IMG/VR virus record: IMGVR_UViG_3300034073_003340 | Span: 248,001 to 312,000 of that record | DNA: 64,000 bases | Strand: one strand, 5' to 3' | In this document: positions 1 through 64,000 of the stretch, piece by piece | Position numbering within the stretch: the stretch's first letter is position 1 | Layout: each line of letters starts with the position of its first letter | Notes under the pieces: generated by a model | Databases searched by the model: none | The model's input: the letters and a program-made list of their open reading frames with translations, nothing else | Told to the model about the DNA's origin: nothing | Made by a program: the position numbers and the translations under genes

Positions 1-787
1 TCCAAAGATCAATGGCTAGATTTTCTTCATTGCGAATCAAGTAAGGAAGATCACCTGTATCCAACTTGTCCCAAGACTTTAGATATTCACTTACCCTAGG
101 ATCCAAATGGTCATGATTACCCTCGCGAGCCAACTTGCTGGAAATATTACTGCGCGGCACACAAATGTGGTTAGAGGGCAGCGCCTTAGCGAACCCCTGG
201 TTGTCTGAGCCAAAAACGTATACGACTTTGATTCCATCCGATATGTGTTTTTGGATCGATTCAGTCAGCCTTGCTACCACATCAGTAAAATTGATTTCAG
301 CTGGCATATAGCGTGAGGCCCAAGGATCACAGGATAACCAGCTGCTATCCTGCGTGGCGAGTTCTACCATAGCACAACGGTGAACCGCAGGGATGGCCGC
401 GGTTCCGTTATACTTTTGGCCCACATAACTATCATGACCTGGTGAGAAGAACCCTGCGATTACCTGTGATTTGCCATCCTGTTCTATGAGCTCACGGGCT
501 GCTTCCATCATGGCAATATGACCGTTATGGATTGGTGCCATGCCACCAGTGGTCACTAGGACCACTCGTCTCTTTCCGCTACTGGTTTTGTAATTTTCGA
601 TCAGCTTGTGGAAAGAAGTGGTCAAAAACATTGGATCATAGGCTTTATGATCCTTGGCTAACTTTTCCAGGCCGTCATCAAAAAAGCCAGCATCATAGAG
701 AACTTGAGTGTTCTGATATTGGCTGTAGAGATAGTGATAACAAGGGTCACTTAGCGCCTTCCAAGCATATCGCTGGTCAGGGGTCAT
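1..787 (-). CDS. Nicotinamide/nicotinate mononucleotide adenylyltransferase (NMNAT/NadD-like), runs off the window start
   Basis: Not in the ORF track; manual translation from ATG 787 (GGAG RBS upstream) gives VVLVTTGGMAPIHNGHIAMME (GxxxPxHxGH), GFFSPGHDSY, VYVFGSD and ISS motifs; frame open to base 1. Confidence 0.85.
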   Translation of the reverse strand, partial: MTPDQRYAWKALSDPCYHYLYSQYQNTQVLYDAGFFDDGLEKLAKDHKAYDPMFLTTSFHKLIENYKTSSGKRRVVLVTTGGMAPIHNGHIAMMEAARELIEQDGKSQVIAGFFSPGHDSYVGQKYNGTAAIPAVHRCAMVELATQDSSWLSCDPWASRYMPAEINFTDVVARLTESIQKHISDGIKVVYVFGSDNQGFAKALPSNHICVPRSNISSKLAREGNHDHLDPRVSEYLKSWDKLDTGDLPYLIRNEENLAIDLW

Positions 788-961
788 CGCTCCTTTTTCT
801 TGAAGCGTATAACCATACTCAGCAGCTTCTGAGGGTAGAATGGCCGGATCGACCCCGAGAATCTCATATAGATTCTCAAGAGGTCGATACATTGTTATAC
901 CACAGGCGTAAGTATCTGTCATGTAGCCTATCTGCTACCAAACTGGTGACCTGTCAACCAC

Positions 962-1360
962 TCAGTAGCCAAAAAGACCAGCCCCACCCAGACAGTCGAT
1001 TTCTTCCTTGATCGGCTTTTGGCCCACGGCTTCAAGAACTTTGTTTTGGTTGTAGATGAGCATAGCTTTTTCGCTGAGTTCCTGGGCCTTGATATCCAGG
1101 TCGTGAGCTTCTTTAGCGGTCAGCTTTCGATCAGCCAAAGCCTTGGCGAGATCCATCTTCAAAGCGTTACAGTCGCCCCTTGAATAGCCACTGTCGATTA
1201 TTTCGCTGGCTTGGTCATATTCATAGCGGCCCACTTCCTGATCAGGGCGAACCAACCAGTCTGGCAACATATGCCAAACGCCAGCGACCCCAGCACCCAC
1301 ACAAATCAGCATAATCGAGATGCCAAAAATATCTCGACCACCCTGAGAAATTTTAGCCAT
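962..1360 (-). CDS. Hypothetical membrane-anchored protein
   Basis: N-terminal hydrophobic segment; overlaps the stop of the upstream ORF. Confidence 0.6.
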   Translation of the reverse strand: MAKISQGGRDIFGISIMLICVGAGVAGVWHMLPDWLVRPDQEVGRYEYDQASEIIDSGYSRGDCNALKMDLAKALADRKLTAKEAHDLDIKAQELSEKAMLIYNQNKVLEAVGQKPIKEEIDCLGGAGLFGY

Positions 1361-1754
1361 TGATTATATCCCATTCACTTGCGATGTATGCGTAGTAGGA
1401 ATTTTCCTCGATACGCATGAAGTTGCTGGTCACGCTGGTCGAGCGTTCCACATAGGCGTTGCCCCGGATAGCCTGGCGCATGATGCTCTCACAGATGAAC
1501 TTGACCACTGCCTCTTCATCCTGAGGCTGGGCCGGGCTCAGCATAACCGCGTCGCGAGCAGATTCCCAAACGGAAATCGATACCAGGTAATGATTGGCGA
1601 CCTGTGCGCGGGCTGCGGTGCGCATTGCGCTCTCTGCCCACGAAAACGCATGAACGGCGTTGGTTTCCAGATCGTTCTTGAACTTCGCCAGTTCGACATC
1701 ATTGGCAGTAACCGCATTGGTGAAGAACCGCTTGATTTCTGCGAGGGTAATCAT
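1353..1754 (-). CDS. Hypothetical protein
   Basis: Start reassigned to ATG 1754 after AGGAGA RBS and early promoter. Confidence 0.65.
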   Translation of the reverse strand: MITLAEIKRFFTNAVTANDVELAKFKNDLETNAVHAFSWAESAMRTAARAQVANHYLVSISVWESARDAVMLSPAQPQDEEAVVKFICESIMRQAIRGNAYVERSTSVTSNFMRIEENSYYAYIASEWDIING

Positions 1755-1854
1755 TTCCGATCTCCTTTGTGACTTGCTATTCACCAGTTCTAACAGAAAC
1801 AGGGTAGATGTCAACCATATTCATGGAAAGAGCGGGGAAAACCCCCGCTCTTTT

Positions 1855-2253
1855 TTAGCCGATGGCAATCTGCCTTGGCTTTGCTTCTTCGGGCATTTCC
1901 CGAATTAGGTCAATTAGGAGCAAACCGTGCTCAAGCTTTGCTTCTTTGACATGGACATAATCACCTAGTTTCCATTCTCTAGCAAAGTCCCTGAACGCGA
2001 TTCCTCGATGGATGACCTCAACTGAATCTTCAACAGGTTCCTTTTTACCCTTGACGAGAAGGTAACCATTATTCTCAACAATTGAAATATCATCCTGGGA
2101 ATAACCAGCAACCGCAATAGTCACGCGGAAGTGATCCTCGGAGATTTTCTCAATGTTGTAATGGGGAAAGGTTGGTTGAGTATGGTCGAAGAAACGGTCC
2201 AGGCTGTCTAGACCAATGCCATAACGAAACAGACGATTAACTGTAGAATCCAT
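1855..2253 (-). CDS. ibpA: Small heat shock protein Hsp20/IbpA family
   Basis: FPHYNIEK, IAVAGYS, IHRGIAFRDFAREWKL, AKLEHGLLLIDL, PEEAKPRQIAI. Confidence 0.95.
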   Translation of the reverse strand: MDSTVNRLFRYGIGLDSLDRFFDHTQPTFPHYNIEKISEDHFRVTIAVAGYSQDDISIVENNGYLLVKGKKEPVEDSVEVIHRGIAFRDFAREWKLGDYVHVKEAKLEHGLLLIDLIREMPEEAKPRQIAIG

Positions 2254-2308
2254 AAATCCTCCTTAAAAAGCGAGAAACGTGATCGGCCCAAAGGCACCGA
2301 TCACGTTT
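2251..2308 (-). promoter_or_regulatory. ROSE-like RNA thermometer in the Hsp20 5' UTR
   Basis: Stable hairpin followed by UUCUC-G-CUU-UUU-AAGGAGGA: UCGCU motif pairing with the SD, with a bulged G. Confidence 0.75.
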
Positions 2309-3075
2309 TATTTATTTTGGAGGAATCTGGAAATCAATATTTTAGATGAGGACAATTACTCGTTCATGTGGTCGATTGCCACGTAGTTGGGATTGCTCAG
2401 CATGGCCACACACTGGTAGGACTTGTTACCATCAGCGCGACATTCCTGGTAGAGCATGTAGTTCCAGATCGCACCGGCGACCATGAGAAGCGGAACGAGA
2501 ATGAACATTCCGCCGACGACGATTCTGGGGAAGCGAGACATTTTGGAATCCTTTCTTACTTTATTCGCTTATGATCAAACCACCGCTCTGCGTGAGGGTT
2601 GCTTCCCCAACCAGGGTGGTACGGGCATATTCGATCTCCTGATATTGCCTACGACTCTGGTATAGCGTATTCTACACTAGAGTCAACCACACTCAATCCT
2701 CTTTGGGAAGAAAGCTCACAAACTCACGAGCAGCCCAGATCTCACCCTGTTCCTCACCACGTGAGTAGGCGTCGTCGATATTGCCTCCGCAATATTCGTG
2801 GACCTCGAAATCCGGGTCATCTCCGTCGGCTTCCTGTGCTGCTAGCTTCTTCATGCGAGCAACGTATTCATCTGGGATTTCAATCAACATGATGATTTCA
2901 CTCCTTATGCGTCAATCCAAACTATCCATCCTGGATCGTGACTGATTCGGCATCGCCGGATTGACAACTGTCATTCCAGTTTATGGTAACCGCCTCATCC
3001 AGCTTGTCCTCCGGGATACCGTTGAGGGTATCCCGGAGTTGGCGCACGGTGAGCATTTGCCGGCTGTTTTCCATA

Positions 3076-3405
3076 TCAGTGGCGGGTGTTCAGCTGGCCG
3101 CGCGACATTGCGCTGAAATACTGGCTGGGCATATCGGCCGCGAGACGCGGTGCCAGTATTGCCTGGTAGTTATTGCCCATGACCTCATAGCCCTTGTTGA
3201 GCTTGGCGCGGAGCAGGTCGCGGGGCATGCCGTTGATTTCGGTCTTGAACTTCAGCTTGCCATTGCGGCGACCCCAAAAGCGGACCATCGTGGTGCCGAT
3301 CTTGGCTAGACCCCACACCTTGTCGTTCTGTGCCGCACCGCCGCGGAGACCGCGGTCACCTTCATTGTGGAAGTGGGCCGCCACGAGAATTTCAACCTGT
3401 GCCAT
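3076..3405 (-). CDS. WGR domain protein
   Basis: DKVWG...RFWGRRNG...KLNKGY; AGGAGA RBS and early promoter. Confidence 0.75.
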   Translation of the reverse strand: MAQVEILVAAHFHNEGDRGLRGGAAQNDKVWGLAKIGTTMVRFWGRRNGKLKFKTEINGMPRDLLRAKLNKGYEVMGNNYQAILAPRLAADMPSQYFSAMSRGQLNTRH

Positions 3406-3439
3406 ATTCGATCTCCTGTTTGTGTTTCCGATAAACAAG

Positions 3440-3474
3440 TTCTAGCAGAAACTGGTGAAGTGTCAACCAGTTTC
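3440..3474 (-). promoter_or_regulatory. Type copy of the repeated early promoter (CTGG)TTGAC-N17-TAnnnn
   Basis: CTGGTTGACACTTCACCAGTTTCTGCTAGAAC; related copies near 1790, 3880, 4300, 5190, 7035, 7920, 11150, 11880, 13835, 14340, 18315, 28070, 28670, 35620, 43285, 43930, 48195, 50700, 55250. Confidence 0.85.
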
Positions 3475-3527
3475 TCACCGGGATATTAAAAAGGAATGGT
3501 TTTCGAGGTTGCCCTTACTACTGGTGC

Positions 3528-3842
3528 TTAAGAGCACCAGTAGCTTTCGCTGGCCACGCTACAGGCGTAGGGGGTGTCGATGGGCTCTTCGACCAGCTTG
3601 CCGGTCATCATGTTGACCACCAGCTTGTGACCATCGCGCGGGGTGGGGATCTTCAGCGCCGACTTGATAAACTGGTGAGCAGCCTTTGCCGTGCGGAAAG
3701 TGTTGACGAAATCGCGAGGGGCCTTGGGAACATAATAGCCGTCAGCGAGGGCGATCGAAACCTGCTCGTTGTCCGAGGTGAGGTTGAGCCACTTTACCCG
3801 CTTGTCCAGAGCCAGCTTTGCGAGGACCTTACCGTTCTTCAT
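3528..3842 (-). CDS. Hypothetical protein
   Basis: Early promoter and AGGAGA RBS; GC3-rich codons. Confidence 0.7.
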   Translation of the reverse strand: MKNGKVLAKLALDKRVKWLNLTSDNEQVSIALADGYYVPKAPRDFVNTFRTAKAAHQFIKSALKIPTPRDGHKLVVNMMTGKLVEEPIDTPYACSVASESYWCS

Positions 3843-3931
3843 GTTCGATCTCCTGTTTGCGTTTCCTATGTCACAGTTCTACACTCTGGTGAACAGGAGT
3901 CAACCAGAATCTCACCAGTTTTCAAATTAGA

Positions 3932-4267
3932 TTAGGGCAAGAGACTCCCGAGATCAAAATTGGGATCATCAATCAGGCCGTCCGCACACGTCGGTGATTC
4001 CAGATAGAAGTCGGCATCGAAATCACCAGTGTCATCCAACTGGAATAGTTTGAAACCATGGGCTTCGGAAACCAATAGCGGATCATCTTCCTTGCGCTGG
4101 GTATCCAGGCAGTTGATATCATAGTCCTTGGCCTCAACACTTTTTTCCCAGCGGAGATAAGCTGCGACGCTGGTAAAGGTCTTGGTCCGGTCAATCATGC
4201 GACCAGGGGTGGTATAATGAGCGGTGATCTCGGTGATTGTTTCCGGATTGTCGAACTGCGTTGCCAT
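3932..4267 (-). CDS. Hypothetical protein
   Basis: Early promoter and AGGAGA RBS before ATG 4267. Confidence 0.65.
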   Translation of the reverse strand: MATQFDNPETITEITAHYTTPGRMIDRTKTFTSVAAYLRWEKSVEAKDYDINCLDTQRKEDDPLLVSEAHGFKLFQLDDTGDFDADFYLESPTCADGLIDDPNFDLGSLLP

Positions 4268-4320
4268 TGTCGATCTCCTTTGTCTGCCTATAACCCACAG
4301 TAGCAGAACTGGTGAGAACG

Positions 4321-4740
4321 TCAACCAGTTTTTGTCAAAAGATTGAAAATTTCATCCCAATCAGTCTCTGGATCAAAACCGGCCTTGTCATCGAGCAGAA
4401 TGCTAAAGTAGAACTTTCGCTCAAAGTTACCCGAAGGCGTGTTGGCAATCTCAGGGTTCTCGTTGAAGTAGTCAACCTTGATCCCATGTTGAGCGAGAAA
4501 GCTGATGATCGCCGGATATTCCTCTGGGTGGCACGATGACCAGATGATCAAACGATAGTCAGGAACACCTGAGATAAGCTTGAGGGTCTCAACGGCTTTT
4601 GGAGTGGTAAAGGCATATGCGCCTTGTTCATAGTTGGATCGGAACACCACTCCATGAAGGTCAACCGCCCAATAGATAAGCGGTTCATTCCGCTCAATCG
4701 AAACTTTCAAGGCTCGATTGATTGCTTTGATGATGCTCAT
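4321..4740 (-). CDS. HAD-superfamily phosphatase-like protein
   Basis: WAVDLHGVV (motif I variant), LIIWSS, FNENP, ILLDDKAGF (motif IV). Confidence 0.7.
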   Translation of the reverse strand: MSIIKAINRALKVSIERNEPLIYWAVDLHGVVFRSNYEQGAYAFTTPKAVETLKLISGVPDYRLIIWSSCHPEEYPAIISFLAQHGIKVDYFNENPEIANTPSGNFERKFYFSILLDDKAGFDPETDWDEIFNLLTKTG

Positions 4741-4789
4741 GAGATCCTCTTGAATGGTAGCAGGGGGCCTGGCCCCCTGCCGTTAGCAA

Positions 4790-5152
4790 TCACTTGCGGA
4801 AGAGAGCATCCAGCCGGTCACTGGCTTCGATGAGATCCAGGATACCCTTCTTGGTCATGTAGCCCACCGTCCGCGACTGCCAGGCATCACCATAGGGCAG
4901 ATGGACGAGGAAAAACTTGACCTTGGCGTTGCTGCCGCGCGGGGCTTCTGCCACCATGTATTGCGCATAACCATCGGCAACACCCTCGCGATAGATGCGT
5001 CCCGTATTCTTGCCAGTATATCCGAGATCGGTGAGATACTTCTTGACCGCTTCCTGGTGGGCTTCTTCGGCGGCAATCGCCTTGGCATGGTCGTAGTTCA
5101 TGTAATCGACCTCAGGTGCCGGGACTTCTGCGGGCAGGGAATAGACCTTCAT
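4790..5152 (-). CDS. Hypothetical protein
   Basis: Early promoter, AGGAGA RBS, downstream GC hairpin. Confidence 0.7.
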   Translation of the reverse strand: MKVYSLPAEVPAPEVDYMNYDHAKAIAAEEAHQEAVKKYLTDLGYTGKNTGRIYREGVADGYAQYMVAEAPRGSNAKVKFFLVHLPYGDAWQSRTVGYMTKKGILDLIEASDRLDALFRK

Positions 5153-5602
5153 CTGTTATCTCCTATGTGTGTCTGCGATAAACCAATCTTAGCAGAATAG
5201 GAGAATTAGTCAACCAGATTTCACCAGGCAATTTCACCTGATTTCTTGGCCCGTTCATATTCGGCCCAGGGATCCTCAAACAAAGCGGCGGGACAGATGT
5301 GATCGTCACCATACTTACATTCATACCGCTCAGTTGGTATTTCATCCCCTATTACGTCATCATAGCTCAACCCATAGCAATGTCTCATGTGAGTCCAATA
5401 AAAGGGATCACTGGGCTTTAGACGTTGATCTCTCGTAACTTCTGCCTGTGCGACTCTGAGTTTGTTGGCAACATCATGTTTGATATCATTTAACTGTGAA
5501 ATGATATCAGTGAGGGCGTCGTGTCGATCAGCAAGTCCCTGGATGCTGTCTTCAATTTTGACGGCGCCAAGGGCTCGCAGGACCTTATGGAAGGTTGCTC
5601 GA

Positions 5603-6184
5603 TCAGTCAAGCCAGAATCCTAGCGCAGGAGCAGCCTTGGCATAGGCAGCTTGGAAGGTTTCTACCTCCATGATGGGATGGCGGAGGATCACCGTGTCCA
5701 CACATACTGGCTCACTCTCGAAGCCAACCAGACCGCCTATGAACGTGTTGACACCCTGTCCGTTCACAACCCACTTGCGCTGGGTAACGACCACGTAGTT
5801 ACCACGCTTGCGGACGATGTAGTAGGATTGGTCAGCGGAACGATCCCGCTCCACCCAATAGTATTCGCCTCGGCTCGCGAAGTCGCTGAGCAGCTTGCCG
5901 GAGTTGTTTCCCGCGACGTTGTCCATGAGGTATCGAAAAGCCGACTTGGGATCGCGCACTTTATCGAGGCGATTCCAGTAGCTAGTCTTTTGCTTATAGG
6001 ACTTCCTGTAGCCGCCACTGCTCATACCACTTGCGCGCAAGGACCGCTGCCATTTGCGTTCCTGGTGCTTGGCATATTGCTTGGGTGACATCTGCCAAAG
6101 CCGAGTGTTCTTTTTAGCCACGCGAAATCTCCTTGGGCTGAGTGAGGGAAAGGCTGTTGCGAACGAACTGCCGAAACTCGGCAT
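5603..6184 (-). CDS. Hypothetical basic protein
   Basis: Tiles with neighbouring minus-strand ORFs; start uncertain. Confidence 0.5.
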   Translation of the reverse strand: MPSFGSSFATAFPSLSPRRFRVAKKNTRLWQMSPKQYAKHQERKWQRSLRASGMSSGGYRKSYKQKTSYWNRLDKVRDPKSAFRYLMDNVAGNNSGKLLSDFASRGEYYWVERDRSADQSYYIVRKRGNYVVVTQRKWVVNGQGVNTFIGGLVGFESEPVCVDTVILRHPIMEVETFQAAYAKAAPALGFWLD

Positions 6185-6459
6185 CGCTCAGCTTGTCGTT
6201 GTCCACGTTGGCCCTCAGGGTGGCGCAGAGGCTTACGGCCATTTCGTCGGGGCTGGGCTTCACTGTGGTCGAACTCCAATATAGGCGTAATCGTCCGCGA
6301 TCATAACTGAATAGTCCGCGGTCGTCACGCCGTTGATGGTGAAGTGGACGTCAATGACACCATGGCGCGTGACTTCGTGAGCCTCGTATCCCTGGCTTGT
6401 CATGTTTCCGATGAATTGACGAGCCTCCGCAATTGGGGTGCGGATCTGAATCATCAGCT

Positions 6460-7002
6460 TCAACGCAGGCGCTCCTCGCAGAACGCCTTGTAGCGGCGCT
6501 CGAATTCATCCATGTCATCACGATGGATGCGGATACTATGATAGTCTCCGCTGTTGAGCGGGCGCGTTCCACCGTTGTGGCCTTTGCCGTTGTTGAACCG
6601 CAGTCCCTCACCCAGCGCGGGATAACCTTCGATCCGCCCCTCAATATAGCGCGAGCCATACTGACACTGCTGGCCGAGACGCGATCGGCAGAAATCACCA
6701 AAGAGGCTGTATCCACCGTCATTGAATTCAGGATGGATGATATCGCAATAGACTGCGGAGCCCAAAGCGCTCTCGTCGCACTTTTCGTCTTCGACGTTAG
6801 CAACCGGCGTGACAATGCCGGCTTCAACAAACATGGGAAGAAATTCCATCAGCAACCAACAGCGGTTGGGTTCTGCCTCGAGATGACGAGCACAGCAATA
6901 AGCGTCGACCTCCCAGTTGGATTCGAGGGAAAACATATTGCCGAATTCATTGAAGCAGACATCGACTTCCTGACAGTTATCGAGGGTATTCAGGATCTTC
7001 AT
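6460..7002 (-). CDS. Hypothetical protein
   Basis: Early promoter and AGGAGA RBS. Confidence 0.65.
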   Translation of the reverse strand: MKILNTLDNCQEVDVCFNEFGNMFSLESNWEVDAYCCARHLEAEPNRCWLLMEFLPMFVEAGIVTPVANVEDEKCDESALGSAVYCDIIHPEFNDGGYSLFGDFCRSRLGQQCQYGSRYIEGRIEGYPALGEGLRFNNGKGHNGGTRPLNSGDYHSIRIHRDDMDEFERRYKAFCEERLR

Positions 7003-7065
7003 GCTTCAATCTCCTTGCTGGCTATACAACCGTTCTAACAAATTCTGGTTAGGTGTCAACCAGAA

Positions 7066-7891
7066 TCAGTCAAACATGGATCCATCATAGGGCCGTCGCT
7101 TTGCGACCACTCTACCGTCGCGGATCAGCAGGAAGACCGGATGAATGGTCTCATTACTCATCCCCTTTGGCTCTTCGCCATAGAACGTCACGAAGTCCCC
7201 GTCCCGCGTTTCGCGGAACATACCCAGTCCCGCGCTGCCATCCATCTTGAGATAGCACTCGCTGAGCTTGTAAGGTAGCGAGTTGCCGACCTCGTCGATA
7301 AGGCACTTAGCGTTGTCGGTCTCGAACTCTCGACCCATAACTGTGAACTTCACGAAGCGATCTCCTGTTTGCGTTCGTATAGCCAGCCCATGATGAGCTC
7401 AATGTCGCGCTCCATGAAGCCTTCCATACCCAGGCTGCTCTTGAGATAGTCGAGAAAACGAACTTCGTCGTCGAAAATATCCGGGGCCTGCTTGAGCATC
7501 AGAATAATGCTATTGGCCTTCCAAGCCTTGAGAAAGCCAAAGCTAAAGGAGTTGGCATATTCCTGAAATTCCTTTGACAACTGGTTCATGCTACGATCTC
7601 CGGGGTTGGGCAAGGGTTAATCCAAATCCCCTTCGCCAGGTGAGTGACTCGATCCATGTCTCCCTGTAGATAACAGGCAATCAATCGGATCATTGCGTGA
7701 TAGTTGGAATGAGAATAGGCCGTGCGATTGAATTCGCTCCAGGCCTGACTACGGTCGCGAACGATTTGAACATTCCAGCGACCATCAGCGCCTTTGCTGA
7801 ATGTGCCGACCTGCTCGCCGTTGCGTTGAATCTCATAATGACGATAGGCGGGGATCGGAGAATCTTTGGTAACCTTGAGCTGGATTTTCAT
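7066..7891 (-). other. Operon of three overlapping short hypothetical CDS (7586-7891, ~7350-7589, 7066-7353)
   Basis: ATGA/GTGA overlaps after the early promoter at ~7920-7950. Confidence 0.6.
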
Positions 7892-7943
7892 TTCCGATCT
7901 CCTTATTGCCTATTCTCTGGGTATAACACCAGAGTTGACAAAG

Positions 7944-8357
7944 TCAACCAGAAATATCTTTCTTGTTGTGGGCCTTTAGCCAGTTTTGTCGCTGCCGGAA
8001 ATCCATGGACCCAAGGCGATGTTCAGGCACATCTACGAATTTCCGCCGATCCAAACTCTTGAGAATAATGTATTTGTTACCATCCCACCGCCCAAGCGAC
8101 CATTTACTGTTATTAGAAACTTTACAGTCTGTTGGGCAATGAATTTTACCTTGGCTACGAAAATTCCAATGGTCGCTTATTCTCAAGCAACCAAGCGGAG
8201 TATGATTCCAATCTTTTTCACCTGGAGCGACACTGTAATAGGAATGTCCATATGGAGATTTGCTCCCAACCTCCCAAGACATGATTTCCAGAATCAACTC
8301 CTCTGGCATATGCCAAGGAATATTATTTTCGTGAATAATTTGCTTGGGGTTGATCAA
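7944..8357 (-). CDS. Hypothetical phage protein (LRISDHW motif)
   Basis: TTG start after AGGAGA; early-type promoter. Confidence 0.6.
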   Translation of the reverse strand: MINPKQIIHENNIPWHMPEELILEIMSWEVGSKSPYGHSYYSVAPGEKDWNHTPLGCLRISDHWNFRSQGKIHCPTDCKVSNNSKWSLGRWDGNKYIILKSLDRRKFVDVPEHRLGSMDFRQRQNWLKAHNKKDISG

Positions 8358-8413
8358 AGTGTTCTCCTGTTATTGAAATTTCTAACAAAAATTGGCTAGA
8401 AATCAACCAGAAA

Positions 8414-8779
8414 TCACTCTTCCGCGGCATCACCCCAATAGGTGTCTTCTATGGAAGATTTGGAATCCTTACAGTAGAGCCGTCGCTTCTTGAGGTAGGC
8501 ATGCTCCCACGTCTCGAGGTCCATATTGACTTCCTCAAAGTCACCAAAGGAGTCTTTTATAGTCGTGCTCTTGAGAAAGATGTGCCAAGGCTCTTCACGA
8601 ACCTCAACTACCTTCCAGTCCACATTGGGACCACCCAGGCTTGCTTCGCGCCAGATCTGACCAACCGCAGGCTCAACTTCCTCGGCACGATGCCATTCCC
8701 AGAGGCGGACAGGCACCCGCCAGAACTGCCACACGATACCAACCGCTGTGGCAACAGTTCCGACCGTCATCAATGGCAT
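8414..8779 (-). CDS. Hypothetical membrane-anchored protein
   Basis: TAATG coupling to upstream 8779-8979 ORF. Confidence 0.55.
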   Translation of the reverse strand: MPLMTVGTVATAVGIVWQFWRVPVRLWEWHRAEEVEPAVGQIWREASLGGPNVDWKVVEVREEPWHIFLKSTTIKDSFGDFEEVNMDLETWEHAYLKKRRLYCKDSKSSIEDTYWGDAAEE

Positions 8780-8965
8780 TAGTCAAGCATATCCAAAAAT
8801 TCACCACAGGTCCAAATGCCCAGGGCGACAAGAAAACCAACGAGCGCAGGAAGCCAATACCAAAAAGTGGCAGTTGATATCGTTACACTGCTCAAGCCGA
8901 TCACCAATAGGCTCACAGTCAAGCCCAAAGCAATACAGATCAAACCTGAGATGAATTCACCCATA

Positions 8966-9721
8966 TCAAACTCTTTCAAACATAATATCGGTTCTGATGA
9001 TCAGCTTGCCAGGCTGACGGGGACCGATTGGTTCCCCATCATGTAACAACCGATGATCAAAAATCAAGGCAGAACCGGCCTTGGGATAATTGGCGAGAAT
9101 AACTTCGTCATCGTTACCTGAACGGTCCCAGTCACTGAAGTCCATTTCATCCATACGCTTACCAACTTGTGGATCCCTTAGAAATCGAGTTGCTCCTCCC
9201 TGTGGGTTGTTGGTAATATAGATGACCATGCTCATAAGAGACCGTTGTTTGTCATCCTTGATATAAGCGGCATCATAATGACCAACTAGCTGGCCACCGT
9301 GATCATATCGAATAAACCTCATCAAAGGGTTGACACCGATTGGCTTCCAAAGAGGATGGTTGTCGTGGTCAGTTGGGGTGAAGGGATTACATTCCCTTAT
9401 CGTATCCATTGAGGGCTGTAGACACCGCCACAGGGCATCTGCGAACCCTTCGTTATAGTTGCTCAATCGATAGTTGCCAACTTGGTCAAACGCCTTATCC
9501 GCAATACCGTCGAGACCAACTGCCTTCCAAGCCATATTTTTCAGGTTGCGGTAGAATACTTCCCTGATATGCCAGGGGATCAAGTTGTTGACCTTTCCAA
9601 CGAAATGACCTTGATCGTTAAGATGCTCAACAGAAAAGTCTGAAATGGGCATATCCCAATCACCAGCTAGGATCGCGTTATCGGCCTCGCTGAATTCAAA
9701 GGCGTTGACGAAGCCGTTCAC
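8966..9721 (-). CDS. 2OG-Fe(II) oxygenase (prolyl-4-hydroxylase-like)
   Basis: MRFIRY, GHYDA (HxD), GGATRF, LIFDHRLLHDG, IRTD. Confidence 0.85.
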   Translation of the reverse strand: MNGFVNAFEFSEADNAILAGDWDMPISDFSVEHLNDQGHFVGKVNNLIPWHIREVFYRNLKNMAWKAVGLDGIADKAFDQVGNYRLSNYNEGFADALWRCLQPSMDTIRECNPFTPTDHDNHPLWKPIGVNPLMRFIRYDHGGQLVGHYDAAYIKDDKQRSLMSMVIYITNNPQGGATRFLRDPQVGKRMDEMDFSDWDRSGNDDEVILANYPKAGSALIFDHRLLHDGEPIGPRQPGKLIIRTDIMFERV

Positions 9722-9872
9722 TCGCTCAACCCCCCAATGGGACTAACCGATCCACAAAGGCGCAGCCACGCCCGATGACTCCGGACTTCCTCTTCTTGCT
9801 TGGCTTTGAGCCGCTCGGACTTATAGAGCTTGATTTCTTCAGTCCGCTTTTTAATGCCGTCTGCGTAGCTGC

Positions 9873-10907
9873 TCATTCCGGCCTCCATGCTGGATTGTTC
9901 CACCCATTCTTAACACCAGCTGGCATAATGTCAAGGTGAACTGCGGGGCTCCTGCCCAGATATTTGTGGGCATTATAGCGGTGCATCCGCTCCAGATTTT
10001 CCCAGTATTCGTTGAGCTGCGCAACTGCGCTGCCATCGCCAGTGTCGACCTCATGTTCATGAGCCAGCTGTTCCACCATGGTCCGGCAATCTGTAGACCA
10101 AAGCATATGGGTGAACAGTTCCACAAAATCATAGGGAGCACCAAAGACCACTTCGTCTGTAGTCGCATCAAACATATCACCCGTCGGTGCGCGCTCGAGA
10201 ATTTCAGCAGGGACACCGAGAAGACGACCGACTTCATAAACCTCGGACTTGAACAGGTCGCTAATCAGCTGAACGTCGACCATACCATCACTGGCTTTGC
10301 CAAAATATCCCAGGTAACCGCCTTCCGAGAGGTTGGTGGTGCCGATGACCAGTCCAGGCCGCCCTTGTGCGGAGAGAACGCTGGTCGCATAGTAGTAGGT
10401 GGGTGTCCTGGCATAGCTCACGGCCTGGCCTCGTGCCCAGGTGGGCTTGGGATCCGCAGTGCCGATATTTTCAGGCAAGCCAGGGTGACCCAATTCACGT
10501 TCAACGGAGTTGATGATTGACTCCACAATTGGTCCCACATCAATTCGCAGAGTCTCGACATCAAATGCCTCACATACCTGGTAGGCAAGACGAGTAGCGG
10601 TGTCTTGCCCAGTAACCCCTCGGCTCATAATAGCGGGGAGGGTGATAGCAACGATATGTTGGATTGGACTGTTGGGAAGCTGGCTGGCATACTTGACCAC
10701 GCCGAGGACCACTGCGCTGTCGATACCTCCCGATATTGCGATGACCGCGCTGGAAAGACCTGCCTGCTCATAGTAGGAATTCAGAAGGTCGGCCTTTGCC
10801 TGGAGAACCACCTGGGCATCAAATGCTCGTTCCTGTCGAGCATACCCAAGCGCCTCGACTAGCTTGGGATGCATCTGCATGTTGGTGGTGTGGTTGCGAA
10901 TTTCCAT
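9873..10907 (-). CDS. nadE: NH3-dependent NAD+ synthetase
   Basis: ISGGIDSAV PP-loop, IGTTNLSE, GYFGKASDG, DLFKSEVY, APTGDM. Confidence 0.93.
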   Translation of the reverse strand: MEIRNHTTNMQMHPKLVEALGYARQERAFDAQVVLQAKADLLNSYYEQAGLSSAVIAISGGIDSAVVLGVVKYASQLPNSPIQHIVAITLPAIMSRGVTGQDTATRLAYQVCEAFDVETLRIDVGPIVESIINSVERELGHPGLPENIGTADPKPTWARGQAVSYARTPTYYYATSVLSAQGRPGLVIGTTNLSEGGYLGYFGKASDGMVDVQLISDLFKSEVYEVGRLLGVPAEILERAPTGDMFDATTDEVVFGAPYDFVELFTHMLWSTDCRTMVEQLAHEHEVDTGDGSAVAQLNEYWENLERMHRYNAHKYLGRSPAVHLDIMPAGVKNGWNNPAWRPE

Positions 10908-10916
10908 GATGATCCC

Positions 10917-11120
10917 TTACAGAGCTGCGGTGCTGTGGGTAACCTGTTCGCCGTTCAGCTCGCAGAGAACAACCGATACGTCATAGGACTTGCGGGCCTT
11001 AAAATGGGCGGCCGCTGCCAACTGAGCCTTATAGCTCGAGGGAGCATAAAGGTCGATCGACTTGCCCTTGAAGAAGGCCTTATAGCCGTTGTCGCCGGGA
11101 GCCTGCTGATTGATTGCCAT
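10917..11120 (-). CDS. Small hypothetical phage protein
   Basis: Early promoter and AGGAGA RBS; first gene of the nadE unit. Confidence 0.7.
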   Translation of the reverse strand: MAINQQAPGDNGYKAFFKGKSIDLYAPSSYKAQLAAAAHFKARKSYDVSVVLCELNGEQVTHSTAAL

Positions 11121-11182
11121 AAAATCTCCTATTGTCTATAGGACTGGTTTAACACCAGTCCTATATTCGTCAACCAAATTTC

Positions 11183-11845
11183 TTACAGCGAAGCCAGCTG
11201 CTTGTTAGCCTCTTCGACCTTCCAAATGGCATGTTTCAGACCTGATTTCAGCCATTCCAAGTTCCTGTTTTCTCCAGTAAAATTGTCGACCTGCCACTGA
11301 AGGTTGTTGCGCTCCTTTGTTGCCTTGTTCAGCCGCTTGGTAAAATATTCCCGACGAGAGCGCTTGCTTTCAAAGGGAACACCCTCGGGCCAGTTCAGCT
11401 CTTTGCGATGACCCGAGCCGTTGCTCCAGCTGTTAATCGACATATAGAGGATGTCTTCATCTTCGTTGCCGTTGCTGAGCAGCACAAACAACTTGATCGG
11501 ATTGAACAGCGTGATGACCTTGGTGACCTTGTAATCACCCTTGCCGCATTCCTGTAGGCTTTCGATCATATTCTGGATAATATTCGTCTGCGTCTTGAGG
11601 CGACGCGAGTTCAAAAGGGTTGTGGAATCCAGTGTATCCGACACCGTGCCGATGCCCGAATAGTGACCGCGCTTTGCCTTGAGACTGATGCGTTCCAGCA
11701 GACCTTCGGGATAAGTCACATTGCTTTCCGAGGCACCATAGTGGTAACCACTATCCAGCCGAGGAAACTGACGAATGCTTTCCTCACGAAGATCTTCCAG
11801 TTCCAGGGTTCCGATGACCTCAGTGGAAAAAGTCAGTAGTGCCAT
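11183..11845 (-). CDS. Hypothetical protein
   Basis: Early promoter and AGGAGA RBS before ATG 11845. Confidence 0.65.
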   Translation of the reverse strand: MALLTFSTEVIGTLELEDLREESIRQFPRLDSGYHYGASESNVTYPEGLLERISLKAKRGHYSGIGTVSDTLDSTTLLNSRRLKTQTNIIQNMIESLQECGKGDYKVTKVITLFNPIKLFVLLSNGNEDEDILYMSINSWSNGSGHRKELNWPEGVPFESKRSRREYFTKRLNKATKERNNLQWQVDNFTGENRNLEWLKSGLKHAIWKVEEANKQLASL

Positions 11846-12360
11846 TTTCGATCTCCTTGCCGTCTGCCTATGTTCTGGTTTTAACAGAAACTGGTGAGGA
11901 GTCAACCAGAAAAGTTCAAAAGTCGGCAGATTTGCTGCTTTTTCTGGACCATGATAGATTCGGAACTAAGTCCAAAATATCGCATAGAGGCGGCTTTTCC
12001 GCCCAATGCTCTCTTGAGTGTTGTCATTGGTAGGCAACTAAGAAACCCCTTGCTCTCCTTACAATAAAGAGCAAGGACCTTTTGACCCCGAAGATCAACA
12101 ATCCACCAAGTTTTGGATTTGGATCTTCGTCCCACAAAGTGATTTTTGTGTCCGTTTGATATTTGTGCCCTAAGATTATGCCACTCCTCGGGATCAAGAG
12201 AATCGACACCATATCGCTCCATTAGGCGCTTACTGAAATGATTGAAGGCTCTTGATGATTTACAGGTCATAGGACATTTTAACAGAAATTCTGAACTCAT
12301 TCAAGCTTTTGAATACAACCAAAAGTGACACCAGAGTTCTCCTTCTGTTATAGTATACTG

Positions 12361-12921
12361 ATGAACCCTTGGGAATACCTACTTTTTGATCTAGAATGCG
12401 ATGGATTCAAACCCAAGCGGATATGGTGTATCTGCATGGTGGATTTGATATCGCGGGAAAAGGCTAGCTTTTACGGACCAGAAGGAATAGCTGAAGCTAT
12501 TTTCAGGATACAATCAGCAAAGATGGTAGCCGGTCATAACATCAAGACCTTTGATATTAGGGTTATTGAAAAGATCACCGAAGGGGCAGTTCAGATTGAC
12601 CGCGCCAAGGTTCTCGATACCCTGTATCTTAGTAAGGCTCTGACCACCATGGACAGCCACAAGCTAGAGGATTGGGGTGAGATACTTGGTGTGCCCAAAC
12701 TGGATACACCATTCTCATTCTACAGGTTTGACCCTCGAATGATCCCTTACTGTGAGCGCGATGTGGAACTCAACCTACAGGTGTTCTTGGCTCTTTGGTC
12801 CCTGATGGAAAGTCGTCATGGAGAAAAGATTCCGCCCAAGTGGCAGATGCTGAACGAATATCGTTCAGCTCTTCCTATTGTCGGTCAAGGCCCAAACCAC
12901 TTTGGATCCGTCCTTCTTTGA
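12361..12921 (+). CDS. Stand-alone 3'-5' exonuclease (DEDDy, PolA/T7-type exonuclease domain)
   Basis: FDLECDG (ExoI), AGHNIKTFDI (ExoII), YCERDV (ExoIII); likely leaderless start after TATAGT. Confidence 0.88.
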   Translation: MNPWEYLLFDLECDGFKPKRIWCICMVDLISREKASFYGPEGIAEAIFRIQSAKMVAGHNIKTFDIRVIEKITEGAVQIDRAKVLDTLYLSKALTTMDSHKLEDWGEILGVPKLDTPFSFYRFDPRMIPYCERDVELNLQVFLALWSLMESRHGEKIPPKWQMLNEYRSALPIVGQGPNHFGSVLL

Positions 12922-13262
12922 ACATCGGTTACGAATTTTCTGTGCCGTGGTTCATCAGTCCTCTTCATCCAGATATCCCTCTGGGAGAAACGGATCCTCA
13001 AAGTAGCTGGAACCGCTTTCAGTAAGAGTGATGCTTCCTACGATCGTCTGACCTTCCGGCTTGACCACTGCTTCTCGGCCAAAGTCCTGCATGAGCTCGT
13101 AGGAAACTTCAACATATTGGCGAGGATTCTTGAGAGCAGCCTCGCAGGCCTTTCGATAGGGATCATCCTCGGACAGGAGATCGAGATCCACTGTCACATT
13201 ACAGGGACGCTCATTGAAGTAGTCTTCGGTAACGGTCACGATACGCATAGTTTTTCCTCTTC

Positions 13263-13808
13263 TTAAGGGATGATTTCCACGAATGCTCGCTTTTTCTTGG
13301 GACCCAGCTCATGACGCCCAAGTTCAAGAGGCTTGTCCCAGCCGTTCTTGCGGGCTTGGCCCACACTAGGGAAGAAGCCCAGGTCCACCATTAAGTGAGC
13401 CATGAGGGTTTTATTCTCAGCGGTCATGGCTGATATGCTGATCTGCTGGGCCTTTTGACGAGGGTTACCATCCTCACTAATGTCCCACCAGCCGAGTTCA
13501 GCACCTCGCTCAATACCCTGGCGATTTTTCTCTTTGATTCCTTCGAACCATTCAGCCTTGGTCTGGCCACCCCAGAACTCAAGATCGTCATCCCTGATGA
13601 TAATGAACGCCCGATCAGCAAATAGGAAGGTACAACGGTTCCCCGGACCAGGATCGTTCACAACGACGCCGTGGACTTCTTCAATTTTGTGAACCTTGGT
13701 CTCGATGAGATGACCCATCACCCAAATTTCTTCTTCCTCCTCACGAATCGTGTGGATTTGATGAAAGCCAGGGCTGATAAATTGTCCAGTGGGAAAGGTT
13801 ACTTTCAT
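13263..13808 (-). CDS. Hypothetical protein with possible C-terminal S4-like RNA-binding segment
   Basis: LMVDLGFFPSVGQARK resembles an S4 helix-turn; early promoter. Confidence 0.5.
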   Translation of the reverse strand: MKVTFPTGQFISPGFHQIHTIREEEEEIWVMGHLIETKVHKIEEVHGVVVNDPGPGNRCTFLFADRAFIIIRDDDLEFWGGQTKAEWFEGIKEKNRQGIERGAELGWWDISEDGNPRQKAQQISISAMTAENKTLMAHLMVDLGFFPSVGQARKNGWDKPLELGRHELGPKKKRAFVEIIP

Positions 13809-14014
13809 TGTGATCTCCTGTGACTTCTATCTCTAGTAAGACAGGTCACAAAGTCAACCTATCTCTTCGATGCTTTTGATCTTGGGTAGATCATACTTTG
13901 TGGAGAGCTGGGACATCAGCTTTCGCTTGGCCTGTGGCTTATTGAACGCGGCAATTTCGCGACTTTCACTACCACGGCTGGTGGAAAATGTGATGAGATA
14001 ACGGTTGATCTTCA

Positions 14015-14308
14015 TCACAGGATCTCCTCAAGCTGCCGCTGGACCAGGATCTTGCCAGCGCGGCGATACTTGCGAATAGCTTCGCGACCGTTCTTCTTAC
14101 CAGGGCACTCGCTCCAAGTATCCAGCTTGAAGCCGCCCTCAGAATCGATCTGCGCCGTCTGGCACTTGTCAGAATGAATAGCGCCGTCGTTTCCACGAAG
14201 AACACGTCCAGCGAAGCGGAGGAAGCGATCGCCATGCTCGCCTTCGGCCAGAGCGCGAGCGCTCCAGCGAGCGTTACGAGGATCAACCTTGCGAACCGTC
14301 TTGCCCAT
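14015..14308 (-). CDS. Hypothetical basic protein
   Basis: Early promoter and AGGAGA RBS. Confidence 0.65.
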   Translation of the reverse strand: MGKTVRKVDPRNARWSARALAEGEHGDRFLRFAGRVLRGNDGAIHSDKCQTAQIDSEGGFKLDTWSECPGKKNGREAIRKYRRAGKILVQRQLEEIL

Positions 14309-14361
14309 TGTCTTCTCCTGTGTTTGCCTACATCACCTGTTTAACAGAAAAGGTGATAATG

Positions 14362-14868
14362 TCAACCAGAAAGACGAGCTATCAAATTGCCTACAGCTTT
14401 TAGATCATCTGTAGTAAGATCGGTTTCCTGTCCCGTCGGCTTCAAACAAATTCTGGTTCGAATATGGGTGTCAGTTTCTTGATACAACTCTCGACCTTGC
14501 GAAATCTGCATATTCTGACTTATTAGGTTCTTTTTGTTGAACCCTGATAAGAAGACATCAAAGTCGCCGGATTTCCTCCAGCGATTCAAGCACGTCTTCC
14601 ATATAAACCCATACAGGCCCAGCCTGCGCCAACTTGGACGGGTATATGCTCCGATGCTGTAGATCTCTCGTTGGGCATAAATGGGAGCATAAAAGAGAAC
14701 TGACATCACCTCGTTGTCGTAGAATAGAGCCGCAAAGTAATAGAGGTTGCTGGCGGGCCATGTAGACGGCATTTTTCTCCGCGCCAATTCTCTGTTATAT
14801 CGAGCAAAAACATCAGCCACGTGTGGATAGTCAGCAATTTGACCAATCCTGAAAACAATCTCTGTCAT
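14362..14868 (-). CDS. GNAT family acetyltransferase
   Basis: YTRPSWRRLGLY (acetyl-CoA motif A), NxxSQ motif B. Confidence 0.7.
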   Translation of the reverse strand: MTEIVFRIGQIADYPHVADVFARYNRELARRKMPSTWPASNLYYFAALFYDNEVMSVLFYAPIYAQREIYSIGAYTRPSWRRLGLYGFIWKTCLNRWRKSGDFDVFLSGFNKKNLISQNMQISQGRELYQETDTHIRTRICLKPTGQETDLTTDDLKAVGNLIARLSG

Positions 14869-15262
14869 GCCCTATTTCTAACATGATTAAACTGGTTGTC
14901 AAATCTTTAGTAACCAAAAAACTCACAAGCTTTGCCAACTTTCATTCTTTGGATCTTTGCTCCAGACGTGTCGGTTAGACGTCGCACGATTGCGGCTTCT
15001 CTAGTCAAAAGAGCGTAGAACCAAATCGAAATTGAACCATAGTCTATCGCGGTTTTTGTTTCGTTGTTATAAATCTTGTAATAACCTATTTCGTTGTGAG
15101 GATTCAATTTCCAGCAAATGCCGTTTATAGAATCCAGATCAATAGCCGTTCCAATAGTCCCAAGTATACCATTTTTGTTTTTGGACAGATGTCGCCATAC
15201 CTTCCTGGTGATCAAATCACCAGGAGACAAAAATATAGTGGTTCTGAAAATGGGGTAGGCTA

Positions 15263-15634
15263 TCAAATCCATGGTTTCAAACTCGAAAGAATTTCTTCTC
15301 GATCTTTGACATTGATGGGACCGATGCCAAGGGCAGTGATCATGGGTCGCGGGAACACGGTGAGTCCAGCATCCTTGACCAAAAAGACTCCACATTTTGG
15401 CTTATAAATTCTGCTGAGACTGTGGAGGATTTCCTCATCTGCCTTCAAGCAAACTTTTGCTACCACGTCGGTATCAAGATATGCTTGAGCCATTGAGGGG
15501 AATCTGACTGTTGAATCAACAAAGGCATGGACGAAAGCATGGCCTATCTGCGCTCCCATCTTTCCTCGGTTTCCTTTGCTCTCCGAGATTGCCTCATTAC
15601 TTACAATGGCATAAAGCTTGATATCAGTCATCAC
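15263..15634 (-). CDS. pth2: Peptidyl-tRNA hydrolase, Pth2 (archaeal/eukaryotic-type) family
   Basis: GKMGAQIGHA, KVCLKA, VKDAGLTVF, TALGIGP. Confidence 0.9.
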   Translation of the reverse strand: MMTDIKLYAIVSNEAISESKGNRGKMGAQIGHAFVHAFVDSTVRFPSMAQAYLDTDVVAKVCLKADEEILHSLSRIYKPKCGVFLVKDAGLTVFPRPMITALGIGPINVKDREEILSSLKPWI

Positions 15635-17238
15635 ATCTCTTCAACTGTTTCAATGCCAAGAAGACCAAGACCGGTTTCCAAATAGGCATGTAGATAATAA
15701 ACAAACCCAACACGGCTCGGGTCAGTGGAAATTTGATACTTTCCATAATAAGCTGAGAACTTCTGAGCAATGGTGTAGAGGTATTCGGCTAATAGGTGAG
15801 GACTCAAACTATCCTCCACACGATTCATCACATCAGAAAAAGCCAGCAGGTCCAGGACTATTTGTCGCTCTTCATCGCAAGTAATCTTGATATTACCAAT
15901 ACCTACCGTCTGCTTATCCAAGATGCTCTTCATCCGAACCAGCTGATAAAGAAGATAAGGTCCAGTTTTACCCTCATGAGCGAGAGCACGATCAATGTCA
16001 TATGCGTAGTCGTTTGACCGCTTGTTTTGTAGGTCATTGAATTTGATAGCAGCAATCGCCACCTTACGAGCAATCTCAGGATCAGGATTTTTAGCTAGAG
16101 CCTTTTCGATTGCTTCATCGAGCAAATCGCGCAGCTTGGGAACACCTCCTGCGCGGGTTCGAAAAGGCTTGCCGTCAAACCCTTGAATAGTTCCAAACCC
16201 CGCGTGGGTGAGCTTCATAGTGTGGCCCATTTGCTTGGCAGCATCAAAGACCTGCCGAAAGTGAAGCCCCTGTCGCTGGTCCACCACGTAGATGATCTCT
16301 GTGGGGTTGGCTTGGGCGCGCTCCTGAATAGTCGCAAGATCAGTAGCAGCGTAAAGGTATCCTCCTTCGCTGTTTGTAAACATAAGCGGAGACAACGCAG
16401 GGTCTTTACAATAAATGACCTCGGCGCCTTCACTTGTCTTTAGAATATCCTTTGCCATCAGTTGTGATTCTAAGACCGGCAAAAGAAGAGCGGTATTGCT
16501 TTCACCATTGTATAGATCAAATTTTATATTGAGGATCTCTAGATCAGCCAAAACGCTCTTTTGTGTTGCTTCAACTATCTTACCCCAGATCTCAAGTAAG
16601 TCTGGATCGCCCAGTTGAAGTCGCCGTGTGAACTTCTGAGCTCCTTTCTTGAACCCTTCGTCGTTCTTGGCCCGATCGGCGGCAAGTGGATAGATCTTCT
16701 GTAGATGCTCAATTGTGTAATTGTTACCATCGGATGCCCGGAAGTCCTCATACATCAGAGCAGCAAGAACTAGACCCATCTGGTAGCCCCAGTCACCCCA
16801 GTGAATGTCGGTGATTACATCGTAGCCTTGATAGACCAGAATCTCCCGAAGACTCTTGCCGATCACCAGACTCCGCAGGTGACCAACATGCATCGCCTTA
16901 GCTACATTGGGGCCACCATAGTCGATAATTTTGAGTTGACCTTTGCGGTTAGTCTTTTGTGGAACTCGCAAGGCAATTTCTAAGATCGCGTTATTGGTGC
17001 GAGCATTGATAAAACCGGGTCCAGCAATGGTGAGGTCGAATCGAGGATCGTCAAATGCGTTGATTATCGTCTGAGCTATATCTCGAGGAGACTTACCCAG
17101 TTGCTTGGCTGACACTAGCGCACCGTTACACTGAAAATCGGCCAAGTCGGGACGGTCACTTCGCGTTACGACGGCGAAATGCTCGGGAATACCTGCGGCT
17201 TGGAAAGCCTTTGCGAGAGAATCAGCAAGAATTTTCAT
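15631..17238 (-). CDS. argS: Arginyl-tRNA synthetase
   Basis: ADFQCNGA, GPGFIN, PNVAKAMHVGHLRS, GDWG, YAATDLA, YVVDQRQ, KPFRTRAG, DALR-like C-terminus. Confidence 0.97.
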   Translation of the reverse strand: MKILADSLAKAFQAAGIPEHFAVVTRSDRPDLADFQCNGALVSAKQLGKSPRDIAQTIINAFDDPRFDLTIAGPGFINARTNNAILEIALRVPQKTNRKGQLKIIDYGGPNVAKAMHVGHLRSLVIGKSLREILVYQGYDVITDIHWGDWGYQMGLVLAALMYEDFRASDGNNYTIEHLQKIYPLAADRAKNDEGFKKGAQKFTRRLQLGDPDLLEIWGKIVEATQKSVLADLEILNIKFDLYNGESNTALLLPVLESQLMAKDILKTSEGAEVIYCKDPALSPLMFTNSEGGYLYAATDLATIQERAQANPTEIIYVVDQRQGLHFRQVFDAAKQMGHTMKLTHAGFGTIQGFDGKPFRTRAGGVPKLRDLLDEAIEKALAKNPDPEIARKVAIAAIKFNDLQNKRSNDYAYDIDRALAHEGKTGPYLLYQLVRMKSILDKQTVGIGNIKITCDEERQIVLDLLAFSDVMNRVEDSLSPHLLAEYLYTIAQKFSAYYGKYQISTDPSRVGFVYYLHAYLETGLGLLGIETVEEM

Positions 17239-17276
17239 ACCACTTTTTAACTTGAAAGTGGTAGAAGAGCAAGTGC

Positions 17277-17558
17277 TTAAAATCGCTGTAGTTTCAGCAG
17301 CATGGCAGACTTCAACCCATGCTCTTTAGCATGATAGTAAATCTCACCCGCGTAGTGGAACTGGACTAGCGCGCTATCCAGGTGATCGTTCAAATCCGCC
17401 CCATCAGCCAACAGATATTTGATGACTTTGGAGTTTTCCTCCCATGCCTGTCGCATATTCAAGCCGCGGAAACGACTTCCTCTGAAACCAATTATGTCAG
17501 CCTGTCGCGCTCGTAGACACGCTTCCTTGGTCTTTTCCCTGAGATCCTCGAGCGTCAT
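17277..17558 (-). CDS. Hypothetical protein, paralog of 17555-17824
   Basis: Shared (T/I)xxDLRE start and IYYHAKxHGxxSAxxLKL end. Confidence 0.65.
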   Translation of the reverse strand: MTLEDLREKTKEACLRARQADIIGFRGSRFRGLNMRQAWEENSKVIKYLLADGADLNDHLDSALVQFHYAGEIYYHAKEHGLKSAMLLKLQRF

Positions 17559-17824
17559 GGAGTCGTCAATTTGAGCATCAAAGCCGATCGCATCCCATGC
17601 TTTTTGGCATGATAGTAAATTCGGCCAACTTCATAGAATTTGTAAACGTCAGCAACTGGTTTAGCGGCTGGAGGAAATTTTTCATGAAGCTCTATTATTT
17701 TCCCAACTTCCACCCAAAACTCTCTCATATTGGCCGTTTGGGAGGATTTATGCTTATAGGCCGCACGAGCAGCGGGTAATGCCGCTTTCATCTGTTCCCT
17801 GAGGTCGTCGATCGTTATAGGCAT
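17555..17824 (-). CDS. Hypothetical protein, paralog of 17277-17558
   Basis: Tandem duplicate with the same motifs. Confidence 0.65.
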   Translation of the reverse strand: MPITIDDLREQMKAALPAARAAYKHKSSQTANMREFWVEVGKIIELHEKFPPAAKPVADVYKFYEVGRIYYHAKKHGMRSALMLKLTTP

Positions 17825-18279
17825 TAGCTGCTAGCCATACCACCCACACACCAAACCGTCTTGGTGGACTTGGCGGCTTGTGCTGCTTCAATAGCCCGCA
17901 CCTTTTCTGTTGCCTTGTCCCGGCGAGCAGTCAGTGTCTTGATAACGCTGGGAGCCTTTTTTTCGCGCTTGGCGTTCCAGAGGTTGTTGGCGGCAATTCG
18001 AGATTTTTCGCGGGCCATGAGGAGCGGCTTCGTTTCCCGGATCACCTTGACCTGTGCCCAGTAGGCGTCGTCCTTGCGCTTGTCGGAAAGGAATTCCTCA
18101 AACTCTTCATAGGTGTTGAAGACATGCGAGGTAACCCGACCACTGTTGAGCATACCGATTGCTCCGCTGTAGGAGTGTCCGTCTTCGTGCCGACTCTGCT
18201 CACAGTCTTTGTCCCAAAGCTTCTGCGCCTGAGCCAGCGTCTTGCCGGGATAGCTGCGTCCTACCAAACATGCGCCCAT
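17824..18279 (-). CDS. Hypothetical phage protein
   Basis: Early promoter, AGGAGA RBS; EDGHSYSGAIG motif. Confidence 0.7.
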   Translation of the reverse strand: MGACLVGRSYPGKTLAQAQKLWDKDCEQSRHEDGHSYSGAIGMLNSGRVTSHVFNTYEEFEEFLSDKRKDDAYWAQVKVIRETKPLLMAREKSRIAANNLWNAKREKKAPSVIKTLTARRDKATEKVRAIEAAQAAKSTKTVWCVGGMASS

Positions 18280-19692
18280 TGTCGGTCTCCTCGTTGACTG
18301 TCTATACCCCTACTCTAGCAAAAACAGGTGAGCAGTCAACCAGAAATTAGAGCTGGCTTACTGCTTCACACCCGTCGCAATTGCCGTTTGGATAACAGAT
18401 GGGATGGACCCCACAATCTCCACAAAGCCCCTGGGCATTGCGCTCCTTTATGAGAGCCAAACGAGCATCCCAGAGAGCCCGTCTATGGGCCCGCCAATTG
18501 CTCCAACGTGTCAGCAATGCTTTCAACATAAGACCTCCTCCTTGGACTTCAAATCCCATTCTCAGGGTTGATGGAATCCTTAACCGACTGGGCTTCTCTG
18601 TTAGCTTTGACTGTTGCCAGTATAGCATGATAGAGAAACTTCTCCAAGAACTCACGATCCGCGCTACCAAAGGCTTCTTTAATGGCTTCTGAGACTCCCT
18701 TGGCAAGACCAGTATTTCCGAACTCCGCGCCATTCTTGATCCACGCTGCTATGTCCAACTGCGCAATGGCGCAGGTCAACAGGGTTTCATTAGATTGAGC
18801 CTTGAAAGGCTCAAGAAGCGGATGATCGGCATAGTTCATTGATTTGCCTCGTTTGCCTTTTCGTATTCGCCCTCGAGAGCAAACTCAGCAGCCTGCTCAT
18901 TCTTCCAAGGGCCACTGCCAAGATCACCGGGATTATGAACGGCAAACCAACCCCCAGAGCATTGAAAAAGCTTTGGATATGGACGTTCATCTTCAGGCCA
19001 TTTGATATTCCGAAACATCAGTAACCTGCCGCTTTCATAGTTTTGATCACGTTACACCCACGACGCTTGGTCCACGCAATGGTCTCCTTTACGGATTCCA
19101 AATACCCAGCCAGGATTCCCGGATCTCGCTTGTCCTCAAAATGTCCAAGACGAGGCCAGGGATCCTGTGGATCCAACAGTTCAGCAAGCGACTCAGTGAC
19201 CACGTGGAGATACTCCTCAGGGTCGCGTCCACCGCGGGTGGTATGGATGATTACAACGTTCAGCATAAATTAATCCACATAGATCTGGGAATCACAATGG
19301 TAGCACAGGTCTCCATCAGGTTGACCTCTCGCTATCATCGCCATACTTGATGTTGCGGTGTGCCGAGATACACATGCCCTCCACTACGCCCTCCATTTCA
19401 AGCTGGAGACAATAGTGATCCTCTAGTGTAGGTGTAGTTTCAACTATAGCCAGGCTTCCACCGTCAATCTCTATCAGGTTTTTGACGAGAACGTCCTCGA
19501 GGACAAAGCCGTAGCCATGGAGAAGTTCGTAAGCCTTACTGTCCTCGTTGGGAATGGCAACTATGCGGGGCTCACCATCGGGATGATCTTCCGTTGGTTC
19601 ACCGATGACTACCCGAAGAGTGCTGCTGGGAGTCCATGACTCGTCAAAATCCGGCATGTCTTCGAGACCAATAAAAGGTTTGCGCTTTGCCA

Positions 19693-20328
19693 TTAGACCA
19701 AATCCCAATCCGGATCCTTGACCGATTGACGGGCAAAGAACTTTTCGATCATCGCCTTGACATCAGCAAACAGCTTGGGATCGCCCTCGGTCAGGCCAGG
19801 CAGAACATCGGCCTTTTCCTGAACCCACTTGCGAGCGAAGCCAGGATCATGCGCTACGATGCTGGGCAGGTTGCTCTTGATGTCTGCGAGCTTGACTGTC
19901 TTGCGCTCAGGCGTAGCCAGCCAAGCGTGTTCCTTGTCCAAATTGCGACGGAAGGCACGATTGCCATCTTCGGGCTTGCTGACATCGGAGACTTCAGCGA
20001 CACCTGCGACAATCTCTGCCGCGACATCGTTACCAAACTGTTTGCCGAAGAATTCCCGAATGGCACCGAGGCCCTTGGTAGTGTCCTCTTCGCAGTCATG
20101 TAGCAGGGCAACCGCGACATTGATGGCATCATTGTGGATGCTCAGGCTCACCATTTTGGCCACCTGGATGGGGTGGACTTCATAGTGAGCTTTGGAATAT
20201 TTGCGACGCTGCCCGCCCAGGACCGGGTCAGGCTTCAGCGCATGGTTGCGGTGCGCATCGATCATGAATTCCATTGCCGCAACGACAATGGGATCCTGCA
20301 TTACATCATATGTGGTTTCTTGGTTCAT
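19693..20328 (-). CDS. HD-domain (p)ppGpp hydrolase-like protein (SpoT/Mesh1 small alarmone hydrolase type)
   Basis: AH..QRRKY..YEVHPIQVA, ALLHDCEEDT, VKLADIKSN. Confidence 0.85.
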   Translation of the reverse strand: MNQETTYDVMQDPIVVAAMEFMIDAHRNHALKPDPVLGGQRRKYSKAHYEVHPIQVAKMVSLSIHNDAINVAVALLHDCEEDTTKGLGAIREFFGKQFGNDVAAEIVAGVAEVSDVSKPEDGNRAFRRNLDKEHAWLATPERKTVKLADIKSNLPSIVAHDPGFARKWVQEKADVLPGLTEGDPKLFADVKAMIEKFFARQSVKDPDWDLV

Positions 20329-20630
20329 AACCCTGTTATAACACAGGGGTTTAGGTTGTCAAGCCCAAGTTAATTTGAACATCATAGCGATCTCGGGATC
20401 TTTGAAGAAAAAGGGGGCAGTTTCCCCCTTCCAATCATCCCATACTGACCACTCATCGCTCATAGTATCATCGGGCAATCCGTTGTTGAGTATCCATTCG
20501 ACTACCTCTCGTTTGAGAACGGCCAGGGTGACTCTACCGTTATTGTATTGAATCGAATGAGTATTTTTCAAGGGAGTGTCGTAGACCGGATACATTTCCA
20601 CTCCACGACGGATCTTAACAGCTTTTGCGT

Positions 20631-20891
20631 TCAACCCCATAACATTTTGAACTCCATAGCAATTTGGGGATCTTTGAATAACCATAATCCTGCTACTGGA
20701 ATTAGATAATCGTTACGGGCTTCCTTTGTTCCTCTCTTCAAGCCTCGAGAATCTGCCCACATTCTACGGTCAGCAGCGGCTTCAGAAGTCACTACGCTAC
20801 ATGCCACAGGAATCCAATGTGCGGTTTCCTCATAGATTGGATAAGCGGCAATTATGCGCTCGTGCCAGTTTTCAGCTTTGTTTGACATCAA
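20631..20891 (-). CDS. Short protein of the FxDxxxAMxFKLxW family
   Basis: C-terminus LFKDPQIAMEFKMLWG. Confidence 0.6.
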   Translation of the reverse strand: MMSNKAENWHERIIAAYPIYEETAHWIPVACSVVTSEAAADRRMWADSRGLKRGTKEARNDYLIPVAGLWLFKDPQIAMEFKMLWG

Positions 20892-21544
20892 ACATCAACC
20901 AGAATTTCATCTGGGCAGTCTTCAAGAATAACCCGCTCCAACTCCAAGTTGGCTCTGGCAATCTTCATCTTCTTACGAGCCTGATGCGTGTAAAAGATGG
21001 TTCTGTAGTCAATTGATGCCAGGAAGGTTCTTCGACCAGCAAGATACTGATCCCTACCAAACTTGGAATACTCTCGCCAGATGTTGCGCGAATACTCAAG
21101 ATAGTGATGGTCGGGACAGAGGAAAACGTGCATATCAGCATCGTTCATCATCTTGAACTGATAGGGTAGATCGTTATCTACTTTATGATTTGCGGTCATG
21201 CGAATCATATCAGCAACATTGACAATAGACGATGCGCAGGCAATTCGGCGACGCTTGGCGTAATCCAGCCAAGCCTTGGCTGACATCTCTTCATTGTCTT
21301 TTCTATCCACATCATAAACTGAATCGTGGTAAAAAAGGGCTAACACAACTAATGCCTGCCAGCCATAATGAATATGAACGAACTTGACACATTCGTAAAT
21401 GTGTTGCCAAGTATGATAGAAACGACCGGGAGAGCTATAAGCCTTACGGAGTCTGAAATATTCTTTCCAATCAGGCCAAAGGCCCAGTTCCTTGTGAGCA
21501 AAGAACCAGGCCGGGGCCAACACCATGTCAAATTTCAGACTCAT
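20888..21544 (-). CDS. HD-superfamily metal-dependent phosphohydrolase
   Basis: YSSPGRFYHTWQHI, FYHDSVYD, DNEEMSA, DADM, IWREY. Confidence 0.85.
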   Translation of the reverse strand: MSLKFDMVLAPAWFFAHKELGLWPDWKEYFRLRKAYSSPGRFYHTWQHIYECVKFVHIHYGWQALVVLALFYHDSVYDVDRKDNEEMSAKAWLDYAKRRRIACASSIVNVADMIRMTANHKVDNDLPYQFKMMNDADMHVFLCPDHHYLEYSRNIWREYSKFGRDQYLAGRRTFLASIDYRTIFYTHQARKKMKIARANLELERVILEDCPDEILVDV

Positions 21545-21567
21545 TCGTATAACCTAGCGCAATTTGC

Positions 21568-23142
21568 CTATGAGTCAATATCGTATTGACGTAGCAGGGC
21601 AATTGTATTCTTCAGGCCGTAAGCTTGGGTAAAGGCTCCAAACCTCGGACCGTCACTTGACCCCAAGAGACATTCATAGAGGGCCCGGAACCAAGACCGT
21701 AGAGGTTCAAACCCATGCCGCTTGCCTACTTCATAGACCTGATACTGATAATGCTCTGCTGTCATATTTTCCAGCATACCAGAAAATCGCGCAGCAAGTT
21801 CGTTGAACGCTTGTCGTTCCTTACTTGTTGGCTCACGACGCTCACGATCAAATAGGCCCTTGTCAGCGGCATAGGCAATAACCTTGGGAGCCATCTCCTT
21901 GACATATTGAATTGTAGGTCCCGAAAGCTCGCGACCTTGCTCCAAATAAGCCAGCAACTTGTCGGGCTCTCGAGTTTGGCCCACAATAGCTAGATTCAGC
22001 ATGAGGCTATAGGAAATATCCTCTCCGAGCATTTCCGGATCCTTGATCTGAAAATGCCACGTCGCGTCGTCAGGAGTGATTTCAGCCTTCTGACATAACT
22101 TGATAAACTGATCCTCTAGCTGCGGAACCAAGTCTCTGTAGAGCTTCTTAGCAGCTCGTGGGTTTTGGAACATCAATAACATAAGCGACCCATGTGATCC
22201 ATAGGTCAACCATTCCTCAATAGTGAACCCGTTGCCCTTGCTCTTACTGATCTTGGCTCCGTGCTCATCTAGGAACAACTCATAGGTCAGGTTAAGAGGA
22301 GGAGTGCCGCCGAGGACACGACAGATCTCACTGGAAAGATTGACACTATCCATGAGATCCTTGCCAGACATTTCATAGTCCACGTCAAAAAACGTCCAGC
22401 GCATTGCCCAGTCAACATACCATTGAAGCTTGGCATTGCCATCATGTATATTGCGGAGACCCTCATGGCAGATAATGGTTCCTCGCTCCGCGCCTAGCGT
22501 AACACCGCTGTTGATTACTCGGCCTTGCTCACTCAGCGGCATGAACGGACTATATGTGGATCGACGTTCGTTCTTGAACGTGGGTAGTAGAATATTCAGA
22601 ATGGCCTGATAGTTGTCCCACACGCGATCCAGCATGTCGTTGAAGGCACCGGCCCAGTAGTATTCACTTGAACTCACCATCCCATAGCGAGCTCCCTGAT
22701 GAATGTTGCCAAGTGAGCTACCGTCGAATGATTGAAGAAGAGGCTCAACGAACCTGGCAAGCTTTTCATTGTTGGCTTGCCCAAAGCTAGCCTCTGGGAT
22801 ATCTTCATAGGGATATGGATTAGGGACATGCGTCAGCGGCTTGCCCAGATGCTCGTTCATCCACTCAGGCATATCATCGGGAACCTTACGAAGTGCGTCG
22901 TAATCGTCCGAAAACATAATGAGTCGAGTGCGATAGGCATGATTAGTAAGCTTATTGAAAGCTCGCATCACCCACAAAGTGCGGACAACCTCACCAAAGG
23001 TCCCAATATGTGGCGCCCCTGAGGGACCGTAGCCCGTCTCGAACGTCACCAAATCACCGGGCTTCTTTCCCTTCTTCTCGATATGAGCGAGAAGATTTCG
23101 GGCCTCTTGAAAGGGCCAAGCTCGCGCGTTGGTGACGTTCAT
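21568..23142 (-). CDS. lysS: Class I lysyl-tRNA synthetase
   Basis: AWPFQEA, FETGYGPSGAPHIGTFGE, DYEMSGKDL, KISKSKGN, GPRFG; start reassigned to ATG 23142. Confidence 0.97.
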   Translation of the reverse strand: MNVTNARAWPFQEARNLLAHIEKKGKKPGDLVTFETGYGPSGAPHIGTFGEVVRTLWVMRAFNKLTNHAYRTRLIMFSDDYDALRKVPDDMPEWMNEHLGKPLTHVPNPYPYEDIPEASFGQANNEKLARFVEPLLQSFDGSSLGNIHQGARYGMVSSSEYYWAGAFNDMLDRVWDNYQAILNILLPTFKNERRSTYSPFMPLSEQGRVINSGVTLGAERGTIICHEGLRNIHDGNAKLQWYVDWAMRWTFFDVDYEMSGKDLMDSVNLSSEICRVLGGTPPLNLTYELFLDEHGAKISKSKGNGFTIEEWLTYGSHGSLMLLMFQNPRAAKKLYRDLVPQLEDQFIKLCQKAEITPDDATWHFQIKDPEMLGEDISYSLMLNLAIVGQTREPDKLLAYLEQGRELSGPTIQYVKEMAPKVIAYAADKGLFDRERREPTSKERQAFNELAARFSGMLENMTAEHYQYQVYEVGKRHGFEPLRSWFRALYECLLGSSDGPRFGAFTQAYGLKNTIALLRQYDIDS

Positions 23143-23202
23143 TTTCTTTTCCTCTTGACTTCTCGAGAATACGATACGTGATACCACCGAGAAGTCAATC
23201 AT

Positions 23203-23607
23203 TTAGGCAAGGTGATAAGTCTCGACCACCTTCTTTTCAACCTTGCCCATATCGATCAGTATCGGGAGCCAGTTGCGATCGATTTCAGCAGCAGTTTCCG
23301 GCTTTACCACACTATAATGGCGATAGCGCTCGATCTGAACAGCAACAACCCGATCCAGGAGCTCGTCGATATTGAACACCTGATCCAGAACTGAATATCG
23401 TCCTTCGATCACGATCTGAAGCTTGGGCGCGTCAACAACACGGAGGGTGATATTCCCTTCCTTGTAAAAGCCGTTCAACTTGAGCTGAAAACCCTTGGTT
23501 TCATCATAGGAGACCTCATTGGGGATCCTCGATAGAATGGGCGAGAGGGCAGTGAGAACTTGCGCAAACGCCTGGGCACGAGCTTGAATCATTAAAATCT
23601 CCATCAT
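23203..23607 (-). CDS. Hypothetical phage protein
   Basis: Early promoter at ~23620-23648. Confidence 0.6.
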   Translation of the reverse strand: MMEILMIQARAQAFAQVLTALSPILSRIPNEVSYDETKGFQLKLNGFYKEGNITLRVVDAPKLQIVIEGRYSVLDQVFNIDELLDRVVAVQIERYRHYSVVKPETAAEIDRNWLPILIDMGKVEKKVVETYHLA

Positions 23608-23644
23608 TGCTGTTGTCCTAATTCTAACACAAGCTGGTGAATTG

Positions 23645-24115
23645 TCAATACCAGTATATATTCCTAGACCAATGACGCCGCTTTTGTTTTCCAAGAATCT
23701 TTTTATTCAGCTTATTGTCTGGCTTCTTTCGCAGGGTAGATGGATCAAGGTCCAAATCTGGCCATTTGTCAATTTTGGTTTCCAAACATCTAGCCATCTT
23801 GTTGAGATAAGATCGCATATTCAAAATATTGGCATTGTATTCCTTTGAACGTTTGATATCCATCATAAATCTGGATTGGTCGAATGGTTTGGTAGCTGGA
23901 AGGTCACCTTTTGGGTTTCTAGCAGCTAGCTCACACTGTTCCAATTCAGTTCTAGTTTTGATATATCGCTTCAAATGCTTTTCAACGGACCAATACTCGC
24001 AAAGTCTTAGCATAATGCCCATGACTTTCTCATGCGCAGACTCAACCCCTGCCTCCTTCAAAGCTTCTATAATTTTCAGGGGATCGTTATAAATCTGCTT
24101 CAAACTGGGGCGCAT
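23645..24115 (-). CDS. Hypothetical protein
   Basis: ORF track; tiling. Confidence 0.5.
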   Translation of the reverse strand: MRPSLKQIYNDPLKIIEALKEAGVESAHEKVMGIMLRLCEYWSVEKHLKRYIKTRTELEQCELAARNPKGDLPATKPFDQSRFMMDIKRSKEYNANILNMRSYLNKMARCLETKIDKWPDLDLDPSTLRKKPDNKLNKKILGKQKRRHWSRNIYWY

Positions 24116-24764
24116 GGTTTAACCTTGATTGGGTGCTCAATAGCACTACTGACACTCAACTAGATTACATAACAGGCTACTCAGAGTCAATTTTGAAAGG
24201 ATTGCTATTTTCGGCAAGAATATTCAAAATTGCCTGTCTGATGTCAGCATTTTGCTTGGCTTCTTTGATAATAGTAACCGAAAGAACGGTAAGCCAGAAC
24301 TCCCGATCATCGCCGTAGCCATATGGTCCACGATTACGTGTCGTTTCTTTTATCAGTCCTACTTTTTTTCAAGAGGTCAAAAGCACTTTCGATCTCTGGT
24401 TTCCGTAGCCAATAGCTGGCATAACTATGTGTTTCTCCGGTTACCGCTTCTCGGATCTCCTGGCCATTTGCCATTGTCGGATCCGATTGACCTGACAGCT
24501 TTTTATAGACACATTGGTCTTTGATTGCCATAAAGATTGATAGAGCCGTCTGATGAGATCCGTAGGTTGATTTACCAAACATCCAACGGTAATCGGAGTG
24601 AATAAACACTCGAGTCTCAATCATACGTTTGACAAAATCTGCGGTCTTTTCGGTCATGAGATTTTGTTAGCACAGGTTGATTTTTTGTCATCCTAATATT
24701 GAAAATAAGGTTAAGTATATCATACAATGAAATTTGGTCGCGCAACTAAGGATAGTTTGAAATA

Positions 24765-25067
24765 ATGTCTGGTCTGAAGATTAAACAAATCAGCAACTCA
24801 GGGTCACCGCCAGACTCCTACATTGCTTTCAACGGCGCAATGAATGTGTGGCAGAAGATCCGCCATGTGGTTGAATTCACTTCTGCTGATTTGGTTAATG
24901 GAGTCCTGACTGTTCAACATGATCTTGGGCGCAAATACGTAGTGGTAACAGTATATGACGAAGATGACGCACAGATAATTGCCGATCAAGTGCGAGTCTT
25001 TGACAATATGGTTGAGATTACCCTGAATAGCTTCAATGTTACCAACTGGGTTGCTATTATTTCATAA
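24765..25067 (+). CDS. Virion structural protein (tail-fibre-associated small domain)
   Basis: NGVLTVQHDLG...VYDE is similar to the C-terminus of the next ORF. Confidence 0.6.
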   Translation: MSGLKIKQISNSGSPPDSYIAFNGAMNVWQKIRHVVEFTSADLVNGVLTVQHDLGRKYVVVTVYDEDDAQIIADQVRVFDNMVEITLNSFNVTNWVAIIS

Positions 25068-25127
25068 CTCCTAGTTTAGCACCTCGGAAAGTCGCTAAAT
25101 ATAGCGACTATTTCCGAGGGGTTTTGA

Positions 25128-26243
25128 ATGAAAACTGGTCTTATCACCCAGATCGGCGCTATAACAACGGCGTCAGGATCATCCGTTGGTGCATCTGGAA
25201 CCAATCTTAATTTCAATTTGGGATCTGGCAATCCATCCGGTAACTCATCCGGTGGGAGCCTACGAATCAAGCCAGGCGCTTCGTCCGGTAGTGGTTCCGG
25301 GGGTAGTGTTGACATCCTACCCTTCAACACTTCAAATGGATCGACTTCTGCCCTAAAGTTCTTTGGAACAAACTCTACAAATTTTGTTGCGCTAAAGGCT
25401 CCTGATTCTCCAACCAACACCGTTTGGACTCTACCGGATACAGACGGCGGCACCGGACAAGTTCTTCAAACAAACGGATCTGGGACACTGTCATGGATTG
25501 ATGTTCCGCTATCTGCTTCTTTTGCTGCCAATACTGGCTTGATCTTCTTGGATTTCAGTGTTGACACCTTGGCCATAGATGGCGGACCCGGTATTAATAC
25601 CGTTGCCAGTCAGGGCACCAGCAATAAGGTCGAAATAAGCCTAACCCGCAGTAATCTTCCAGCCAAATCAACTCCAGTTTCTGCTGACCAAGTTTTGATC
25701 TTCAATAGCGCCTCAAGTAACGCTCCTTCTTACTCCACGATATCGTCTCTTTTAAGCGGTCTGAATATTGTGACAGCTTCTTCTAACGGTTATCTAGTTA
25801 GAACAGCAGCTAACACCTATACTTCAAGATTGATCATAGCTAGCACTACCGCAGGACAGCAAGGTATTGTAATAACCAATGGAAACGGTGGTGTAGGAGA
25901 CACCTCGATTGGTCTTAGTATCAATAGCCTAACCACTGGTTCAGTCAGTTCAACAACTACAATACCAGCATTCAACGGTACAAATAATGTCAAGATCAGT
26001 CCGGCACAGATCACCGCTTCTCGTATTGTCAGAGCGCAGTTTGAGATTTCAAATATAACTAACGGAGTCCTGTCAGTTTCTCATCAGTTGAATGTGGGCA
26101 GTGTCTTGGTTCAGATATATGATGAAAACAATAGATTGGTTCAACCTGACGAAATAACTCTAGTGAATAACAATACTGTATCAGTTGACTTGAGTTCTTT
26201 TTCTCCCATTAGTGGGGCTTGGTCCTATATAATTTTTGGATAA
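25128..26243 (+). CDS. Tail fibre / virion structural protein
   Basis: G/S/T/N-rich; LPDTDGGTGQVLQTNGSGTLSW fibre motif; TAAATA upstream. Confidence 0.7.
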   Translation: MKTGLITQIGAITTASGSSVGASGTNLNFNLGSGNPSGNSSGGSLRIKPGASSGSGSGGSVDILPFNTSNGSTSALKFFGTNSTNFVALKAPDSPTNTVWTLPDTDGGTGQVLQTNGSGTLSWIDVPLSASFAANTGLIFLDFSVDTLAIDGGPGINTVASQGTSNKVEISLTRSNLPAKSTPVSADQVLIFNSASSNAPSYSTISSLLSGLNIVTASSNGYLVRTAANTYTSRLIIASTTAGQQGIVITNGNGGVGDTSIGLSINSLTTGSVSSTTTIPAFNGTNNVKISPAQITASRIVRAQFEISNITNGVLSVSHQLNVGSVLVQIYDENNRLVQPDEITLVNNNTVSVDLSSFSPISGAWSYIIFG

Positions 26244-26252
26244 GGATAGAAT

Positions 26253-27608
26253 ATGCGTGTAGGAAAAGAAAACGGTCTTCTGTTACCAAACACCAATGGT
26301 GGTGTAGGTCAGGTTCTATTCAGTCAAGGTAACGGGAACGTTTCGTGGGGAACTCCTGATCCTGCGGCTATCGGTGCTGTCACAATCGCCACCACTCAAA
26401 CCGTAACTGGACAGAAAACTTTCTCGGCCTCGCAGACTAATTTTGGTTCATCGGGAGGGGCAATCCTCAACACATCAGGAAACCAGATAGTTTTTCAACA
26501 AACTGGATCTTCTAGCGGAACATCTCGTCTAACCCTGACCAACGACTTTCAGAGGAACGGAGCCGTATTTGAACAGGTTGGCGGCCCAGATCTAGTAGAC
26601 TTTGCCTTCCTGACCCAAACAGGTCAAGGTAACGTTCGTTATGAGAGAAGATCAAGCAATTTCCGGGAAGGTGGTACCACCTTTGAATTCCAGATAGGAA
26701 CACCTGATAGCCCAGAGCTAGTGGTAGCCAACAACAGCGTAACCGTAAAAGCTGGAATGCCTTTGAAAGCAGGTAATGTCAGGTTAGATGAGGAAGTCCC
26801 AAGTGTTTCAGCAGAGAACTCAGTTACTCTGGGAGCTCGCAATCTAGCTGGAAGAATGATGCCAGCTTTTATTGGACCAAGTGGCCTAGATGCCACTCTA
26901 CAGGCTCATATTGGTCGAAACAAAATTAGTATGTTGATGCCAATTGTTGGTGCGTCTGCTCCTAGCCTTTGGGGTTTGGCGGCACAGGCTATAATTGGAA
27001 CTGCGGGATCTAGGACAATAGCAAGCACCAGTCTTCTCGCAAGCTTGAGAAGAATCGGGTATCTAAGCGGAACATCATCCACCTCCGGTGCTGGCTATCG
27101 AAATCCAACCCTTCAGTGGTGGAGAGGCAACTTCCCCAACGCCGGTGGATTTCATTATCATCATACCTTTGGTATAGTGGATTCAACCGTCAATGGAAGC
27201 AAGAGAATGTTTGTAGGAATGCTAGGTTCAACTGCTGCGCCAACCAACGTTCAACCCAACACTATCCTGAATACCCTGGGAGTTTGTAAGATGGCAGGAT
27301 CTAACAATATGCAGATGGTGTGTAACTCAGGTAGCGGTACGGGAACACTTGTTGATCTTGGATCTAATTTTCCAGCAACTGGTAGCAATTTGGTTTATAC
27401 CCTCTCGCTATTCTCACCACCAAACGGCAGCTTTGTGGGATGGAGACTGGATAGACAAGATCAGACATTCACGGCATCTGGAGTTTTCAATTCAAATATT
27501 CCGGCATCAGATCAATTTTTGACTACATCAGCGTGGGCCGTGACCAACGTGACTGGGCCAACAGTGTCTATTGAGTTAATTAACTTTTACGTTGAAACAG
27601 ACAACTGA
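26253..27608 (+). CDS. Tail fibre / receptor-binding-like protein
   Basis: LPNTNGGVGQVLFSQGNGNVSW, QTVTGQKTF motifs, beta-rich C-terminus. Confidence 0.7.
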   Translation: MRVGKENGLLLPNTNGGVGQVLFSQGNGNVSWGTPDPAAIGAVTIATTQTVTGQKTFSASQTNFGSSGGAILNTSGNQIVFQQTGSSSGTSRLTLTNDFQRNGAVFEQVGGPDLVDFAFLTQTGQGNVRYERRSSNFREGGTTFEFQIGTPDSPELVVANNSVTVKAGMPLKAGNVRLDEEVPSVSAENSVTLGARNLAGRMMPAFIGPSGLDATLQAHIGRNKISMLMPIVGASAPSLWGLAAQAIIGTAGSRTIASTSLLASLRRIGYLSGTSSTSGAGYRNPTLQWWRGNFPNAGGFHYHHTFGIVDSTVNGSKRMFVGMLGSTAAPTNVQPNTILNTLGVCKMAGSNNMQMVCNSGSGTGTLVDLGSNFPATGSNLVYTLSLFSPPNGSFVGWRLDRQDQTFTASGVFNSNIPASDQFLTTSAWAVTNVTGPTVSIELINFYVETDN

Positions 27609-27640
27609 AGATATGGCGGGCAAAGCCCGCCATATCTTCA
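27606..27640. terminator. Bidirectional hairpin terminator
   Basis: TGAAGATATGGCGGGC-AAA-GCCCGCCATATCTTCA between convergent genes. Confidence 0.8.
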
Positions 27641-28109
27641 ATAAACGTCTTAGAGAACGATCTAGTCGTCAACCGTCGCTACATACACAACCTTGAGATA
27701 CGGGCTCTCAAGGGATCTCAGAACATCAGCGGCCCCTTCGATATTGTCGATTTTATCAGCTTCATCGACGACCACTATGCCGCATTTTGCGAGAGCCAGT
27801 TCACGAATATGCTCGGCATCAATACAGTGCGGCAGACGGATACAAGTGACGGGAAAATGATACTTGGCTTCATTGCTCATTCGAACGAGCTGGTCCATAA
27901 CGTGGGTAAAGATCCCATACGCCGGTTTCTTGTTGATATGAACGCTATTGGTGGTGCCGTAGATCAGTTCGATCAATGCTGCGTTGACCTGTGAAAGGGA
28001 AATTTTGTCATTTTCAACCGCGTTCACCAAAAGCATTTCGATCTCCTGTTCATGTGCCTATGTCTGGGTTTTAATGGATTCTGGTTAAATGTCAACCAGA
28101 ATCCATTAA

Positions 28110-28637
28110 TCAATATTCACGATCAGTGTCGGCATAGACCTTGTTGGTGGTGATTTCAGCCCTATAGATACCGGGCGTACCACCTGAGGCAATAAAGGAG
28201 AACTGATCATCCCTGGTGGTGTGGCGGCCGGCTGGCAAATTCAACGTGATGATATGATCCTCGCGTCGAATATAATCGCAGCTCTGCAGGGGTTGATCAT
28301 ATGAATCACACCGATAAAGGATGCCCGACAATTCGGCCGTTTCTACAAGATATTCCGAATTGTTGACAAACTTCCAATTGATACGAAACATTGGGCTAAT
28401 GTCAGCCGGACGATTTCCGTCCATTTCGTCCAACATGGGAGTGCTCACTGAAAACTCATACTGGTCTTCAGTGAGGACCTTGGAAGTCCACCACGAATCC
28501 CAGAGAAAAGTCGAAAGTGCGATTGACACAATGATCAGGAATAGAATCCTGAATGTCTGGAACGTTGACAGAAATCCTACGAAAAGGCCGGTAGCGATTG
28601 CTGCGCCCCAACCTTCGTTCTTTGACTTTGCCACCAT
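28110..28637 (-). CDS. Hypothetical membrane protein
   Basis: N-terminal hydrophobic segments; early promoter. Confidence 0.6.
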   Translation of the reverse strand: MVAKSKNEGWGAAIATGLFVGFLSTFQTFRILFLIIVSIALSTFLWDSWWTSKVLTEDQYEFSVSTPMLDEMDGNRPADISPMFRINWKFVNNSEYLVETAELSGILYRCDSYDQPLQSCDYIRREDHIITLNLPAGRHTTRDDQFSFIASGGTPGIYRAEITTNKVYADTDREY

Positions 28638-28821
28638 GATCTCCTCGTGTCTGCCTATAAACCAGAGTTAGCATAGAATGATCATATGTCAACCAGAAAG
28701 GAGAACCCTGCCTTTTGGGCAGGGTTCTCATCCTCGGGATGGGTGGGCGAGGATTGGGTTTTGTCAACAAGGAGTATCGACAGATATCTTCTGCTGTCTG
28801 CAGAAGAGTTTGTCAACAGCC

Positions 28822-29187
28822 TTATACGTTGAGGGTGAACTCAACAGTGATATAGAGATCCGCTGATCCTTGAATTTTTAGGTCGGAGCCGATTCTGTTG
28901 GCGGCAAGCGCATTGGCAAATCTGAGAAGGTGCGCCAGTGGCATCCCCGAACCCGTGTCTATCTTCACCTCAACGATGTTTGCTTCGTCAATATGGATAG
29001 GATAGTTGTCTACCAGATCGATACCGATCTTGCGAGCAATGCGCTTGATGTTTTGCTCGACATTCCTCTCCCACACACGAGAATCGGCGTTGGATTCAAC
29101 ATCAGATGATGTGATGTTAACCTGCGAGTCTTCAACCAGGAGGCTCTTTAGCCCAGCAAGTTGTAAAAGTCTATCGTGATCTGACAT
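28822..29187 (-). CDS. Putative virion (head) protein
   Basis: N-terminal RLLQLAGL motif, which I associate with jumbo-phage head proteins. Confidence 0.45.
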   Translation of the reverse strand: MSDHDRLLQLAGLKSLLVEDSQVNITSSDVESNADSRVWERNVEQNIKRIARKIGIDLVDNYPIHIDEANIVEVKIDTGSGMPLAHLLRFANALAANRIGSDLKIQGSADLYITVEFTLNV

Positions 29188-29306
29188 GAAAATCTCCATT
29201 CACCATTTTATCTACTTATCTGGTGAAAGGAAATCAACCACTTTCAGAATTTCAGTCAAAAGAAAGGCGGGCTTTGGTGCCCGCCTTTCTTGTAGCCCTG
29301 GAAAGG

Positions 29307-29657
29307 TTACGCGGTGGGTTCCGACACTGCGACTTCGGCGCCTTCGATCACGGACGTGTCACCTTCAGCAGCTTCGCCGGTGGTCATTGCGAACCAGCCA
29401 TACTTGTCGCTGCGCAGACCGAACGTGCTGGCGTCGGCCAGTTCGCCGGCAACGCCCAGCTTTTCCAGCTGCTTGTCGGTGATCTCGATCTTGGCAGTCT
29501 TGCCGCTGGTCACGATCTCGGTCAGAACGTGCGGGCCAGCCTTGCGATCAGTCGGACGCAGCATGAGAGCGCCGTCCTTGACGTCCAGACGAAGCTTGCC
29601 GCCCGTGCGGCCCTGGATAGCAGCGGTTGCCTGAGCGTTGAAATTCAGAATTCGCAT
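29307..29657 (-). CDS. Hypothetical protein, paralog of 31466-31759
   Basis: LRPTDRK and GLRSDKYGWFA shared; strong codon bias; GGAGA RBS. Confidence 0.75.
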   Translation of the reverse strand: MRILNFNAQATAAIQGRTGGKLRLDVKDGALMLRPTDRKAGPHVLTEIVTSGKTAKIEITDKQLEKLGVAGELADASTFGLRSDKYGWFAMTTGEAAEGDTSVIEGAEVAVSEPTA

Positions 29658-29887
29658 TTCGATCTCCATATTCTTTGTTACACAACAGCAATAGCTTGTT
29701 GTCTGAATTCATATTAGCTGAATTGCCCTAAACGTCAATACCTAGGAGCAGGATTTTTCATTCTTTTTAAGCTAGTTACACCTAGATACCTCAGAAATGC
29801 TTGTATCTCGGAAGATTTTTGAATCTTCCGAGATTCAAAAGATTGAAAAATATTGCGACGATCTTGCCGGTAAGCTATAAAGAGAGC

Positions 29888-30141
29888 ATGGGGTTTAGAA
29901 ATAAATCTCAGACTAGCAGCCCCGCTAAGTGGGAACCGTCTACCGGGTTACGGGGTAGGGCATATGACACGTGCCACACGAGTGTCAGCGATTGTGGACA
30001 TTGCCAAGGTTCCACCTCGGTTGTTGAGTAGAAACGCGGAAGGATGCTGATCCCCCTAAAAATAATCAGCACGGGGAAATCCGTCGAGGTCACCGAAGCC
30101 TCAAGAGCTCAGAATCGGATTAGTCAACCGATTCTGAGCTC
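29888..30141 (+). ncRNA. Orphan structured RNA candidate
   Basis: TTGCGA-N17-TATAAA promoter, several nested stems, H-type pseudoknot, strong terminator hairpin 30105-30141. Confidence 0.55.
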
Positions 30142-30159
30142 AATTTAGTAAATATGTTT

Positions 30160-30254
30160 GACGGAGACGCCTAATTGGTATGGGCGCTCACTCACATGGG
30201 CAGGCGTATCCAGAGTGAGAGTGTAGTAGGGTTCAAATCCTTACCCCGTCACCA
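30160..30254 (+). tRNA. tRNA-like RNA with expanded anticodon arm (undetermined)
   Basis: GACGG/CCGTC-ACCA acceptor, D arm, GGTTCAAATCC T arm; 7-bp CTCACTC/GAGTGAG stem closing 19 nt. Confidence 0.6.
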
Positions 30255-31465
30255 ACTGATTTCCACAATAGCACATTCAAGCTCTGATGGGACTAGACCT
30301 TCGCGAGGAACGATCCAGATGACTCGTTCTACTCGATATAAAGATTCGTTACAAAGATCAGTGCTACGGGCAAAATAATGGCCCCTTTCAGGAATTTGTG
30401 GCAGGAAGACAACTTCATCATTCCTGCCTGCCATTCGTAAAATGATTTTGATCATTTGACTTTAACAGTAGTCCTAAGAGAGACTATATTACAGTTAGGA
30501 CCAGCTTCTCGGCGCAGCTGGATTATTCCAGTCCGTACCTGCACCCAAAGTCAACATTACTTCAGGGACAGCGACATTGGACTCCCCGGGTTCAGGTAGA
30601 TATACCGACCACGTGACGTTCTGAATGAGATAGCTTGTTCCGTTGACGAAGATATATTTTCCTTCATCAGGGACTTGTGTCATCAACATTTGCCCCATTG
30701 GGGCAAAGAGGTCTGGGTTTGGATTGCCAGCATCTAAATCCTGTCGATGTTCGTCCATGGTTCTACGTCGACGAAAGTGGACGATAATATGAGGATCAAG
30801 TGTCATGAAGCAAAATCCGGATCAATAGCTCTGGGGTTTTCAACCGATGCGTCCCAACCCATACGATAATCCGCTGATCCGTTTTCATAACGACTCAACA
30901 GTTCTAGATGACCGTCTGCTCTATAGCGGGTTCCATCCATAAGTCCAGCCTGATATTCGGCTTGATTAACAGGCTGCGCGGTTTGAGAAATTAACTGTTT
31001 CATAACGTCAAGCTAACGGTAAGGATATTTTAGTCAAGACTTTTGTCTACTATCAACTCACCTTTTCTGTTACCCTTCATAATCAACCCATAATAGCTAA
31101 CCTCAAAACGATCCCACAATTTCAGACAAAGATCGTTTGAATGATCAAATCCATTGTATTGGGACTGACGCGTCTTGATATGATCAAAAGCAATCTTAAA
31201 GAGATCGTCTTTCTTCACAAAACGGCTATCAGTGGGAGGGAAGGTAAAGCGACCTACCATTATATTGTTTCTGAAAAGAGAAACAATATGATCGGGCATT
31301 AATATCTTTTGTTTGATTCTGCCATTTCTTAAGAACATATTATCCTCCTGTTATTTTACCCGAGTTTACATATCGGGTGTTAAAAGAACGTTAACAGGTA
31401 GATTTCTGTCACAGACAGAAACGGCGGCCCCCTACAACCGCCGTTCCCGCCGAATGGCTATTCGA

Positions 31466-31759
31466 TTAGTCGGCGATCTTCACCGATGCGCCACGGCCGG
31501 TGTGACCCGGGGTCAGCGCGAACCAGCCATACTTGTCGGCCCGCAGCCCGTAGGCGCCGGCGGTCAGATCCTGGCCTTCGATGGTTGCCTTGCCGCCCGA
31601 CAGGTCGACCAGGAGCTCGTCCTTCTTCAGATTCACACGCGCCTTGCGATCGGTGGGGCGAATGAACATGACGCCGTCACGCACCTGGGTGCGAAGCTTG
31701 GTGGCTGCTGAGAAACGGTCCAGACCGCGAGCAGCGGTATTCAGGGTTAGAGTTGACAT
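31466..31759 (-). CDS. Hypothetical protein, paralog of 29307-29657
   Basis: IRPTDRK, YGLRADKYGWFA; structured ~85-nt leader. Confidence 0.75.
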   Translation of the reverse strand: MSTLTLNTAARGLDRFSAATKLRTQVRDGVMFIRPTDRKARVNLKKDELLVDLSGGKATIEGQDLTAGAYGLRADKYGWFALTPGHTGRGASVKIAD

Positions 31760-32051
31760 TTTCGATCTTTCTGTGTTGCTGTTCACTTCAATGAGTGATA
31801 CTTCACTCAGGGTTGTGAACAGCGGGATTGCCGTCCACAGCCCAGAACATACGCATTGATGTCTAAAAGTCAACCGAAGAAATGTTGTTTTTATTGAATT
31901 CTAGGCATCTTTTGAGTGTGTCAAGCATAAAATTCGCTGATTTCTGCGGTTTCTCATACCAAAATAATTCAATTTTTTCTTGCCCTATCTGTCAAATACA
32001 CTACGATACCTGATACAAAATGCTGGTTTGAAGCAAATTATTGGATTTGAA

Positions 32052-32582
32052 ATGACCCAAAAGCCAACTTGCCAAGACGGTTCTAGCCTCCCTGGTTTGA
32101 TGGGAGAATACACCGATGAAGAGCTCAACGAGCATACCATCAAGCACGCCAAATACTTTACGGTGGTTCAAATCACTAGGGGTGGATTTGTTGGCGGTGG
32201 CAAAAACTATGATCGCCATCAAGTTGATTCTCTTGAAAGTGCTAACCAGCTCGCCGCAGATCTCTATCGGGACGATCCCAAGAAAAGAGGCATTATCATA
32301 TATGCGGTGGCCGATTTTGCCGGCGCTAATGGTTTTAGCCGCCCAGTTGGTAACTATCCACCAACTACGTATATGAGCAAAAGTGACAAGGCTCGGCATG
32401 AAAAGAAGCGCAAAGCAGAAGCACGGGAAAAGCTTCGCGCAGCTCGTATGAGCTTGGGCGAGGGAAGACTTGTTTCAGCAACTAAGTTGCCCTCACAGGT
32501 CGTCGCTGACGATCAGCAGACTTCTGAGGAAGCTTGGATGAACGCAGATGTTCCGCTTGCCTTTATATCAGACGACGATTAA
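32052..32582 (+). CDS. Hypothetical protein
   Basis: Long ORF convergent with 32579-32950; start uncertain. Confidence 0.55.
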   Translation: MTQKPTCQDGSSLPGLMGEYTDEELNEHTIKHAKYFTVVQITRGGFVGGGKNYDRHQVDSLESANQLAADLYRDDPKKRGIIIYAVADFAGANGFSRPVGNYPPTTYMSKSDKARHEKKRKAEAREKLRAARMSLGEGRLVSATKLPSQVVADDQQTSEEAWMNADVPLAFISDDD

Positions 32583-33000
32583 GGCTTTGCCAACTTGGTA
32601 ACAGATTCCCAATCACGACGAAGTTGAAGCATCTTATCCTTGTCGGCCTGGGTTAGCGTCCCAAGTTTGTTGAGATTTCTACAACGTTCCAATTCTTCTC
32701 GGTATCGTTTGAAGAGCGAATACTGTAGAATATCCTCTTCACTTGGTTGGCTTTCCAACTGTAGATCAGAACTTTTGATTACATCATACCAAGGAACTCC
32801 AATGAGTTCAGGCCCGAGAAGTCCTTGATCAAGAATGCTCTGAATGGCTTTGTCAATTCTCATATCAGCAGCAGGGCCAAGATCTTTCAGGGTGAATGCT
32901 TGATCGCCAATAAAGAGAAAGATGCGATCATCTATAGATTTCTTGGCCATTTTTAATACCTAAATTGACTATATGGATATTATGAACATAGGATTATCCT

Positions 33001-33327
33001 ATGTCAAATAGTCGCACGAGTATTTACGTTATTGGCCCCGAGGGTGGGCCTTTTAAAATTGGTTATAGCGCCTGTCCACACAGCCGGTTATCATCGCTCC
33101 AGACTGGATCAACTCAAAAGTTGATTTTACATTATAGCGAAGAAACAGACACCGAAATTGCGAGGGTGATTGAACAATTGATCCATCGCCAGATTGGACA
33201 CAAGAGAATTCGTGGAGAATGGTTTGATGTTGGTTTGGATGAAGCAATTGGAGAGGTAAGGTTCGCCTTTATCCGTTGGGAAGATGAACCTTACCTAGTT
33301 TCCAAATTCAAAAACAAGCTTCTTTAG
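33001..33327 (+). CDS. GIY-YIG-like T5orf172/MUG113 nuclease domain protein
   Basis: IYVIG..FKIGYS..RL..LQTG...E..IH...RIRGEWF. Confidence 0.85.
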   Translation: MSNSRTSIYVIGPEGGPFKIGYSACPHSRLSSLQTGSTQKLILHYSEETDTEIARVIEQLIHRQIGHKRIRGEWFDVGLDEAIGEVRFAFIRWEDEPYLVSKFKNKLL

Positions 33328-33773
33328 GAAAGAAGCGACTTCACAATGGCACTGGCCTTTGCCTTGTCCAGCGAAGTCCCAAAGGTCTTGGTCAGGCTGG
33401 CCATGATGCCACCCATTGCCTTCATGTTCTTTTCCGACAAGCTAGCAATCAAGCTTTCAGCTTCGCCACGGATCTCATCCTCACTGGCCATCTGCGGCAG
33501 CAAGGACTCGAGGATCTCGAGTTCAGCCAGCGACAGTTCGTGGTCAGGCTTGAGGCTTAGGGTGTCCTTGACCTGCTTGATAGCCTTTTGAATTGCCCGC
33601 AGGGCGTCCTCATCATTGGCCTTGACCGTCGAGAGATCAGCACCGGCCTTGACCGCGCGCTCCTTGGCATTCGCAGTAGCGGTAGCTTGGACGCTCTGGA
33701 AGCTGCCGGCAAGCGGGTCGCGGGCCTTCCGCAGTTCGAGGGTTTTTGCGTTCAATGCGGCGAGCACACTCAC
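33324..33773 (-). CDS. GatB/YqeY domain protein
   Basis: ELEILESLLPQMASEDEI, KAMGGIMASL, ASAIVKSLL. Confidence 0.85.
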   Translation of the reverse strand: MSVLAALNAKTLELRKARDPLAGSFQSVQATATANAKERAVKAGADLSTVKANDEDALRAIQKAIKQVKDTLSLKPDHELSLAELEILESLLPQMASEDEIRGEAESLIASLSEKNMKAMGGIMASLTKTFGTSLDKAKASAIVKSLLS

Positions 33774-34567
33774 TGTGATTCTCCATTTTCCATCTTGATC
33801 GTCACTTTAACGTCCAAACCCTCATAACATTTTCTGAGTCGTTCGCAAGTGGAATTCACCCTATCTTGTCGCCTAAATTTTTTGGCTTCCTCTATCGTGT
33901 CCACGAGTTTGGGAGATAGCTTGCCAGTGAACTCATTCTTGATTGACTTCTCAATAGGCGGCAAAGGCTTGGAATAAGTGGGCAGGGTTCCCTTTCGGTG
34001 GTCGCGTTCATAGCGGGTGCGATTCGGACCGCGACGAAACGGATAACCAACTCGACTCTCTGCCCATCGTTGCTGTAAAGCTATCGAGGGGTTGCCGTCC
34101 TTTTCAAAGTAACGCACCATGGGTTCTTGATTACTCACCGTGACTTCAATGGTCTCAGCGATCTCCCCACCATAGAAGCGATGCCCCACTTGAATATAAA
34201 AGTAGGAACCTCGGGGTAGTTTCTCATCACTGCGCAGGGTTGGTAAATTAGCCACGAGGCGTAAATCTCCACGTGTGGCTATTTTCGGGAGTCCAGGATA
34301 GTTTGGCTTTCAACATATCGCGTCCACAGGTTTCCCAACAAGCCAACATACTCATAAAAGGCTCTGAAAGGAATATATCAATCATCTCCTCACCAATTGG
34401 ATTTGGATTGTCATTAGCGGCGATAAACTGTTTCTGGAGATCTTCAAATATCTCATTAAAAGAAGTCCCGTTTAAGCGATTCGCGGCCCTGCTCAACGCC
34501 TCATAACTGAAATTTTGAAATCGGTTGAACGTATCCTTTGATTCGTCGCTGCCACCAAAACCGGACA

Positions 34568-35125
34568 TCAGTCGTTCCTTCTACCATTCCAGGTTTTCAG
34601 CTTGAGGCGATTGTCAGGCACACCTAGCCAATGATCCCTGACCTTACCAATGGTAAGGTGTAGACCAAAGTCATAGGGAAGATCAAACTCCTTGCGAATA
34701 TCCAAGAGCCAAGGACTCTTGACTTCAACAAAGAAGAACTCACCTTTTGCCAATTGGACATTAGGGCTATAGAGGAAGTCAACCTCTCGTCCCTGATACT
34801 TGCCCCACATAGCATCCTTTTGCCACTTGGGAACCTGGCGAAGATCATTCCTGCCACGAATGACACTGACATGAGCATCACCGCTGGGCTGAAGAATTCC
34901 ATGGCCTTCAGCGCCGGTCATGTTCATAAGGTTGCGATCCACGAACCAACGGAACATTCGAGTGATTTCACGATCGACCTCGAGGACCAGCCAATCTTGC
35001 GTATTCTTCTTGTTCTTACGCTTGGGGTCATAGACTAGCACGCCACGGCTTTTATGCCATCCGGCCTCGCCCAGCATCAGCTTGGGCTTTAGGGCTTCGC
35101 GCCTTCCAGGGGTCAACGTGTTCAT
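34568..35125 (-). CDS. 2H phosphoesterase family protein
   Basis: Paired AHVSVI and LHLTIG motifs about 72 aa apart. Confidence 0.7.
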   Translation of the reverse strand: MNTLTPGRREALKPKLMLGEAGWHKSRGVLVYDPKRKNKKNTQDWLVLEVDREITRMFRWFVDRNLMNMTGAEGHGILQPSGDAHVSVIRGRNDLRQVPKWQKDAMWGKYQGREVDFLYSPNVQLAKGEFFFVEVKSPWLLDIRKEFDLPYDFGLHLTIGKVRDHWLGVPDNRLKLKTWNGRRND

Positions 35126-35213
35126 GTCTTGGTTTTAACACCAGTTCTTATCCTGTCAAGGAAAAAGGGCAGATTTCTCTGCCCTTTTCCAACTTTGGTG
35201 CGACCCAAAGGAT

Positions 35214-35588
35214 TCAAACAGCTTCGACAAATTTCTTCTTGGAGACGTCCCAATCATAGGACTTGCCGGCCATGCGCAGAGCAACCAGAGCGTCGAGGTT
35301 GATGTTTCGGAAGGCACCCTTTTCCATCTCTTCAACGCTTTTGCCCGCGTTGTAGGGAGCCTTGGGGTCCATCTTCTGCATGTCGAAAACCGTCAGGAGG
35401 TTTTTGCTTGCCGGATCATAGGACTGGCCAACTCCCTTGACACCCTTCTTCACGCCGCGACGACAATTCATAGTGCGCAGGGAGGGCTCGCCGGGCTTTG
35501 CCGTGCGCTTGACAAAGTCCACAGTGAACAGTTGTCCACCCTTGGTATTCTCGAGGAACTGTTCCAAAGTCATTTCGGCTCGCGCCAT
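35214..35588 (-). CDS. Conserved phage protein (SH3-like fold likely)
   Basis: FTVDFVKR..LRTMNCRRGV...FRNINLD; early promoter, terminator. Confidence 0.65.
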   Translation of the reverse strand: MARAEMTLEQFLENTKGGQLFTVDFVKRTAKPGEPSLRTMNCRRGVKKGVKGVGQSYDPASKNLLTVFDMQKMDPKAPYNAGKSVEEMEKGAFRNINLDALVALRMAGKSYDWDVSKKKFVEAV

Positions 35589-35616
35589 GTGCGATCTCCC
35601 TAAAAGTTGATACATA

Positions 35617-35988
35617 TCAATTAACAGAGAAATCGCACCTTGTCAACCGACCCTTAGACTTTTTTCGTCTTTTTGAACTATTGACGGTTTTCTTCGGTGG
35701 CATCTTAATTCCACCGTAGCCAATACTCTGAACTTGGGCTCCGTTCTTAGCAGTAACCACAAGATCATGATCACATGCGTTGAGCAAAGCTCTTACAGTA
35801 GCAAGCTGTGGAAAGCGCGTTTCCCTGTAAAGCCACTTGCTGATCGTCTGAGGGGTCGGGCCGCCCCTCTCATGAACCCGTTTGAGTGACTGACCACTGT
35901 TGATCATAACAGCAATGCTGTCGTCGCGAAGATCCTCAAGGTCGACAAGAGGCTTTCTCGCGCCCGGTTCATCTAACTTCTTAGCCAT
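35617..35988 (-). CDS. XRE-type HTH protein
   Basis: SLKRVHERGGPTPQTISKWLYRETRFPQLATV. Confidence 0.7.
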   Translation of the reverse strand: MAKKLDEPGARKPLVDLEDLRDDSIAVMINSGQSLKRVHERGGPTPQTISKWLYRETRFPQLATVRALLNACDHDLVVTAKNGAQVQSIGYGGIKMPPKKTVNSSKRRKKSKGRLTRCDFSVN

Positions 35989-36000
35989 GTTTCGATCTCC

Positions 36001-37329
36001 TTAAAGGCTTGGCAATTCCCACTTGATTCGGATACCCCGAATCTTCTTGTTCTTCTGAAAGGCCAAAAATCCTCGGAAGAGAACTTCTACCTTCTGCTCT
36101 CTTACCAAGGAACTGAACGCGATCAGCTTTTCGCGAGTAATATAAGCTGGACTGTCAGCAGAGATATTCACTCCAGTTATGACCTGATCTAGGAACGTTT
36201 GGGCAGCAACAGGATCCGCTTTGCTCATAGCATAGTGACAAAACGCCATAACACTTGGCGGGGCTAGACGTTTGCTCTTATTACCATGCTTGTATGGATA
36301 TTGGCTAGAGATGTCGAGTTGTTTGTCAGAGCGTGCTCGCTCGTAAATCTCACTAGCTGTGATGCGATTCATATAGGCAAAGTTCTGCCCTTGGTTACGC
36401 TCATAGGCTAAAACAAACCGGGCAAGAGCAGCCAGAGTGGTTGGTTGAGTAAATCCGTCAACGCTTAGATGATCATGGGCTCCTCTATTGGCACCAGTAT
36501 CAACTGTTCTGCGAGTGTTGCGCTCAATACCAAATACAAAGAGCACCGGGATGCTCTTACCTGTCTCGATTACAGCAAGGCTACGATGCTGACCATTGTT
36601 GACTAGGCCTTCCTTGCTGATAATGATTGTTTCGCCGTTGAAGTCCCAGCGACCTTCGTTGATGTCCGAGACGTACTGACTCAATTTAGAGGTCCGAACC
36701 GGACGATTTCCGTCGTTATGGTCGATAAGGACCCTAGCTAGAGCTGGGGTCATGTCAACCTTTTGGGTATGAACTTTGGCTTTGCCTTTTTGGACCTGTG
36801 ATTCATACCAAAGAGCTGCTCCTTCATCAGTATCCAAGTCAGCCTGGATAGCATTATCGGCTTCAACCGCCATAATGTCTTCGGAGAAGTGTGTTCCGGG
36901 GAAATGAGTTTCAAAGGAAGTCTCTTCCTTTAGAGCTTCAATATCAAGAAAAGTGCTTGTCACTGCCGTAGGTAGTTCGTCGATAAATTCAATCGACTCA
37001 CGATCTGGATTGAACCTGCCCTGGAGGCGTAGAGCTTTCAACTCCATCCCAGGGGTGGTTAATCCTGTAAGATGATGCTCACCAAGACTATTGGCATAAG
37101 CAAATCTGCCTTTTACACTAGTCGAGAGCTTTACACCTTCAGTCCCAAGATCTAGACTAAGAATGCCGTCTTTATGTGACATCTTAATTCTCTGATGTTC
37201 TTCTGGAACGTTGACCAGAAATTCCTTGCTAACTCCAACTGACCATACCAGTCTTGAATGGGATTTGCTTCCCATTCTAACACTACTGAGTCTCAGGTCG
37301 ATAGGGGCTTGAAACACATTTTTAGTCAT
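36001..37329 (-). CDS. ParB/Srx-like domain protein
   Basis: MTPALA..NRPV..YVSDINEGRW.FNGETI...NGQHR. Confidence 0.75.
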   Translation of the reverse strand: MTKNVFQAPIDLRLSSVRMGSKSHSRLVWSVGVSKEFLVNVPEEHQRIKMSHKDGILSLDLGTEGVKLSTSVKGRFAYANSLGEHHLTGLTTPGMELKALRLQGRFNPDRESIEFIDELPTAVTSTFLDIEALKEETSFETHFPGTHFSEDIMAVEADNAIQADLDTDEGAALWYESQVQKGKAKVHTQKVDMTPALARVLIDHNDGNRPVRTSKLSQYVSDINEGRWDFNGETIIISKEGLVNNGQHRSLAVIETGKSIPVLFVFGIERNTRRTVDTGANRGAHDHLSVDGFTQPTTLAALARFVLAYERNQGQNFAYMNRITASEIYERARSDKQLDISSQYPYKHGNKSKRLAPPSVMAFCHYAMSKADPVAAQTFLDQVITGVNISADSPAYITREKLIAFSSLVREQKVEVLFRGFLAFQKNKKIRGIRIKWELPSL

Positions 37330-37564
37330 TGGTAGGTTCCGATCTCATAGTTGATATTACGGTTTTAACAAAGGTCTTTTCAGCAGCTTGTTTGTCGCTT
37401 TGGAATTCATCCAAAGCTCGTTGTAGAGCCGGATTAGTCTCAGGGTCAAAGAACAGTTTTATGACAGTACTGGCCAGATATAGCTTACTCATACCAGTCT
37501 GTTTGGCAATAACATCTAGGGCCTGGCTGGCTTCTTTGGTTATGGCAACGCTGGTGTGGCTCAT
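37322..37564 (-). CDS. Putative ribbon-helix-helix protein
   Basis: TSVAITKEASQALDVIAKQTGMSK pattern. Confidence 0.5.
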   Translation of the reverse strand: MSHTSVAITKEASQALDVIAKQTGMSKLYLASTVIKLFFDPETNPALQRALDEFQSDKQAAEKTFVKTVISTMRSEPTND

Positions 37565-38556
37565 GGACGTCTTTCAATAAATTGATATTGCTGGAACAGG
37601 TAGACGCACCGGTGTCATATCATGAACTGTGGAATGTGGTTTGAGGTAAAATACCTTCTTCAATTTTCCAGCCGGTTCCAAAGTATATCGGGTTCGTCGG
37701 TCAAGCCCAAAAGTTTCAAACTCTTGGAGTGGGATACAAAGTTGCCCAATAGTCTTGTGTTGGTAGAAATAAGGCACCATTGTTTTCTCAAGACTGGCAT
37801 TTTTTGAGAAACGGAGGAATGTGTTGTCTTTGACGTTTTCAAAGACAACATAACTACCAAGAGATGTCATAATCCTATGACAATGTATATTGAGATGAAT
37901 CCTGACTCGGTTAGAATCATACAGCGGATCCAGTTGTCTGGCTACTGATTTTCGCCAGTCCCAGTTTCTATAATCGCCGCCCATACTGATCCGATCTATA
38001 AGTTGGCGTTGTCAGCTAACTTATAGATTTGCTATAGATTGTCAAGAACTTGCTTATAGCTAGATTATAGCTTTGATTTTAGACTCCAGGATCTCATCTA
38101 CTATAGCAAAAAGCATTGCTTTTTGAACGATCTGTAGAGCCGTGGTGTTTCTATTATGTTGACTATTCAGAGACAGAAAGAGGCCGCATGTCTGATAGCT
38201 GAAAAGATCAAACGATTCGATATTTTCAAAACTAACCTTCATATGAAGGCCGTTGAGCTTGAGTAGATTTACCTCCAAGCTCTTTTTAAAATCTCTTATG
38301 AACCAAGGCCCTCCGGCCATTGCTATCATATTTTTGTCAGCAAAAAATCGGCCTTTGGGCTCACGCTTGTGTAGCTCAAATACGAGGTAAGGGGTTGACA
38401 GGCAAATAGTCTCATTGGAGTCACTGAATTTGCTAGTGAAGCTATCGCCCCTGAAAATTCGGGCAGTGTCTGTTATGTTTCTTGTTAGCTTGCTCATGTG
38501 TCACTTTATAAGATAATGACGGGGAGAACAAGCCAAAGCCGTTCTCCCCGTCATCG

Positions 38557-38718
38557 TTAGCCTGTTTACCCAGCATCTAATCTCATATCGGGTCGCAAGT
38601 CAATACGGAGATCAAACACTATACCACATGCCTATGCCGAGTCCAAGAACCTCCTAAGAGCCCCAGTCTAGCCTATCCCCACTGCTAAGGCAACAACGGG
38701 AACCCCTCAACAGGCCAC
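38557..38718 (-). ncRNA. Orphan structured RNA candidate
   Basis: TTGCAC-N17-TATGAT promoter, GGCCTGTT/AACAGGCT terminal stem, terminator 38515-38555, no ORF. Confidence 0.55.
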
Positions 38719-38784
38719 TTCTTATCATAATCTTTTAGCATCAATAGTGCAAGAAGTTTACCTATGTGAACCCAGTATCTGCGT

Positions 38785-39276
38785 TCAGCCGTGCTTTTTC
38801 GTCGACGAGTGTGTGAAAAGTGCTACACCAGAAAGTGCTAGTCCCATAATAGGGACAGTGAATAATCCAAATCTAACAATGAGCATCACTGCCGTGCTGA
38901 CTTCGCTATATGTCAGGTAACCTGCAAAATGAATTACCATGGTTATCATAAACAAAGCAAAACATAGAGCAAAAGATGAAGCAACAGCTATAGCCCAACT
39001 TGCTGCGATATCTTCCGCAAGGCTTGCTGGTTTTTCCGGTTCTTGAAAATGCTCGACGACTTTCCATCCCGACTTTTGGGCCAATTCGTCGGCGTAACGA
39101 TCTGCCATAGCCTTGTTGTTGGTGTTGAAGATCACTTTGATATGAACCCCCTCGGGGGTTTCAAAATATGCTTCGTAGGATTCAGGAGCCGATGTGTTGC
39201 CTGAACTGGGTATGAATACGGGGATCAGCTGAGGACCGTTGGGACCAGTAGTCATACCAAAAGTTATCTGTGTCAT
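38785..39276 (-). CDS. Hypothetical membrane protein (2 TM)
   Basis: Leaderless promoter; C-terminal hydrophobic helices. Confidence 0.6.
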   Translation of the reverse strand: MTQITFGMTTGPNGPQLIPVFIPSSGNTSAPESYEAYFETPEGVHIKVIFNTNNKAMADRYADELAQKSGWKVVEHFQEPEKPASLAEDIAASWAIAVASSFALCFALFMITMVIHFAGYLTYSEVSTAVMLIVRFGLFTVPIMGLALSGVALFTHSSTKKHG

Positions 39277-39660
39277 GTGTCAATGATACACTTTGATACA
39301 TGGAAGTCAATCCTACATAAAGGTGATGCGAAGATAATTAGTTGTCATCGCCATACGGGGACCATCATCTACTATAGGCCCGCTTATACTTTCAATACGA
39401 TCAAATACATAGCCTCCGGCTTTGTCGCAGATTCTCGCGCTCATGATCTTTTTGAGGTCAGCAACGGATAGGTCACTGTCAACTATCATACGAAACATTC
39501 TGATATCGTGATGTTCATTGAACTGTGCCACATGAACATAGATGCCAAACTCTTTGGCCACGACTTCAGTAAAAAGATGATCTTTGGGATATTCACGAAC
39601 ATCGATAATCATACGGACCTCGCAGGTTGCTATCCTACTTATCCGTCGATTGGATAAAGA

Positions 39661-40088
39661 GTTCTTGAGTAGAAAGGCCAGTTTCCCCTATTGATCTGGC
39701 ACCACCCGCAGGGCTCCAAGCAACCTTGATAGTATCTAGGCATTGTTCTACCCAAGCTATGGTGTCTTCTCGAGGAAGAACTCTTCAACCGCGCCGGGGT
39801 TTCCATCCCACCTATCTTTGATAGGATCTATATCATACTATCAACTTACTACTCAAAAATCTCAGTCATACGTCTGGCCTCCACATTACCAGCACCGGCG
39901 TAAAGAGGTATTCAAGACCTCTTGGCCCATCCAGAGCCTCACCTAGAGCACCATGGGTGGCCTCTACGCCCTAAAGAGAATCGAACTCTTTGCCGCTTGA
40001 GGATCTGCCCTTGTTGCCGGCCGAACAACATAACCGCCCATCTACATGGGCTTGGCGTTGAGCAGGGCCACGGCCCCATCATATGACT
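39661..40088 (-). ncRNA. Two tandem orphan structured RNA domains
   Basis: TTGACA-N17-TATGAT promoter; AGTCATATG/CGTATGACT and TTGAGTAG/CTACTCAA closing stems; T-loop-like hairpins. Confidence 0.6.
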
Positions 40089-40155
40089 TCCCTTATCATA
40101 AGATAGGTTTTCAAAGTTGTCAAACTAAATAGGTCATATGATGAGGTAACCCATT

Positions 40156-40881
40156 ATGTTTGTGAGAATCCTATCCATGGTGTCTATCTTCCTGCTTTTT
40201 ACAGGGGATAGCTTACCAGAGATGGGAAAGCTAGGTCAACCCGAGGGAGTGGTAATAGAAACAGTCCCACAACAAATCTTAAACAAGATCGACCCTCCCC
40301 AGTCAAAAATTCTAACCTGGGAACAATATCAAAAAGCTTTGGATTATGGTAAAGTTGCCCTCGAAGATCAATGTCAGGAGCAACCAGAAGCACTATGGTG
40401 CTCTGATCAACCCTTGAAAGAAAAGACATTAACTCCTTGGCAGATTATGAATATTAGTTTGGAAACCAAGGATAACTTTAGATATGTTTCAGACTTAATT
40501 GATATCTGGCGTATTCACAGCTCTTCAGTTATAGATGGAAAAGTCTGGAGAGGTGATTGTGACGATCTTGTGTCAACTACCAATGATATGATGATCAGAA
40601 ATGGACAACCTCGCAACAAGGTCTGGTTTGCCTTAGTGAACGTTTCTAATCGAAAGATATTGGATCATCTTGTAGGAATTGTCGAGGATGCCGACGGTCG
40701 CTATTGGGTAGTGGGTGATACTTCCCAGCAGAATGCTTATCCAATTGAGCATTTGAAATACAAAGTGGTAGCAATAGCGAGAGCCTCGGATGTAAAGGCT
40801 TGGTTTGATCCTAGAGAGGTCAAATTCTTCCCTGTGAGGGTCTTAGAGAACCAACCCAACATAGAAACAGTTGCGCTATAG
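40156..40881 (+). CDS. Transglutaminase-like cysteine protease (BTLCP/LapG-like), secreted
   Basis: Signal-like N-terminus, YVSD..D.W, GDCDD, DHLV, VVGD; TAAATA upstream. Confidence 0.75.
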   Translation: MFVRILSMVSIFLLFTGDSLPEMGKLGQPEGVVIETVPQQILNKIDPPQSKILTWEQYQKALDYGKVALEDQCQEQPEALWCSDQPLKEKTLTPWQIMNISLETKDNFRYVSDLIDIWRIHSSSVIDGKVWRGDCDDLVSTTNDMMIRNGQPRNKVWFALVNVSNRKILDHLVGIVEDADGRYWVVGDTSQQNAYPIEHLKYKVVAIARASDVKAWFDPREVKFFPVRVLENQPNIETVAL

Positions 40882-41229
40882 AAGGAAACGGGGAGGCTCA
40901 GCCTCCCCGTTTTCTACCAACAGACGCCTATTAGACTATCTGCAACCAACCTGCCCAAGAACCTCAAATCCTCAAATTTTCGAAATATACTCTAGACTTC
41001 TATTGGATTTAAAGCTGGTAGACCTTGGAGGCTTCTTTATGGGATCCACAACTTGGTAGCTACTCCTGTGTGAACGGTCGACGGCCAGGCGAATTGGCGA
41101 CTATTAGCAATTTAGTCCAAAGTTTCGCGGCTGGTCCCGTCCCTCCTATATAGAGCTTGTCTTTCTAAGACCCAGCAACAGTCTATTATCGAAAAAGGCT
41201 CATGATATCTAGCTTTGCTTTGCTAGACT

Positions 41230-41820
41230 TTAACCATTTAGTTGTGACCTATCATCGGTGTCAACCTCGATTTTGGCTGAGAGATAGATTTTTTCACTCT
41301 GTCCCAGCCCAGGGCCACCAGCTGATTCAAGGCTATATGAAGCCATTCTTGCTCCATTGGAATACACATCTCGATGTGAACCAGGTTCCTTGAATTCAAT
41401 GGAAGAGATGCTACCGCCAAGCTTACTGGCTTCCGCCTTGGCCTTTTCAATAATAGCAAGGCGGAGATCAGACTCAGCATCGCGCTTTTGGAACAGCGGG
41501 ATGCTTGTATCAGTATCACAAATCTGTAGAGTCAGAATTCCACGCTCATTGAGATCAGTGGCTTTCTGTTCCAGCTGATCATTGAGCGACGCATCGACTC
41601 TTGTTGATGCCTGAACCCGGAAAGTAAACCCATCGGGTTGGAAAGAAAAATTGCTGAATGCCCAGCTAGCCCCAGGGAAGAACTTGTTGGCCAGTTCAAG
41701 AGCTGAACTCTCAAGAGCGGGCCGGTCCTGTCCGTTGATAACGCCGGTGATAGCGACTGTTACCTTTACCGTATTGTTGGTAATGGTAACCTCGTCGGTT
41801 AGGTCAAATTTGATTTTCAT
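41230..41820 (-). CDS. SIMPL/DUF541-like protein
   Basis: LAIIEKAKAEASKL..ISSIEF pattern. Confidence 0.4.
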   Translation of the reverse strand: MKIKFDLTDEVTITNNTVKVTVAITGVINGQDRPALESSALELANKFFPGASWAFSNFSFQPDGFTFRVQASTRVDASLNDQLEQKATDLNERGILTLQICDTDTSIPLFQKRDAESDLRLAIIEKAKAEASKLGGSISSIEFKEPGSHRDVYSNGARMASYSLESAGGPGLGQSEKIYLSAKIEVDTDDRSQLNG

Positions 41821-41905
41821 GTTGGCTTCCCTCGTATGGAAGCTAGATTATGTGCGAATGTAGATTTCTTGTCAAGATAATGGCGGGATCAATCCCGCCA
41901 TTATT

Positions 41906-42202
41906 TTACTTCTTGATTTTGCCACCGCAGCCAATAATTCCTGCTTCTAAAGCAATGATATATGACTTCTGTTGAGCAATAGTTTCGCGCATAGCAGCGT
42001 TTTGCTCTTCCAATGGGCGACCTTTTTCCATTGAGTCCAATTTTATTTTAGCTTTTTCCAATTCAACAGTACATAGGACCGGAACAGGAACCTCTTGAGT
42101 TATGACTTCTGAGTTCTTTGGAGGAGGTGGAAGTTTGATGTCATCTTTCCCACCACAAGCGGCCAATACCATTACACTGGCCAGAATAAGATATTTCTTC
42201 AT
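41906..42202 (-). CDS. o-spanin-like lipoprotein (Rz1)
   Basis: Lipobox VLAAC, Pro-rich, VPVPVLC; overlaps the i-spanin stop. Confidence 0.75.
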   Translation of the reverse strand: MKKYLILASVMVLAACGGKDDIKLPPPPKNSEVITQEVPVPVLCTVELEKAKIKLDSMEKGRPLEEQNAAMRETIAQQKSYIIALEAGIIGCGGKIKK

Positions 42203-42735
42203 TGTGCTGCCTTCTTCCATTCGCCTATGAACTCATCGTTGGTTCGTTCTTCTCTTTCAATCCTTTCTTCAGGTGCGCCCGAAGAAGGGTTGATTCTTCC
42301 AAATTGTTCGGCTAGCTCGTTATAACGTTGCTGATCCTTTTTAGCCGCCACACCAGCAGCTTGCGCTCGGGCTAGGGCATTGTCAGCAACACGCTTTAGG
42401 CGAGCAACTGCTTCGTTGCTTCTGTTGATAGAGGCAACATGGTTTTGCTTTTCAACCTTGAGAGCAGTAACATATTCTTTTAGAACTCGATCTTGCCCTT
42501 TGATGAATAGAACTTTCTCCTCAACGATCTGTTGAGTCTCAACCAGTTCCTTCTTTGTGTTGAATCCATACCATGCGGCGCCGATCAGGGCAAGTGATAG
42601 GACGATTGTTAGAAACTGAAAGGGCTTTGCCATAGCAAAGCTGGCAACACCCTTGATAAAATCCCATACCCAGCCTAGTAACATTTTACCGAAACCAAAG
42701 CCTTTGAGTAGGAAACTTAGAGCCAAACCTAGCAT
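42199..42735 (-). CDS. i-spanin-like protein (Rz)
   Basis: N-terminal TM followed by coiled coil; TAAATA late motif upstream. Confidence 0.7.
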   Translation of the reverse strand: MLGLALSFLLKGFGFGKMLLGWVWDFIKGVASFAMAKPFQFLTIVLSLALIGAAWYGFNTKKELVETQQIVEEKVLFIKGQDRVLKEYVTALKVEKQNHVASINRSNEAVARLKRVADNALARAQAAGVAAKKDQQRYNELAEQFGRINPSSGAPEERIEREERTNDEFIGEWKKAAQ

Positions 42736-42825
42736 GGCTATCTCCTAAAAGAAGTTCATTGTGACTTCTTATTTAGCCATGGAAATGGCGGGGATTTCCC
42801 CGCCATTTCTGTAGATGGGAAGTGA

Positions 42826-43248
42826 TTAACGGGCCAGAACCATCATCTGACCGCCGTCCTCCGATGCCCAATAGATCGACTGATTGTTGAAGCTGATGGG
42901 GTTGAGATAGCGGCTAATGAAACCACGCGAAGGGTCTACGACCGTGCCACGCTCACCCAGATTATCAGCCAGCGCAGTCGCATGGGAGATTGCGTCAACG
43001 AGATTTTCGAAAACAAACGACGGATTCTGCCAGGGGGTTTTATTATCAGTCGTCTTATAGAGAAAAGTATCAGCGGCACACATGATATGACCACCGGCAA
43101 TACCCTCAACCAGGATACGCCATCCAACGGCAACTTCATGCTTTCCGGTCTTGATGACCTTGACCGTGCTGCCGAAACGAAGTTCAGTAACATTCGCAGC
43201 ATACTTGGCGATAAAGGCCTGGCTGACTGCGTCGATCTGGTTGGTCAT
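42826..43248 (-). CDS. Hypothetical protein
   Basis: Early promoter, AGGAGA RBS, terminator. Confidence 0.65.
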   Translation of the reverse strand: MTNQIDAVSQAFIAKYAANVTELRFGSTVKVIKTGKHEVAVGWRILVEGIAGGHIMCAADTFLYKTTDNKTPWQNPSFVFENLVDAISHATALADNLGERGTVVDPSRGFISRYLNPISFNNQSIYWASEDGGQMMVLAR

Positions 43249-43314
43249 AAAATGTCTCCTTGTTTGCTGTCTACTCACCTGTTTTAACAGAAATAGGTGA
43301 GTAGTCAACCAGAA

Positions 43315-43905
43315 TTATCCAAGAAGTGACCTAAAAGTCAAAGAGATTCTCGACTTCGACTGAAAGCCAGCCTTGGGAATCCTGTGCTGATGCGTGGACT
43401 GAAACCCGGCGGGCATCAAGCAAAGCGATCCCTGTTCCAAAGGCTGATCAACAACCGGACCATAGGTCATCTTGCCGTCGACTTCACCTAGTTTTTCGCG
43501 GAACTGAATGCTCCTCGGTTTGCTGGATCCTTCGCCACCATACAGCGTAACAATTGCGATGGGCTTGGTATGATCGATGCCGGGGTCGTCATCTTCATGC
43601 CAACCCAACCAGTCATGAGCACCCTCATATCCGTTGAGGAAACATCCCTCAAAGTCCACAAGCACCGCAGCATGGTTCATGAGAGCCAAGGTACATTCAT
43701 CAATCACATTGTGGGAATCCTGGCTGTGATAGGTCCGGAGACCTGCACCGCGACCATAGGAATAGTCCCGACCAAAGATGTTGGTCCAGTATTCCCTCCG
43801 GGGAGCATCGCTGCGCCGTTCCCAGTTGAGCCCATTCCAGAGCTCATTGAACATCTCGGCCGCTCGTTCGACGCTGACGAAATTAGGAATGTAGATTGCG
43901 CTCAT
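43315..43905 (-). CDS. alkB: AlkB-like 2OG-Fe(II) dioxygenase (ALKBH2/3-type)
   Basis: CFLNGY, LGWHEDD, HQHRIPK, RISLTFR. Confidence 0.9.
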   Translation of the reverse strand: MSAIYIPNFVSVERAAEMFNELWNGLNWERRSDAPRREYWTNIFGRDYSYGRGAGLRTYHSQDSHNVIDECTLALMNHAAVLVDFEGCFLNGYEGAHDWLGWHEDDDPGIDHTKPIAIVTLYGGEGSSKPRSIQFREKLGEVDGKMTYGPVVDQPLEQGSLCLMPAGFQSTHQHRIPKAGFQSKSRISLTFRSLLG

Positions 43906-43965
43906 GTCGATCTCCTTTCAAACTGGAGATAACATGAAATAGAATGGTGTCAACCATCAATGTTT

Positions 43966-44006
43966 TGGTAGGCCCACCGGGAATCGAACCCGGACCATCC
44001 GCTGAT
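43966..44006 (-). pseudogene. 3' half of an interrupted tRNA (Ile-like ends)
   Basis: CCGGG-TTCGATT-CCCGG T arm then TGGGCCT-A-CCA. Confidence 0.75.
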
Positions 44007-44099
44007 TGGTGGAAGTGCCCGGACTTGAACCGGGATCGTCGCCTAATCTGGGCTTTCGCGAGGTATAAGCTCACCCGCTCTACCTTGAGCTACACTTCC
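44007..44099 (-). tRNA. tRNA-Ile(UAU) with long variable arm
   Basis: GGAAGTG/CACTTCC-ACCA; GTGAG-CTTATAC-CTCGC; GCC/GGC variable stem; 93 nt. Confidence 0.8.
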
Positions 44100-44102
44100 A
44101 TT

Positions 44103-44810
44103 TTAAAGTATCTTTTGTATTTCAGACCAACAGAGTTGATCTTTTGATAACATCAAAACCTTAATACTATTTTGATTTGAAACTAGTTCAATCTTTCTAC
44201 GGTCTTTTCTCATCAAGTATGGATTTTTAGGATCTAAGTAGATCCTATAGTCCGGTAAAAAGAAGTCTGGTATATACCGTCTAGTTTGACCTTGATCATC
44301 AATGTAAGAGATAGATGAAGGTCGTATCCACTTGATCTGATGCTTATCTAAATCTTTGGCAAGAATAAGTTCGTACGAGCTGTCAAGTAAAATACCGTTG
44401 TATATAGTCCTCTTTGAGTAGAATGGTTTCTTCAATAATCTGTCTACCATCAACTTAGATAATTTGTCTTTAGTCTTTAGACTGTGTGTTTTAGGATCAT
44501 TCTTCTGATAGAATAGGGTCAATGATTCATGTTTAGTTCTAGTCTTTAAACCACTTCTCAGAAGAGTCGCAGTAGTCACGTTCAACTTTTTCGCTACTTC
44601 TCGAATTGTGAAACCGGAATCATATAGTTTTTGGGCTTCTTCTTGATCCAAAATAGAAACACCAATGGGCCAGTATATTGCTCCTCTGGCTTCAGCTTTG
44701 GTAATTGCCATTGGAGAGAATCCAAAGTTCTTTGCTACCTCAACTCTCAGGACTTGAGGATTCGAATCTATAAAATTTTGGATTTTAACCCAATCAATAC
44801 GCTTAGTCAT
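44103..44810 (-). CDS. Putative homing endonuclease (HTH + PD-(D/E)XK, TnsA-like)
   Basis: SGFTIREVAKKLNV HTH; LDSSYE, YIPDFFLP..IYLDPK; AT-rich relative to flanks. Confidence 0.8.
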   Translation of the reverse strand: MTKRIDWVKIQNFIDSNPQVLRVEVAKNFGFSPMAITKAEARGAIYWPIGVSILDQEEAQKLYDSGFTIREVAKKLNVTTATLLRSGLKTRTKHESLTLFYQKNDPKTHSLKTKDKLSKLMVDRLLKKPFYSKRTIYNGILLDSSYELILAKDLDKHQIKWIRPSSISYIDDQGQTRRYIPDFFLPDYRIYLDPKNPYLMRKDRRKIELVSNQNSIKVLMLSKDQLCWSEIQKIL

Positions 44811-44836
44811 AAATGCTGGTCTTGGTATTCATCCCA

Positions 44837-44868
44837 AGACCCCTGTTCTACCATTAAACTATAGGCCC
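44837..44868 (-). pseudogene. 5' half of an interrupted tRNA
   Basis: GGGCCTA-TA-GTTT-AATGGTA-GAAC-A-GGGGTCT; acceptor strand pairs with 43970-43976. Confidence 0.7.
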
Positions 44869-45257
44869 ATGTGTTAGAATATATACGAAGCCTGGGTGGC
44901 TATCTCATACCAAAGTGGCTTGAGTTCATCAATGATGATATTAACTTGGTATTGGCAAACTTCGTCAGGTATATTCTGCATCATAGCATCTCTTAATTCC
45001 TCGGCCATTAATTCCAAGGCTCTGAATGGATACTTTTTCTCAACCCAAAGCGGCATAACATGACAGACCAAACCGACAACAATAGCGTCGAGAGCTTGAT
45101 CTGGCGTGAGAAGCTCACGCCTTATAGAAGCGGGAGGAGCCTTGGGTTCAGGCAAGCGAAAGTCTAGAATTTTTGCCACACTTTATTTAGCGGGCTATAA
45201 CTCTAGAGAGGACTTTAGCCTCGTATGCTCTCGCGCATTTGACTTCCTTACAAAACT

Positions 45258-45333
45258 TGGTGGCCCATATGGGACTCGAACCCACAACCGACAGATTTTA
45301 GAGATCCCTGCTCTACCATTGAGCTAAAAGGCC
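45258..45333 (-). tRNA. Amber suppressor tRNA (CUA)
   Basis: 76-nt cloverleaf; loop CT-CTA-AA; CCA encoded; one mismatch each in the acceptor and anticodon stems. Confidence 0.8.
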
Positions 45334-45378
45334 ATGCTCTCTTTATGGAGTCGCATGGCCCTTTTGTCAACCTAAGAT

Positions 45379-46140
45379 TTATTCCATACCGGCTGGAGTC
45401 TGTGGACGCCAGTCATCCCAACCATCGGGAGTTGTGTAGCCAATTCGCTGTAGATAGGCTTCAGTGTCTGCTACACTCGTGAAGGATTCAATCTCTTCCG
45501 AGGACAGAGCGACGTAAAACTTACCAAGCTCGTAGTGGACCTGGGCAGGCGCATACATGGGATCACCCTGGTAGATTGCCGCATAACCTTGGTCCGCTTC
45601 AACTTCCCAATCGGGGACGACGCTTCCAAACAATTTGATGTTTTCCTCGGACTCATTCACCAGGTCAACGTATTTGGTGCCAGGCTTGGCCTTTAGAAGC
45701 TTCTTGTGCCTTGCCTTGATTGCGTTGAGTGCTGCGGCCATAGTTGGCTGAGTTGGCAGTTGAAACTTGTGATAGTTGCTGGCATACCAAGTTGGAATGA
45801 AGCCACCGTTTTCAGAAGCTCTGACTTCGCCCTTGCAGACGTTATCAAGTTTGTCCTTGTTGGCTAGATAGTAGAGACCAGCAGTCTTGCGTCCAGGATA
45901 GATGCGAGCTTCGTAGTCGCCGGACTTCTTGACTAGAGTCTGCTTGCTTTTGGGAACAGGCTTGGGCGCTGGCTTTGGTGCCTGGTTGGTTTGGGCCGCC
46001 TTCCTTGGCTTAGCCTGCCAACCACACTGTCCACAATATTCATTGTCATTGGCAATGACTTCGCTTTCCTTGCCAAGATAATCGCCACACTCAGGGCAAT
46101 TGTAATCAGTGGCTTCAGTTACGATTTCTTTCCAGCGCAT
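45379..46140 (-). CDS. Putative virion internal protein with Zn-ribbon
   Basis: MRWKEIVTEA leader, CPECG/CGQCG, TAAATA upstream. Confidence 0.55.
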   Translation of the reverse strand: MRWKEIVTEATDYNCPECGDYLGKESEVIANDNEYCGQCGWQAKPRKAAQTNQAPKPAPKPVPKSKQTLVKKSGDYEARIYPGRKTAGLYYLANKDKLDNVCKGEVRASENGGFIPTWYASNYHKFQLPTQPTMAAALNAIKARHKKLLKAKPGTKYVDLVNESEENIKLFGSVVPDWEVEADQGYAAIYQGDPMYAPAQVHYELGKFYVALSSEEIESFTSVADTEAYLQRIGYTTPDGWDDWRPQTPAGME

Positions 46141-46166
46141 ATCAGATCTCCTTGGAGTTCCGATAT

Positions 46167-46700
46167 TTAGCGATTATACCCACCGCGATTGATTTCAACC
46201 AGCTTGGGGAAAAGCATCAGCTTTTCTGTGTAGTAGGTCTTGACAATCTGGAGGAGTTCTCCCCCGAGACCCAAGTAGTCATCCACGTATTCAATCATCA
46301 ACCGATTGGGAAACATCGCAGGACGATGAGCCTTCATCCAGTCAAAGGCAGACTGTGGATCCATACCGTTCTGAATCAGGATACCAATACCCACGGCCGT
46401 ACTGCGGCTCTTACCAGCAGTACAATGAACCAACAGCTTGCCATTCTCAGGAACCATTGCGGCAACTTCTAGTATACTCCTGATATCCCGGCGTGTGGGC
46501 ACGACGTATTCGGTCGCAGCATCGTTTTCCACATCATGAAAGCTGAAGATATAGTGATCGCTATGTTGGCGATCAATTACCGTTGCGCCAAAGTCGCCGC
46601 CTGCCTCGTTGACAATGCTGATAATATGGGTGGGCCAGTCCTCGGCGATGAGGTGCTTGGCTTTGTGAATTCCATCAACTTTAAGTTCCATCTGTCCCAC
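46167..46700 (-). CDS. Protein-tyrosine/dual-specificity phosphatase-like protein
   Basis: FHDV, LLVHCTAGKSRSTA (CX5R), RPAMFPN. Confidence 0.88.
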   Translation of the reverse strand: MGQMELKVDGIHKAKHLIAEDWPTHIISIVNEAGGDFGATVIDRQHSDHYIFSFHDVENDAATEYVVPTRRDIRSILEVAAMVPENGKLLVHCTAGKSRSTAVGIGILIQNGMDPQSAFDWMKAHRPAMFPNRLMIEYVDDYLGLGGELLQIVKTYYTEKLMLFPKLVEINRGGYNR

Positions 46701-46708
46701 CCTTATCC

Positions 46709-47077
46709 TTATTCAACCGGAGTAATCAGACAAACCAGCTTTTCATCAACCAGTGCCTGATAAGCAATGTCCCAATCCTGGCCCGACTTTTCCCAAGCAA
46801 AATCCATGAGATCCTTGCGAATCACAATTGGAGGACTCTTCACTGTTGAAAGAACGTAGAATTCCTGTCCGGTGTTCCAACGAATTTCACATCCAAACAG
46901 TGTTACCCTAACGGTCTGGCGACCAATCGTTAGAGGAGCAATTCTACCATCTAGCTGACCAAGGCTAGCAGAGAAGATTTTTACATGCGAGGGAGGCGTG
47001 ACCTGTGCCATTGCCGGGGTTGCGAAAGTCGCAGTCAGCGCAACCAGAGCGCTGAGAATCATTTTGATCATATTCAA
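46709..47077 (-). CDS. Hypothetical secreted protein
   Basis: Signal peptide ending ATPAMA. Confidence 0.55.
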   Translation of the reverse strand: MNMIKMILSALVALTATFATPAMAQVTPPSHVKIFSASLGQLDGRIAPLTIGRQTVRVTLFGCEIRWNTGQEFYVLSTVKSPPIVIRKDLMDFAWEKSGQDWDIAYQALVDEKLVCLITPVE

Positions 47078-47189
47078 TTCTCCAGGCAGGCGCCCTAATG
47101 CGCTTTGTGCCTGTTATCACTATATAGTAAACAGGTGATCAAATCCTATATTGAAGTCAAAGAAAAAGCCGTCACTAAGGACGGCTTTT

Positions 47190-47278
47190 TGGCGGAGCGT
47201 CTGGGATTCGAACCCAGGGAGGTTTTACCCTCGTCAGTTTTCAAGACTGGTGCAATAATCCATCTCTGCCAACGCTCC
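47190..47278 (-). tRNA. tRNA-Ser(UGA)
   Basis: GGAGCGT/ACGCTCC-GCCA; CT-TGA-AA loop; long variable arm. Confidence 0.92.
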
Positions 47279-47734
47279 AATACATTCTATTTAGCACTGG
47301 CTATCAACAATGTCAATACCCAATGTAGTTAAAATCTTCAATCAGAATCATCTTTTTGGTATCAAGAATACTGATAGCTTCCTTGATAGAATCAGCACGT
47401 TGACCATTGAGTCCGAGATCATGCTTTTCAATGACCTCATTCATGGCTTCACAATAGTCATTGTTTTCCTTATAGAGATCCTCGACCTCATCCATTTGGA
47501 CCTGGTCGAGGATCCAGTAGGTGAGATCTTCGCCACACCCACTGGCCTCCACTGCGATATATCCAGCTTGGTAGCCGGCAGGGATCGTAACCATTAGAAA
47601 ATAATGGCTCCAGCGACAAAAGCAATAGCTGCTGTTGCCACTGGGTGCTGCGAAATCCAAAGCTGAACTCGGTCCATGGTAATCTCCTTCCCAACCTACA
47701 TAGCTGGGAAGGAGACTAGTGTCAATATTTTGCC

Positions 47735-48157
47735 TTACTTGCGGGCAGCAATAACGGAGTGCTTGACCAAGTCAGTGAAGCTGACTTCCTTGCCGCTGCC
47801 AATTTCGATGAAGCGGTAGGGATACTTTGCGCGCCGGTGAGTGTTGAAGCCGATCAGCTTGTATTGCTTGCCCCTCGAGGTAATGATCGCGCCGAAGTCC
47901 CCGGGTTCCAGATCATAATACTTGGCAAAGTCGTTGAAGCTTTCACGCTGCTTGGCTTCGATGCCTTCCTCACCGCCGACCACAAAGCGGATCTTCAGTT
48001 CCATGGTCTTGCCATCGCGGAACAGTCCCCACTTGCCTTCCTGCTTGACGCCGAGGCCGAGAGTAGCAGCATATTCAGCCAGCTTTTCCAGGGCACCATC
48101 GACCACCTCTGCGCCGTTCTTGAACGTAAGGTGGGTAATATGCGTTTCCTTGGGCAT
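47735..48157 (-). CDS. Hypothetical phage protein
   Basis: Early promoter, AGGAGA RBS. Confidence 0.7.
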   Translation of the reverse strand: MPKETHITHLTFKNGAEVVDGALEKLAEYAATLGLGVKQEGKWGLFRDGKTMELKIRFVVGGEEGIEAKQRESFNDFAKYYDLEPGDFGAIITSRGKQYKLIGFNTHRRAKYPYRFIEIGSGKEVSFTDLVKHSVIAARK

Positions 48158-48204
48158 GTTTCGATCTCCTGTTTGCGTTTCCGATAAACAGGTGATAGCA
48201 GATT

Positions 48205-48729
48205 TTAGGAGTGAGTCAACCTGTTTTTCCTGATTGTCATCAAAGCCGCCTGATAAATGGTTTGCTTATATACATCAAGGCGATCCTTGATGGCGTCAGG
48301 GCTTATGACTACCGGGTTCAGACATTCATCGTTTTCAACGTATGGCGTACAACGCATTACATCTGCGACATAAAATTGCTGATAGGAAACGGGCCAAGGA
48401 TATGAATACAGTTCCGGGCGGTTACCTTCACAGGTTTGTTCCAAGTAACCCACCGCTCTGATATGACTTACCCAGCAGCCAGTTTCTTCAAAGCATTCAC
48501 GATGCGCTGCGGCACATGACGTCTCCCCTAGATTGATATGACCACCAGGAAACTCCAGTCCGCGCCGACGATTGTTGGCCATTACCAAGCTGCCATCGGC
48601 CAACAAAGGAACCATAAAGGCAGTGCTAGTTGACTCCGCCGGAGATAGATCATCGTCTAGATAAAATATTACCTTGTTGGGCTTTGACAAGTAACTGATG
48701 TCGTCAATCTGATAGGTCTTTTGCTTCAT
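48205..48729 (-). CDS. Nudix hydrolase (YtkD-like)
   Basis: RRGLEFPGGHINLGETSCAAAHRECFEETG Nudix box. Confidence 0.92.
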   Translation of the reverse strand: MKQKTYQIDDISYLSKPNKVIFYLDDDLSPAESTSTAFMVPLLADGSLVMANNRRRGLEFPGGHINLGETSCAAAHRECFEETGCWVSHIRAVGYLEQTCEGNRPELYSYPWPVSYQQFYVADVMRCTPYVENDECLNPVVISPDAIKDRLDVYKQTIYQAALMTIRKNRLTHS

Positions 48730-48739
48730 ACCAGATAGC

Positions 48740-49093
48740 TTACACGTTTTTGGTGTATCCGTCTAGTTCATACTCAATCGCGGTTAGTTTTTCGTTTACG
48801 CGGCGTTGTAGATCCAGAAGGTCACGCTGGGTGGTGCGGATCTCTCGGAGCATCTGGTGTAGCTCAGTAGTATCACGATTTTGGGTATTTTGTAGGAGGA
48901 AAACCATCAGAAAGGTGGCAATGGTGGTGCCTGTATTGACAATAAGCTGCCATGTTTGACTGAAGCCAGCGAATGGGCCCCAGATGGCCCATACTAGAAT
49001 AGCAGAGAAAGCCAGAGTGAATGCTATTGGTTTGCCTAAACTATCTGCAATCCATTCGGAAACGTGATCAAATTTCTTGCTTAGATAGGCCAT
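48740..49093 (-). CDS. Low-affinity iron permease (Fet4) family membrane protein
   Basis: GPFAGFSQTWQLIVNTGTTIATFLMVFLLQNTQNRD. Confidence 0.88.
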   Translation of the reverse strand: MAYLSKKFDHVSEWIADSLGKPIAFTLAFSAILVWAIWGPFAGFSQTWQLIVNTGTTIATFLMVFLLQNTQNRDTTELHQMLREIRTTQRDLLDLQRRVNEKLTAIEYELDGYTKNV

Positions 49094-49967
49094 GTTGTCA
49101 CTCCCGCGACTATTCTGGTGTCATAGGACTCCTGATGGTTGATGAAAAAACTAAGGGAAACCCTCGGATTATTTAGTGAAACTACTTGAATTCGTTCAGT
49201 AGTGGTGTGGCTCTTCTTCAAGAGCCTGCATCTCTGACATGCGATCAAGCAGAACATTACCTGCGTTATCGACGACCTTGCCAACATGATCACCGTAGAC
49301 GTTGAAAAGGTCCTCGGCAAAGGTTTCCGCTGAGGGAAAAGGTTCACCTGCCTTACGCCAACCACGATCCATGACACTGTCATAGGTGGGAAAGTGCTGC
49401 TCCTCGACCATTCGGGTTTCATGGTTCCAATATGTTACGTGGAAACCATTGAAGGTCAGCTTGGCCAAAACTTCTACCTGTTTAGTCACGCTCCAGAATC
49501 CTTAGATTCTGTAAGACTTCTACTGATGAACACCTTTCACCGACCGCATTGGGATCGTTTGTGGCAAAAAAGAATCCAGCCCGATCGTTTTCAACAATCG
49601 TTATATTGCCTGTCTTCAAAGCGTTGCTAATGATGTCACCGTCAGCTTCATCACATTTGATGCCAAGACTTACACTTTGGCCGTAAGTCTGTAGATCCCC
49701 ATTATCATGCAGATAGATAAAGCCCGCAGATGCCACATTGTTGGGATTGCCAACAAAGCTTACCAGGACCGAATGCTCAACTCCAGCATACTTACTGATA
49801 AAAGCAAATACCCCGTTGTTGAGCATAACATACTTGGTGTAGCTCAAGGACGTTTCTCCCTAATCCATGTTTCACAGGAACGGCACTGACGTTGGTAGTG
49901 CCTGGGTGTTACAGCAAGGCAGTTGGTGTTGTGCCAGCCTAGCCAGCACAACACCTTCTGAACCAGT

Positions 49968-50660
49968 TTACGCATAGTAAAAGCTACCAGCGTAGTTCTG
50001 ACCACCAGTGCGGATTGCGAGGATCGATGCCAGCCCGATCGAGCGCACGATGACCTGGTTCTCGGCCTTCAGACCGCCCTGGATCTGCGCACCTTCCTTG
50101 AGGACCGGCTTTTCATATCCCACGATGTCGGCTTCGTCGATGGGCTGGCCATCCAGGAAAAACTCGGTCTTGCCAGCGCGGAGGAAAATGGTGTCCAGGT
50201 AAAAGTTGGGGTGGACTTCTCCGGCCTTGACGTGCCGGATGATCGGGGTGTTGGGAATACGTTCGCCCCACTTGCGGGCCTGAACTTCAAAGCGCTCTTC
50301 AGCAGCATCCTTGCGCTCGGCTTCACCGGCGACCAGCGCAGCTTCGATCTTCGCCGACAGTTCATCGAGCTCTGCGGGAGTCAGGAGGTCGACCAGCAGA
50401 CCCTTGCCTTCTTCAGCCTTGTTGGCTGCGTCGGCCAGCAGCTCGCCTGCGATGCGGTTGCGAACCATATTCTGGTAGGTGTTGGTGTTCTTGTTCTGTG
50501 CGACCAGCACCGTCGAACCAGTAACCCGCTTGGTCACGCGACCCTGCATTTCGTTCTTCTTGCCGCCCTTGAGCGGAACGACCGTTTCCATATCGAGGCC
50601 GATGAACGAAACGCCGCGGAGTGCGGCCAGGACCGTTGCTACGTTGTGAATCTGTGCCAT
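49968..50660 (-). CDS. Conserved hypothetical phage protein
   Basis: Early promoter, RBS, strong GC3 bias. Confidence 0.7.
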   Translation of the reverse strand: MAQIHNVATVLAALRGVSFIGLDMETVVPLKGGKKNEMQGRVTKRVTGSTVLVAQNKNTNTYQNMVRNRIAGELLADAANKAEEGKGLLVDLLTPAELDELSAKIEAALVAGEAERKDAAEERFEVQARKWGERIPNTPIIRHVKAGEVHPNFYLDTIFLRAGKTEFFLDGQPIDEADIVGYEKPVLKEGAQIQGGLKAENQVIVRSIGLASILAIRTGGQNYAGSFYYA

Positions 50661-50833
50661 GTTGTCGATCTCCTTTGTGTTGCCTATGCTCTCTTTCTAT
50701 ACAAAATAGGTGAGCAGTCAACCAGAAATTTGAAAAATTTGAATCAGTGGTTGCGACAAAGTATCACATCATCAAGATGGCGTGTCAACCATTCATGGCG
50801 GGACCCCGGCCACAAGAGACCAGGGTCCAAAAA

Positions 50834-51553
50834 TTACTTGGTTACGATGAAATCGAAAACGTGATCTTCACCGGCAAAATTAACAGTGACCGAGATATTC
50901 TCAGGATACTTGGTCTTTTTGATCTTGTTGAGAACCACCCGACCGCCGTAGGTTCCATCCGGATCCACGGTGGTGGTTTGGAGGATCTCATCATTGAGAT
51001 TGTCGAGTGTTTGCTGGAGCCGATACTGACTCAGAGCAATACCACCAGCCCCGGCTGCGATAGCTGCTACCTGTCCGCCACTGAGACCGGGATTCTGAAT
51101 CCGTGTGGTATAAATGCCACCGCGAGGGGTTTGAGTAGTGATGATAGTGTTGTTGTTCTGTGCTGCTGCCGCAACCCCTGCCAGCATCGCTATGCCGATC
51201 TGTGACCACATCGCTCGGTTTTTGGCTTTGCTTTCCAGTTCATCCTTGGTAAAGCAAGCGATCCGTTCTGCACCGCGAGTCATGAAAACATTCTCGACGC
51301 CGAAGTTGGTGGACTCAGTTCCTTTGTTGAATGCGACCACCATGAACTGGAGACTGCCATGATCCAGAGAAGGAATGGGCATAATGCGAACAGCGCCGTT
51401 GGTCATGTCATCCTCGATAGTCGGATCGCCCTTCTCATACCGAACGGTCTGTCCTTCACGTGGAACAGGTTTGATGCTGATTGGCTTTGCCAAGGCCGGC
51501 ACTGAAATACACATGGCAGCAGCTAGTGCCACGCTGATAAAGCTCTTGAACAT
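50834..51553 (-). CDS. Hypothetical secreted protein
   Basis: Signal peptide VPALA; AGGAGA RBS. Confidence 0.65.
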   Translation of the reverse strand: MFKSFISVALAAAMCISVPALAKPISIKPVPREGQTVRYEKGDPTIEDDMTNGAVRIMPIPSLDHGSLQFMVVAFNKGTESTNFGVENVFMTRGAERIACFTKDELESKAKNRAMWSQIGIAMLAGVAAAAQNNNTIITTQTPRGGIYTTRIQNPGLSGGQVAAIAAGAGGIALSQYRLQQTLDNLNDEILQTTTVDPDGTYGGRVVLNKIKKTKYPENISVTVNFAGEDHVFDFIVTK

Positions 51554-51649
51554 TTCGATCTCCTTTTTAAGATAATCAAACGTAACAAAGGCTTAGAGGA
51601 TGTCAAGTTCAGATGTGGAGAACCCCCAGCCGTTTCCGACCGGGGGTTC

Positions 51650-52505
51650 ATGAAAGGTTGAGAATACACCTTTTACAAAACGTCTTCGAGCATTATCCCT
51701 GGCTTCTGACCAGTTTTCTCTCGATTTCCACTAAGCGTAGCCGAAGCAGTCACTTAGTAACGTTCCAAAGCCGCCAACTTATAGACCGCTGGCATTAGCG
51801 GTGTCCTTACGGGCCTTTCGGTAGTGTCTAGTTACGCCTGGAATCGCTTCCAGTTAAGCGGCCGCTAAGCCACAACATACCCTCTTCTACCAACACTAGT
51901 AGACGTTTGCCCCTACCAGTGTCCCTGTTAGCTTGCGCCCAGGGAATTAGGCTTTTTCAGCCTCGTAAGCGAGTCAGGCTTTCATTTTTTGACAGCTATG
52001 TCTAAAACAGCTATGTTTAACCCATTGCGATGTGCTGACTCAGTAGCTTCAAAGGCTTTTGACCTCCAAAATACTACACACCACGTATCTTTCGCCTTGC
52101 GGGGCTACTTGATCAGTTTTCAAGAACTGTAACACACGGCTGAACCCGTATATTCCAATCCTATCAACTTGCCACTTGCCCTTGGCGCGACCCTCGGACT
52201 GTAGTGACTATCTCTTCCCACTTGGTACTGACCATATTTCGCTGGCGACGTTGGGGTGCGAAACCCATTATCGAGCCATCCGTTGGACCACTCGACGTAT
52301 ACCGCTTTCGCGGAACAGTCATCCTATGGCGTCCTACCTATCTCCGCAACCCGTAAAGGCCCGAAGAGCTATCTTTTGGATAGCAGGGTGAGACTTGCTT
52401 GTTATTGACCTATATTGCTATAGGCGAGACCTATTGGGTTTCAGCCCCTTTCCCTAAGTTGCCCCAGGTTATCTGCTACAAGCAGCAATCTCTAATCTCT
52501 TGAGC
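51650..52505 (-). ncRNA. Large structured ncRNA, GOLLD-like
   Basis: ~855 nt without a credible ORF, between a TTGACA-N17-TACTTT promoter and a terminator at 51620-51649; many GNRA-capped hairpins; GTGGTGTGTAGTATT..CAAAAG and GTGTATTCTCAACC segments recall GOLLD. Confidence 0.7.
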
Positions 52506-52659
52506 CTCTAAAGTAACACCAAAGCATCACCTTGTCAACAAAAAAGATTCGATCGTTACCAACATTTTGCTTTGCGTAGCTCTGCGCCGTGTTGGTCTCA
52601 CTCTTATATGTAGATTCAACAAAGGCGTCAACAACAAAAATGTGCTCTATGACATTTTC

Positions 52660-53790
52660 TTACGCGGCTATTCTTTCTTCAATTCTTTCAGAGAGTTCCA
52701 GAATGGCAGAACGCGCTTCCTCAACTGACATCTGAAACCATTCACCGTTTGGTCCACGCTTTTTAGCAAAAAACTTATGGATCACCTTTTCTGCAAGAGC
52801 TCGATCTAGAAAACCATGATAGAACGCGAATGAGAAGTCACTGTGAGGATTGTGGGTATTGAAAGCCACCAACCGTTGCTGCAGATCCATGGTCTGTCCG
52901 ATCTTCACCCATCCAGGAAACGTAGGTGACGTCACTACATATACAAAGCCACGCTTGTCACTGGATCTACTCTGCACCGTTCGCAGTTTGGGTTGAGCAT
53001 TGCGAAGAGCCTGTTGGAAGGCTTCCTGCTCGGCGACACGCACAGATTCCACTTGTTCTGTATTAGCGTCTTCGTGGGCTAATGAAGCTTTAAGGAAGGG
53101 CCCTACTTTATCCAACAGCGCGGCGCGTATATCAGCATCTGACGTTTTACCACTCTGATATAGTTTGACTATAAATTCTCGTCTGGCTTGGTTGCCTCCT
53201 AACGCTGAATTCAGTCGCTGTATGCTTCTACGACGACGCAGGTTATGTTCTATAACAAGGTTTCGCCAAGTTGCTTGAAAACGCCTCTGGAAACGTATGT
53301 AGGAAACATCCTCTATCTTTTCTTCTTTGTATTCTTGAGAACGAGCTTGGATTACCTTTTCAATCCATTCGGGAACTGACCTCCCGTAAGAAGCAAATAG
53401 ATCTCGAAACCGTTGCTGGCGATTGATCGCCCGTTCGTCGCGCACCTCTCTAGATAGGGGAACAATAGCAGTAGGACGTGATGCTAGAATCTGTCCTACT
53501 TCTAATATGAATTCTTTTCGAACGGCATCCAACACCGTCGGCGCTAGTAATTCACGCTCCCATAATAGAGGTTCACCTAGAAAACCATGATCAACGATCT
53601 TTGAGAACTGATACTTAGTTCCATAGTACATAAGGATATGATCATCAGCATCAGCTCGAGAAATTGTGCCCAGACCAAGATTCTTTCTGATACTGTTGTA
53701 AGTGTTGAAGCAAGAACGAAACTGTTTTTCACATATTGTCCAGCCACCGAATGGCACTACGGCTAACTCAGACTTGTTCTTTTTGCCCAC
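52660..53790 (-). CDS. Protein with C-terminal T5orf172/GIY-YIG domain
   Basis: GFVYVVTSPTFPGWVKIGQT..RL..FNT...AEKVIH...GEWF. Confidence 0.8.
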   Translation of the reverse strand: MGKKNKSELAVVPFGGWTICEKQFRSCFNTYNSIRKNLGLGTISRADADDHILMYYGTKYQFSKIVDHGFLGEPLLWERELLAPTVLDAVRKEFILEVGQILASRPTAIVPLSREVRDERAINRQQRFRDLFASYGRSVPEWIEKVIQARSQEYKEEKIEDVSYIRFQRRFQATWRNLVIEHNLRRRRSIQRLNSALGGNQARREFIVKLYQSGKTSDADIRAALLDKVGPFLKASLAHEDANTEQVESVRVAEQEAFQQALRNAQPKLRTVQSRSSDKRGFVYVVTSPTFPGWVKIGQTMDLQQRLVAFNTHNPHSDFSFAFYHGFLDRALAEKVIHKFFAKKRGPNGEWFQMSVEEARSAILELSERIEERIAA

Positions 53791-54490
53791 GGCTAAACTC
53801 CTTTGTTAGGAGTTTAGCATCAACTAAAAAGACATCAATCAGGAAGAACTAAGGGCCCTACTAGCTGTTAGCAGATAGTAACCTAGAGGAATTTCGTCGT
53901 GAGCAGTGGTAAAAGAGAGTCGACCCGTGGGGATTGACCATCGATTTGAAACTCAACCTGCCGTGATTTCTCTCACTGCCACACAGATAGGTTTAGGGCT
54001 CCAAACGCCCTAAAGCCTTTGGAGCCCAACCAATAACAAAGACCTAAATCTTTGTTATGGTTTCCTTGCTGGGTTCTAGAGCCGACCCGAAGGCTAAGCT
54101 CAATAGTCCATACTTGGAATCGGTTTAGGGATCCTGATCTGTTTGACCATTTCAGGATCCCAACCAACACAGACATTTCTATCTGTGTGGTTTTTGTGAA
54201 GTGTTCTACTGTTTCTTTGAAATTAACCGAAGTCAACTCCAGGGAGTTCAATAGCTCTTTCACAAAACTCGGGTTTAGACCAGCTGGGTATTAGTCGAAA
54301 CTAATGGCACCAGCTGGTCAACCAACATGAACCGAAATCCATATGGTATCAGGAGTGTTCTGCGTCTTTACAATCTACTATCTACCAAAGCATCTAGTAA
54401 ATTGTTAAGTGCGTCTGCGCTTCCGATATCTCTTATCTATGCGCAATCGATCGTCCACGCAAGAATTTTTACAGGAATGTTACGGTTTTG

Positions 54491-54511
54491 TGTGGATAAG
54501 ACTGTGGATAA
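54491..54511 (-). promoter_or_regulatory. Two tandem perfect DnaA boxes
   Basis: TGTGGATAA at 54491-54499 and 54503-54511 (TTATCCACA on the minus strand). Confidence 0.55.
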
Positions 54512-54512
54512 C

Positions 54513-55222
54513 TCAGGCAGTCGCAAAAACCCAGCCGGTCTTGCTGGCGTTTTCAACCAAAGTATCCATGAACCGCGCTGCCACCACGATATCGTCTCCA
54601 AAACATGGCCAATCTGCCTGGCAATAGTTGTTGGCAACAGCATCCATGAGATAGTCGCGTTCATAAGTGTCAAGCGTTCCATCGCTCACATCACCCGGAT
54701 AGTAGGCTTTGAGACATCTTACCAACGTGGGCGATGTCATGACAATGGCTGCTAGGATTGCTTTGTTGGGAGCAATCATACCGCGTTCACGGAGAGTATT
54801 GTCGCAGATATCAATCTGCGCCGCAGTAAGGGTGGCCAGCCTGGGCATCAGAGGGCTCCTTCCTTGGGAACCCTGAATGTGATTTCCAGTCTCGAGCTAG
54901 GCTCCCGGTCATAGGGCTCGTGGTAGGCCTCGCTGTCGATGTAATCGATTACCGCGGTTCCTCCCTCGAGGAGAAACTCAATATCTACTAGCTGCCGAAT
55001 AGCCTCGCCGTTGAGATTACCAGTAAAAATTACCAGCGACCGTTCGGAAACCTTCACACCACTGATGTAGAAATCCAGCGTTTCAGAAACATAACGGAAC
55101 TGCGCAGTCGCAATATCACGAGGCGTCCGTTCAGAGAAATAAAGAGTAGCAGGGTTTTCTGCCATTCTGGCCAACCAAGCATCGAGCCATTCAATGGTAG
55201 CCAACTTCATATCGATCTGCAT
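54513..55222 (-). other. Two coupled hypothetical CDS (54848-55222, 54513-54848)
   Basis: Early promoter ~55245-55277, AGGAGG RBS, TGATG coupling. Confidence 0.6.
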
Positions 55223-55295
55223 TGAGCACCTCCTATCTTGCCACCAGATATAGCACCAGGTTTTTAGGCGTCAACCGTTTAGGTGAATAAATTCA

Positions 55296-56324
55296 TTACC
55301 ACTTACATGCGGTCTTCCATCTTGGATCTGAGTAAATCCCCAGAAGGTCATCTTTGAAAGCTGTGAACTCTCTTAGAGACACCAATTGGATTCCTTGGTC
55401 CTTGGAAGGAAAGAGGCGACGGTATACGAGATTTTCGGATATCTTTAGGACATGATGATGCTTTTTGGCAAAGCTTTGGATCTGATTATATGCCCATTGC
55501 TGGTCTGGTCGAAAAAGTTCTTCGGGGATCCATGTCGCCATTTGAAGGGTAACATGACCTTCAACCCCGTCCATGACGTCAGAAAGAGAACTCTTATGGG
55601 GTATGGATTGGATGCCGCCGTGTGTGATCGAATTGAAAAAGCGAATAGATTGTTGATTCCAACCTTCTTCAGAGATACAATATTTGGTAAACCCTATCTT
55701 GCCAAGGATTGCGCCTCCGCTAAACGGTATGATAACGTTCGAGCCTTTGAACTTGGAAAAATACTTTCCGCTTATCATGAATAGAGTTGCGTATTTCCCC
55801 CAGTCTGAAATGCTGTTAGTCAGTAGAGCAATGGGGTCCCTGCCGACTGCGCCTCTTTGAAGCATCCTGTAAAGGGTATGCTGATTGACGATGATATGAG
55901 AGGAGATCACGTCAACATAAAGCTTGCGCTTGCCGATCGCATAATTGATATTGTGTAGCTCAAGAAACTTTTCAAAACGTTCTTCTTGGGATGCCAGTTT
56001 GTCAATACAAGCCATCTCCTTGAAGTCCCAGACAAACTGACTGCTAACATCTAGCACTGGGCCGTTGTCTTCCATGCGACTACGATTTAAAATATGGTTG
56101 AAGGATCCTAGTCTAGACTTGATCTGATTGCTTACCTGGTTTTTGACCTTCTTGAGCTTGACATCTGAGAGGCTAGTATGCCCAGAATAGAAATTCTTGT
56201 CACCGGCCCAGAATATATCCAAGATAGTATCTATCAAGGCCCCTTCTGTTCTCGGTTTCACTAGGCGGCGGATCTCGTCTTTTACAAGACCCCAAGCCAG
56301 CTTGTCATAGTCTTGATCCAACAT
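55296..56324 (-). CDS. Hypothetical protein
   Basis: 342-aa ORF with AGGAGA RBS. Confidence 0.65.
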   Translation of the reverse strand: MLDQDYDKLAWGLVKDEIRRLVKPRTEGALIDTILDIFWAGDKNFYSGHTSLSDVKLKKVKNQVSNQIKSRLGSFNHILNRSRMEDNGPVLDVSSQFVWDFKEMACIDKLASQEERFEKFLELHNINYAIGKRKLYVDVISSHIIVNQHTLYRMLQRGAVGRDPIALLTNSISDWGKYATLFMISGKYFSKFKGSNVIIPFSGGAILGKIGFTKYCISEEGWNQQSIRFFNSITHGGIQSIPHKSSLSDVMDGVEGHVTLQMATWIPEELFRPDQQWAYNQIQSFAKKHHHVLKISENLVYRRLFPSKDQGIQLVSLREFTAFKDDLLGIYSDPRWKTACKW

Positions 56325-56912
56325 TGATCGATCTCCTCAATCTGATCAATAACATGGACTATGTCTTTGTCAATCAGAACAAATAGACAACTAAGGAACC
56401 TTCCCAAGCTGGATATCAATCCATGCCAATTTGGCCAACATTGCTGATTGTTCGTTTGGGAGGAGGGCCTGTAGCTTTGTTTTCTTTTCTCCAAACCCCC
56501 TATCTGAAACCATATGCGAAGCCAACCATGATAGATTTCGCGCTATAATTTCTCTGGATTGTTCAGGGGTAAGCCCAGTCTCGGCATCATTGCCTACCAA
56601 AACCCAACCAGACGCATGATTATTAAGCCATTCATAAAGAAAAGGCAACTCCTTGCGGGCTACGGTGATTTTGGCCGGTATTTTCATATGATTCAGGTTA
56701 CTGGATTTTGAAGAAAAATCAACCAGAAACAACAAGACCCGGTGGAAACCACCGGGTCTTGTCTAGGGACTTTCACCCCATGCGCTCGACCGTCTGTGCT
56801 CTGAGCCGGCGAACCGGTTATCCAAGGGATGGAAGAGCACATCTCATTCCCTTTTATCTACCGAGGTCAACCTATGTCGAGAGGTTGATTTAACTCGATA
56901 GCGACTTCTAAG

Positions 56913-56987
56913 CATCGGGGGATGGGCTCGAACCACCGCCGACCGCAGCTTCACGCCGCAGCGCTCTACCAACTGAGCTACCCCGAT
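56913..56987 (-). tRNA. tRNA-like RNA with abnormal anticodon arm, no encoded CCA
   Basis: ATCGGGG/CCCCGAT acceptor, canonical D arm and T arm; CTGCGGC-GTGAA-GCTGCGG arm. Confidence 0.65.
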
Positions 56988-57096
56988 ATAAGGGGTGGAG
57001 ACTTGCCGGTCTCCACCCCTAGGAGGTGCGTCGCTAGGCTTGCACCGCCTCTGTCACAATGGCTACAATAACTCATAGCCAATGTCAACAGATATT

Positions 57097-57810
57097 TTAG
57101 TCGTCCGACTTGATTCCCACAAAACGTAGGATAAAGAGGAACATATTCAGGAAGTCGAGGTAGAGGTTCAAGGCCCCCATGACCACGATGCGACCCTGTG
57201 TGTCACCGCTCATGCTGGGATCGTAGGCGTCCTTGAGACTCTGCGTATCCCAGGCAGTCAGACCAGCGAAGATCAAAATACCCGCAATACCAATGAACAG
57301 ATTCAAGCCGCTGCTGGGAATGAAAATATTCAAGATCATGAGAGCAATCAGACCAAACAAAGCAAATACCAGAAATGCTCCAATTGGTCCTAGATCACGC
57401 TTGGTGGTGTAGCCGTAGAGGCTACACCCTGCAAAGCCAACCGCACTAGCAAGAAAAGCCATGAGGATAGATCCTCCTGTGTATCGGCTCAAAATCACCG
57501 AAAGTCCCAACCCTTCGAGGACCACAAAGGTCCAATACAAAGTGTGGAGAGTTGTCAGCTTCATGCGCTCAACACCCAGACTCATCGCCAGCACAAGACC
57601 CAACGGGGACAATGCCACCAGCCAGAACAGGAGACCACCCTGCTTTAAAATCTCCAACATGCCACTCGCAGTAGCAAACCATGCTGCGCCTGCGCTGACC
57701 AAGAGACCCATAAGCATCATGTTATAGATGCCCGTCATATAGTTGCGAAGTCCCTGGTCATAGGACACGCTTCGTGAAATTTCCATGTGATCATTCTCCC
57801 TAGGGTTCAC
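57097..57810 (-). CDS. Bax inhibitor-1/YccA family membrane protein
   Basis: DQGLRNYM, YGYTTKRDL, AGLTAWDTQ, GALNLYLDFLNMFLFILR. Confidence 0.93.
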   Translation of the reverse strand: MNPRENDHMEISRSVSYDQGLRNYMTGIYNMMLMGLLVSAGAAWFATASGMLEILKQGGLLFWLVALSPLGLVLAMSLGVERMKLTTLHTLYWTFVVLEGLGLSVILSRYTGGSILMAFLASAVGFAGCSLYGYTTKRDLGPIGAFLVFALFGLIALMILNIFIPSSGLNLFIGIAGILIFAGLTAWDTQSLKDAYDPSMSGDTQGRIVVMGALNLYLDFLNMFLFILRFVGIKSDD

Positions 57811-57846
57811 AGATCCAGTATAATGGAGGAATACCCAAAGGTCAAC

Positions 57847-59043
57847 TTACTTGATGAGACTCTGAATCTCCATGAGCAGGAGAGCTGGCGTAATCTCTTC
57901 AGCATGTTGTTTTCCTAGGCGTCGTAATGAAACCACGCCTTTTTCAACATCACGTTGACCAATCACTACGATCCAGTTGCGCTTCATCTCACTATGTTCT
58001 TTTATCTTTTGTTTTAGATTCTCATCTCGGTCGTCGTAAATCACGCGAGCACCTTGGACCTGTGCCAAATCTCTAAAGGCCTCTGATGCTTTTTCTCCGC
58101 CTGGTAACGGTATCACCACTACATTCTCAGGTGAAAGCCAGAACGGCAGATTGCCTTCATAGTTTTCAAGCAATATACCAATAAAGCGTTCAAAAGAGCC
58201 GAGAATAGCGCGATGTAACATAACAGGTCGCTGACGACTACCATCTGCGGCCACATATTCAGCCTCTAGGCGTTCTGGTAATACCATATCCAATTGGATC
58301 GTGCCGCATTGCCATTGACGTCCTTTGAGATCCTTGAGAGCAAATTCTAGTTTGGGACCGTAGAATGCCCCTTCGCCTTTCTGAATGACAAAGTCCAGGC
58401 CAGCAGCTTTGACAGCTTCTGAAAGATCGTGCTCTGCTTTGTTCCAGTCTTCTTCGGAACCAGCTCGCACCGCTGGGCGGGTCGATAGGCCGACCACAAC
58501 ATCAGAGAACCCAAAGTCATTATACACCTCCTTTAGCAAGAGGATGAAAGACTTTACCTCATCAACTACCTGCTCAGGCGCGCAAAATATATGCGCATCG
58601 TCTTGCGTAAACTGTCGAACTCTCATGATTCCATGTAGAGCGCCACTTGGTTCACTGCGATGACAACAGCCAAACTCTGCCAAGCGAATTGGAAGTTGTC
58701 TATATGAAACTACACCACTGTTGAATATCTGGACATGACCAGGACAGTTCATTGGCTTAATCGCAAACTGCCTTTGGTCATCATCTAGAACATACATATG
58801 ATCTTGGAACTTCTCCCAATGACCAGACTTCTCCCATAGGGATTTATCAACCAGCTGCGGCGTCTTGACCTCTTGGTAGCCATCACGTCTGAGTTTTGAT
58901 CGTATATACTCTTCAATAATCCTGAAGAGTTCATAGCCCCGAGGATGCCAAAATACTGACCCCGCGGCATCATCCTGGAGATGAAAAAGTTTGAGGTCAC
59001 GACCAAGACGACGATGGTCGGAATTAGAAAGTTGAATATCCAT
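57847..59043 (-). CDS. thrS: Threonyl-tRNA synthetase lacking N-terminal TGS/editing domains
   Basis: DHRRLG, KPMNCPGH, MRVRQFTQDDAH, GAFYGPK, QCGTIQLD, HRAILGSFERF; 398 aa. Confidence 0.97.
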   Translation of the reverse strand: MDIQLSNSDHRRLGRDLKLFHLQDDAAGSVFWHPRGYELFRIIEEYIRSKLRRDGYQEVKTPQLVDKSLWEKSGHWEKFQDHMYVLDDDQRQFAIKPMNCPGHVQIFNSGVVSYRQLPIRLAEFGCCHRSEPSGALHGIMRVRQFTQDDAHIFCAPEQVVDEVKSFILLLKEVYNDFGFSDVVVGLSTRPAVRAGSEEDWNKAEHDLSEAVKAAGLDFVIQKGEGAFYGPKLEFALKDLKGRQWQCGTIQLDMVLPERLEAEYVAADGSRQRPVMLHRAILGSFERFIGILLENYEGNLPFWLSPENVVVIPLPGGEKASEAFRDLAQVQGARVIYDDRDENLKQKIKEHSEMKRNWIVVIGQRDVEKGVVSLRRLGKQHAEEITPALLLMEIQSLIK

Positions 59044-59929
59044 AAAACACCACTAGAATTTGAAACAAGGAAATAATCACAAAAGCCAAGGGTTATCAGT
59101 CCTTGGCGGTGGTAGTCGATGTTTCTGTGGTGATTGGATTAGCTTGAACTAGCTTTTTGAGATGGTTGATGATAACACCGTCCATACTACCAATGCGGCC
59201 CAAAGCGCGATATTCGTCGAACTTGCTATCAAGCCACGACTGAACTTCGGCATCAGTAAGAGGAAAGGCGAGGGTGTTACGCATCGTGACCTATTTATAA
59301 CTTATTAAGGCCAAGGACAAGAATAAAAATCCAACTAGCATAGATCCAGTTGTTCCATTTGATTCTCTGTTGGATTTTGTGCCAATCTCTTAGAGAGTTT
59401 TGACATCGAGTAGCATGGTCTGGATTAGGCCCAGTGACCACATTTAGCTTACCGTTTTTGTCCACCCAGCAACGGAAACTTGGTCTTCCAAAATGTTTAC
59501 GAGAATTCCAGATACGTGCGTTTTGGGCGTCTCTATCCGTCACTATGTTGGCTATAATTCGCAAAGTAAAATAGGCTATCAACCAGATGGCACTACATTG
59601 CCACATCACTTCTATGGTGGCATTCTCAAACCACAAAATCCCCCAGATCAGAGGAAGAAAGAGTATACCGCCCATTAGTTCAGACGCCGCGCGGCTGTTT
59701 CACAGGCAGAAACCACCTCATCGTTATTGTAACCTGGACGGTTGCTTGCTCGTTCCAAACAAGCCAGGAATAACTCTCGACGCGCAACATCTTTTCTAGC
59801 CCGTTGAACAGCGGTTTCAGGGCTAACAGGGCTACAGGCCGAAATCAAGCCAATACAGCAAGCGATGTGAATAGCAGTTTTCATTGCCTATACCTACATG
59901 ATAGAGGCAAACTTTACAATAATGAAAGT

Positions 59930-60065
59930 TGCGACGGGCAAAGTGGCGTCTATGGGGGTTGCCTGTTGCTCTACCAACTGAGCTATTTTGCCGTTTTAGC
60001 AGCAAAAGTAGGATTCGAACCTACGGCCTTCTGGTTTGATAATCCACAAACTACGGCCCGTCGCA
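59930..60065 (-). ncRNA. Circularly permuted tRNA mimic, YrlA/Y RNA-like (copy 1)
   Basis: Terminal stem GCGACGGGC/GCCCGTCGC; T arm precedes a loop-closed acceptor stem, then the D arm AGCTCAGTTGGTAGAGC. Confidence 0.8.
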
Positions 60066-60102
60066 TCTTCGTTATGGCGTAATTACGCCATAGGATCAAG
60101 TA

Positions 60103-60282
60103 TCAAATACCTGCGCTTCTTAGAAGACCAGAATGCTGTAGAAAATATAGCAAAGCTACCAATGCCACAATCACCTTGAGAATCTGATTAAGAGGTCTCG
60201 GAAGCGTCATCATGTCAATTACTAGGATGATGACATAGACGATGAGAGCTAGGAATAGCAGACTGATTAGAGCTGATACCAT
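60103..60282 (-). CDS. Small 2-TM membrane protein
   Basis: AGGAGA RBS; two hydrophobic helices separated by LPRP. Confidence 0.65.
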   Translation of the reverse strand: MVSALISLLFLALIVYVIILVIDMMTLPRPLNQILKVIVALVALLYFLQHSGLLRSAGI

Positions 60283-60344
60283 GAGTATTCTCCTTAGTTG
60301 GTATGAAACCATTATACTAAGGGGAATACTCAGAGTCACTAACT

Positions 60345-60421
60345 TGGTGGGCATAGTGGGATTCGAACCCACACTGTGAGGATTTTAAGTCCCCTGACTC
60401 TACCGATTGGCCTATATGCCC
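60345..60421 (-). tRNA. tRNA-Leu(UAA) with short variable loop
   Basis: GGGGA-CTTAAAA-TCCTC; 77 nt; CCA encoded. Confidence 0.85.
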
Positions 60422-60466
60422 AACGCCAAACTCTCTTATAGCGTAAAAGAGCTTGGATCAACTATT

Positions 60467-60979
60467 TTAGTTATCAGATTCAGATTCGTCCACAGCTTTC
60501 TGGATAATGTCACACAAGAGCTGATTGAATGTGATATCACGTTCATGCGCCAACTTAAACAAAACCAAGAGCTGATCATCGTCCAAATCCAGAGGGATAA
60601 TAACCCTTGGATCGAATTTTTCGTTTGCCAGCATCGCGACACCTTTTTCCAAGATGTCATCGACTACTTCTAGATCAATGTAGTCAAGACCCTCATATGC
60701 TTCACTGCGATTGACTCCACGCTTGGTAGCTTCTGCCATAATGGCATCGCGGTAATCAGGATTGATCCAACGATAAGCTGCCTGCTCGTTCGCATCCAGA
60801 CCACTAGCAACTGTGATCTCGATCACGGTCTGGTCTTCGCGCTTGAACGCAACACTCATTGTGGCGAATTCGTTATCACATCCAAGGACCTGTGCGCCTT
60901 CATATGAAGACCACTGGTGCTCCCATGCGTCGTTGATACGATACTGGATTGCGTCTAAAAACTGTTGGAGAATGTTCAT
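60467..60979 (-). CDS. Hypothetical protein, possible C-terminal RHH
   Basis: LFKLAHERDITFNQLL. Confidence 0.55.
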   Translation of the reverse strand: MNILQQFLDAIQYRINDAWEHQWSSYEGAQVLGCDNEFATMSVAFKREDQTVIEITVASGLDANEQAAYRWINPDYRDAIMAEATKRGVNRSEAYEGLDYIDLEVVDDILEKGVAMLANEKFDPRVIIPLDLDDDQLLVLFKLAHERDITFNQLLCDIIQKAVDESESDN

Positions 60980-61017
60980 GTTAGATCTCACATCTGGGGG
61001 TTCCGATCTAATCATCT

Positions 61018-61938
61018 CTAGATAGTAGGATCATCACCTGGTGTCAATCTACTTTCTGCATAAGCTATATACTGTGGATCAATATCAAATCCCACCCACT
61101 TCAAGCCCATTTCTTTGGCGGCAACCGCACTTGTGCCAGTGCCCATAAAGGGATCAAGTAAGGTTCCAGATGCGCCACTGAACTTGATAGCTCGTCTCGC
61201 TAGTTCAATAGGAAAGGTAGCAGGATGAGTGCCCCTTTGTATGTTGCGATCCACAATCGTGTCATAAGGTATATACCAAGTATTTCCAGGGCAATGGACG
61301 TCCTCTACGGGTCCATGACTAGAGATCTTTAGTGCGAGCGCGTCTTCGAGTTGTTGGCGCTCTATAGGGCTCGCTGAAGCATCAAAGGCCTTTTTGTTGG
61401 CGTAGCCCATCTTCTTAATCAATTTACCACGCCAACGACTTGTCTTGTCCAAGTTACCTTTGTCGGCATACGGCACACCAATGGCATTCTTGTCACAGGG
61501 AACTGTACCAGTCTTGGTAAAATGGAAAAGATGTTCCCAAGTGGGGTTGGCAAATCTTTTGCTGTTGATTGGCTTATAGTGACCAATTTGCTGATCATCT
61601 ATCGCAATACTCTTGACCCAGGTGAAATTGTTCTGGAGGATCATGTATTGACGAGCTACATTGGCGACATCCATTCCAACCCAAGGATCTACATTGCTAT
61701 AACCCATATTGAGAAAGAAGTGACCATTGGGTTTTAAGACTCGATTGATTTGGTCAAACACATCAGACAACCAGTTGAGATATTCATCTCTGGGCTTACT
61801 GTCCTTGTATTCTCCATATTTGATATCAAGATTGTAAGGCGGACTAGTGATACAGATATCAATGCTCTCACATTCCAGAGCTTTCATTCCATCAACGCAA
61901 TCTTGTAATTTGATAGTCATATCGTACTTATTAGGCAC
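61018..61938 (-). CDS. DNA methyltransferase, N4-C/N6-A beta class
   Basis: ITSPPYN, HPATFP, LLDPFMGTGTS. Confidence 0.93.
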   Translation of the reverse strand: MPNKYDMTIKLQDCVDGMKALECESIDICITSPPYNLDIKYGEYKDSKPRDEYLNWLSDVFDQINRVLKPNGHFFLNMGYSNVDPWVGMDVANVARQYMILQNNFTWVKSIAIDDQQIGHYKPINSKRFANPTWEHLFHFTKTGTVPCDKNAIGVPYADKGNLDKTSRWRGKLIKKMGYANKKAFDASASPIERQQLEDALALKISSHGPVEDVHCPGNTWYIPYDTIVDRNIQRGTHPATFPIELARRAIKFSGASGTLLDPFMGTGTSAVAAKEMGLKWVGFDIDPQYIAYAESRLTPGDDPTI

Positions 61939-62378
61939 GATATATCTTTTCTATCACCCAAGACGAATCCCCGGCTAGTTGCCTAGCCGGGGATTGATGT
62001 CAAATGCTAGACTTGTCTCGATTTGCTTCCATGGCAATTCGTTCAGCTTCGGCCTGCGCTTTGCGCTCTGCCTTTGTTGGAACAGCCGTCATAGCTTTGA
62101 TGTAACCGGCCTGTTCCTCGGCACCCATACGAGATAACACATCTTCTCGAATGAATTCAAACCGACTAATTTCTGTGCTTTCTGCGTTATGACCCCGGAG
62201 ACTTCGTAGTCGCATATCAATCAACTGGAGATACTTCTGGTTTTCCGTGAGGATGATCTTATCGTCGGCCATGCTTGTTCCTTTTGCTCTAGTGAGAACA
62301 CCAGTAGAGCAAGGCAACGCAGGTAACAATATCTTTTTTGCTCAAAAGAAAACCCCCGGCCTTTGAGACCGGGGGTTT

Positions 62379-62464
62379 TGGCGGAAAGCTAGAGACTCGA
62401 ACTCTACCCCTTGCGGAGCACATTCCTTAGCAGGGAAGTCCAGACCCTGTCTGGTTAACTTTCC
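62379..62464 (-). tRNA. tRNA-Ser(GCU), extended D stem
   Basis: CT-GCT-AA loop; CCAGAC-AGG-GTCTGG D arm; long variable arm. Confidence 0.85.
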
Positions 62465-62483
62465 GTAATGCTGACTAACAGCT

Positions 62484-62569
62484 TGGCGGATAGCGAGGGA
62501 CTCGAACTCTACCCCTTGCGGAGCCAATCGCTTTCCAGGCGATGCCACACCCTGTGTGGTTCACTATCC
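62484..62569 (-). tRNA. tRNA-Ser(GGA), extended D stem, mismatched T stem
   Basis: ATCGC-CTGGAAA-GCGAT; CCACAC-AGG-GTGTGG D arm. Confidence 0.82.
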
Positions 62570-62570
62570 G

Positions 62571-62659
62571 TGGAGGAAGACTAGGGACTTGAACCCTACA
62601 CCCATAAGGGTGCCCACTGGTTTCGAATCAGGTCCGGGGCCCTCCCCGGTTAATCTTCC
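62571..62659 (-). tRNA. tRNA-Ser(CGA), extended D stem
   Basis: TT-CGA-AA loop; CCGGGG-AGGG-CCCCGG D arm; CCA encoded. Confidence 0.8.
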
Positions 62660-62668
62660 ATGGTATTT

Positions 62669-62816
62669 AGTTGAGGGCAAGTATCCGTATGGCATCTTTC
62701 CGTTGCGTTTGCCAATTCCGCCACTTCCCGTCACAGAGTCGGGAAGCCAGGACTCGAACCTGGAAGACTAAAAGTCCACAGTTTTCTTTGATAAGCCAAA
62801 CAATCGGCCCTCAACT
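62669..62816 (-). ncRNA. Circularly permuted tRNA mimic, YrlA/Y RNA-like (copy 2)
   Basis: AGTTGAGGGC/GCCCTCAACT stem; CCAGGTTCGAGTCCTGG, CTTCCCG-loop-CGGGAAG, Leu-like D arm TGGCGGAATTGGCAAACGC. Confidence 0.8.
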
Positions 62817-62819
62817 TTG

Positions 62820-62892
62820 CGACCTATAGGGGAATCGAACCCCTCAAATTCCGCTAGACAGGCGGTTCTCTTTCCCAGCTGAGTCATAGGCC
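62820..62892 (-). tRNA. tRNA-Asp(GUC), CCA not encoded
   Basis: CCGC-CTGTCTA-GCGG; GGCCTAT/ATAGGTC-G. Confidence 0.8.
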
Positions 62893-63135
62893 ATATGACA
62901 CATTTTATGATGTGTAGCTATCAACAATCTTAGCAATTGCTCGATGTCTTTGTCTATATTCTTTTGCCGAAGCATTGGCTTCAAAATCCGTTGAATGGTA
63001 GGTTCCCATAACCAAGGTCCTACAATCCTCGCTGATCATAAACCATCGGAAGCGCCCACAAGGCTGAAGCAACACTTCGATCATTTTTCACCAATAATAT
63101 GAGTGGATTATGCTCATATTTACCTGGTGTTAGTT

Positions 63136-63274
63136 TCAACGGGCAAGTTGCGAAAAGGATGTTTTTCGGTGTCCTAACCACTAGACGAACCCCGCATAAT
63201 ATAGAGCGGGGTATGGGATTCGAACCCATGTAACCGGCGTGATAAGCGATAACCCTTATCAGTCGGCCCGTTGA
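63136..63274 (-). ncRNA. Circularly permuted tRNA mimic, YrlA/Y RNA-like (copy 3)
   Basis: TCAACGGGC/GCCCGTTGA stem; ATGGGTTCGAATCCCAT, ACCCCGC-loop-GCGGGGT, Glu-like D arm TCGTCTAGTGGTTAGGAC. Confidence 0.8.
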
Positions 63275-63682
63275 TTATTTTGGATTGCGCATCATATCCA
63301 CTGCGCCGTCAACCTCATCTAAAACCTCGAAGCCATGCTTTTTATACCAAGCCACCAAAGCTTCAGTCGAGGTATCAGCATAACCATCGGCACTGAGTTT
63401 GATAGTCACGCCATGCTTGTCGGCGAGATCGCATATGGCGCGCAAAGCTTGGGTTCCGGAACCGGAGCCTGAGCCCTGTATATCACTTAAACGAATAGAG
63501 CTATTTCCTTGACCTCGGACTTCCACCTTGGCTGATCCAATAAGTCTCTGACGATGATTGAATGGACTCTCTTGTGAGATGCTATCAAGTTCATCAAGCA
63601 ACCTCTGAGTGGGAGAATCAGGATCAGGAGTGGTCTTCCCCAATTTTATGGTTAGCTCATTTGTGATTTCATTCCAGCGCAT
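63275..63682 (-). CDS. GNAT acetyltransferase with MRWxEI leader (possible virion protein)
   Basis: GSGSGTQALRAICDLADKHGVTIKLSA, LVAWYKKHGF; TAAATA just upstream. Confidence 0.75.
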   Translation of the reverse strand: MRWNEITNELTIKLGKTTPDPDSPTQRLLDELDSISQESPFNHRQRLIGSAKVEVRGQGNSSIRLSDIQGSGSGSGTQALRAICDLADKHGVTIKLSADGYADTSTEALVAWYKKHGFEVLDEVDGAVDMMRNPK

Positions 63683-63693
63683 GTTGTATTTAT

Positions 63694-63764
63694 TGGCGCT
63701 CCGAGTAGGATTCGAACCTACAATAGCAGTCTTAGGAGGACCGCTCCCATCCATTGGCCGGAGC
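63694..63764 (-). tRNA. tRNA-Arg(CCU), compact atypical cloverleaf
   Basis: 71 nt; CT-CCT-AA loop in a 6-7-bp stem; minimal D arm; CCA encoded. Confidence 0.7.
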
Positions 63765-63947
63765 ATCTTTCCAAGTCAACTTAAACAACATAGCGTCTTT
63801 GGGATCCACAAAGCTGAAGCCTCGACGATGATCATCTGTGTAAAGCTTATAGGTAAAATACTTGATCTTGCGCTCTTCCAGCCAGTTGATCAATATCATC
63901 CATATGGGAGGATCCGCATATGTGTCCAACACATCTATTTCCAACAT
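63732..63947 (-). CDS. Short protein of the FxDxxxAMxFKLxW family
   Basis: FVDPKDAMLFKLTW; C-terminus reads into the tRNA-Arg gene. Confidence 0.55.
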   Translation of the reverse strand: MLEIDVLDTYADPPIWMILINWLEERKIKYFTYKLYTDDHRRGFSFVDPKDAMLFKLTWKDAPANGWERSS

Positions 63948-64000
63948 AAAGGTGACCTGTAGTTTTTCCGCAAGATCACCTAGATTGGCACGATTGCGAT

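What the first reader, a model, noticed from the sequence alone, without database searches (positions are those of the whole stretch)
43966..44868. tRNA within a tRNA: a tRNA gene split by a cassette carrying an endonuclease and a complete tRNA-Ile(UAU)
Seen, in transcription order: a tRNA 5' half (GGGCCTA plus D arm, 44868-44837); a hairpin GGTCTTGG/CCAAGACC; an AT-rich HTH + PD-(D/E)XK nuclease ORF; an intact 93-nt tRNA; then, directly after its CCA, a tRNA 3' half ending TGGGCCT-ACCA. The outer acceptor strands can pair (7 bp with two G-U), but the anticodon-stem strands cannot. Established: free-standing homing endonucleases such as T4 SegB spread within phage tRNA regions. Inference: this is a mobile cassette that cuts or invades an Ile-like tRNA gene and supplies a replacement Ile tRNA. 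Alternatively it is an unusual nested precursor. I saw no group I or group II intron core.
Basis: partly seen in the sequence, partly recalled or inferred. Interest (0 to 1): 0.8.

Follow-up and report, generated by a model that had tools for sequence, protein, structure and literature searches.

The report
Homing endonuclease cassette splitting a phage tRNA gene
A selfish nuclease gene that carries its own complete tRNA has inserted into the anticodon of a huge phage's tRNA gene, leaving the old gene's two ends as dead relics, and the same uncharacterised nuclease family does this to tRNA genes in many phages.

Summary
On the minus strand, 44868-43966 reads: nt 1-34 of a tRNA; an 8-bp hairpin; a 235-aa HTH + restriction-endonuclease-fold ORF; a complete 93-nt tRNA(UAU) with a long variable arm; then a tRNA 3' end.

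- Both outer pieces come from one tRNA(UAU) gene. Intact alleles with the same first 24 nt and the same TGGGCCT-ACCA end occur in six other viral contigs.
- The outer gene is dead. About 20 nt, including the anticodon-stem 3' strand, are missing, and there is no intron ribozyme.
- Related huge phages (L020, L003) carry only a tRNA(UAU) at this site, without the nuclease. L020's is near-identical to the inner tRNA.
- The block is nearly identical (about 1 difference in 790 nt) in backbones whose flanks differ by 13-16%.
- Among 90 homologue loci, 55 have a complete tRNA fused to the ORF end. About 30 show an orphan 5' tRNA fragment, ending after anticodon position 34 where inspected. Several show the full nested form.

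Best reading: a free-standing homing endonuclease that cuts tRNA genes at the anticodon and travels with a working tRNA. This is a new variant of intronless homing. Cleavage itself is untested.

The parts
44836..44868 (-). 5' relic of the outer (disrupted) tRNA(UAU) gene. It holds the acceptor 5' strand, the D arm, the anticodon-stem 5' strand and loop C32-T33-T34.
   Evidence: The first 24 nt are identical to intact tRNA(UAU) genes in L015-L019. An HMM of tRNA 5' halves hits 44871-44835.
44818..44841 (-). 8-bp hairpin (GGTCTTGG / CCAAGACC, 8-nt loop). It joins the end of the relic to the cassette leader, just upstream of the ORF start. It probably damps translation of the nuclease (inference).
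   Evidence: MFE -16.7 kcal/mol for the 61-nt leader. Homologous cassettes also have a hairpin before the ATG, often covering the Shine-Dalgarno sequence.
44103..44810 (-). Free-standing homing endonuclease gene, 235 aa including the stop codon. It encodes two N-terminal helix-turn-helix modules (about aa 1-86) and a C-terminal PD-(D/E)XK nuclease domain (about aa 132-235, window 44417-44106).
   Evidence: - Pfam HTH_7 E=1.7e-5.
- PHROG endonuclease and resolvase families.
- Family-invariant S144, E147, D182 and K195, with D193 at 90% or more.
- AF2 model with pLDDT 89.5.
- Restriction-endonuclease-like structural matches: Bax1 Z 8.2, VRR-NUC 7.8, TnsA 7.5, I-Bth0305I 7.4, Vsr 7.2.
- Weak T7 endonuclease I profile match.
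- GC 33-37% against 47-53% in the flanks.
44007..44099 (-). Inner, intact 93-nt tRNA with anticodon UAU, a long variable arm (loop CAGATTA), A73 and an encoded CCA. This is the cargo, or replacement, tRNA.
   Evidence: ARAGORN and Rfam tRNA at 49.9 bits. It is 95% identical to the stand-alone tRNA at the same locus in L020, with two compensatory changes in the anticodon stem.
43966..44006 (-). 3' relic of the outer tRNA(UAU) gene. It reads A35-T36, then the remnant of the variable arm, the T arm, the acceptor 3' strand TGGGCCT, A73 and CCA.
   Evidence: The alignment to intact alleles L019 and L015 shows a 20-nt internal gap. Identity to L019 is 34/42.
44874..45179 (-). Upstream flank: a conserved 101-aa ORF. 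In relatives the tRNA(UAU) starts 3 nt after its stop codon.
43315..43905 (-). Downstream flank: a 2OG-Fe(II) oxygenase gene. The 263-aa ORF that separates the tRNA from this gene in L003, L004, L005 and L020 is absent here.

Best explanation
The 903-bp block (44868-43966, minus strand) is a tRNA(UAU) gene inactivated by a homing-endonuclease cassette inserted between anticodon positions 34 and 35. The cassette is a short leader with a hairpin, a 235-aa endonuclease gene, and a complete working tRNA(UAU) that abuts the ORF.

Proposed mechanism; every step below is inferred, not shown:
1. In a co-infected cell the enzyme cuts the anticodon-loop region of a tRNA gene in a genome that lacks the cassette.
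2. The break is repaired from the cassette-bearing genome.
3. The two relics of the old tRNA gene (33 and 41 nt) serve as the homology arms.
4. The nuclease gene and its cargo tRNA are therefore copied in.
5. The cargo tRNA keeps the phage supplied with a tRNA, so no RNA splicing is needed. The outer gene itself is dead.

What is shown:
- The anatomy of the block.
- The existence of intact alleles of the outer tRNA.
- Presence/absence polymorphism of the nuclease at this locus.
- Block-wise near-identity across backbones with diverged flanks.
- Recurrence of the same architecture across the nuclease family.
For: 1. **One origin for the outer halves.** Both match a single tRNA(UAU) family that has intact members elsewhere.
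2. **Locus polymorphism.** Relatives of this huge phage have only a tRNA(UAU) directly after the 101-aa ORF, with no nuclease and no relics. These are L003 and L020. L004 has no tRNA there at all.
3. **Recent transfer as a block.**
   - L027 shows 11 mismatches in the 83 nt upstream of relic nt 1, and 1 mismatch in the following 787 nt.
   - In runs X3 and X4 the contigs covering the inner tRNA and 3' relic show 1 difference there, and 11-13 differences in the roughly 73 nt beyond the relic's CCA.
   - In the same runs the nuclease contig has 5-fold the depth of the backbone (76 against about 16).
4. **Foreign composition.** The ORF has GC 33-37% against about 50% in the flanks.
5. **Nuclease credentials.** The ORF has HTH modules, a restriction-endonuclease-like fold and a conserved E...PD...DxK motif.
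6. **Family census of 90 loci.**
   - 55 loci have a complete tRNA starting -45 to +13 nt from the ORF end, and its stop codon is often inside the tRNA.
   - The fused tRNAs are Ile-UAU, Thr, Gly, Ala or Pro.
   - About 30 loci have an orphan 5' tRNA fragment 10-30 nt before the ATG; in the loci inspected it ends at YTT.
   - The nested form, with a 3' relic right after the inner CCA, recurs in L029, L048, L061/62, L077/79 and L022. In most of these the outer acceptor strands are complementary.
   - In L061 the insertion removed no nucleotides.
Against: - No cleavage assay exists, and the cut site is inferred only from where the relics end.
- The inner tRNA keeps an intact CTTATA loop. Immunity of the phage's own copy is therefore unexplained. 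It is presumably due to stem or flank differences.
- The inner tRNA, not the outer one, resembles the allele found at this locus in relatives (L020 at 95%). The order of events, meaning which tRNA was resident and which was imported, is unresolved.
- Homology arms of 33-41 nt are short for recombination.
- Structural Z scores (7-8) are in the range the tool calls common, although the best-scoring matches to the C-terminal domain are predominantly nuclease folds.
- RNA targets are not excluded, because RAP-domain and tRNA-splicing endonuclease folds also appear among the matches.
- The metagenome depths come from assembler contigs, not from raw reads.
Confidence: 0.75

Rival explanations
1. Intron or nested precursor. 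The outer tRNA is a functional gene whose intervening sequence (nuclease ORF plus inner tRNA) is removed at the RNA level, by a group I or II ribozyme, a BHB-type endonuclease, or the encoded protein.
For: - The insertion point after position 34 is where cyanobacterial tRNA-Leu group I introns are reported to sit (from memory).
- In L021 a homologous ORF splits a tRNA whose halves, including the anticodon stem, remain fully complementary, and there is no inner tRNA.
- The hairpin pairs relic nt 29-34 with downstream sequence in the manner of a P1 helix.
- Fold matches include tRNA-splicing endonucleases at Z about 5.
Against: - No intron family matches at E<=1 in 43000-46000 or in the homologous loci.
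- Only 25 nt lie between the relic and the ATG, and 3 nt between the stop codon and the inner tRNA, so there is no room for a ribozyme core.
- The hairpin has no G.U pair at a candidate splice site.
- The outer gene in the window lacks about 20 nt, including the stem 3' strand, and the joined halves give no tRNA.
- Relics in other loci are variously truncated.
Confidence: 0.05
2. Passive rearrangement. The nuclease gene is an ordinary free-standing gene sitting in a recombination-prone tRNA array. The relics are debris of unrelated duplication and deletion events among similar tRNA genes, not the footprint of site-specific insertion.
For: - Phage tRNA arrays are rich in tandem and abutting tRNA genes.
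- 35 of 90 homologue loci show no fused tRNA, and some ORFs simply lie between intact tRNAs (L023, L009).
- SegB in T6 drives segmental amplification of tRNA segments by recombination (PMC13096335).
- Another orphan 3'-half/5'-half pair lies at about 60030-59950 in the window.
Against: - In independent, unrelated contigs the 5' fragments all stop at the same tRNA position (YTT, nt 34).
- The 3' relics all start directly after the inner tRNA's CCA.
- The outer acceptor strands match each other in most of the nested loci inspected.
- The sharp identity boundaries coincide with the ends of the outer tRNA.
Confidence: 0.12
3. Offence-plus-immunity module acting on RNA. The protein is an anticodon-loop ribonuclease, or a dual DNA/RNA nuclease, that inactivates tRNAs of the host or of rival phages. 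The unusual long-variable-arm tRNA(UAU) is a resistant replacement.
For: - The nuclease is tightly coupled to a tRNA, down to a stop codon placed inside the tRNA.
- The cargo tRNA(UAU) class is structurally unusual.
- PD-(D/E)XK-like folds include RNA-acting RAP domains and splicing endonucleases.
- Phage tRNAs are known to counter tRNA-cleaving defences (PMC13096335).
Against: - The relics are DNA-level scars at the anticodon position.
- The HTH modules point to double-stranded DNA binding.
- The cargo tRNAs are of several ordinary kinds, including Thr, Gly, Ala and Pro.
- No toxin-like or defence family match was looked for. The PADLOC library was not searched.
Confidence: 0.08

Closest known systems
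T4 SegB and other free-standing Seg/Mob homing endonucleases ('intronless homing'; PMC2330249, PMC2988022, PMC13096335)
   Same: - The nuclease gene is free-standing, sits inside a phage tRNA gene region and is absent from related phages.
- It spreads together with neighbouring tRNA genes by cutting the recipient genome.
- Flanking markers are co-converted.
- The nuclease is frequently found next to tRNA genes.
   Different: - SegB is a GIY-YIG enzyme that recognises the T-psi-C stem-loop motif. It lies between tRNA genes and leaves no split gene.
- This enzyme has HTH modules plus a PD-(D/E)XK fold.
- Its footprint is at anticodon position 34/35.
- In most homologues its ORF is fused to a cargo tRNA, with the stop codon inside the tRNA.
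- The target gene's two ends persist as relics around the cassette.
I-Ssp6803I, the PD-(D/E)XK homing endonuclease of the Synechocystis tRNA-fMet group I intron (from memory)
   Same: It has a restriction-endonuclease-fold homing enzyme whose target is the anticodon-loop region of a tRNA gene.
   Different: - I-Ssp6803I is intron-encoded, and function is restored by self-splicing.
- Here there is no intron, and function is supplied by a second, complete tRNA gene.
- No sequence or top-ranking structural match to I-Ssp6803I was obtained. The closest homing-enzyme match was the I-Bth0305I catalytic domain at Z 7.4.
Mobile endonuclease elements that carry a replacement piece of the invaded gene and leave the resident piece as a pseudogene, such as the Allomyces mitochondrial atp6 element (from memory)
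   Same: The endonuclease ORF travels with a functional substitute for what it disrupts, and the displaced resident sequence remains as a non-functional relic.
   Different: - Those cases are mitochondrial protein genes with in-frame C-terminal replacement.
- Here an entire RNA gene is carried.
- It is nested inside the old gene, in phages, with a different nuclease family.
Homing-endonuclease insertions that split phage protein genes into functional pieces (Aeh1 nrdA/mobE and T4 gene 60/mobA, from memory)
   Same: A free-standing nuclease gene is inserted within a conserved gene rather than between genes.
   Different: The split protein genes still work as two polypeptides. The split tRNA here cannot work, and a cargo tRNA compensates for it.

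Membership tests
Free-standing homing endonuclease (intronless homing) | The ORF encodes a nuclease with an intact catalytic motif and a DNA-binding module. | tested here: met
   HTH_7 E=1.7e-5. Family-invariant S144, E147, D182 and K195, plus D193. Restriction-endonuclease-like fold with pLDDT 89.5 and Z up to 8.2.
Free-standing homing endonuclease (intronless homing) | The nuclease gene is present or absent among related genomes at the same locus. | tested here: met
   L003 and L020 have a tRNA(UAU) without the ORF, and L004 has neither. Strain variants L026 and L027 have the ORF.
Free-standing homing endonuclease (intronless homing) | There is evidence of recent lateral spread with co-conversion bounded by flanks. 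| tested here: met
   Flank divergence is 13-16% against about 0.13% within the block. The ORF has a GC dip.
Free-standing homing endonuclease (intronless homing) | Site-specific double-strand cleavage of the allele lacking the gene, and preferential inheritance in crosses. | not testable with these tools
   Needs purified protein and crosses. The complex-prediction job with target DNA was not folded.
Group I (or II) intron in a tRNA anticodon loop | A ribozyme core is recognisable by a covariance model. | tested here: not met
   No intron family matches at E<=1 in 43000-46000. None was found in homologous loci.
Group I (or II) intron in a tRNA anticodon loop | The exons join into a foldable tRNA. 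| tested here: not met
   ARAGORN finds 0 genes in the joined halves. There is a 20-nt gap relative to intact alleles.
GIY-YIG Seg family (SegB) | A GIY-YIG catalytic domain is present. | tested here: not met
   Pfam and PHROG scans give no GIY-YIG match. The fold is PD-(D/E)XK-like.
PD-(D/E)XK homing endonucleases (I-Ssp6803I type) | A restriction-endonuclease fold with an E/D...(D/E)xK active site. | tested here: met
PD-(D/E)XK homing endonucleases (I-Ssp6803I type) | Detectable homology to the characterised member, or an intron-encoded location. | tested here: not met
   It is not among the PDB sequence matches or the listed structural matches. The gene is not inside an intron.
Integrase-mediated island at a tRNA gene | An integrase or recombinase gene, and a duplicated tRNA 3' end as the att site. 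| tested here: not met
   There is no integrase, and the only ORF is the nuclease. The duplicated material is a 5' half plus a 3' half of one gene. The 8-nt TGGGCCTA repeat is the native acceptor sequence of intact alleles.

The most novel reading that the evidence does not exclude
The cassette may be more than a selfish gene. It could be a weapon in phage-phage competition: the nuclease destroys a rival's tRNA genes (or the tRNAs) at the anticodon, and the cargo is a cleavage-resistant tRNA. On this reading the odd long-variable-arm tRNA(UAU) class, with its conserved YAGAUUR variable-arm loop, G1.U72 and A73, evolved as that protected or specially charged replacement. It might then have an amino-acid identity or regulatory role different from ordinary tRNA-Ile.
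Probability: 0.15. Interest if true: 0.85.

Novelty: new variant of a known kind. Interest (0 to 1): 0.66.

Why it matters
It shows a way for a homing endonuclease to invade an essential RNA gene without an intron, by carrying a spare copy. It also defines a widespread and so far unannotated nuclease family that appears to recognise tRNA genes at anticodon position 34/35. In cultured phages its members are labelled 'hypothetical' or not called at all.

Three consequences follow:
- **Annotation.** It explains orphan tRNA halves and 'tRNA within tRNA' patterns in phage tRNA arrays.
- **Evolution.** It offers a mechanism for rapid turnover and lateral exchange of phage tRNA genes.
- **Experiments.** It supplies candidate sequence-specific nucleases with a predictable, testable target.

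The ORF stop codon lying inside the cargo tRNA in most homologues also suggests that tRNA processing and nuclease expression are coupled. That is directly testable.

Tried and rejected
- **Group I/II intron or known RNA family.** Rfam scans at E<=1 were run on the region and on homologous loci. They returned only tRNA hits and sub-threshold noise (mascRNA, permuted tmRNA, Plastid-ycf2).
- **The 8-bp direct repeat TGGGCCTA as a target-site duplication.** Rejected, because intact alleles carry the same acceptor sequence at both ends and a T before G1.
- **Outer 5' half as a tRNA-Pro(UGG).** The loop reads CTTGGGA. This was set aside because the 24-nt match, the 3' relic and the family-wide junction after YTT fit a UAU-type gene. 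A tRNA-Gly(UCC)-like gene with similar arms does exist in the source sample (loose ends).
- **Close relatives in cultured phages.** There are none at DNA level; only the suppressor tRNA matched. At protein level there are three distant hits.
- **RNA evidence.** The one RNA-labelled run (X8) holds a 231-nt contig across the ORF end and the inner tRNA. DNA carry-over cannot be excluded, so it is not used as evidence of transcription.
- **Complex prediction of the enzyme with target DNA.** The job was not folded and gives no evidence either way.
- **TAG recoding suggested by the conserved tRNA(CUA).** No signal appeared in ORF statistics.
- **A second copy of the nuclease in the window.** None was found.
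- **Order of events.** Whether the inner or the outer tRNA was resident first could not be resolved.

Full report
**Source and context**

The window belongs to IMGVR_UViG_3300034073_003340, a 435,856-bp huge-phage contig. The region is transcribed on the minus strand. It lies between a conserved 101-aa ORF (45179-44874) and a 2OG-Fe(II) oxygenase gene (43905-43315).

**Anatomy**

| Coordinates (minus strand) | Feature |
|---|---|
| 44868-44836 | Positions 1-34 of a tRNA: acceptor GGGCCTA, D arm, anticodon-stem strand GGGGT, loop CTT |
| 44841-44818 | 8-bp hairpin pairing the last relic bases with downstream CCAAGACC |
| 44810-44103 | 235-aa ORF |
| 44099-44007 | Complete 93-nt tRNA(UAU), 3 nt after the ORF stop, with long variable arm (loop CAGATTA), A73 and encoded CCA |
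| 44006-43966 | A-T, then a variable-arm remnant, T arm, TGGGCCT, A, CCA |

ARAGORN and Rfam (49.9 bits) both call the inner tRNA. No group I or II intron, or any other RNA family, reaches E<=1 across 43000-46000.

**Are the outer halves one gene?**

Yes.

- The first 24 nt of the 5' piece occur exactly in five other viral contigs (L015-L019).
- There they begin intact 94-95-nt tRNA(UAU) genes that end ...TGGGCCTACCA.
- G1.U72 with A73 is common across this tRNA class.
- The relics match L019 at 31/34 and 34/42 positions. Against the inner tRNA or L020 they match at only 21-22/35 and 26/41.
- Alignment to L019 places a 20-nt gap right after C-T-T-A-T. The gap removes the rest of the loop, the anticodon-stem 3' strand and the variable-arm 5' strand.
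- The joined halves are not recognised as a tRNA.

The outer gene is therefore a pseudogene. That explains why its anticodon-stem strands cannot pair.

**The ORF**

- Pfam finds a resolvase-type HTH (E=1.7e-5), and PHROGs finds endonuclease and resolvase families.
- 89 homologues were found in metagenomes, a few of them carrying NUMOD3.
- In an alignment of 46 of them, S144, E147, D182 and K195 are invariant and D193 is at 90% or more. This is an E...PD...DxK motif.
- A profile search touches T7 endonuclease I weakly (E=0.14).
- The AlphaFold model (pLDDT 89.5) has two N-terminal HTH modules.
- Its C-terminal domain best matches restriction-endonuclease-like nucleases: Bax1 Z 8.2, VRR-NUC 7.8, TnsA 7.5, the homing enzyme I-Bth0305I 7.4 and Vsr 7.2 (Foldseek agrees).
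- These Z values are moderate, but the best-scoring matches to this domain are predominantly nuclease folds.
- The ORF is 33-37% GC in a roughly 50% GC neighbourhood.

**The locus in relatives**

- Four relatives of this phage were recovered: L003 (oxygenase 87% identical), L004, L005 and L020.
- In L003 and L020 a tRNA(UAU) starts 3 nt after the stop of the 101-aa ORF homologue. It is followed by a promoter-like TTGACA and a 263-aa ORF.
- There is no nuclease and no relic in either.
- L020's tRNA is 95% identical to the window's inner tRNA, with two compensatory changes in the anticodon stem.
- L003's tRNA shares the centre of the molecule but differs in the acceptor and T arms.
- L005 has a divergent tRNA-like sequence, and L004 has none.
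- The window lacks the 263-aa ORF.
- This locus is therefore unusually variable. The nuclease is an insertion relative to relatives.

**Evidence of recent movement**

- The identical protein occurs on other contigs.
- In L027, from a different study, there are 11 mismatches in the 83 nt of the upstream ORF. There is only 1 mismatch in the 787 nt from relic position 1 through the nuclease.
- In runs X3 and X4, contigs over the inner tRNA and 3' relic show 1 difference there. They show 11-13 differences in the roughly 73 nt just past the relic's CCA.
- In X3, depths are about 76x for the nuclease contig, 466-524x for the tRNA and relic contigs, and about 16x for the backbone.
- The near-identical block thus coincides with the outer tRNA gene (44868-43966), and it sits in several diverged backbones.
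- These are assembler contigs, so depths are approximate.

**The family-wide pattern**

Contexts of homologues from Logan, JGI and ENA, plus 80 IMG/VR loci, were examined. The census covers 90 loci.

- 55 loci have a complete tRNA beginning -45 to +13 nt from the ORF end. The commonest overlaps are 10 and 15 nt.
- With a 10-nt overlap, as in L011, the stop codon is the tRNA's own U8-A9-G10 (TAG).
- The fused tRNAs are Ile(UAU), Thr(UGU/GGU/CGU), Gly(UCC), Ala(UGC) and Pro(UGG/CGG).
- About 30 loci have an orphan tRNA 5' fragment 10-30 nt before the ATG. In the loci inspected it ends at the anticodon-loop YTT (nt 34) and is usually followed by a small hairpin.
- The full nested form, with a 3' relic directly after the inner CCA, recurs in several loci:
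  - L029 (UAU).
  - L048 (Gly; outer acceptor GCGTCTA/TAGACGC).
  - L061/62.
  - L077/79 (GCTGACA/TGTCAGC).
  - L022 (Ala).
- In L061 both outer stems are complementary. With one extra T removed at the junction, the joined halves fold as a tRNA(UUU), while the cargo is tRNA-Thr(UGU). The insertion there is therefore precise, between nt 34 and 35, and the cargo need not be the same isoacceptor.
- L021 shows a bare nuclease splitting a tRNA whose halves are fully complementary, with no cargo.
- Distant members in cultured phages also lie in tRNA clusters. They are unannotated or labelled 'hypothetical' (Aeromonas phiWae14, Stenotrophomonas Bhz51).

**Interpretation**

The data fit a free-standing homing endonuclease whose footprint is the anticodon position 34/35 of tRNA genes, and which travels with a complete tRNA.

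- The relics of the invaded gene flank the cassette and are the natural homology arms for further homing.
- The cargo tRNA makes splicing unnecessary.
- The hairpin before the ATG, and the stop codon inside the cargo tRNA in most homologues, suggest tight, low-level expression of the nuclease. This is inference.

Three things are not shown:
- cleavage itself;
- how the inner tRNA's intact CTTATA loop escapes cutting;
- the order of events at this locus.

On the last point, the inner tRNA looks like the clade's own allele, whereas the relics look like alleles from other phages.

**Comparison with known systems**

- The closest functional analogue is T4 SegB. It is a free-standing homing endonuclease in a tRNA cluster that spreads with neighbouring tRNA genes, but it is a GIY-YIG enzyme recognising the T-psi-C motif (PMC2330249). 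Its association with tRNAs is widespread (PMC13096335).
- I-Ssp6803I, recalled from memory, is a PD-(D/E)XK homing enzyme targeting a tRNA anticodon loop, but it lives in a self-splicing intron.
- Mitochondrial elements that bring a replacement gene end, also from memory, share the 'carry your own spare' logic.
- Full-text searches found no description of a nuclease plus cargo tRNA nested in a tRNA gene.
- I therefore rate this a new variant of a known kind.

Noticed in passing
window 44007-44099 (-); L003:5026-5121, L011:2127-2222, L013:2063-2160, L015:4163-4256(-), L019:6510-6604, L020:682-774 and others: There is a widespread phage class of tRNA(UAU) of 91-98 nt with a long variable arm. 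Its stem covaries, and its 7-nt loop is often YAGAUUR, which contains GAU, the anticodon of the major tRNA-Ile. The class mostly has G1.U72, has A73 and an encoded CCA. It makes up 17 of the 19 distinct UAU tRNAs collected. A class-II-like shape is unexpected for an Ile tRNA, and its charging identity is unknown.
   Followed up: partly
window 51655-52084 (-): A GOLLD RNA (Rfam RF02032) scores 164.1 bits, above the gathering score of 150. It lies in the same tRNA-rich stretch of the huge phage.
   Followed up: no
window 45258-45333 (-); L003:4554-4632, L004:4722-4798, L005:3899-3975, L020:206-284: A tRNA with the amber-suppressor anticodon CUA is conserved at the same position in all relatives. 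ORF statistics in the window give no sign that TAG is read as sense: 7 of 62 long ORFs end in TAG.
   Followed up: partly
window about 60030-59950 (-): An orphan tRNA 3' end (T arm plus TTTTGCT) is followed, after a 7-nt spacer, by an orphan tRNA 5' half (GGCAAAA-TA-GCTCAGTTGGTAGAGC...). The acceptor strands are complementary, so the order is permuted (3' half before 5' half). It could be another recombination scar or a permuted gene. Further weak orphan hits lie at about 63.2 and 63.7 kb.
   Followed up: no
L021:640-1320: A homologous nuclease ORF (P0020) splits a tRNA whose acceptor and anticodon stems remain fully complementary. There is no cargo tRNA, and the ORF's TGA stop lies at the junction. 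This is either a very recent insertion or a case where some form of RNA joining should be tested.
   Followed up: partly
L011:2127-2136, and most of the 55 fused loci (L029-L102): The nuclease ORFs end inside the downstream tRNA, with overlaps of 7-45 nt. In L011 the stop codon is the tRNA's U8-A9-G10 = TAG. RNase P processing of the tRNA would therefore cut the stop codon off the mRNA, which is a possible built-in limiter of nuclease expression.
   Followed up: no
window 43906-43965 compared with L003:5122-6000 and L020:775-1640: The 263-aa ORF that lies between the tRNA(UAU) and the oxygenase gene in all four relatives is missing in the window. The 3' relic is followed directly by the oxygenase promoter region (GGTTGACA).
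   Followed up: partly
run X8 (wastewater, RNA-labelled library) on window 44035-44265; runs X5-X12: Near-identical pieces of the cassette (1 difference in 231 nt) turn up in wastewater and marine samples unrelated to the subsurface source. This suggests a wide distribution. It does not establish transcription.
   Followed up: no

What the first reader, a model, noticed from the sequence alone, without database searches (positions are those of the whole stretch)
56731..57090. Non-coding transcription unit: hairpins, tRNA-like RNA and a downstream pseudoknot
Seen (minus strand): a TTGACA promoter at ~57060-57090, two strong hairpins (56991-57051), then a tRNA-like RNA with a 7-bp anticodon stem, 5-nt loop and no CCA. 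About 140 nt follow, with TGTGCTCT/AGAGCACA enclosing TCC-ATCCCTT-GGA whose loop can pair with the upstream AAGGGA, plus a CCGG-UUCG-CCGG hairpin and a terminator. Inference: a composite ncRNA or a ribozyme-like element; the fit to the HDV/theta ribozyme consensus is poor.
Basis: partly seen in the sequence, partly recalled or inferred. Interest (0 to 1): 0.6.

Follow-up and report, generated by a model that had tools for sequence, protein, structure and literature searches.

The report
Non-decoding tRNA-like RNA of huge phages
A 436-kb phage and its relatives carry one conserved small gene for an RNA that has the full shape of a tRNA but a sealed, non-decoding "anticodon" arm, flanked by swappable structured RNA modules; it is a real family of noncoding RNA not in Rfam, and its job is still unknown.

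Summary
The window lies in a complete 435,856-bp phage genome. The core is a 75-nt cloverleaf (56987..56913) with a normal acceptor stem, D arm and T arm. Its anticodon arm is a 7-bp helix capped by an invariant GUGAA pentaloop. I found it in 15 loci (13 distinct sequences) from related huge-phage contigs, always between a Bax-inhibitor-1 gene and an orphan 342-aa gene, and once per genome. Six of the seven arm pairs covary. A covariance model scores members at 76-103 bits and ordinary tRNAs at 60 or less. The flanks are modular: a two-hairpin leader is always present, and the 140-nt 3' domain occurs in 7 loci. Its two candidate pseudoknots are invariant, so covariation cannot test them. It matches no Rfam family and lacks P3 and P1.1, so it is not HDV-like or theta. 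My best reading is a non-decoding tRNA mimic matured by tRNA-processing enzymes, acting as a decoy or adaptor. That function is inferred. No read data could be obtained.

The parts
57060..57088 (-). Promoter-like element: TTGACA (57088..57083), 17-nt spacer, TAGCCA (57065..57060)
   Evidence: Read directly. TTGAC(N) with 17-nt spacing and TA at the -10 site is kept in 15 loci. Not listed by the consensus scan because the -10 is weak. Start site not mapped.
57021..57050 (-). Leader hairpin 1: outer 3-bp helix, GGUGC/GCACC stem, and a conserved loop reading AAGC..AGCGAC
   Evidence: Fold results. The motif GTGCAAGC-N2-4-AGCGACGCAC is kept in 11 of 15 loci. A different hairpin takes its place in L084/L107, L085 and L105.
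56991..57020 (-). Leader hairpin 2: G-rich 12-bp stem (GGGGUGGAG../..CUCCACCCC), followed by the 3-nt linker UAU before the tRNA-like +1
   Evidence: Fold results. Present in every member, with 28-60 nt of variable sequence and length.
56913..56987 (-). tRNA-like core, 75 nt: A1-U72 acceptor stem, D arm with G18G19, 5-nt variable loop, T arm with GGUUCGAGC, discriminator G73. C74 follows at 56912.
   Evidence: ARAGORN and Rfam tRNA 44.1 bits. Model R1 gives 103 bits here and 60 or less for true tRNAs. 99.3% of cells paired and 9 covarying pairs.
56943..56961 (-). Sealed 'anticodon' arm: 7-bp stem CUGCGGC/GCUGCGG with the invariant pentaloop GUGAA (56954..56950)
   Evidence: 6 of 7 pairs show compensatory changes. 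There are 9 distinct stems in 15 loci, and the loop never changes.
56764..56906 (-). 3' domain M3, about 143 nt. Helices: Pa (56898..56894 with 56865..56861), Pb (56888..56883 with 56872..56867), long-range P2 (56841..56834 with 56802..56795), P4 CCGG-UUCG-CCGG (56817..56806), P5 (56779..56766). Candidate pseudoknots: AAGGGA (56853..56848) with UCCCUU (56829..56824), and CUCGAC (56881..56876) with GUCGAG (56790..56785).
   Evidence: Alignment A4 of 7 loci: 96.7% paired and 12 pairs with compensatory changes. Pa, Pb, P2, P4 and P5 covary; both pseudoknots are invariant. Single copy in the genome. No Rfam family.
56731..56763 (-). Intrinsic terminator: 15-pair stem followed by a U-rich tail. A further promoter-like site (TTGATT-17-TAACCT) for the next gene comes after it.
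   Evidence: Terminator scan. Every relative also has a terminator hairpin followed by CTGGTTGAC(A), with or without M3.

Best explanation
This is a dedicated noncoding-RNA transcription unit of a clade of huge phages. Its conserved core is a tRNA mimic that cannot decode.

What is shown: the RNA keeps every element of the tRNA L-shape. It has a 7-bp acceptor stem, U8, A14, G15:C48, G18G19, G46 and a GGUUCGA T loop. Its anticodon arm is replaced by a 7-bp helix closed by an invariant GUGAA pentaloop.

What is inferred: the transcript starts at the conserved TTGAC(N) promoter. RNase P cuts after the two-hairpin leader. The 3' end is trimmed and completed to CCA by the host enzyme or by the phage's own CCA-adding-type enzyme. 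The mature RNA of about 78 nt then binds a factor that reads whole-tRNA shape, with GUGAA as a sequence-specific contact. It stays out of translation, so it acts as a decoy or adaptor. The most plausible target is a tRNA-directed host nuclease or toxin, or a tRNA-handling enzyme.

The leader hairpins and the optional pseudoknotted 3' domain (M3) are separate accessory RNA modules that share the transcript.
For: - Family and conservation: 15 loci (13 distinct sequences) from IMG/VR, JGI, ENA, Logan and NCBI contigs hold it, always between the Bax1-I gene and the orphan 342-aa gene. There is one copy per genome in three complete 436-465 kb genomes.
- Structure: 99.3% of cells paired. Nine pairs show compensatory change, including 6 of 7 in the anticodon arm. 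The GUGAA loop is invariant over 9 distinct stems.
- Separation from true tRNAs: R1 scores members at 76-103 bits and tRNAs at 60 or less.
- Processing signals: U at -1 in 11 of 13 sequences. G73 and C74 are invariant, and CCA is encoded in 5 of 15 loci. By contrast most of the phage's 59 tRNAs encode CCA. The phage encodes a PolyA_pol/CCA-adding-type enzyme.
- Full tRNA shape: invariant D-arm, variable-loop and T-loop tertiary nucleotides argue for recognition of the whole tRNA, not just an acceptor/T minihelix.
- Non-decoding: a published review of non-canonical natural tRNAs reports 6-bp anticodon stems, and the passages retrieved describe only a 7-nt loop (PMC7609411).
Against:
- No partner has been identified. 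The conserved neighbour (342 aa) has no family or fold match.
- The -10 element is weak, and the unit could be read through from the upstream gene.
- Decoy function is inference by exclusion.
- The constant presence of flanking structured modules fits a processing-handle role equally well.
Confidence: 0.5

Rival explanations
1. Processing handle (punctuation). The tRNA-like fold exists mainly to recruit RNase P and 3' tRNA-processing nucleases, so that the flanking functional RNAs (the leader hairpin RNA and the M3 domain) are released with exact ends. MALAT1/mascRNA and the T4 species 2/species 1 precursor work this way. On this view the tRNA-like piece is a by-product.
For: Structured modules always flank the core, and a two-hairpin leader is kept even where its sequence is replaced. 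M3 is a well-supported structured RNA in its own right. U(-1), G73 and C74 fit RNase P recognition.
Against: A handle needs only the acceptor/T minihelix. Here the D arm, the core tertiary nucleotides and above all the GUGAA loop are invariant. M3 is absent from 8 of 15 loci. In L101/L103 a second promoter separates the canonical leader from the core. Encoded CCA in 5 loci suggests the core's own 3' end matters.
Confidence: 0.2
2. The 3' domain M3 is a self-cleaving ribozyme, either a divergent HDV-like/theta analogue or a new class. It cuts the transcript to free itself or to shape the 3' trailer of the tRNA-like RNA.
For: The topology is pseudoknotted: strand order P1-like, P2, P1', P4 hairpin, short junction, P2'. 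Junction nucleotides are invariant, and the first nucleotide of the J4/2-like junction is C in 6 of 7 loci. Theta ribozymes do process phage tRNA 3' ends (PMC10879173).
Against: Only 4-6 nt lie between the P2 5' strand and the P1 3' strand, so P3, L3 and P1.1 cannot form. The P1-like helix starts with A-U, not G.U. L005 has U at the 'catalytic' position. In L101(=L102)/L103/L106/L109 a hairpin and about 50 nt separate M3 from the tRNA-like end, whereas theta ribozymes lie within 5 nt. No ribozyme model matches at E up to 10.
Confidence: 0.1
3. M3 is a ligand- or protein-sensing regulatory leader (riboswitch-like) that controls the terminator at 56763..56731, and so controls read-through into the downstream genes.
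For: Ornate fold with invariant junctions directly followed by an intrinsic terminator. The downstream genes are on the same strand.
Against: A conserved promoter-like CTGGTTGAC(A) follows the terminator with or without M3. The same genes lie downstream in loci that lack M3. I found no conserved anti-terminator alternative.
Confidence: 0.1
4. It is a working tRNA (ARAGORN's 'Ser UGA', or a His-like GUG at positions 34-36) with an odd loop, or a decaying tRNA pseudogene.
For: ARAGORN and Rfam both call it tRNA. Counted from the 5' side, GUG falls at positions 34-36.
Against: Positions 32:40 and 33:39 are base-paired with covariation, which leaves a 5-nt loop without U33. There is no long variable arm as in tRNA-Ser, and no G-1/C73 as in tRNA-His. 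The sequence is conserved, with compensatory changes, across phages whose neighbouring protein is only 50% identical, which excludes a pseudogene.
Confidence: 0.03
5. It is the Y-RNA-type partner of the phage's Ro60 (TROVE) protein.
For: The phage and two complete relatives encode TROVE proteins. There is a weak Rfam YrlA match of 17.8 bits.
Against: There is no closing stem formed by the 5' and 3' ends, and no permuted tRNA module. A much better YrlA-like RNA lies 3 kb away at 59930..60066 (30 bits, with covarying helices).
Confidence: 0.04

Closest known systems
Phage T4 stable RNAs species 1 and 2 (rnaC, rnaD)
   Same: Small stable RNAs of unknown function encoded beside a phage tRNA cluster (annotation). 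rnaC ends in a tRNA-type T arm (CCGGGUUCGAAUCCCGG) with an acceptor-like closing stem. From my own knowledge, its dimeric precursor is a classic RNase P substrate.
   Different: No homology: R1 finds only the true T4 tRNAs. rnaC replaces the D and anticodon arms with long hairpins. The RNA here is a complete cloverleaf with only the anticodon loop sealed.
Bacterial and phage Y RNAs of the YrlA type (Rfam RF02553)
   Same: tRNA mimicry by a noncoding RNA, with identical D-arm and T-loop consensus. The same phage carries a TROVE gene and a YrlA-like RNA.
   Different: YrlA is a permuted tRNA module opened at the anticodon side and closed by a Ro-binding stem. This RNA is open at the acceptor end and closed at the anticodon end. 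It scores 17.8 bits against a gathering score of 69.
mascRNA/MALAT1 and gammaherpesvirus TMER tRNA-like units
   Same: A tRNA-like fold embedded in a longer noncoding transcript next to other structured RNAs, expected to be cut out by RNase P and RNase Z and to be non-decoding (own knowledge; PMC8457004 and PMC4337559 listed).
   Different: Those are eukaryotic or viral nuclear systems with degenerate tRNA cores. Here the full set of tertiary nucleotides is invariant, and the loop is a fixed pentaloop.
HDV-like theta ribozymes next to phage tRNAs (PMC10879173)
   Same: A pseudoknotted RNA lies downstream of a phage tRNA-type gene. M3 shares the strand order P1, P2, P1', P4, J4/2, P2' and usually has C at the start of the last junction.
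   Different: M3 has no P3/L3/P1.1 and no G.U at the start of P1. It has extra Pa/Pb and P5 domains and is about 143 nt, against about 50-60 nt from my own recollection. It is usually not adjacent to the tRNA-like 3' end, and no Rfam ribozyme model matches.
GNRA-like pentaloops such as lambda and P22 boxB (own knowledge)
   Same: GUGAA fits the G-N-R-N-A pattern of pentaloops that fold like GNRA tetraloops and are read by a specific partner.
   Different: The loop here caps the anticodon arm of a tRNA body, not a nut-site hairpin. No N-like partner is identified. This is a resemblance only and was not tested.

Membership tests
tRNA (decoding) | Cloverleaf with 7-bp acceptor stem, D arm with G18G19, and T arm with GTTCRA | tested here: met
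   Rfam tRNA 44.1 bits against a gathering score of 29; ARAGORN call; all helices 97.6-100% paired across the 7 loci aligned.
tRNA (decoding) | 5-bp (rarely 6-bp) anticodon stem with a 7-nt loop carrying U33 and an anticodon | tested here: not met
   7 covarying pairs close an invariant 5-nt loop GUGAA. Pairs 32:40 and 33:39 are kept through changes. The review PMC7609411 reports at most 6-bp anticodon stems, and only a 7-nt loop in the passages retrieved.
tRNA (decoding) | 3' CCA end and aminoacylation | tested here: inconclusive
   CCA is encoded in 5 of 15 loci and C74 is invariant. The window copy reads G-CUU. The phage has a CCA-adding-type enzyme. Charging cannot be tested with these tools.
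HDV-like / theta ribozyme (for the 3' domain M3) | Nested double pseudoknot with P1, P1.1, P2, P3 and P4 | tested here: not met
   P1-like, P2 and P4 can be drawn, but only 4-6 nt lie where P3/L3 should be, so P3 and P1.1 are impossible.
HDV-like / theta ribozyme (for the 3' domain M3) | Catalytic C at the first position of J4/2; G1.U wobble at the cleavage site | tested here: inconclusive
   C in 6 of 7 loci and U in L005. The P1-like helix begins with A-U in all 7.
HDV-like / theta ribozyme (for the 3' domain M3) | Cleavage site within about 5 nt of the tRNA 3' end; match to ribozyme covariance models | tested here: not met
   M3 starts 6-10 nt after G73 in the window and L005, but 41-50 nt after it, behind a hairpin, in L101, L103, L105, L106 and L109. 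No ribozyme family appears at E up to 10.
Y RNA / YrlA | 5' and 3' ends form the Ro-binding stem; tRNA-like module permuted in the order T arm, acceptor hairpin, D arm | tested here: not met
   17.8 bits against a gathering score of 69, partial model only. The topology is the opposite. A separate RNA at 59930..60066 does have that topology.
tmRNA | tRNA-like domain formed by the two ends, plus a tag reading frame and pseudoknots | tested here: not met
   ARAGORN finds no tmRNA in the window or the genome. The anticodon arm is closed, not extended.
RNase P / RNase Z-processed tRNA-like ncRNA (mascRNA type) | Precise endonucleolytic release at +1 and after the discriminator | not testable with these tools
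   Only indirect signs are available: U(-1) in 11 of 13 sequences, invariant G73 and C74, and a 3-6 nt single-stranded linker.

The most novel reading that the evidence does not exclude
The locus holds two new RNA classes. The first is a sealed-anticodon tRNA mimic that huge phages use as a non-cleavable, non-decoding decoy or adaptor against a tRNA-directed host factor, with GUGAA as the recognition tip. The second is M3, a new ornate doubly pseudoknotted RNA that is either a new self-cleaving ribozyme class or a ligand-binding aptamer.
Probability: 0.2. Interest if true: 0.85.

Novelty: new variant of a known kind. Interest (0 to 1): 0.62.

Why it matters
Huge phages carry large tRNA sets, aminoacyl-tRNA synthetases, GOLLD and Y-like RNAs whose roles are largely unknown. 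This locus adds a cleanly defined, covariation-supported tRNA mimic whose only change from a real tRNA is a sealed anticodon arm with an invariant loop. That design cannot decode, so it points to tRNA-shape recognition outside translation, such as defence or counter-defence, processing, or enzyme sequestration. It gives a small, testable RNA of about 76 nt with clear mutational predictions. The 3' domain M3 is a compact candidate for a new structured-RNA class: five covarying helices and invariant junctions. The modular way these RNAs are shuffled around the core also shows how phage RNA islands evolve.

Tried and rejected
- **Rfam:** searched at gathering and at E up to 10 on the window region and on two relatives. 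Only tRNA matched. The weak YrlA, SSRC10, small-SRP and miRNA hits are below threshold and inconsistent between loci.
- **tmRNA:** none found.
- **BLAST against 50,697 phage records:** only the D and T arms of ordinary tRNAs matched.
- **Pattern scans:** IMG/VR gave only the clade itself plus one ordinary tRNA-His/Phe locus, L082. The metagenome scan added L084 and L085. The genome-contig scan gave only ordinary tRNAs in Nonomuraea and in MAGs, so there is no sign of a bacterial source.
- **Link to the adjacent truncated ThrRS:** rejected. ThrRS is absent from the locus in several members, and, from my own knowledge, the acceptor pairs do not match the tRNA-Thr identity elements.
- **Y-RNA role:** rejected (see the rival explanations).
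- **hp1 loop (AGCGAC) pairing with the M3 5' end (GUCGCU):** complementary in the window, but the two elements do not co-occur consistently (L105 has M3 without hp1; L006-L008 and L104 have hp1 without M3). Dropped.
- **Alternative M3 pairings:** 5' GGUCG with the Pb loop, 5' CGCUC with GAGCG, and a local hairpin or AUCC/GGAU mini-hairpin were tabulated. They are invariant or partly broken, so they stay undecided.
- **Neighbour protein dn342 (P0001):** no Pfam, PHROG or NCBIfam hit and no PDB sequence hit. The AF2 model has pLDDT 86 but Foldseek found no match below E 0.003, and VIA-align gave Z of 3.7 or less. The structure atlas returned only hypothetical proteins. It gives no clue.
- **T4 rnaC/rnaD:** analogous, not homologous.
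- **The look-up of sequencing runs:** I made no further attempt, so no read or transcript evidence was obtained.

Full report
**Context.** The window is bases 248001-312000 of a 435,856-bp virus record with direct terminal repeats, rated complete. It is a huge phage. ARAGORN finds 59 tRNA genes in the genome, most of them in one minus-strand array just downstream of the window. The window also holds a GOLLD RNA (164 bits) and a truncated threonyl-tRNA synthetase. The finding lies at the edge of this RNA-rich region. It sits between a Bax-inhibitor-1 family gene (57810..57097, Pfam Bax1-I E 8e-53) and two genes of unknown function.

**Observation check.**
- Promoter: TTGACA at 57088..57083, a 17-nt spacer, then TAGCCA at 57065..57060.
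- Hairpin 1: 57050..57021.
- Hairpin 2: 57020..56991.
- Cloverleaf: 56987..56913.
- 3' domain: 56906..56764.
- Terminator: a 15-pair stem at 56763..56731.

ARAGORN labels the cloverleaf 'Ser tga', and Rfam's tRNA model gives 44.1 bits. The anticodon arm is CUGCGGC-GUGAA-GCUGCGG, and the 3' end reads G73-CUU with no CCA. The 336-nt stretch folds far better than shuffles (z = -5.6). One caveat applies. The -10 hexamer is far from consensus, so the simple promoter scan missed the site. No terminator separates the unit from the upstream gene, so the transcription start is inferred.

**Relatives.**
- Searching with the upstream Bax1-I protein gave four related phage contigs (L005-L008, 74-95% protein identity). 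All have the same arrangement downstream of the gene.
- A spacing-specific DNA pattern for the tRNA-like core found only these four contigs in IMG/VR, plus one ordinary tRNA locus.
- The same pattern found two more members in JGI metagenomes (L084, L085).
- In 185,579 species genomes it found only ordinary tRNAs.
- The downstream 342-aa orphan protein (P0001) has homologues in ENA, Logan and NCBI contigs. Every contig I fetched carries the RNA between the Bax1-I gene and that orphan gene.

In all there are 15 loci and 13 distinct sequences. The Bax1-I protein drops to 50% identity in the most distant of the loci compared.

**The core is a conserved, non-decoding tRNA mimic.**
- On a 7-sequence alignment, 99.3% of cells form standard pairs. 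Nine pairs show compensatory double changes, and no shuffle or slid register comes close.
- The anticodon-arm helix has 7 pairs, and 6 of them covary. Across the 15 loci there are 9 different stems, but the loop is always GUGAA.
- Positions 32:40 and 33:39, which are unpaired in every decoding tRNA, are paired here. There is therefore no 7-nt loop, no U33 and no presentable anticodon.
- A review of natural non-canonical tRNAs reports at most 6-bp stems, and only a 7-nt loop in the passages retrieved (PMC7609411).
- The rest of the molecule keeps the nucleotides that build the L-shape: U8, A14, G15 with C48, G18G19, G26, G46 and the GGUUCGA T loop. All are invariant.
- A covariance model (R1) scores members at 76-103 bits and true tRNAs at 60 or less.
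- Each of three complete genomes (436-465 kb) and two partial ones has exactly one copy.
- A pseudogene is excluded by the compensatory changes.

**Signs of tRNA-type maturation (inferred).**
- A single-stranded linker of 3-6 nt follows hairpin 2.
- The nucleotide at -1 is U in 11 of 13 sequences.
- G73 and C74 are invariant. CCA is encoded in 5 loci, while the others read CU, CC or CG after G73.
- Most of the phage's true tRNAs encode CCA.
- The phage encodes a PolyA_pol/CCA-adding-type enzyme (118 bits).

From established knowledge, U(-1) and the 3' RCC(A) end are contacts for bacterial RNase P RNA. No cleavage has been shown.

**The unit is modular.**
- **Leader (M1).** It is always two adjacent hairpins. 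In 11 of 15 loci the first hairpin carries the motif GTGCAAGC-N2-4-AGCGACGCAC. In L084/L107, L085 and L105 a different hairpin replaces it. Hairpin 2 varies from 28 to 60 nt.
- **Extra promoter.** In L101 and L103 the canonical leader has its own promoter. A second TTGACG-17-TATAAG promoter with a new two-hairpin leader precedes the core.
- **3' side.** In L006 and L008 the core runs straight into a terminator. L007 and L104 share a different 60-nt insert.
- **3' domain (M3).** In five of them a further hairpin separates it from the core.

**The 3' domain M3.** On the 7-sequence alignment A4, a structure with five helices and two pseudoknots gives 96.7% paired cells and 12 pairs with compensatory changes. 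Slid registers give 23-59% paired.
- P4 reads CCGG-UUCG-CCGG in the window and takes GCAA, GAAA, GAGA, UACG or GAUA loops elsewhere.
- P5 closes a loop containing GAAA or GGAA.
Covariation therefore cannot judge them.
- The junctions are also invariant: GGUAG-UAAAAGGGA, CCCUUGGAU, CAGACG-UCGAGCGCA and GGUG-AAGUCC. That is the usual signature of a functional tertiary core.
- M3 is single-copy in the genome. In IMG/VR it occurs only in this clade.

**Is M3 an HDV-like or theta ribozyme?** The strand order matches the HDV layout: P1-like, P2, P1', hairpin, short junction, P2'. The junction begins with C in 6 of 7 loci. Against this:
- Only 4-6 nt lie where P3, L3 and P1.1 must form.
- The P1-like helix starts with A-U rather than G.U.
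- L005 has U at the 'catalytic' position.
- Theta ribozymes lie within 5 nt of the tRNA end (PMC10879173). M3 usually does not.
- No ribozyme model matches in three loci at E up to 10.

I therefore do not file M3 as HDV-like. Whether it cleaves itself, binds a ligand or binds a protein is open.

**Mechanism.** What is shown is a conserved, single-copy gene for a complete tRNA body with a sealed arm and an invariant tip, embedded in a modular noncoding transcript. I infer the rest. The RNA is matured like a tRNA. It then acts through recognition of its whole tRNA shape while being unable to decode. The invariant GUGAA serves as a specific contact; from my own knowledge it fits the G-N-R-N-A pattern of GNRA-like pentaloops. 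A decoy or adaptor for a tRNA-directed factor fits best.

The main rival is a pure processing handle for the flanking RNAs. That would not need the D arm, the core tertiary nucleotides or a fixed loop, and M3 is often absent. I put about 0.85 on 'real, conserved, non-decoding tRNA-like ncRNA'. I put about 0.5 on the maturation-plus-binding model as a whole. A specific anti-defence decoy role gets only about 0.2.

**Comparison with known systems.**
- The nearest analogue is phage T4's species 1 and 2 stable RNAs beside its tRNA cluster. rnaC ends in a tRNA T arm but shares no homology and has a different architecture.
- YrlA-type Y RNAs are permuted the other way round. The phage has its own candidate at 59930..60066, with covarying helices, and TROVE genes occur in all three complete genomes.
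- mascRNA and TMER-type units are functional analogues for processing.

The sealed-anticodon design with an invariant pentaloop was not in Rfam 15 and did not turn up in my literature searches. I rate it a new variant of a known kind (tRNA-mimic ncRNA). M3 is possibly a new motif class.

**Limits.** There are only 13 distinct sequences from one phage clade. The pseudoknots and all functional steps are untested.

Noticed in passing
window 59930..60066 (minus strand): Candidate Y-RNA-like (YrlA-type) RNA. A 9-bp closing stem GCGACGGGC/GCCCGUCGC encloses a T arm, an acceptor-like hairpin and a D arm in permuted order. Rfam YrlA gives 30 bits (gathering score 69). It is conserved in L005, L006, L084 and L106, with partial similarity in L007, and 13 pairs covary. 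The phage and two complete relatives encode TROVE/Ro60-like proteins about 290 kb away (G000:C1:14040-14987)..
   Followed up: partly
window 51655..52084 (minus strand): GOLLD RNA, 164 bits, full-length match above the gathering score. It lies about 5 kb from the finding, in the same RNA-rich region.
   Followed up: no
window 30160..30251 (plus strand): A second odd tRNA-like sequence. It has acceptor, D and T arms and an encoded CCA, but a 7-bp 'anticodon' stem (CTCACTC/GAGTGAG) closes a loop of about 21 nt. R1 gives 23 bits. ARAGORN and Rfam do not call it. It may be an intron-bearing or another non-decoding tRNA-like RNA.
   Followed up: no
window 45258..45333 (minus strand) and G000:C1:99130-99204: Two tRNAs with anticodon CUA (ARAGORN labels them 'Pyl'), which look like amber suppressors. 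Whether the phage recodes TAG was not examined. There is also a 93-nt tRNA-Ile(UAU) at 44007..44099.
   Followed up: no
window 57847..59043 (minus strand): A 398-aa threonyl-tRNA synthetase holding only the catalytic and anticodon-binding domains (TIGR00418, 474 bits, profile positions 169-562). The N-terminal editing and TGS part is missing. It is syntenic with the RNA in some relatives but not all.
   Followed up: partly
window 55296..56324 (minus strand), protein P0001: An orphan 342-aa protein always found downstream of the RNA, often followed by a small GerE/sigma-70 region-4-like protein in relatives. The AlphaFold model is confident (pLDDT 86, pTM 0.86), but there is no Pfam, PHROG or PDB sequence match and no convincing fold match (best VIA-align Z 3.7)..
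   Followed up: yes
L106:2561-2611 (also L006, L105, L109); not in the window's own hairpin 2: The apex of leader hairpin 2 (..CAGAGUC-GGAA-GAC-AGCA..) weakly resembles SRP RNA domain IV (Rfam bacterial small SRP 19.7 bits, gathering score 40, E 0.17). This may be chance.
   Followed up: no
G000:C1:380474-380839 (outside the window): The phage encodes a 388-aa PolyA_pol family protein (CCA-adding enzyme or poly(A) polymerase type, 118 bits).
   Followed up: no
L101:1100-1350 and L103:1100-1350: In these relatives the canonical leader hairpins have their own promoter. A second promoter with a new two-hairpin leader of about 95 nt precedes the tRNA-like core, which there has an encoded CCA followed by an extra hairpin.
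   Followed up: partly

What the first reader, a model, noticed from the sequence alone, without database searches (positions are those of the whole stretch)
59930..63274. Three circularly permuted tRNA mimics (Y RNA/YrlA-like), each built on a different tRNA isotype, inside the tRNA cluster
Seen: at 59930-60065, 62669-62816 and 63136-63274 (minus strand) the T arm comes before the D arm. The acceptor stem is closed by an 8-9-nt loop with no CCA, and the anticodon arm is replaced by a long terminal stem. All three share 5' GGGCCG...TTATC and 3' ACTT(T)GCCC. Their tRNA modules differ: a Phe/Lys/Thr-type D arm, a Leu-type D arm with a variable-arm-like hairpin, and a Glu/Asp-type D arm. Established: this is the architecture of bacterial and phage YrlA Y RNAs, which bind Ro60/Rsr and are often linked to RtcB. 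Inference: the phage carries a diversified panel of anticodon-less tRNA-elbow mimics on a common protein-binding scaffold, possibly decoys or adaptors for tRNA-targeting defence or repair enzymes. No Ro60/TROVE gene lies in this window.
Basis: partly seen in the sequence, partly recalled or inferred. Interest (0 to 1): 0.85.

Follow-up and report, generated by a model that had tools for sequence, protein, structure and literature searches.

The report
Phage Y RNAs that mimic tRNAs
The three elements are real, conserved small-RNA genes of the known Y RNA (YrlA) kind, part of a set of at least eight in a 436-kb phage that carries its own Ro60 gene far away on the same genome; this is a new example of a known system, not a new kind of element.

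Summary
All three minus-strand elements have the same order: a 10-bp terminal stem, a second stem, invariant UUAUC, a T arm, a 7-8-bp closed acceptor-like hairpin and a D arm.

A covariance model built only from phage RNAs next to Ro60 genes finds them over its full length (85, 75 and 53 bits). Across 136 distinct relatives, 31 of 32 base pairs show compensatory changes, and the tRNA 15:48 tertiary pair covaries.

The same sequence signature lies beside a same-strand Ro60 gene in 50 IMG/VR phage loci and 52 bacterial loci. The model also finds the Ro60-adjacent RNA of mycobacteriophage I3, whose phage group has published YrlA RNAs.

The window has no Ro60, but its 435,856-bp contig does (TROVE plus vWA_Ro60 domains). 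That gene lies at least 125 kb from the RNAs, on the same strand. Relatives, including the cultured Sinorhizobium phage Phosso, share this split layout.

Five more Y-like genes lie just upstream of the window, among more than 55 tRNA genes.

The Rfam YrlA model misses all of them at its threshold. Expression, Ro60 binding and the role of the different tRNA-like heads are untested.

Verdict: new member of a known kind, moderate interest.

The parts
59930..60065 (-). E1: complete Y RNA (YrlA-type) gene, 136 nt
   Evidence: Model R1, trained only on Ro60-adjacent RNAs: 85.1 bits, E=2.6e-15, full model length. Rfam sbRNA RF01656 36.1 bits over the full length; YrlA RF02553 30 bits over the T/acceptor/D part. 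Folding z-score -4.65.
60056..60065 (-). E1 terminal stem P1, 5' strand. It pairs with 59930-59939 and is followed by the invariant C and G of GGGCCG.
   Evidence: Read from the sequence. P1 covaries: all 10 pairs show compensatory changes in A6. C11 and G12 are invariant in 136 of 136.
60044..60052 (-). E1 second stem P2, 5' strand (pairs with 59947-59955). The invariant UUAUC follows at 60038-60042.
   Evidence: A P2 helix of 6-11 bp is present in all 30 sequences examined. Helix 2 of A6 is 95.4% paired, with compensatory changes in 5 of 5 pairs. UUAUC is 91-100% conserved.
59968..60024 (-). E1 tRNA-like module: T arm 60008-60024, acceptor-like hairpin 59986-60007 (7 bp, loop GCUAAAAC), D arm 59968-59983
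   Evidence: U8, A14, G18G19 and G15:C48 read directly from the sequence (for E1).
62669..62816 (-). E2: complete Y RNA (YrlA-type) gene, 148 nt, with a class-II-tRNA-like head
   Evidence: R1 53.4 bits, E=6.5e-9, full model length. Rfam YrlA 17 bits. Orthologue in L022 at 83% identity. Starts 2 nt after the tRNA-Asp-like gene at 62819-62892.
62705..62777 (-). E2 tRNA-like module: variable-arm-like hairpin 62765-62777, T arm 62747-62763, acceptor-like hairpin 62724-62746 (loop ACUCUGUGA), D arm 62705-62721
   Evidence: A15:U48 read by eye in place of G15:C48, the same swap that covaries across the family.
63135..63275 (-). E3: complete Y RNA (YrlA-type) gene, about 140 nt. It begins immediately after the stop codon of ORF 63275-63682.
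   Evidence: R1 75.3 bits, E=2.4e-13. Orthologues at 95% (L022), 81% (L020) and 79% (L007) identity. 77% identical to an unannotated element in Sinorhizobium phage Phosso.
63171..63229 (-). E3 tRNA-like module: T arm 63213-63229, acceptor-like hairpin 63189-63212 (loop UCUAUAUUAU), D arm 63171-63186

Best explanation
E1, E2 and E3 are genes for Y RNAs of the bacterial/phage YrlA class. The two ends of each RNA pair into a bipartite stem. This stem carries the Ro60-recognition motif: an invariant GCCG on the 5' strand, a CUUGCCC-type 3' strand, and probably a bulged C. It is followed by an invariant UUAUC.

The rest of each RNA folds into a tRNA-shaped head made of a T arm, a closed 7-bp acceptor-like stem and a D arm, with tRNA tertiary contacts preserved and no anticodon arm.

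The three belong to a conserved set of at least eight Y RNA genes scattered through the tRNA island of a 436-kb phage: five with full heads, one with a partial head, and two that are stem only.

Inferred: most are co-transcribed with the tRNAs they abut and are released by the tRNA-processing enzymes. They then bind the phage's own Ro60 protein, which is encoded at least 125 kb away. By analogy with Deinococcus, Salmonella and Thermus phage phiLo, the RNP probably recruits the host exonuclease PNPase or other RNA-handling proteins for RNA surveillance or decay during infection. The different tRNA-like heads would act as alternative adaptors or gates.
For: Shown here:

1. Anatomy and non-random occurrence.

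2. Model R1, built only from 17 phage RNAs lying next to Ro60 genes, scores E1 at 85.1, E3 at 75.3 and E2 at 53.4 bits over its full length. Ordinary tRNAs score 33 bits or less, and only partially.

3. The same signature lies beside a Ro60 gene (TROVE plus vWA_Ro60) in 50 IMG/VR loci. It is on the Ro60 strand in 60 of 60 RNA-gene pairs, and upstream of the gene in 51 of them. In 78 Ro60-centred loci, all 65 model hits lie on the Ro60 strand. In bacterial genomes, 52 of 120 pattern loci hold Ro60, and 72 of 72 pattern matches are on its strand.

4. R1 finds an RNA directly upstream of the Ro60 gene of mycobacteriophage I3 at 98.9 bits. Chen et al. 2014 (PMC4201824) reported YrlA in mycobacteriophages that encode Ro60.

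5. Covariation. In an independent MAFFT alignment, 22 of 27 RNAalifold pairs are compensatory. In 136 distinct sequences, 92.9% of cells are paired against 61% in shuffles and 33-45% in slid controls, and 31 of 32 pairs show compensatory changes. The tertiary 15:48 pair is G:C in 68 and A:U in 35, against 5 mixed cases.

6. The contig encodes Ro60 (579 aa): TROVE 1.7e-40, vWA_Ro60 1.1e-52, and PDB 2NVO (Rsr) 2.7e-118.

7. Each paralogue is closer to its orthologue in related phages (0.75-0.95 identity) than to its paralogues in the same genome (0.57-0.76).

8. Most of the eight genes abut tRNA genes by 0-9 nt.

From the literature: a phage Ro60 binds phage-encoded Y-like RNAs and host PNPase in vitro (PMC12135203). 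YrlA heads are modified by tRNA enzymes, and a 7-bp acceptor-like stem is cut by RNase P (PMC4201824).
Against: - No expression or binding data. The one RNA-labelled run gave only short tRNA-like fragments from other organisms.
- The Rfam YrlA model scores only 30 and 17 bits against a threshold of 69.
- The exact GNCGAA motif is not present in E1-E3, which read GCCGUA, GCCGAU and GCCGAC. It is exact in only 41 of 139 family members.
- The genes are not next to Ro60, unlike the defining arrangement in Chen et al. 2014.
- The PNPase partnership and the role of the different heads are pure inference.
- The covariation statistics are not corrected for phylogeny, and alignment A6 is fitted to the model.
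Confidence: 0.85

Rival explanations
1. Ro60-independent tRNA decoys or sponges. The tRNA-shaped heads would soak up host tRNA-targeting defence nucleases, toxins or tRNA-modifying enzymes and so protect the phage's large tRNA set. The stem would only stabilise the RNA.
For: The genes are embedded in a tRNA island with more than 55 tRNAs and several aminoacyl-tRNA synthetase genes. The tRNA tertiary fold is under selection. They are unlinked from Ro60 in this genome. The heads are diverse and conserved as separate paralogues.
Against: There is no anticodon loop, which to my knowledge is the usual target of known anticodon nucleases. The most conserved unpaired bases are in the stem region (GCCG, UUAUC), not the head. 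Two of the eight genes have no head at all. The family is tightly linked to Ro60 elsewhere, and every related huge phage checked keeps a Ro60 gene.
Confidence: 0.08
2. True circularly permuted or split tRNA genes. Processing would yield a chargeable tRNA-like molecule, for example by RNase P cleavage in the acceptor loop followed by trimming to a CCA end.
For: The 3'-acceptor strand is followed by CCA after the discriminator base in 26 of 136 family members, against 2.3% expected, and by CUA, CUC or CUU in 29 more. The acceptor-like stems are 7 bp, the length at which M. smegmatis YrlA is cut by RNase P and receives CCA in vivo (PMC4201824).
Against: There is no anticodon stem-loop. That position is occupied by the conserved open-ended P2/P1 stem. 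E1-E3 have lost the CCA. They score below the tRNA threshold: 19.5 bits against 29 for E1. To my knowledge, bacteria lack the splicing endonuclease used for permuted tRNAs in algae and archaea.
Confidence: 0.04
3. Cis-acting processing or punctuation signals of the tRNA operons, with no function as free RNAs.
For: Several copies abut tRNA genes by 0-9 nt.
Against: Phosso copies have their own promoter-like and terminator-like signals. The sequence and structure extend well beyond what a processing site needs. There is Ro60 linkage.
Confidence: 0.03

Closest known systems
YrlA Y RNAs of bacteria and mycobacteriophages (Chen et al. 2014, PMC4201824; Rfam RF02553)
   Same: The module order is the same: a stem formed by the two ends with a GNCG(AA)-type motif, YUAY (here UUAUC), a variable region, a T arm, a closed acceptor-like stem and a D arm. 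The Levitt pair covaries. My model also finds the Ro60-adjacent RNA of mycobacteriophage I3 at 98.9 bits. Several Y RNAs per locus is common, up to 5 in L180.
   Different: Here the genes lie at least 125 kb from Ro60 instead of within about 4 kb. There are at least eight per genome, and they are interleaved with tRNA genes. The Rfam model scores far below threshold, as it also does for the mycobacteriophage RNA (36 bits). E1-E3 carry GCCGUA, GCCGAU and GCCGAC rather than GNCGAA.
Thermus phage phiLo Ro60 with Yrl1 and Yrl2 (PMC12135203, 2025)
   Same: A phage-encoded Ro60 with phage-encoded Y-like RNAs. It is shown biochemically to bind them and to assemble with host PNPase. This is the mechanism proposed here by analogy.
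   Different: The phiLo RNAs lie directly upstream of Ro60 and are described as stem-bulge-stem RNAs with a CGAA motif. The terms 'tRNA-like' and 'YrlA' do not occur in that paper's text.
Metazoan Y RNAs and nematode stem-bulge RNAs (Rfam RF01656)
   Same: E1 aligns over the whole RF01656 model at 36.1 bits against a threshold of 38. It shares the CGG(G/U)CCG 5' strand, the UUAUC after the second stem and the CUUG(A/C)CC 3' strand.
   Different: It is below the family threshold. The eukaryotic RNAs have a loop domain rather than a tRNA-like head.
Permuted tRNA genes of Cyanidioschyzon and some archaea
   Same: The T-arm half precedes the D-arm half, and the acceptor ends are joined by a short linker, often after an encoded CCA.
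   Different: There is no anticodon arm. The termini form a conserved protein-binding stem rather than a splicing motif. This comparison rests on my own knowledge of those genes.

Membership tests
YrlA-class Y RNA (Chen et al. 2014) | The 5' and 3' ends pair into a stem that carries a GNCGAAN0-1G-type Ro60 motif near the 5' end | tested here: inconclusive
   The stem criterion is met: P1 has 10 bp, all with compensatory changes. GNCG is present in 135 of 139 family members, and C11 and G12 are invariant. The full GNCGAA motif is present in only 41 of 139 and in none of E1-E3, which read GCCGUA, GCCGAU and GCCGAC.
YrlA-class Y RNA (Chen et al. 2014) | A tRNA-like domain in the order V region, T arm, closed acceptor-like stem-loop, D arm, with YUAY before the V region | tested here: met
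   UUAUC is 91-100% conserved. The T stem, acceptor-like stem and D stem all covary.
YrlA-class Y RNA (Chen et al. 2014) | tRNA tertiary contacts can form, including a covarying Levitt pair (G15:C48 or A15:U48) | tested here: met
   G:C in 68, A:U in 35, G:U in 1 and A:C in 4. Fisher p about 1e-22, not corrected for phylogeny. U8 and A14 are each present in 116 of 124. E1 is G:C in that analysis; E3 (G:C) and E2 (A:U) were read by eye.
YrlA-class Y RNA (Chen et al. 2014) | Encoded within about 4 kb of a Ro60 gene and on the same strand | tested here: not met
   In this genome Ro60 is at contig position about 13,344-15,080 and the RNAs are at 307,930-324,572. They share a strand but are 125 kb (circular) or 293 kb (linear) apart. 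No model hit lies within 8 kb of Ro60. The criterion is met by other members of the same model family.
YrlA-class Y RNA (Chen et al. 2014) | The genome encodes a Ro60 orthologue | tested here: met
   L204 8001-9737: TROVE and vWA_Ro60 domains; Rsr structure 2NVO at E=2.7e-118.
YrlA-class Y RNA (Chen et al. 2014) | Recognised by a covariance model trained on Ro60-adjacent RNAs | tested here: met
   R1: 85.1, 75.3 and 53.4 bits, with E-values from 2.6e-15 to 6.5e-9.
YrlA-class Y RNA (Chen et al. 2014) | The RNA is bound by Ro60 in vivo or in vitro | not testable with these tools
   This needs RIP, EMSA or a pull-down.
Rfam RF02553 YrlA | Reaches the curated gathering score (69 bits) | tested here: not met
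   E1 scores 30 bits (model positions 27-81 only), E2 17 bits, and E3 has no hit. The model also fails on the mycobacteriophage I3 RNA (36 bits) and on 14 Ro60-adjacent IMG/VR loci. The Rfam model therefore does not cover these phage RNAs.
Rfam RF01656 nematode sbRNA (Y RNA homologues) | Reaches the gathering score (38 bits) | tested here: not met
   E1 scores 36.1 bits, E=7.4e-5, over the full model. E2 and E3 have no hit.
tRNA (RF00005) / permuted tRNA gene | A cloverleaf with an anticodon arm, or halves that rebuild one after permutation | tested here: not met
   E1 scores 19.5 bits against a threshold of 29. The anticodon-arm position is occupied by the open P2/P1 stem.

The most novel reading that the evidence does not exclude
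The conserved set of at least eight Y RNAs, each with a different tRNA-shaped head, would be an adaptor kit. One phage Ro60, with host PNPase, could then be directed to different tRNA-handling enzymes or tRNA species, giving the phage its own quality control or turnover of the tRNA pool. A bolder variant: the heads are cut by RNase P and end in CCA, giving two-piece molecules that can be charged or that bind synthetases. This would link Ro60 to the phage's own aminoacyl-tRNA synthetases.
Probability: 0.12. Interest if true: 0.75.

Novelty: new member of a known kind. Interest (0 to 1): 0.42.

Why it matters
Y RNA/Ro60 particles are conserved from bacteria to humans, yet their job in phages is unknown. 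This work adds three things.

- **Scale and layout.** A clade of 400-kb-class phages keeps a Ro60 gene and a conserved multi-gene family of Y RNAs inside its tRNA island. The two are more than 100 kb apart, so searches that look only next to Ro60 miss them.
- **A gap in Rfam.** The YrlA model does not detect these phage Y RNAs at its threshold. In two cultured phages the RNAs are missing from the annotation: they are annotated as protein-coding genes in mycobacteriophage I3 and left unannotated in Phosso.
- **An experimental system.** Sinorhizobium phage Phosso has the same split layout and can be grown.

The encoded-CCA relics and the covarying 15:48 pair also support an origin of the heads from head-to-tail tRNA genes.

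Tried and rejected
- **Rfam at gathering thresholds.** No YrlA hit. Only the E-value scan gave sub-threshold hits.
- **A second ORF cluster next to the RNAs (20 loci, no Pfam domain).** It is the antisense shadow ORF of the Ro60 gene, an artefact.
- **Alignment-based search for Ro60 loci in IMG/VR.** A single-protein search with the Ro60 of a sister-sample contig found it.
- **Walking the contig with the look-up of encoding contigs.** This gave 20 kb more sequence and five more Y RNA genes, but no Ro60.
- **Isotype assignment.** Aligning the two halves of each head to the phage's 55 tRNAs gave only weak, ambiguous best matches: E1 to Phe/Thr/Arg, E2 to Leu/Pro, E3 to Gln/Gly/Glu. No element is a recent copy of a phage tRNA.
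- **Reads and contigs of public runs.** The phage occurs in subsurface, soil, wastewater and freshwater DNA runs. The single RNA-labelled run gave only short tRNA-like fragments, so there is no expression evidence either way.
- **tblastn with two other Ro60 queries.** The Phosso hit was not among the rows shown. The window phage's own Ro60 as query put it first.
- **Pairing of the stem bases next to the bulged C.** The model-fitted alignment is too gappy there to score it.
- **A fourth GCCG...TTATC match at 4573-4596.** It lies inside an ORF and has no T arm, so I treat it as chance.


Full report
**1. The observation**

The minus strand of 59400-64000 holds three elements with the same order of parts:
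- a 5' strand ending in GGGCCG;
- a second helix;
- UUAUC;
- in E2, an extra hairpin;
- a T arm with GGUUCGA(A/G)UCC;
- a 7-bp acceptor-like stem closed by an 8-10-nt loop;
- a D arm;
- a 3' strand reading ACUU(U)GCCC plus the complement of the first bases.

The combined pattern GCCG-N9-13-TTATC-N12-40-GGTTCGANTCC occurs three times in the window. It was never found in 100 shuffles. Minimum-energy folds recover the terminal stem, T arm, acceptor-like stem and D arm for E1 and E3, with z-scores of -4.65 and -4.47; the fold of E2 (z -2.56) keeps the terminal stem, the variable-arm hairpin and the acceptor-like stem. ARAGORN and the Rfam tRNA model do not call them tRNAs.

**2. Where the window comes from**

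A protein look-up places the window on a 435,856-bp metagenome contig, JGI 3300034073 Ga0310130_0000004, also held as IMGVR_UViG_3300034073_003340. The window covers contig positions 248001-312000.

The window itself encodes:
- arginyl-tRNA synthetase, class I lysyl-tRNA synthetase and a class II tRNA synthetase;
- a GOLLD RNA;
- several tRNAs.

Together with the 18.8 kb upstream of it, the region holds 55 ARAGORN tRNA calls. This is a huge phage with a large translation-related island.

**3. The family and its link to Ro60**

Many lie on contigs of 100-480 kb, often with two to four copies side by side.

I clustered all ORFs of 200 aa or more in the flanks. One family dominates: it is present in 50 loci and carries the TROVE and Ro60-vWA domains. 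It is on the same strand as the RNA in 60 of 60 RNA-gene pairs. In 51 of those pairs the RNA lies upstream, 28 to about 2,100 nt away. A second cluster turned out to be the antisense shadow ORF of the same gene.

From the protein side, 78 Ro60-centred IMG/VR loci gave 65 model hits. All are on the Ro60 strand, with up to five per locus.

In bacterial genomes the same pattern gave 120 stretches. Of these, 52 contain Ro60, and 72 of 72 pattern matches are on its strand, at a median distance of 393 nt.

No other protein family, RtcB included, recurs in the phage flanks.

**4. Membership test by a model that never saw the window**

I built covariance model R1 from 17 RNAs that lie next to Ro60 genes (A5). 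Its scores are:
- E1 85.1 bits (E=2.6e-15), E3 75.3 bits and E2 53.4 bits (E=6.5e-9), each over the full model;
- three unannotated elements of Sinorhizobium phage Phosso at 62-73 bits;
- the window's true tRNAs at 33 bits or less, over the T-arm part only.

R1 also scores an RNA directly upstream of the Ro60 gene of mycobacteriophage I3 at 98.9 bits. Chen et al. 2014 (PMC4201824) reported YrlA RNAs in mycobacteriophages that encode Ro60.

The Rfam YrlA model is a poor yardstick for these phages:
- 30 bits on E1 and 17 on E2, against a gathering score of 69;
- only 36 bits on the mycobacteriophage RNA;
- no threshold hit in 14 Ro60-adjacent IMG/VR loci.

E1 also aligns end to end with the nematode stem-bulge RNA family, which to my knowledge comprises Y RNA homologues. 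It scores 36.1 bits against a threshold of 38 and shares the CGG(G/U)CCG, UUAUC and CUUG(A/C)CC blocks.

**5. Structure under selection**

- In a MAFFT alignment of 30 sequences, RNAalifold predicts the terminal stem, T stem, 8-bp acceptor-like stem and D stem. Of its 27 pairs, 22 show compensatory changes.
- A second stem of 6-11 bp exists in each of the 30 sequences.
- In 136 distinct model-aligned sequences, 92.9% of cells are paired. Shuffles give 61% and slid controls give 33-45%. Compensatory changes occur in 31 of 32 pairs. This alignment is fitted to the model, and nothing here is corrected for phylogeny.
- The tRNA Levitt pair covaries: G15:C48 in 68, A15:U48 in 35, and mixed in 5. 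U8 and A14 are each present in 116 of 124. E1 is G:C in that analysis; by eye E3 is also G:C and E2 is A:U.
- The invariant unpaired bases are C11 and G12 of GCCG and the UUAUC.

**6. A relic of CCA**

In the model alignment, the loop that closes the acceptor-like stem begins with CCA in 26 of 136 members, against 2.3% expected from base composition. It begins with CUA, CUC or CUU in 29 more. E1, E2 and E3 read CUA, CUC and CUA, while their nearest orthologues read CCA. This fits heads that derive from tRNA genes with an encoded CCA, joined 3' end to 5' end.

**7.

Upstream of the window on the same contig, the model finds:
- two further full-length genes, at L199 6179-6319 and 7458-7589;
- one with a T arm and acceptor-like stem but no D arm, at L002 1666-1785;
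- two stem-only genes of about 70 nt, at L002 1865-1934 and 6190-6266.

That makes eight genes within about 17 kb of tRNA island. Most abut tRNA genes by 0-9 nt. E2 starts 2 nt after a tRNA-Asp-like gene, and E3 starts right after a stop codon.

Each of the five full-length paralogues has a closer orthologue in related huge phages (0.75-0.95 identity) than any paralogue in its own genome (0.57-0.76). The set therefore predates the divergence of these phages.

None of the heads closely matches one of the phage's own tRNAs. 'Different heads' is solid; the named isotypes are not.

**8. Ro60 in this genome**

No Ro60 lies in the window or in the 18.8 kb upstream of it.

A search with the Ro60 of a sister-sample contig found an orthologue at 92% identity on the window's own contig. 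It is at position about 13,344-15,080, on the same strand as the RNAs. It has TROVE and vWA_Ro60 domains and matches Deinococcus Rsr, human Ro60 and Xenopus Ro60 structures. It follows a tail-sheath gene, with no RNA-repair gene beside it and no Y RNA within 8 kb.

The distance to the Y RNA genes is 293 kb along the contig, or 125 kb if the genome is circular.

The same split layout holds in four related contigs of 296-465 kb and in contig 3300044641_007115. It also holds in the cultured phage Phosso. There an annotated Ro-like protein at 290,295-291,959 is the best match to the window phage's Ro60 in the phage collection (49.8% identity). Phosso's three Y RNA genes lie at 18-30 kb, and two of them have their own promoter-like and terminator-like signals.

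**9. How it most likely works**

- Shown: these are conserved, structured RNA genes of the Ro60-associated YrlA class, in a genome that encodes Ro60.
- Established elsewhere: Ro60 binds the stem of Y RNAs, and bacterial Y RNAs tether Ro60 to PNPase. YrlA heads are handled by tRNA enzymes (TruB, DusA), and RNase P cuts the one with a 7-bp acceptor-like stem (PMC4201824). A Thermus phage Ro60 binds two phage Y-like RNAs and host PNPase in vitro (PMC12135203). A subset of jumbo phages carries TROVE proteins (PMC7824862).
- Inferred: the RNAs are released from tRNA-containing transcripts by the tRNA-processing enzymes. They load onto the phage Ro60 and adapt or gate it, the different heads giving different partners.

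The rival readings are less likely for the reasons listed under each: Ro60-independent decoys, true permuted tRNAs and cis-acting processing signals.

**10. Expression**

The phage is present in DNA runs labelled subsurface, soil, wastewater and freshwater metagenome. The only RNA-labelled run gave short fragments that match tRNA-like parts and probably come from other organisms. Expression is untested.

**11. Verdict**

It is a new member of a known kind. Three features are notable:
- the genes are unlinked from Ro60;
- they form a conserved eight-gene family in a tRNA island;
- the Rfam YrlA model misses them, and the two cultured-phage records examined do not annotate them.

Noticed in passing
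window 51655-52084 (-): A full-length GOLLD RNA (RF02032) at 164 bits against a gathering score of 150, lying in the same translation-related region of the phage.
   Followed up: no
window 62380-62660 (-): Three tandem tRNA-Ser-like genes with unusually long 6-7-bp D stems and long variable arms. One (62575-62659) scores 37.8 bits on the tRNA-Sec model (threshold 47). ARAGORN calls only the middle one, as Ser(GGA). By eye the anticodons look like CGA, GGA and GCU. Their shape recalls tRNA-Sec or 'allo-tRNAs'.
   Followed up: partly
window 45258-45333 (-): A tRNA with anticodon CUA, labelled 'Pyl' by ARAGORN, at 54 bits on the tRNA model. It is a candidate amber suppressor, which would fit stop-codon recoding in this phage.
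   Followed up: no
window 44007-44099 (-): tRNA-Ile(UAU) with an insertion of about 20 nt in the variable region.
   Followed up: no
window 15631-17238, 21568-23202, 57847-59043 (all -): Phage-encoded arginyl-tRNA synthetase, class I lysyl-tRNA synthetase and a class II synthetase with an HGTP anticodon-binding domain. A 150-aa class II synthetase-like fragment lies just upstream of the window (L002 2223-2675).
   Followed up: partly
L199 6179-6319 and 7458-7589; L002 1666-1785, 1865-1934 and 6190-6266 (same contig, upstream of the window): Five more Y RNA-like genes: two with full heads, one without a D arm, and two stem-only of about 70 nt. ARAGORN miscalls part of one as tRNA-His (L199 7456-7532).
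   Followed up: yes
L250 3683-3830 and 3861-3934 (Mycobacterium phage I3, NC_067270): The Y RNAs upstream of the Ro60 gene largely coincide with two annotated 'hypothetical protein' CDSs (locus 3544-3780 and 3785-3958), which are probably mis-annotations.
   Followed up: partly
L001 5755-5896, 5994-6133 and 11026-11166 (Sinorhizobium phage Phosso, PV764938): Three unannotated Y RNA genes in a cultured 469-kb phage. The two tandem copies each have TTGAC-type promoter-like boxes and a terminator-like hairpin. The phage's Ro-like gene lies about 200 kb away.
   Followed up: yes
window 63697-63764 (-): A sub-threshold tRNA-like sequence (27.5 bits against 29) overlaps the 5' end of the listed ORF 63275-63766. 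The real ORF probably starts at the ATG at 63682.
   Followed up: partly
window 60074-60091 (-): A perfect 8-bp hairpin (ATGGCGTAATTACGCCAT) lies a few bases upstream of E1, with no U-tract after it. It may be a processing or stabilising signal.
   Followed up: no
window 43315-43905 (-), 9873-10907 (-), 57097-57810 (-): An AlkB-like 2OG-Fe(II) oxygenase, an NAD synthase and a Bax1-inhibitor-family membrane protein are encoded in the window.
   Followed up: no
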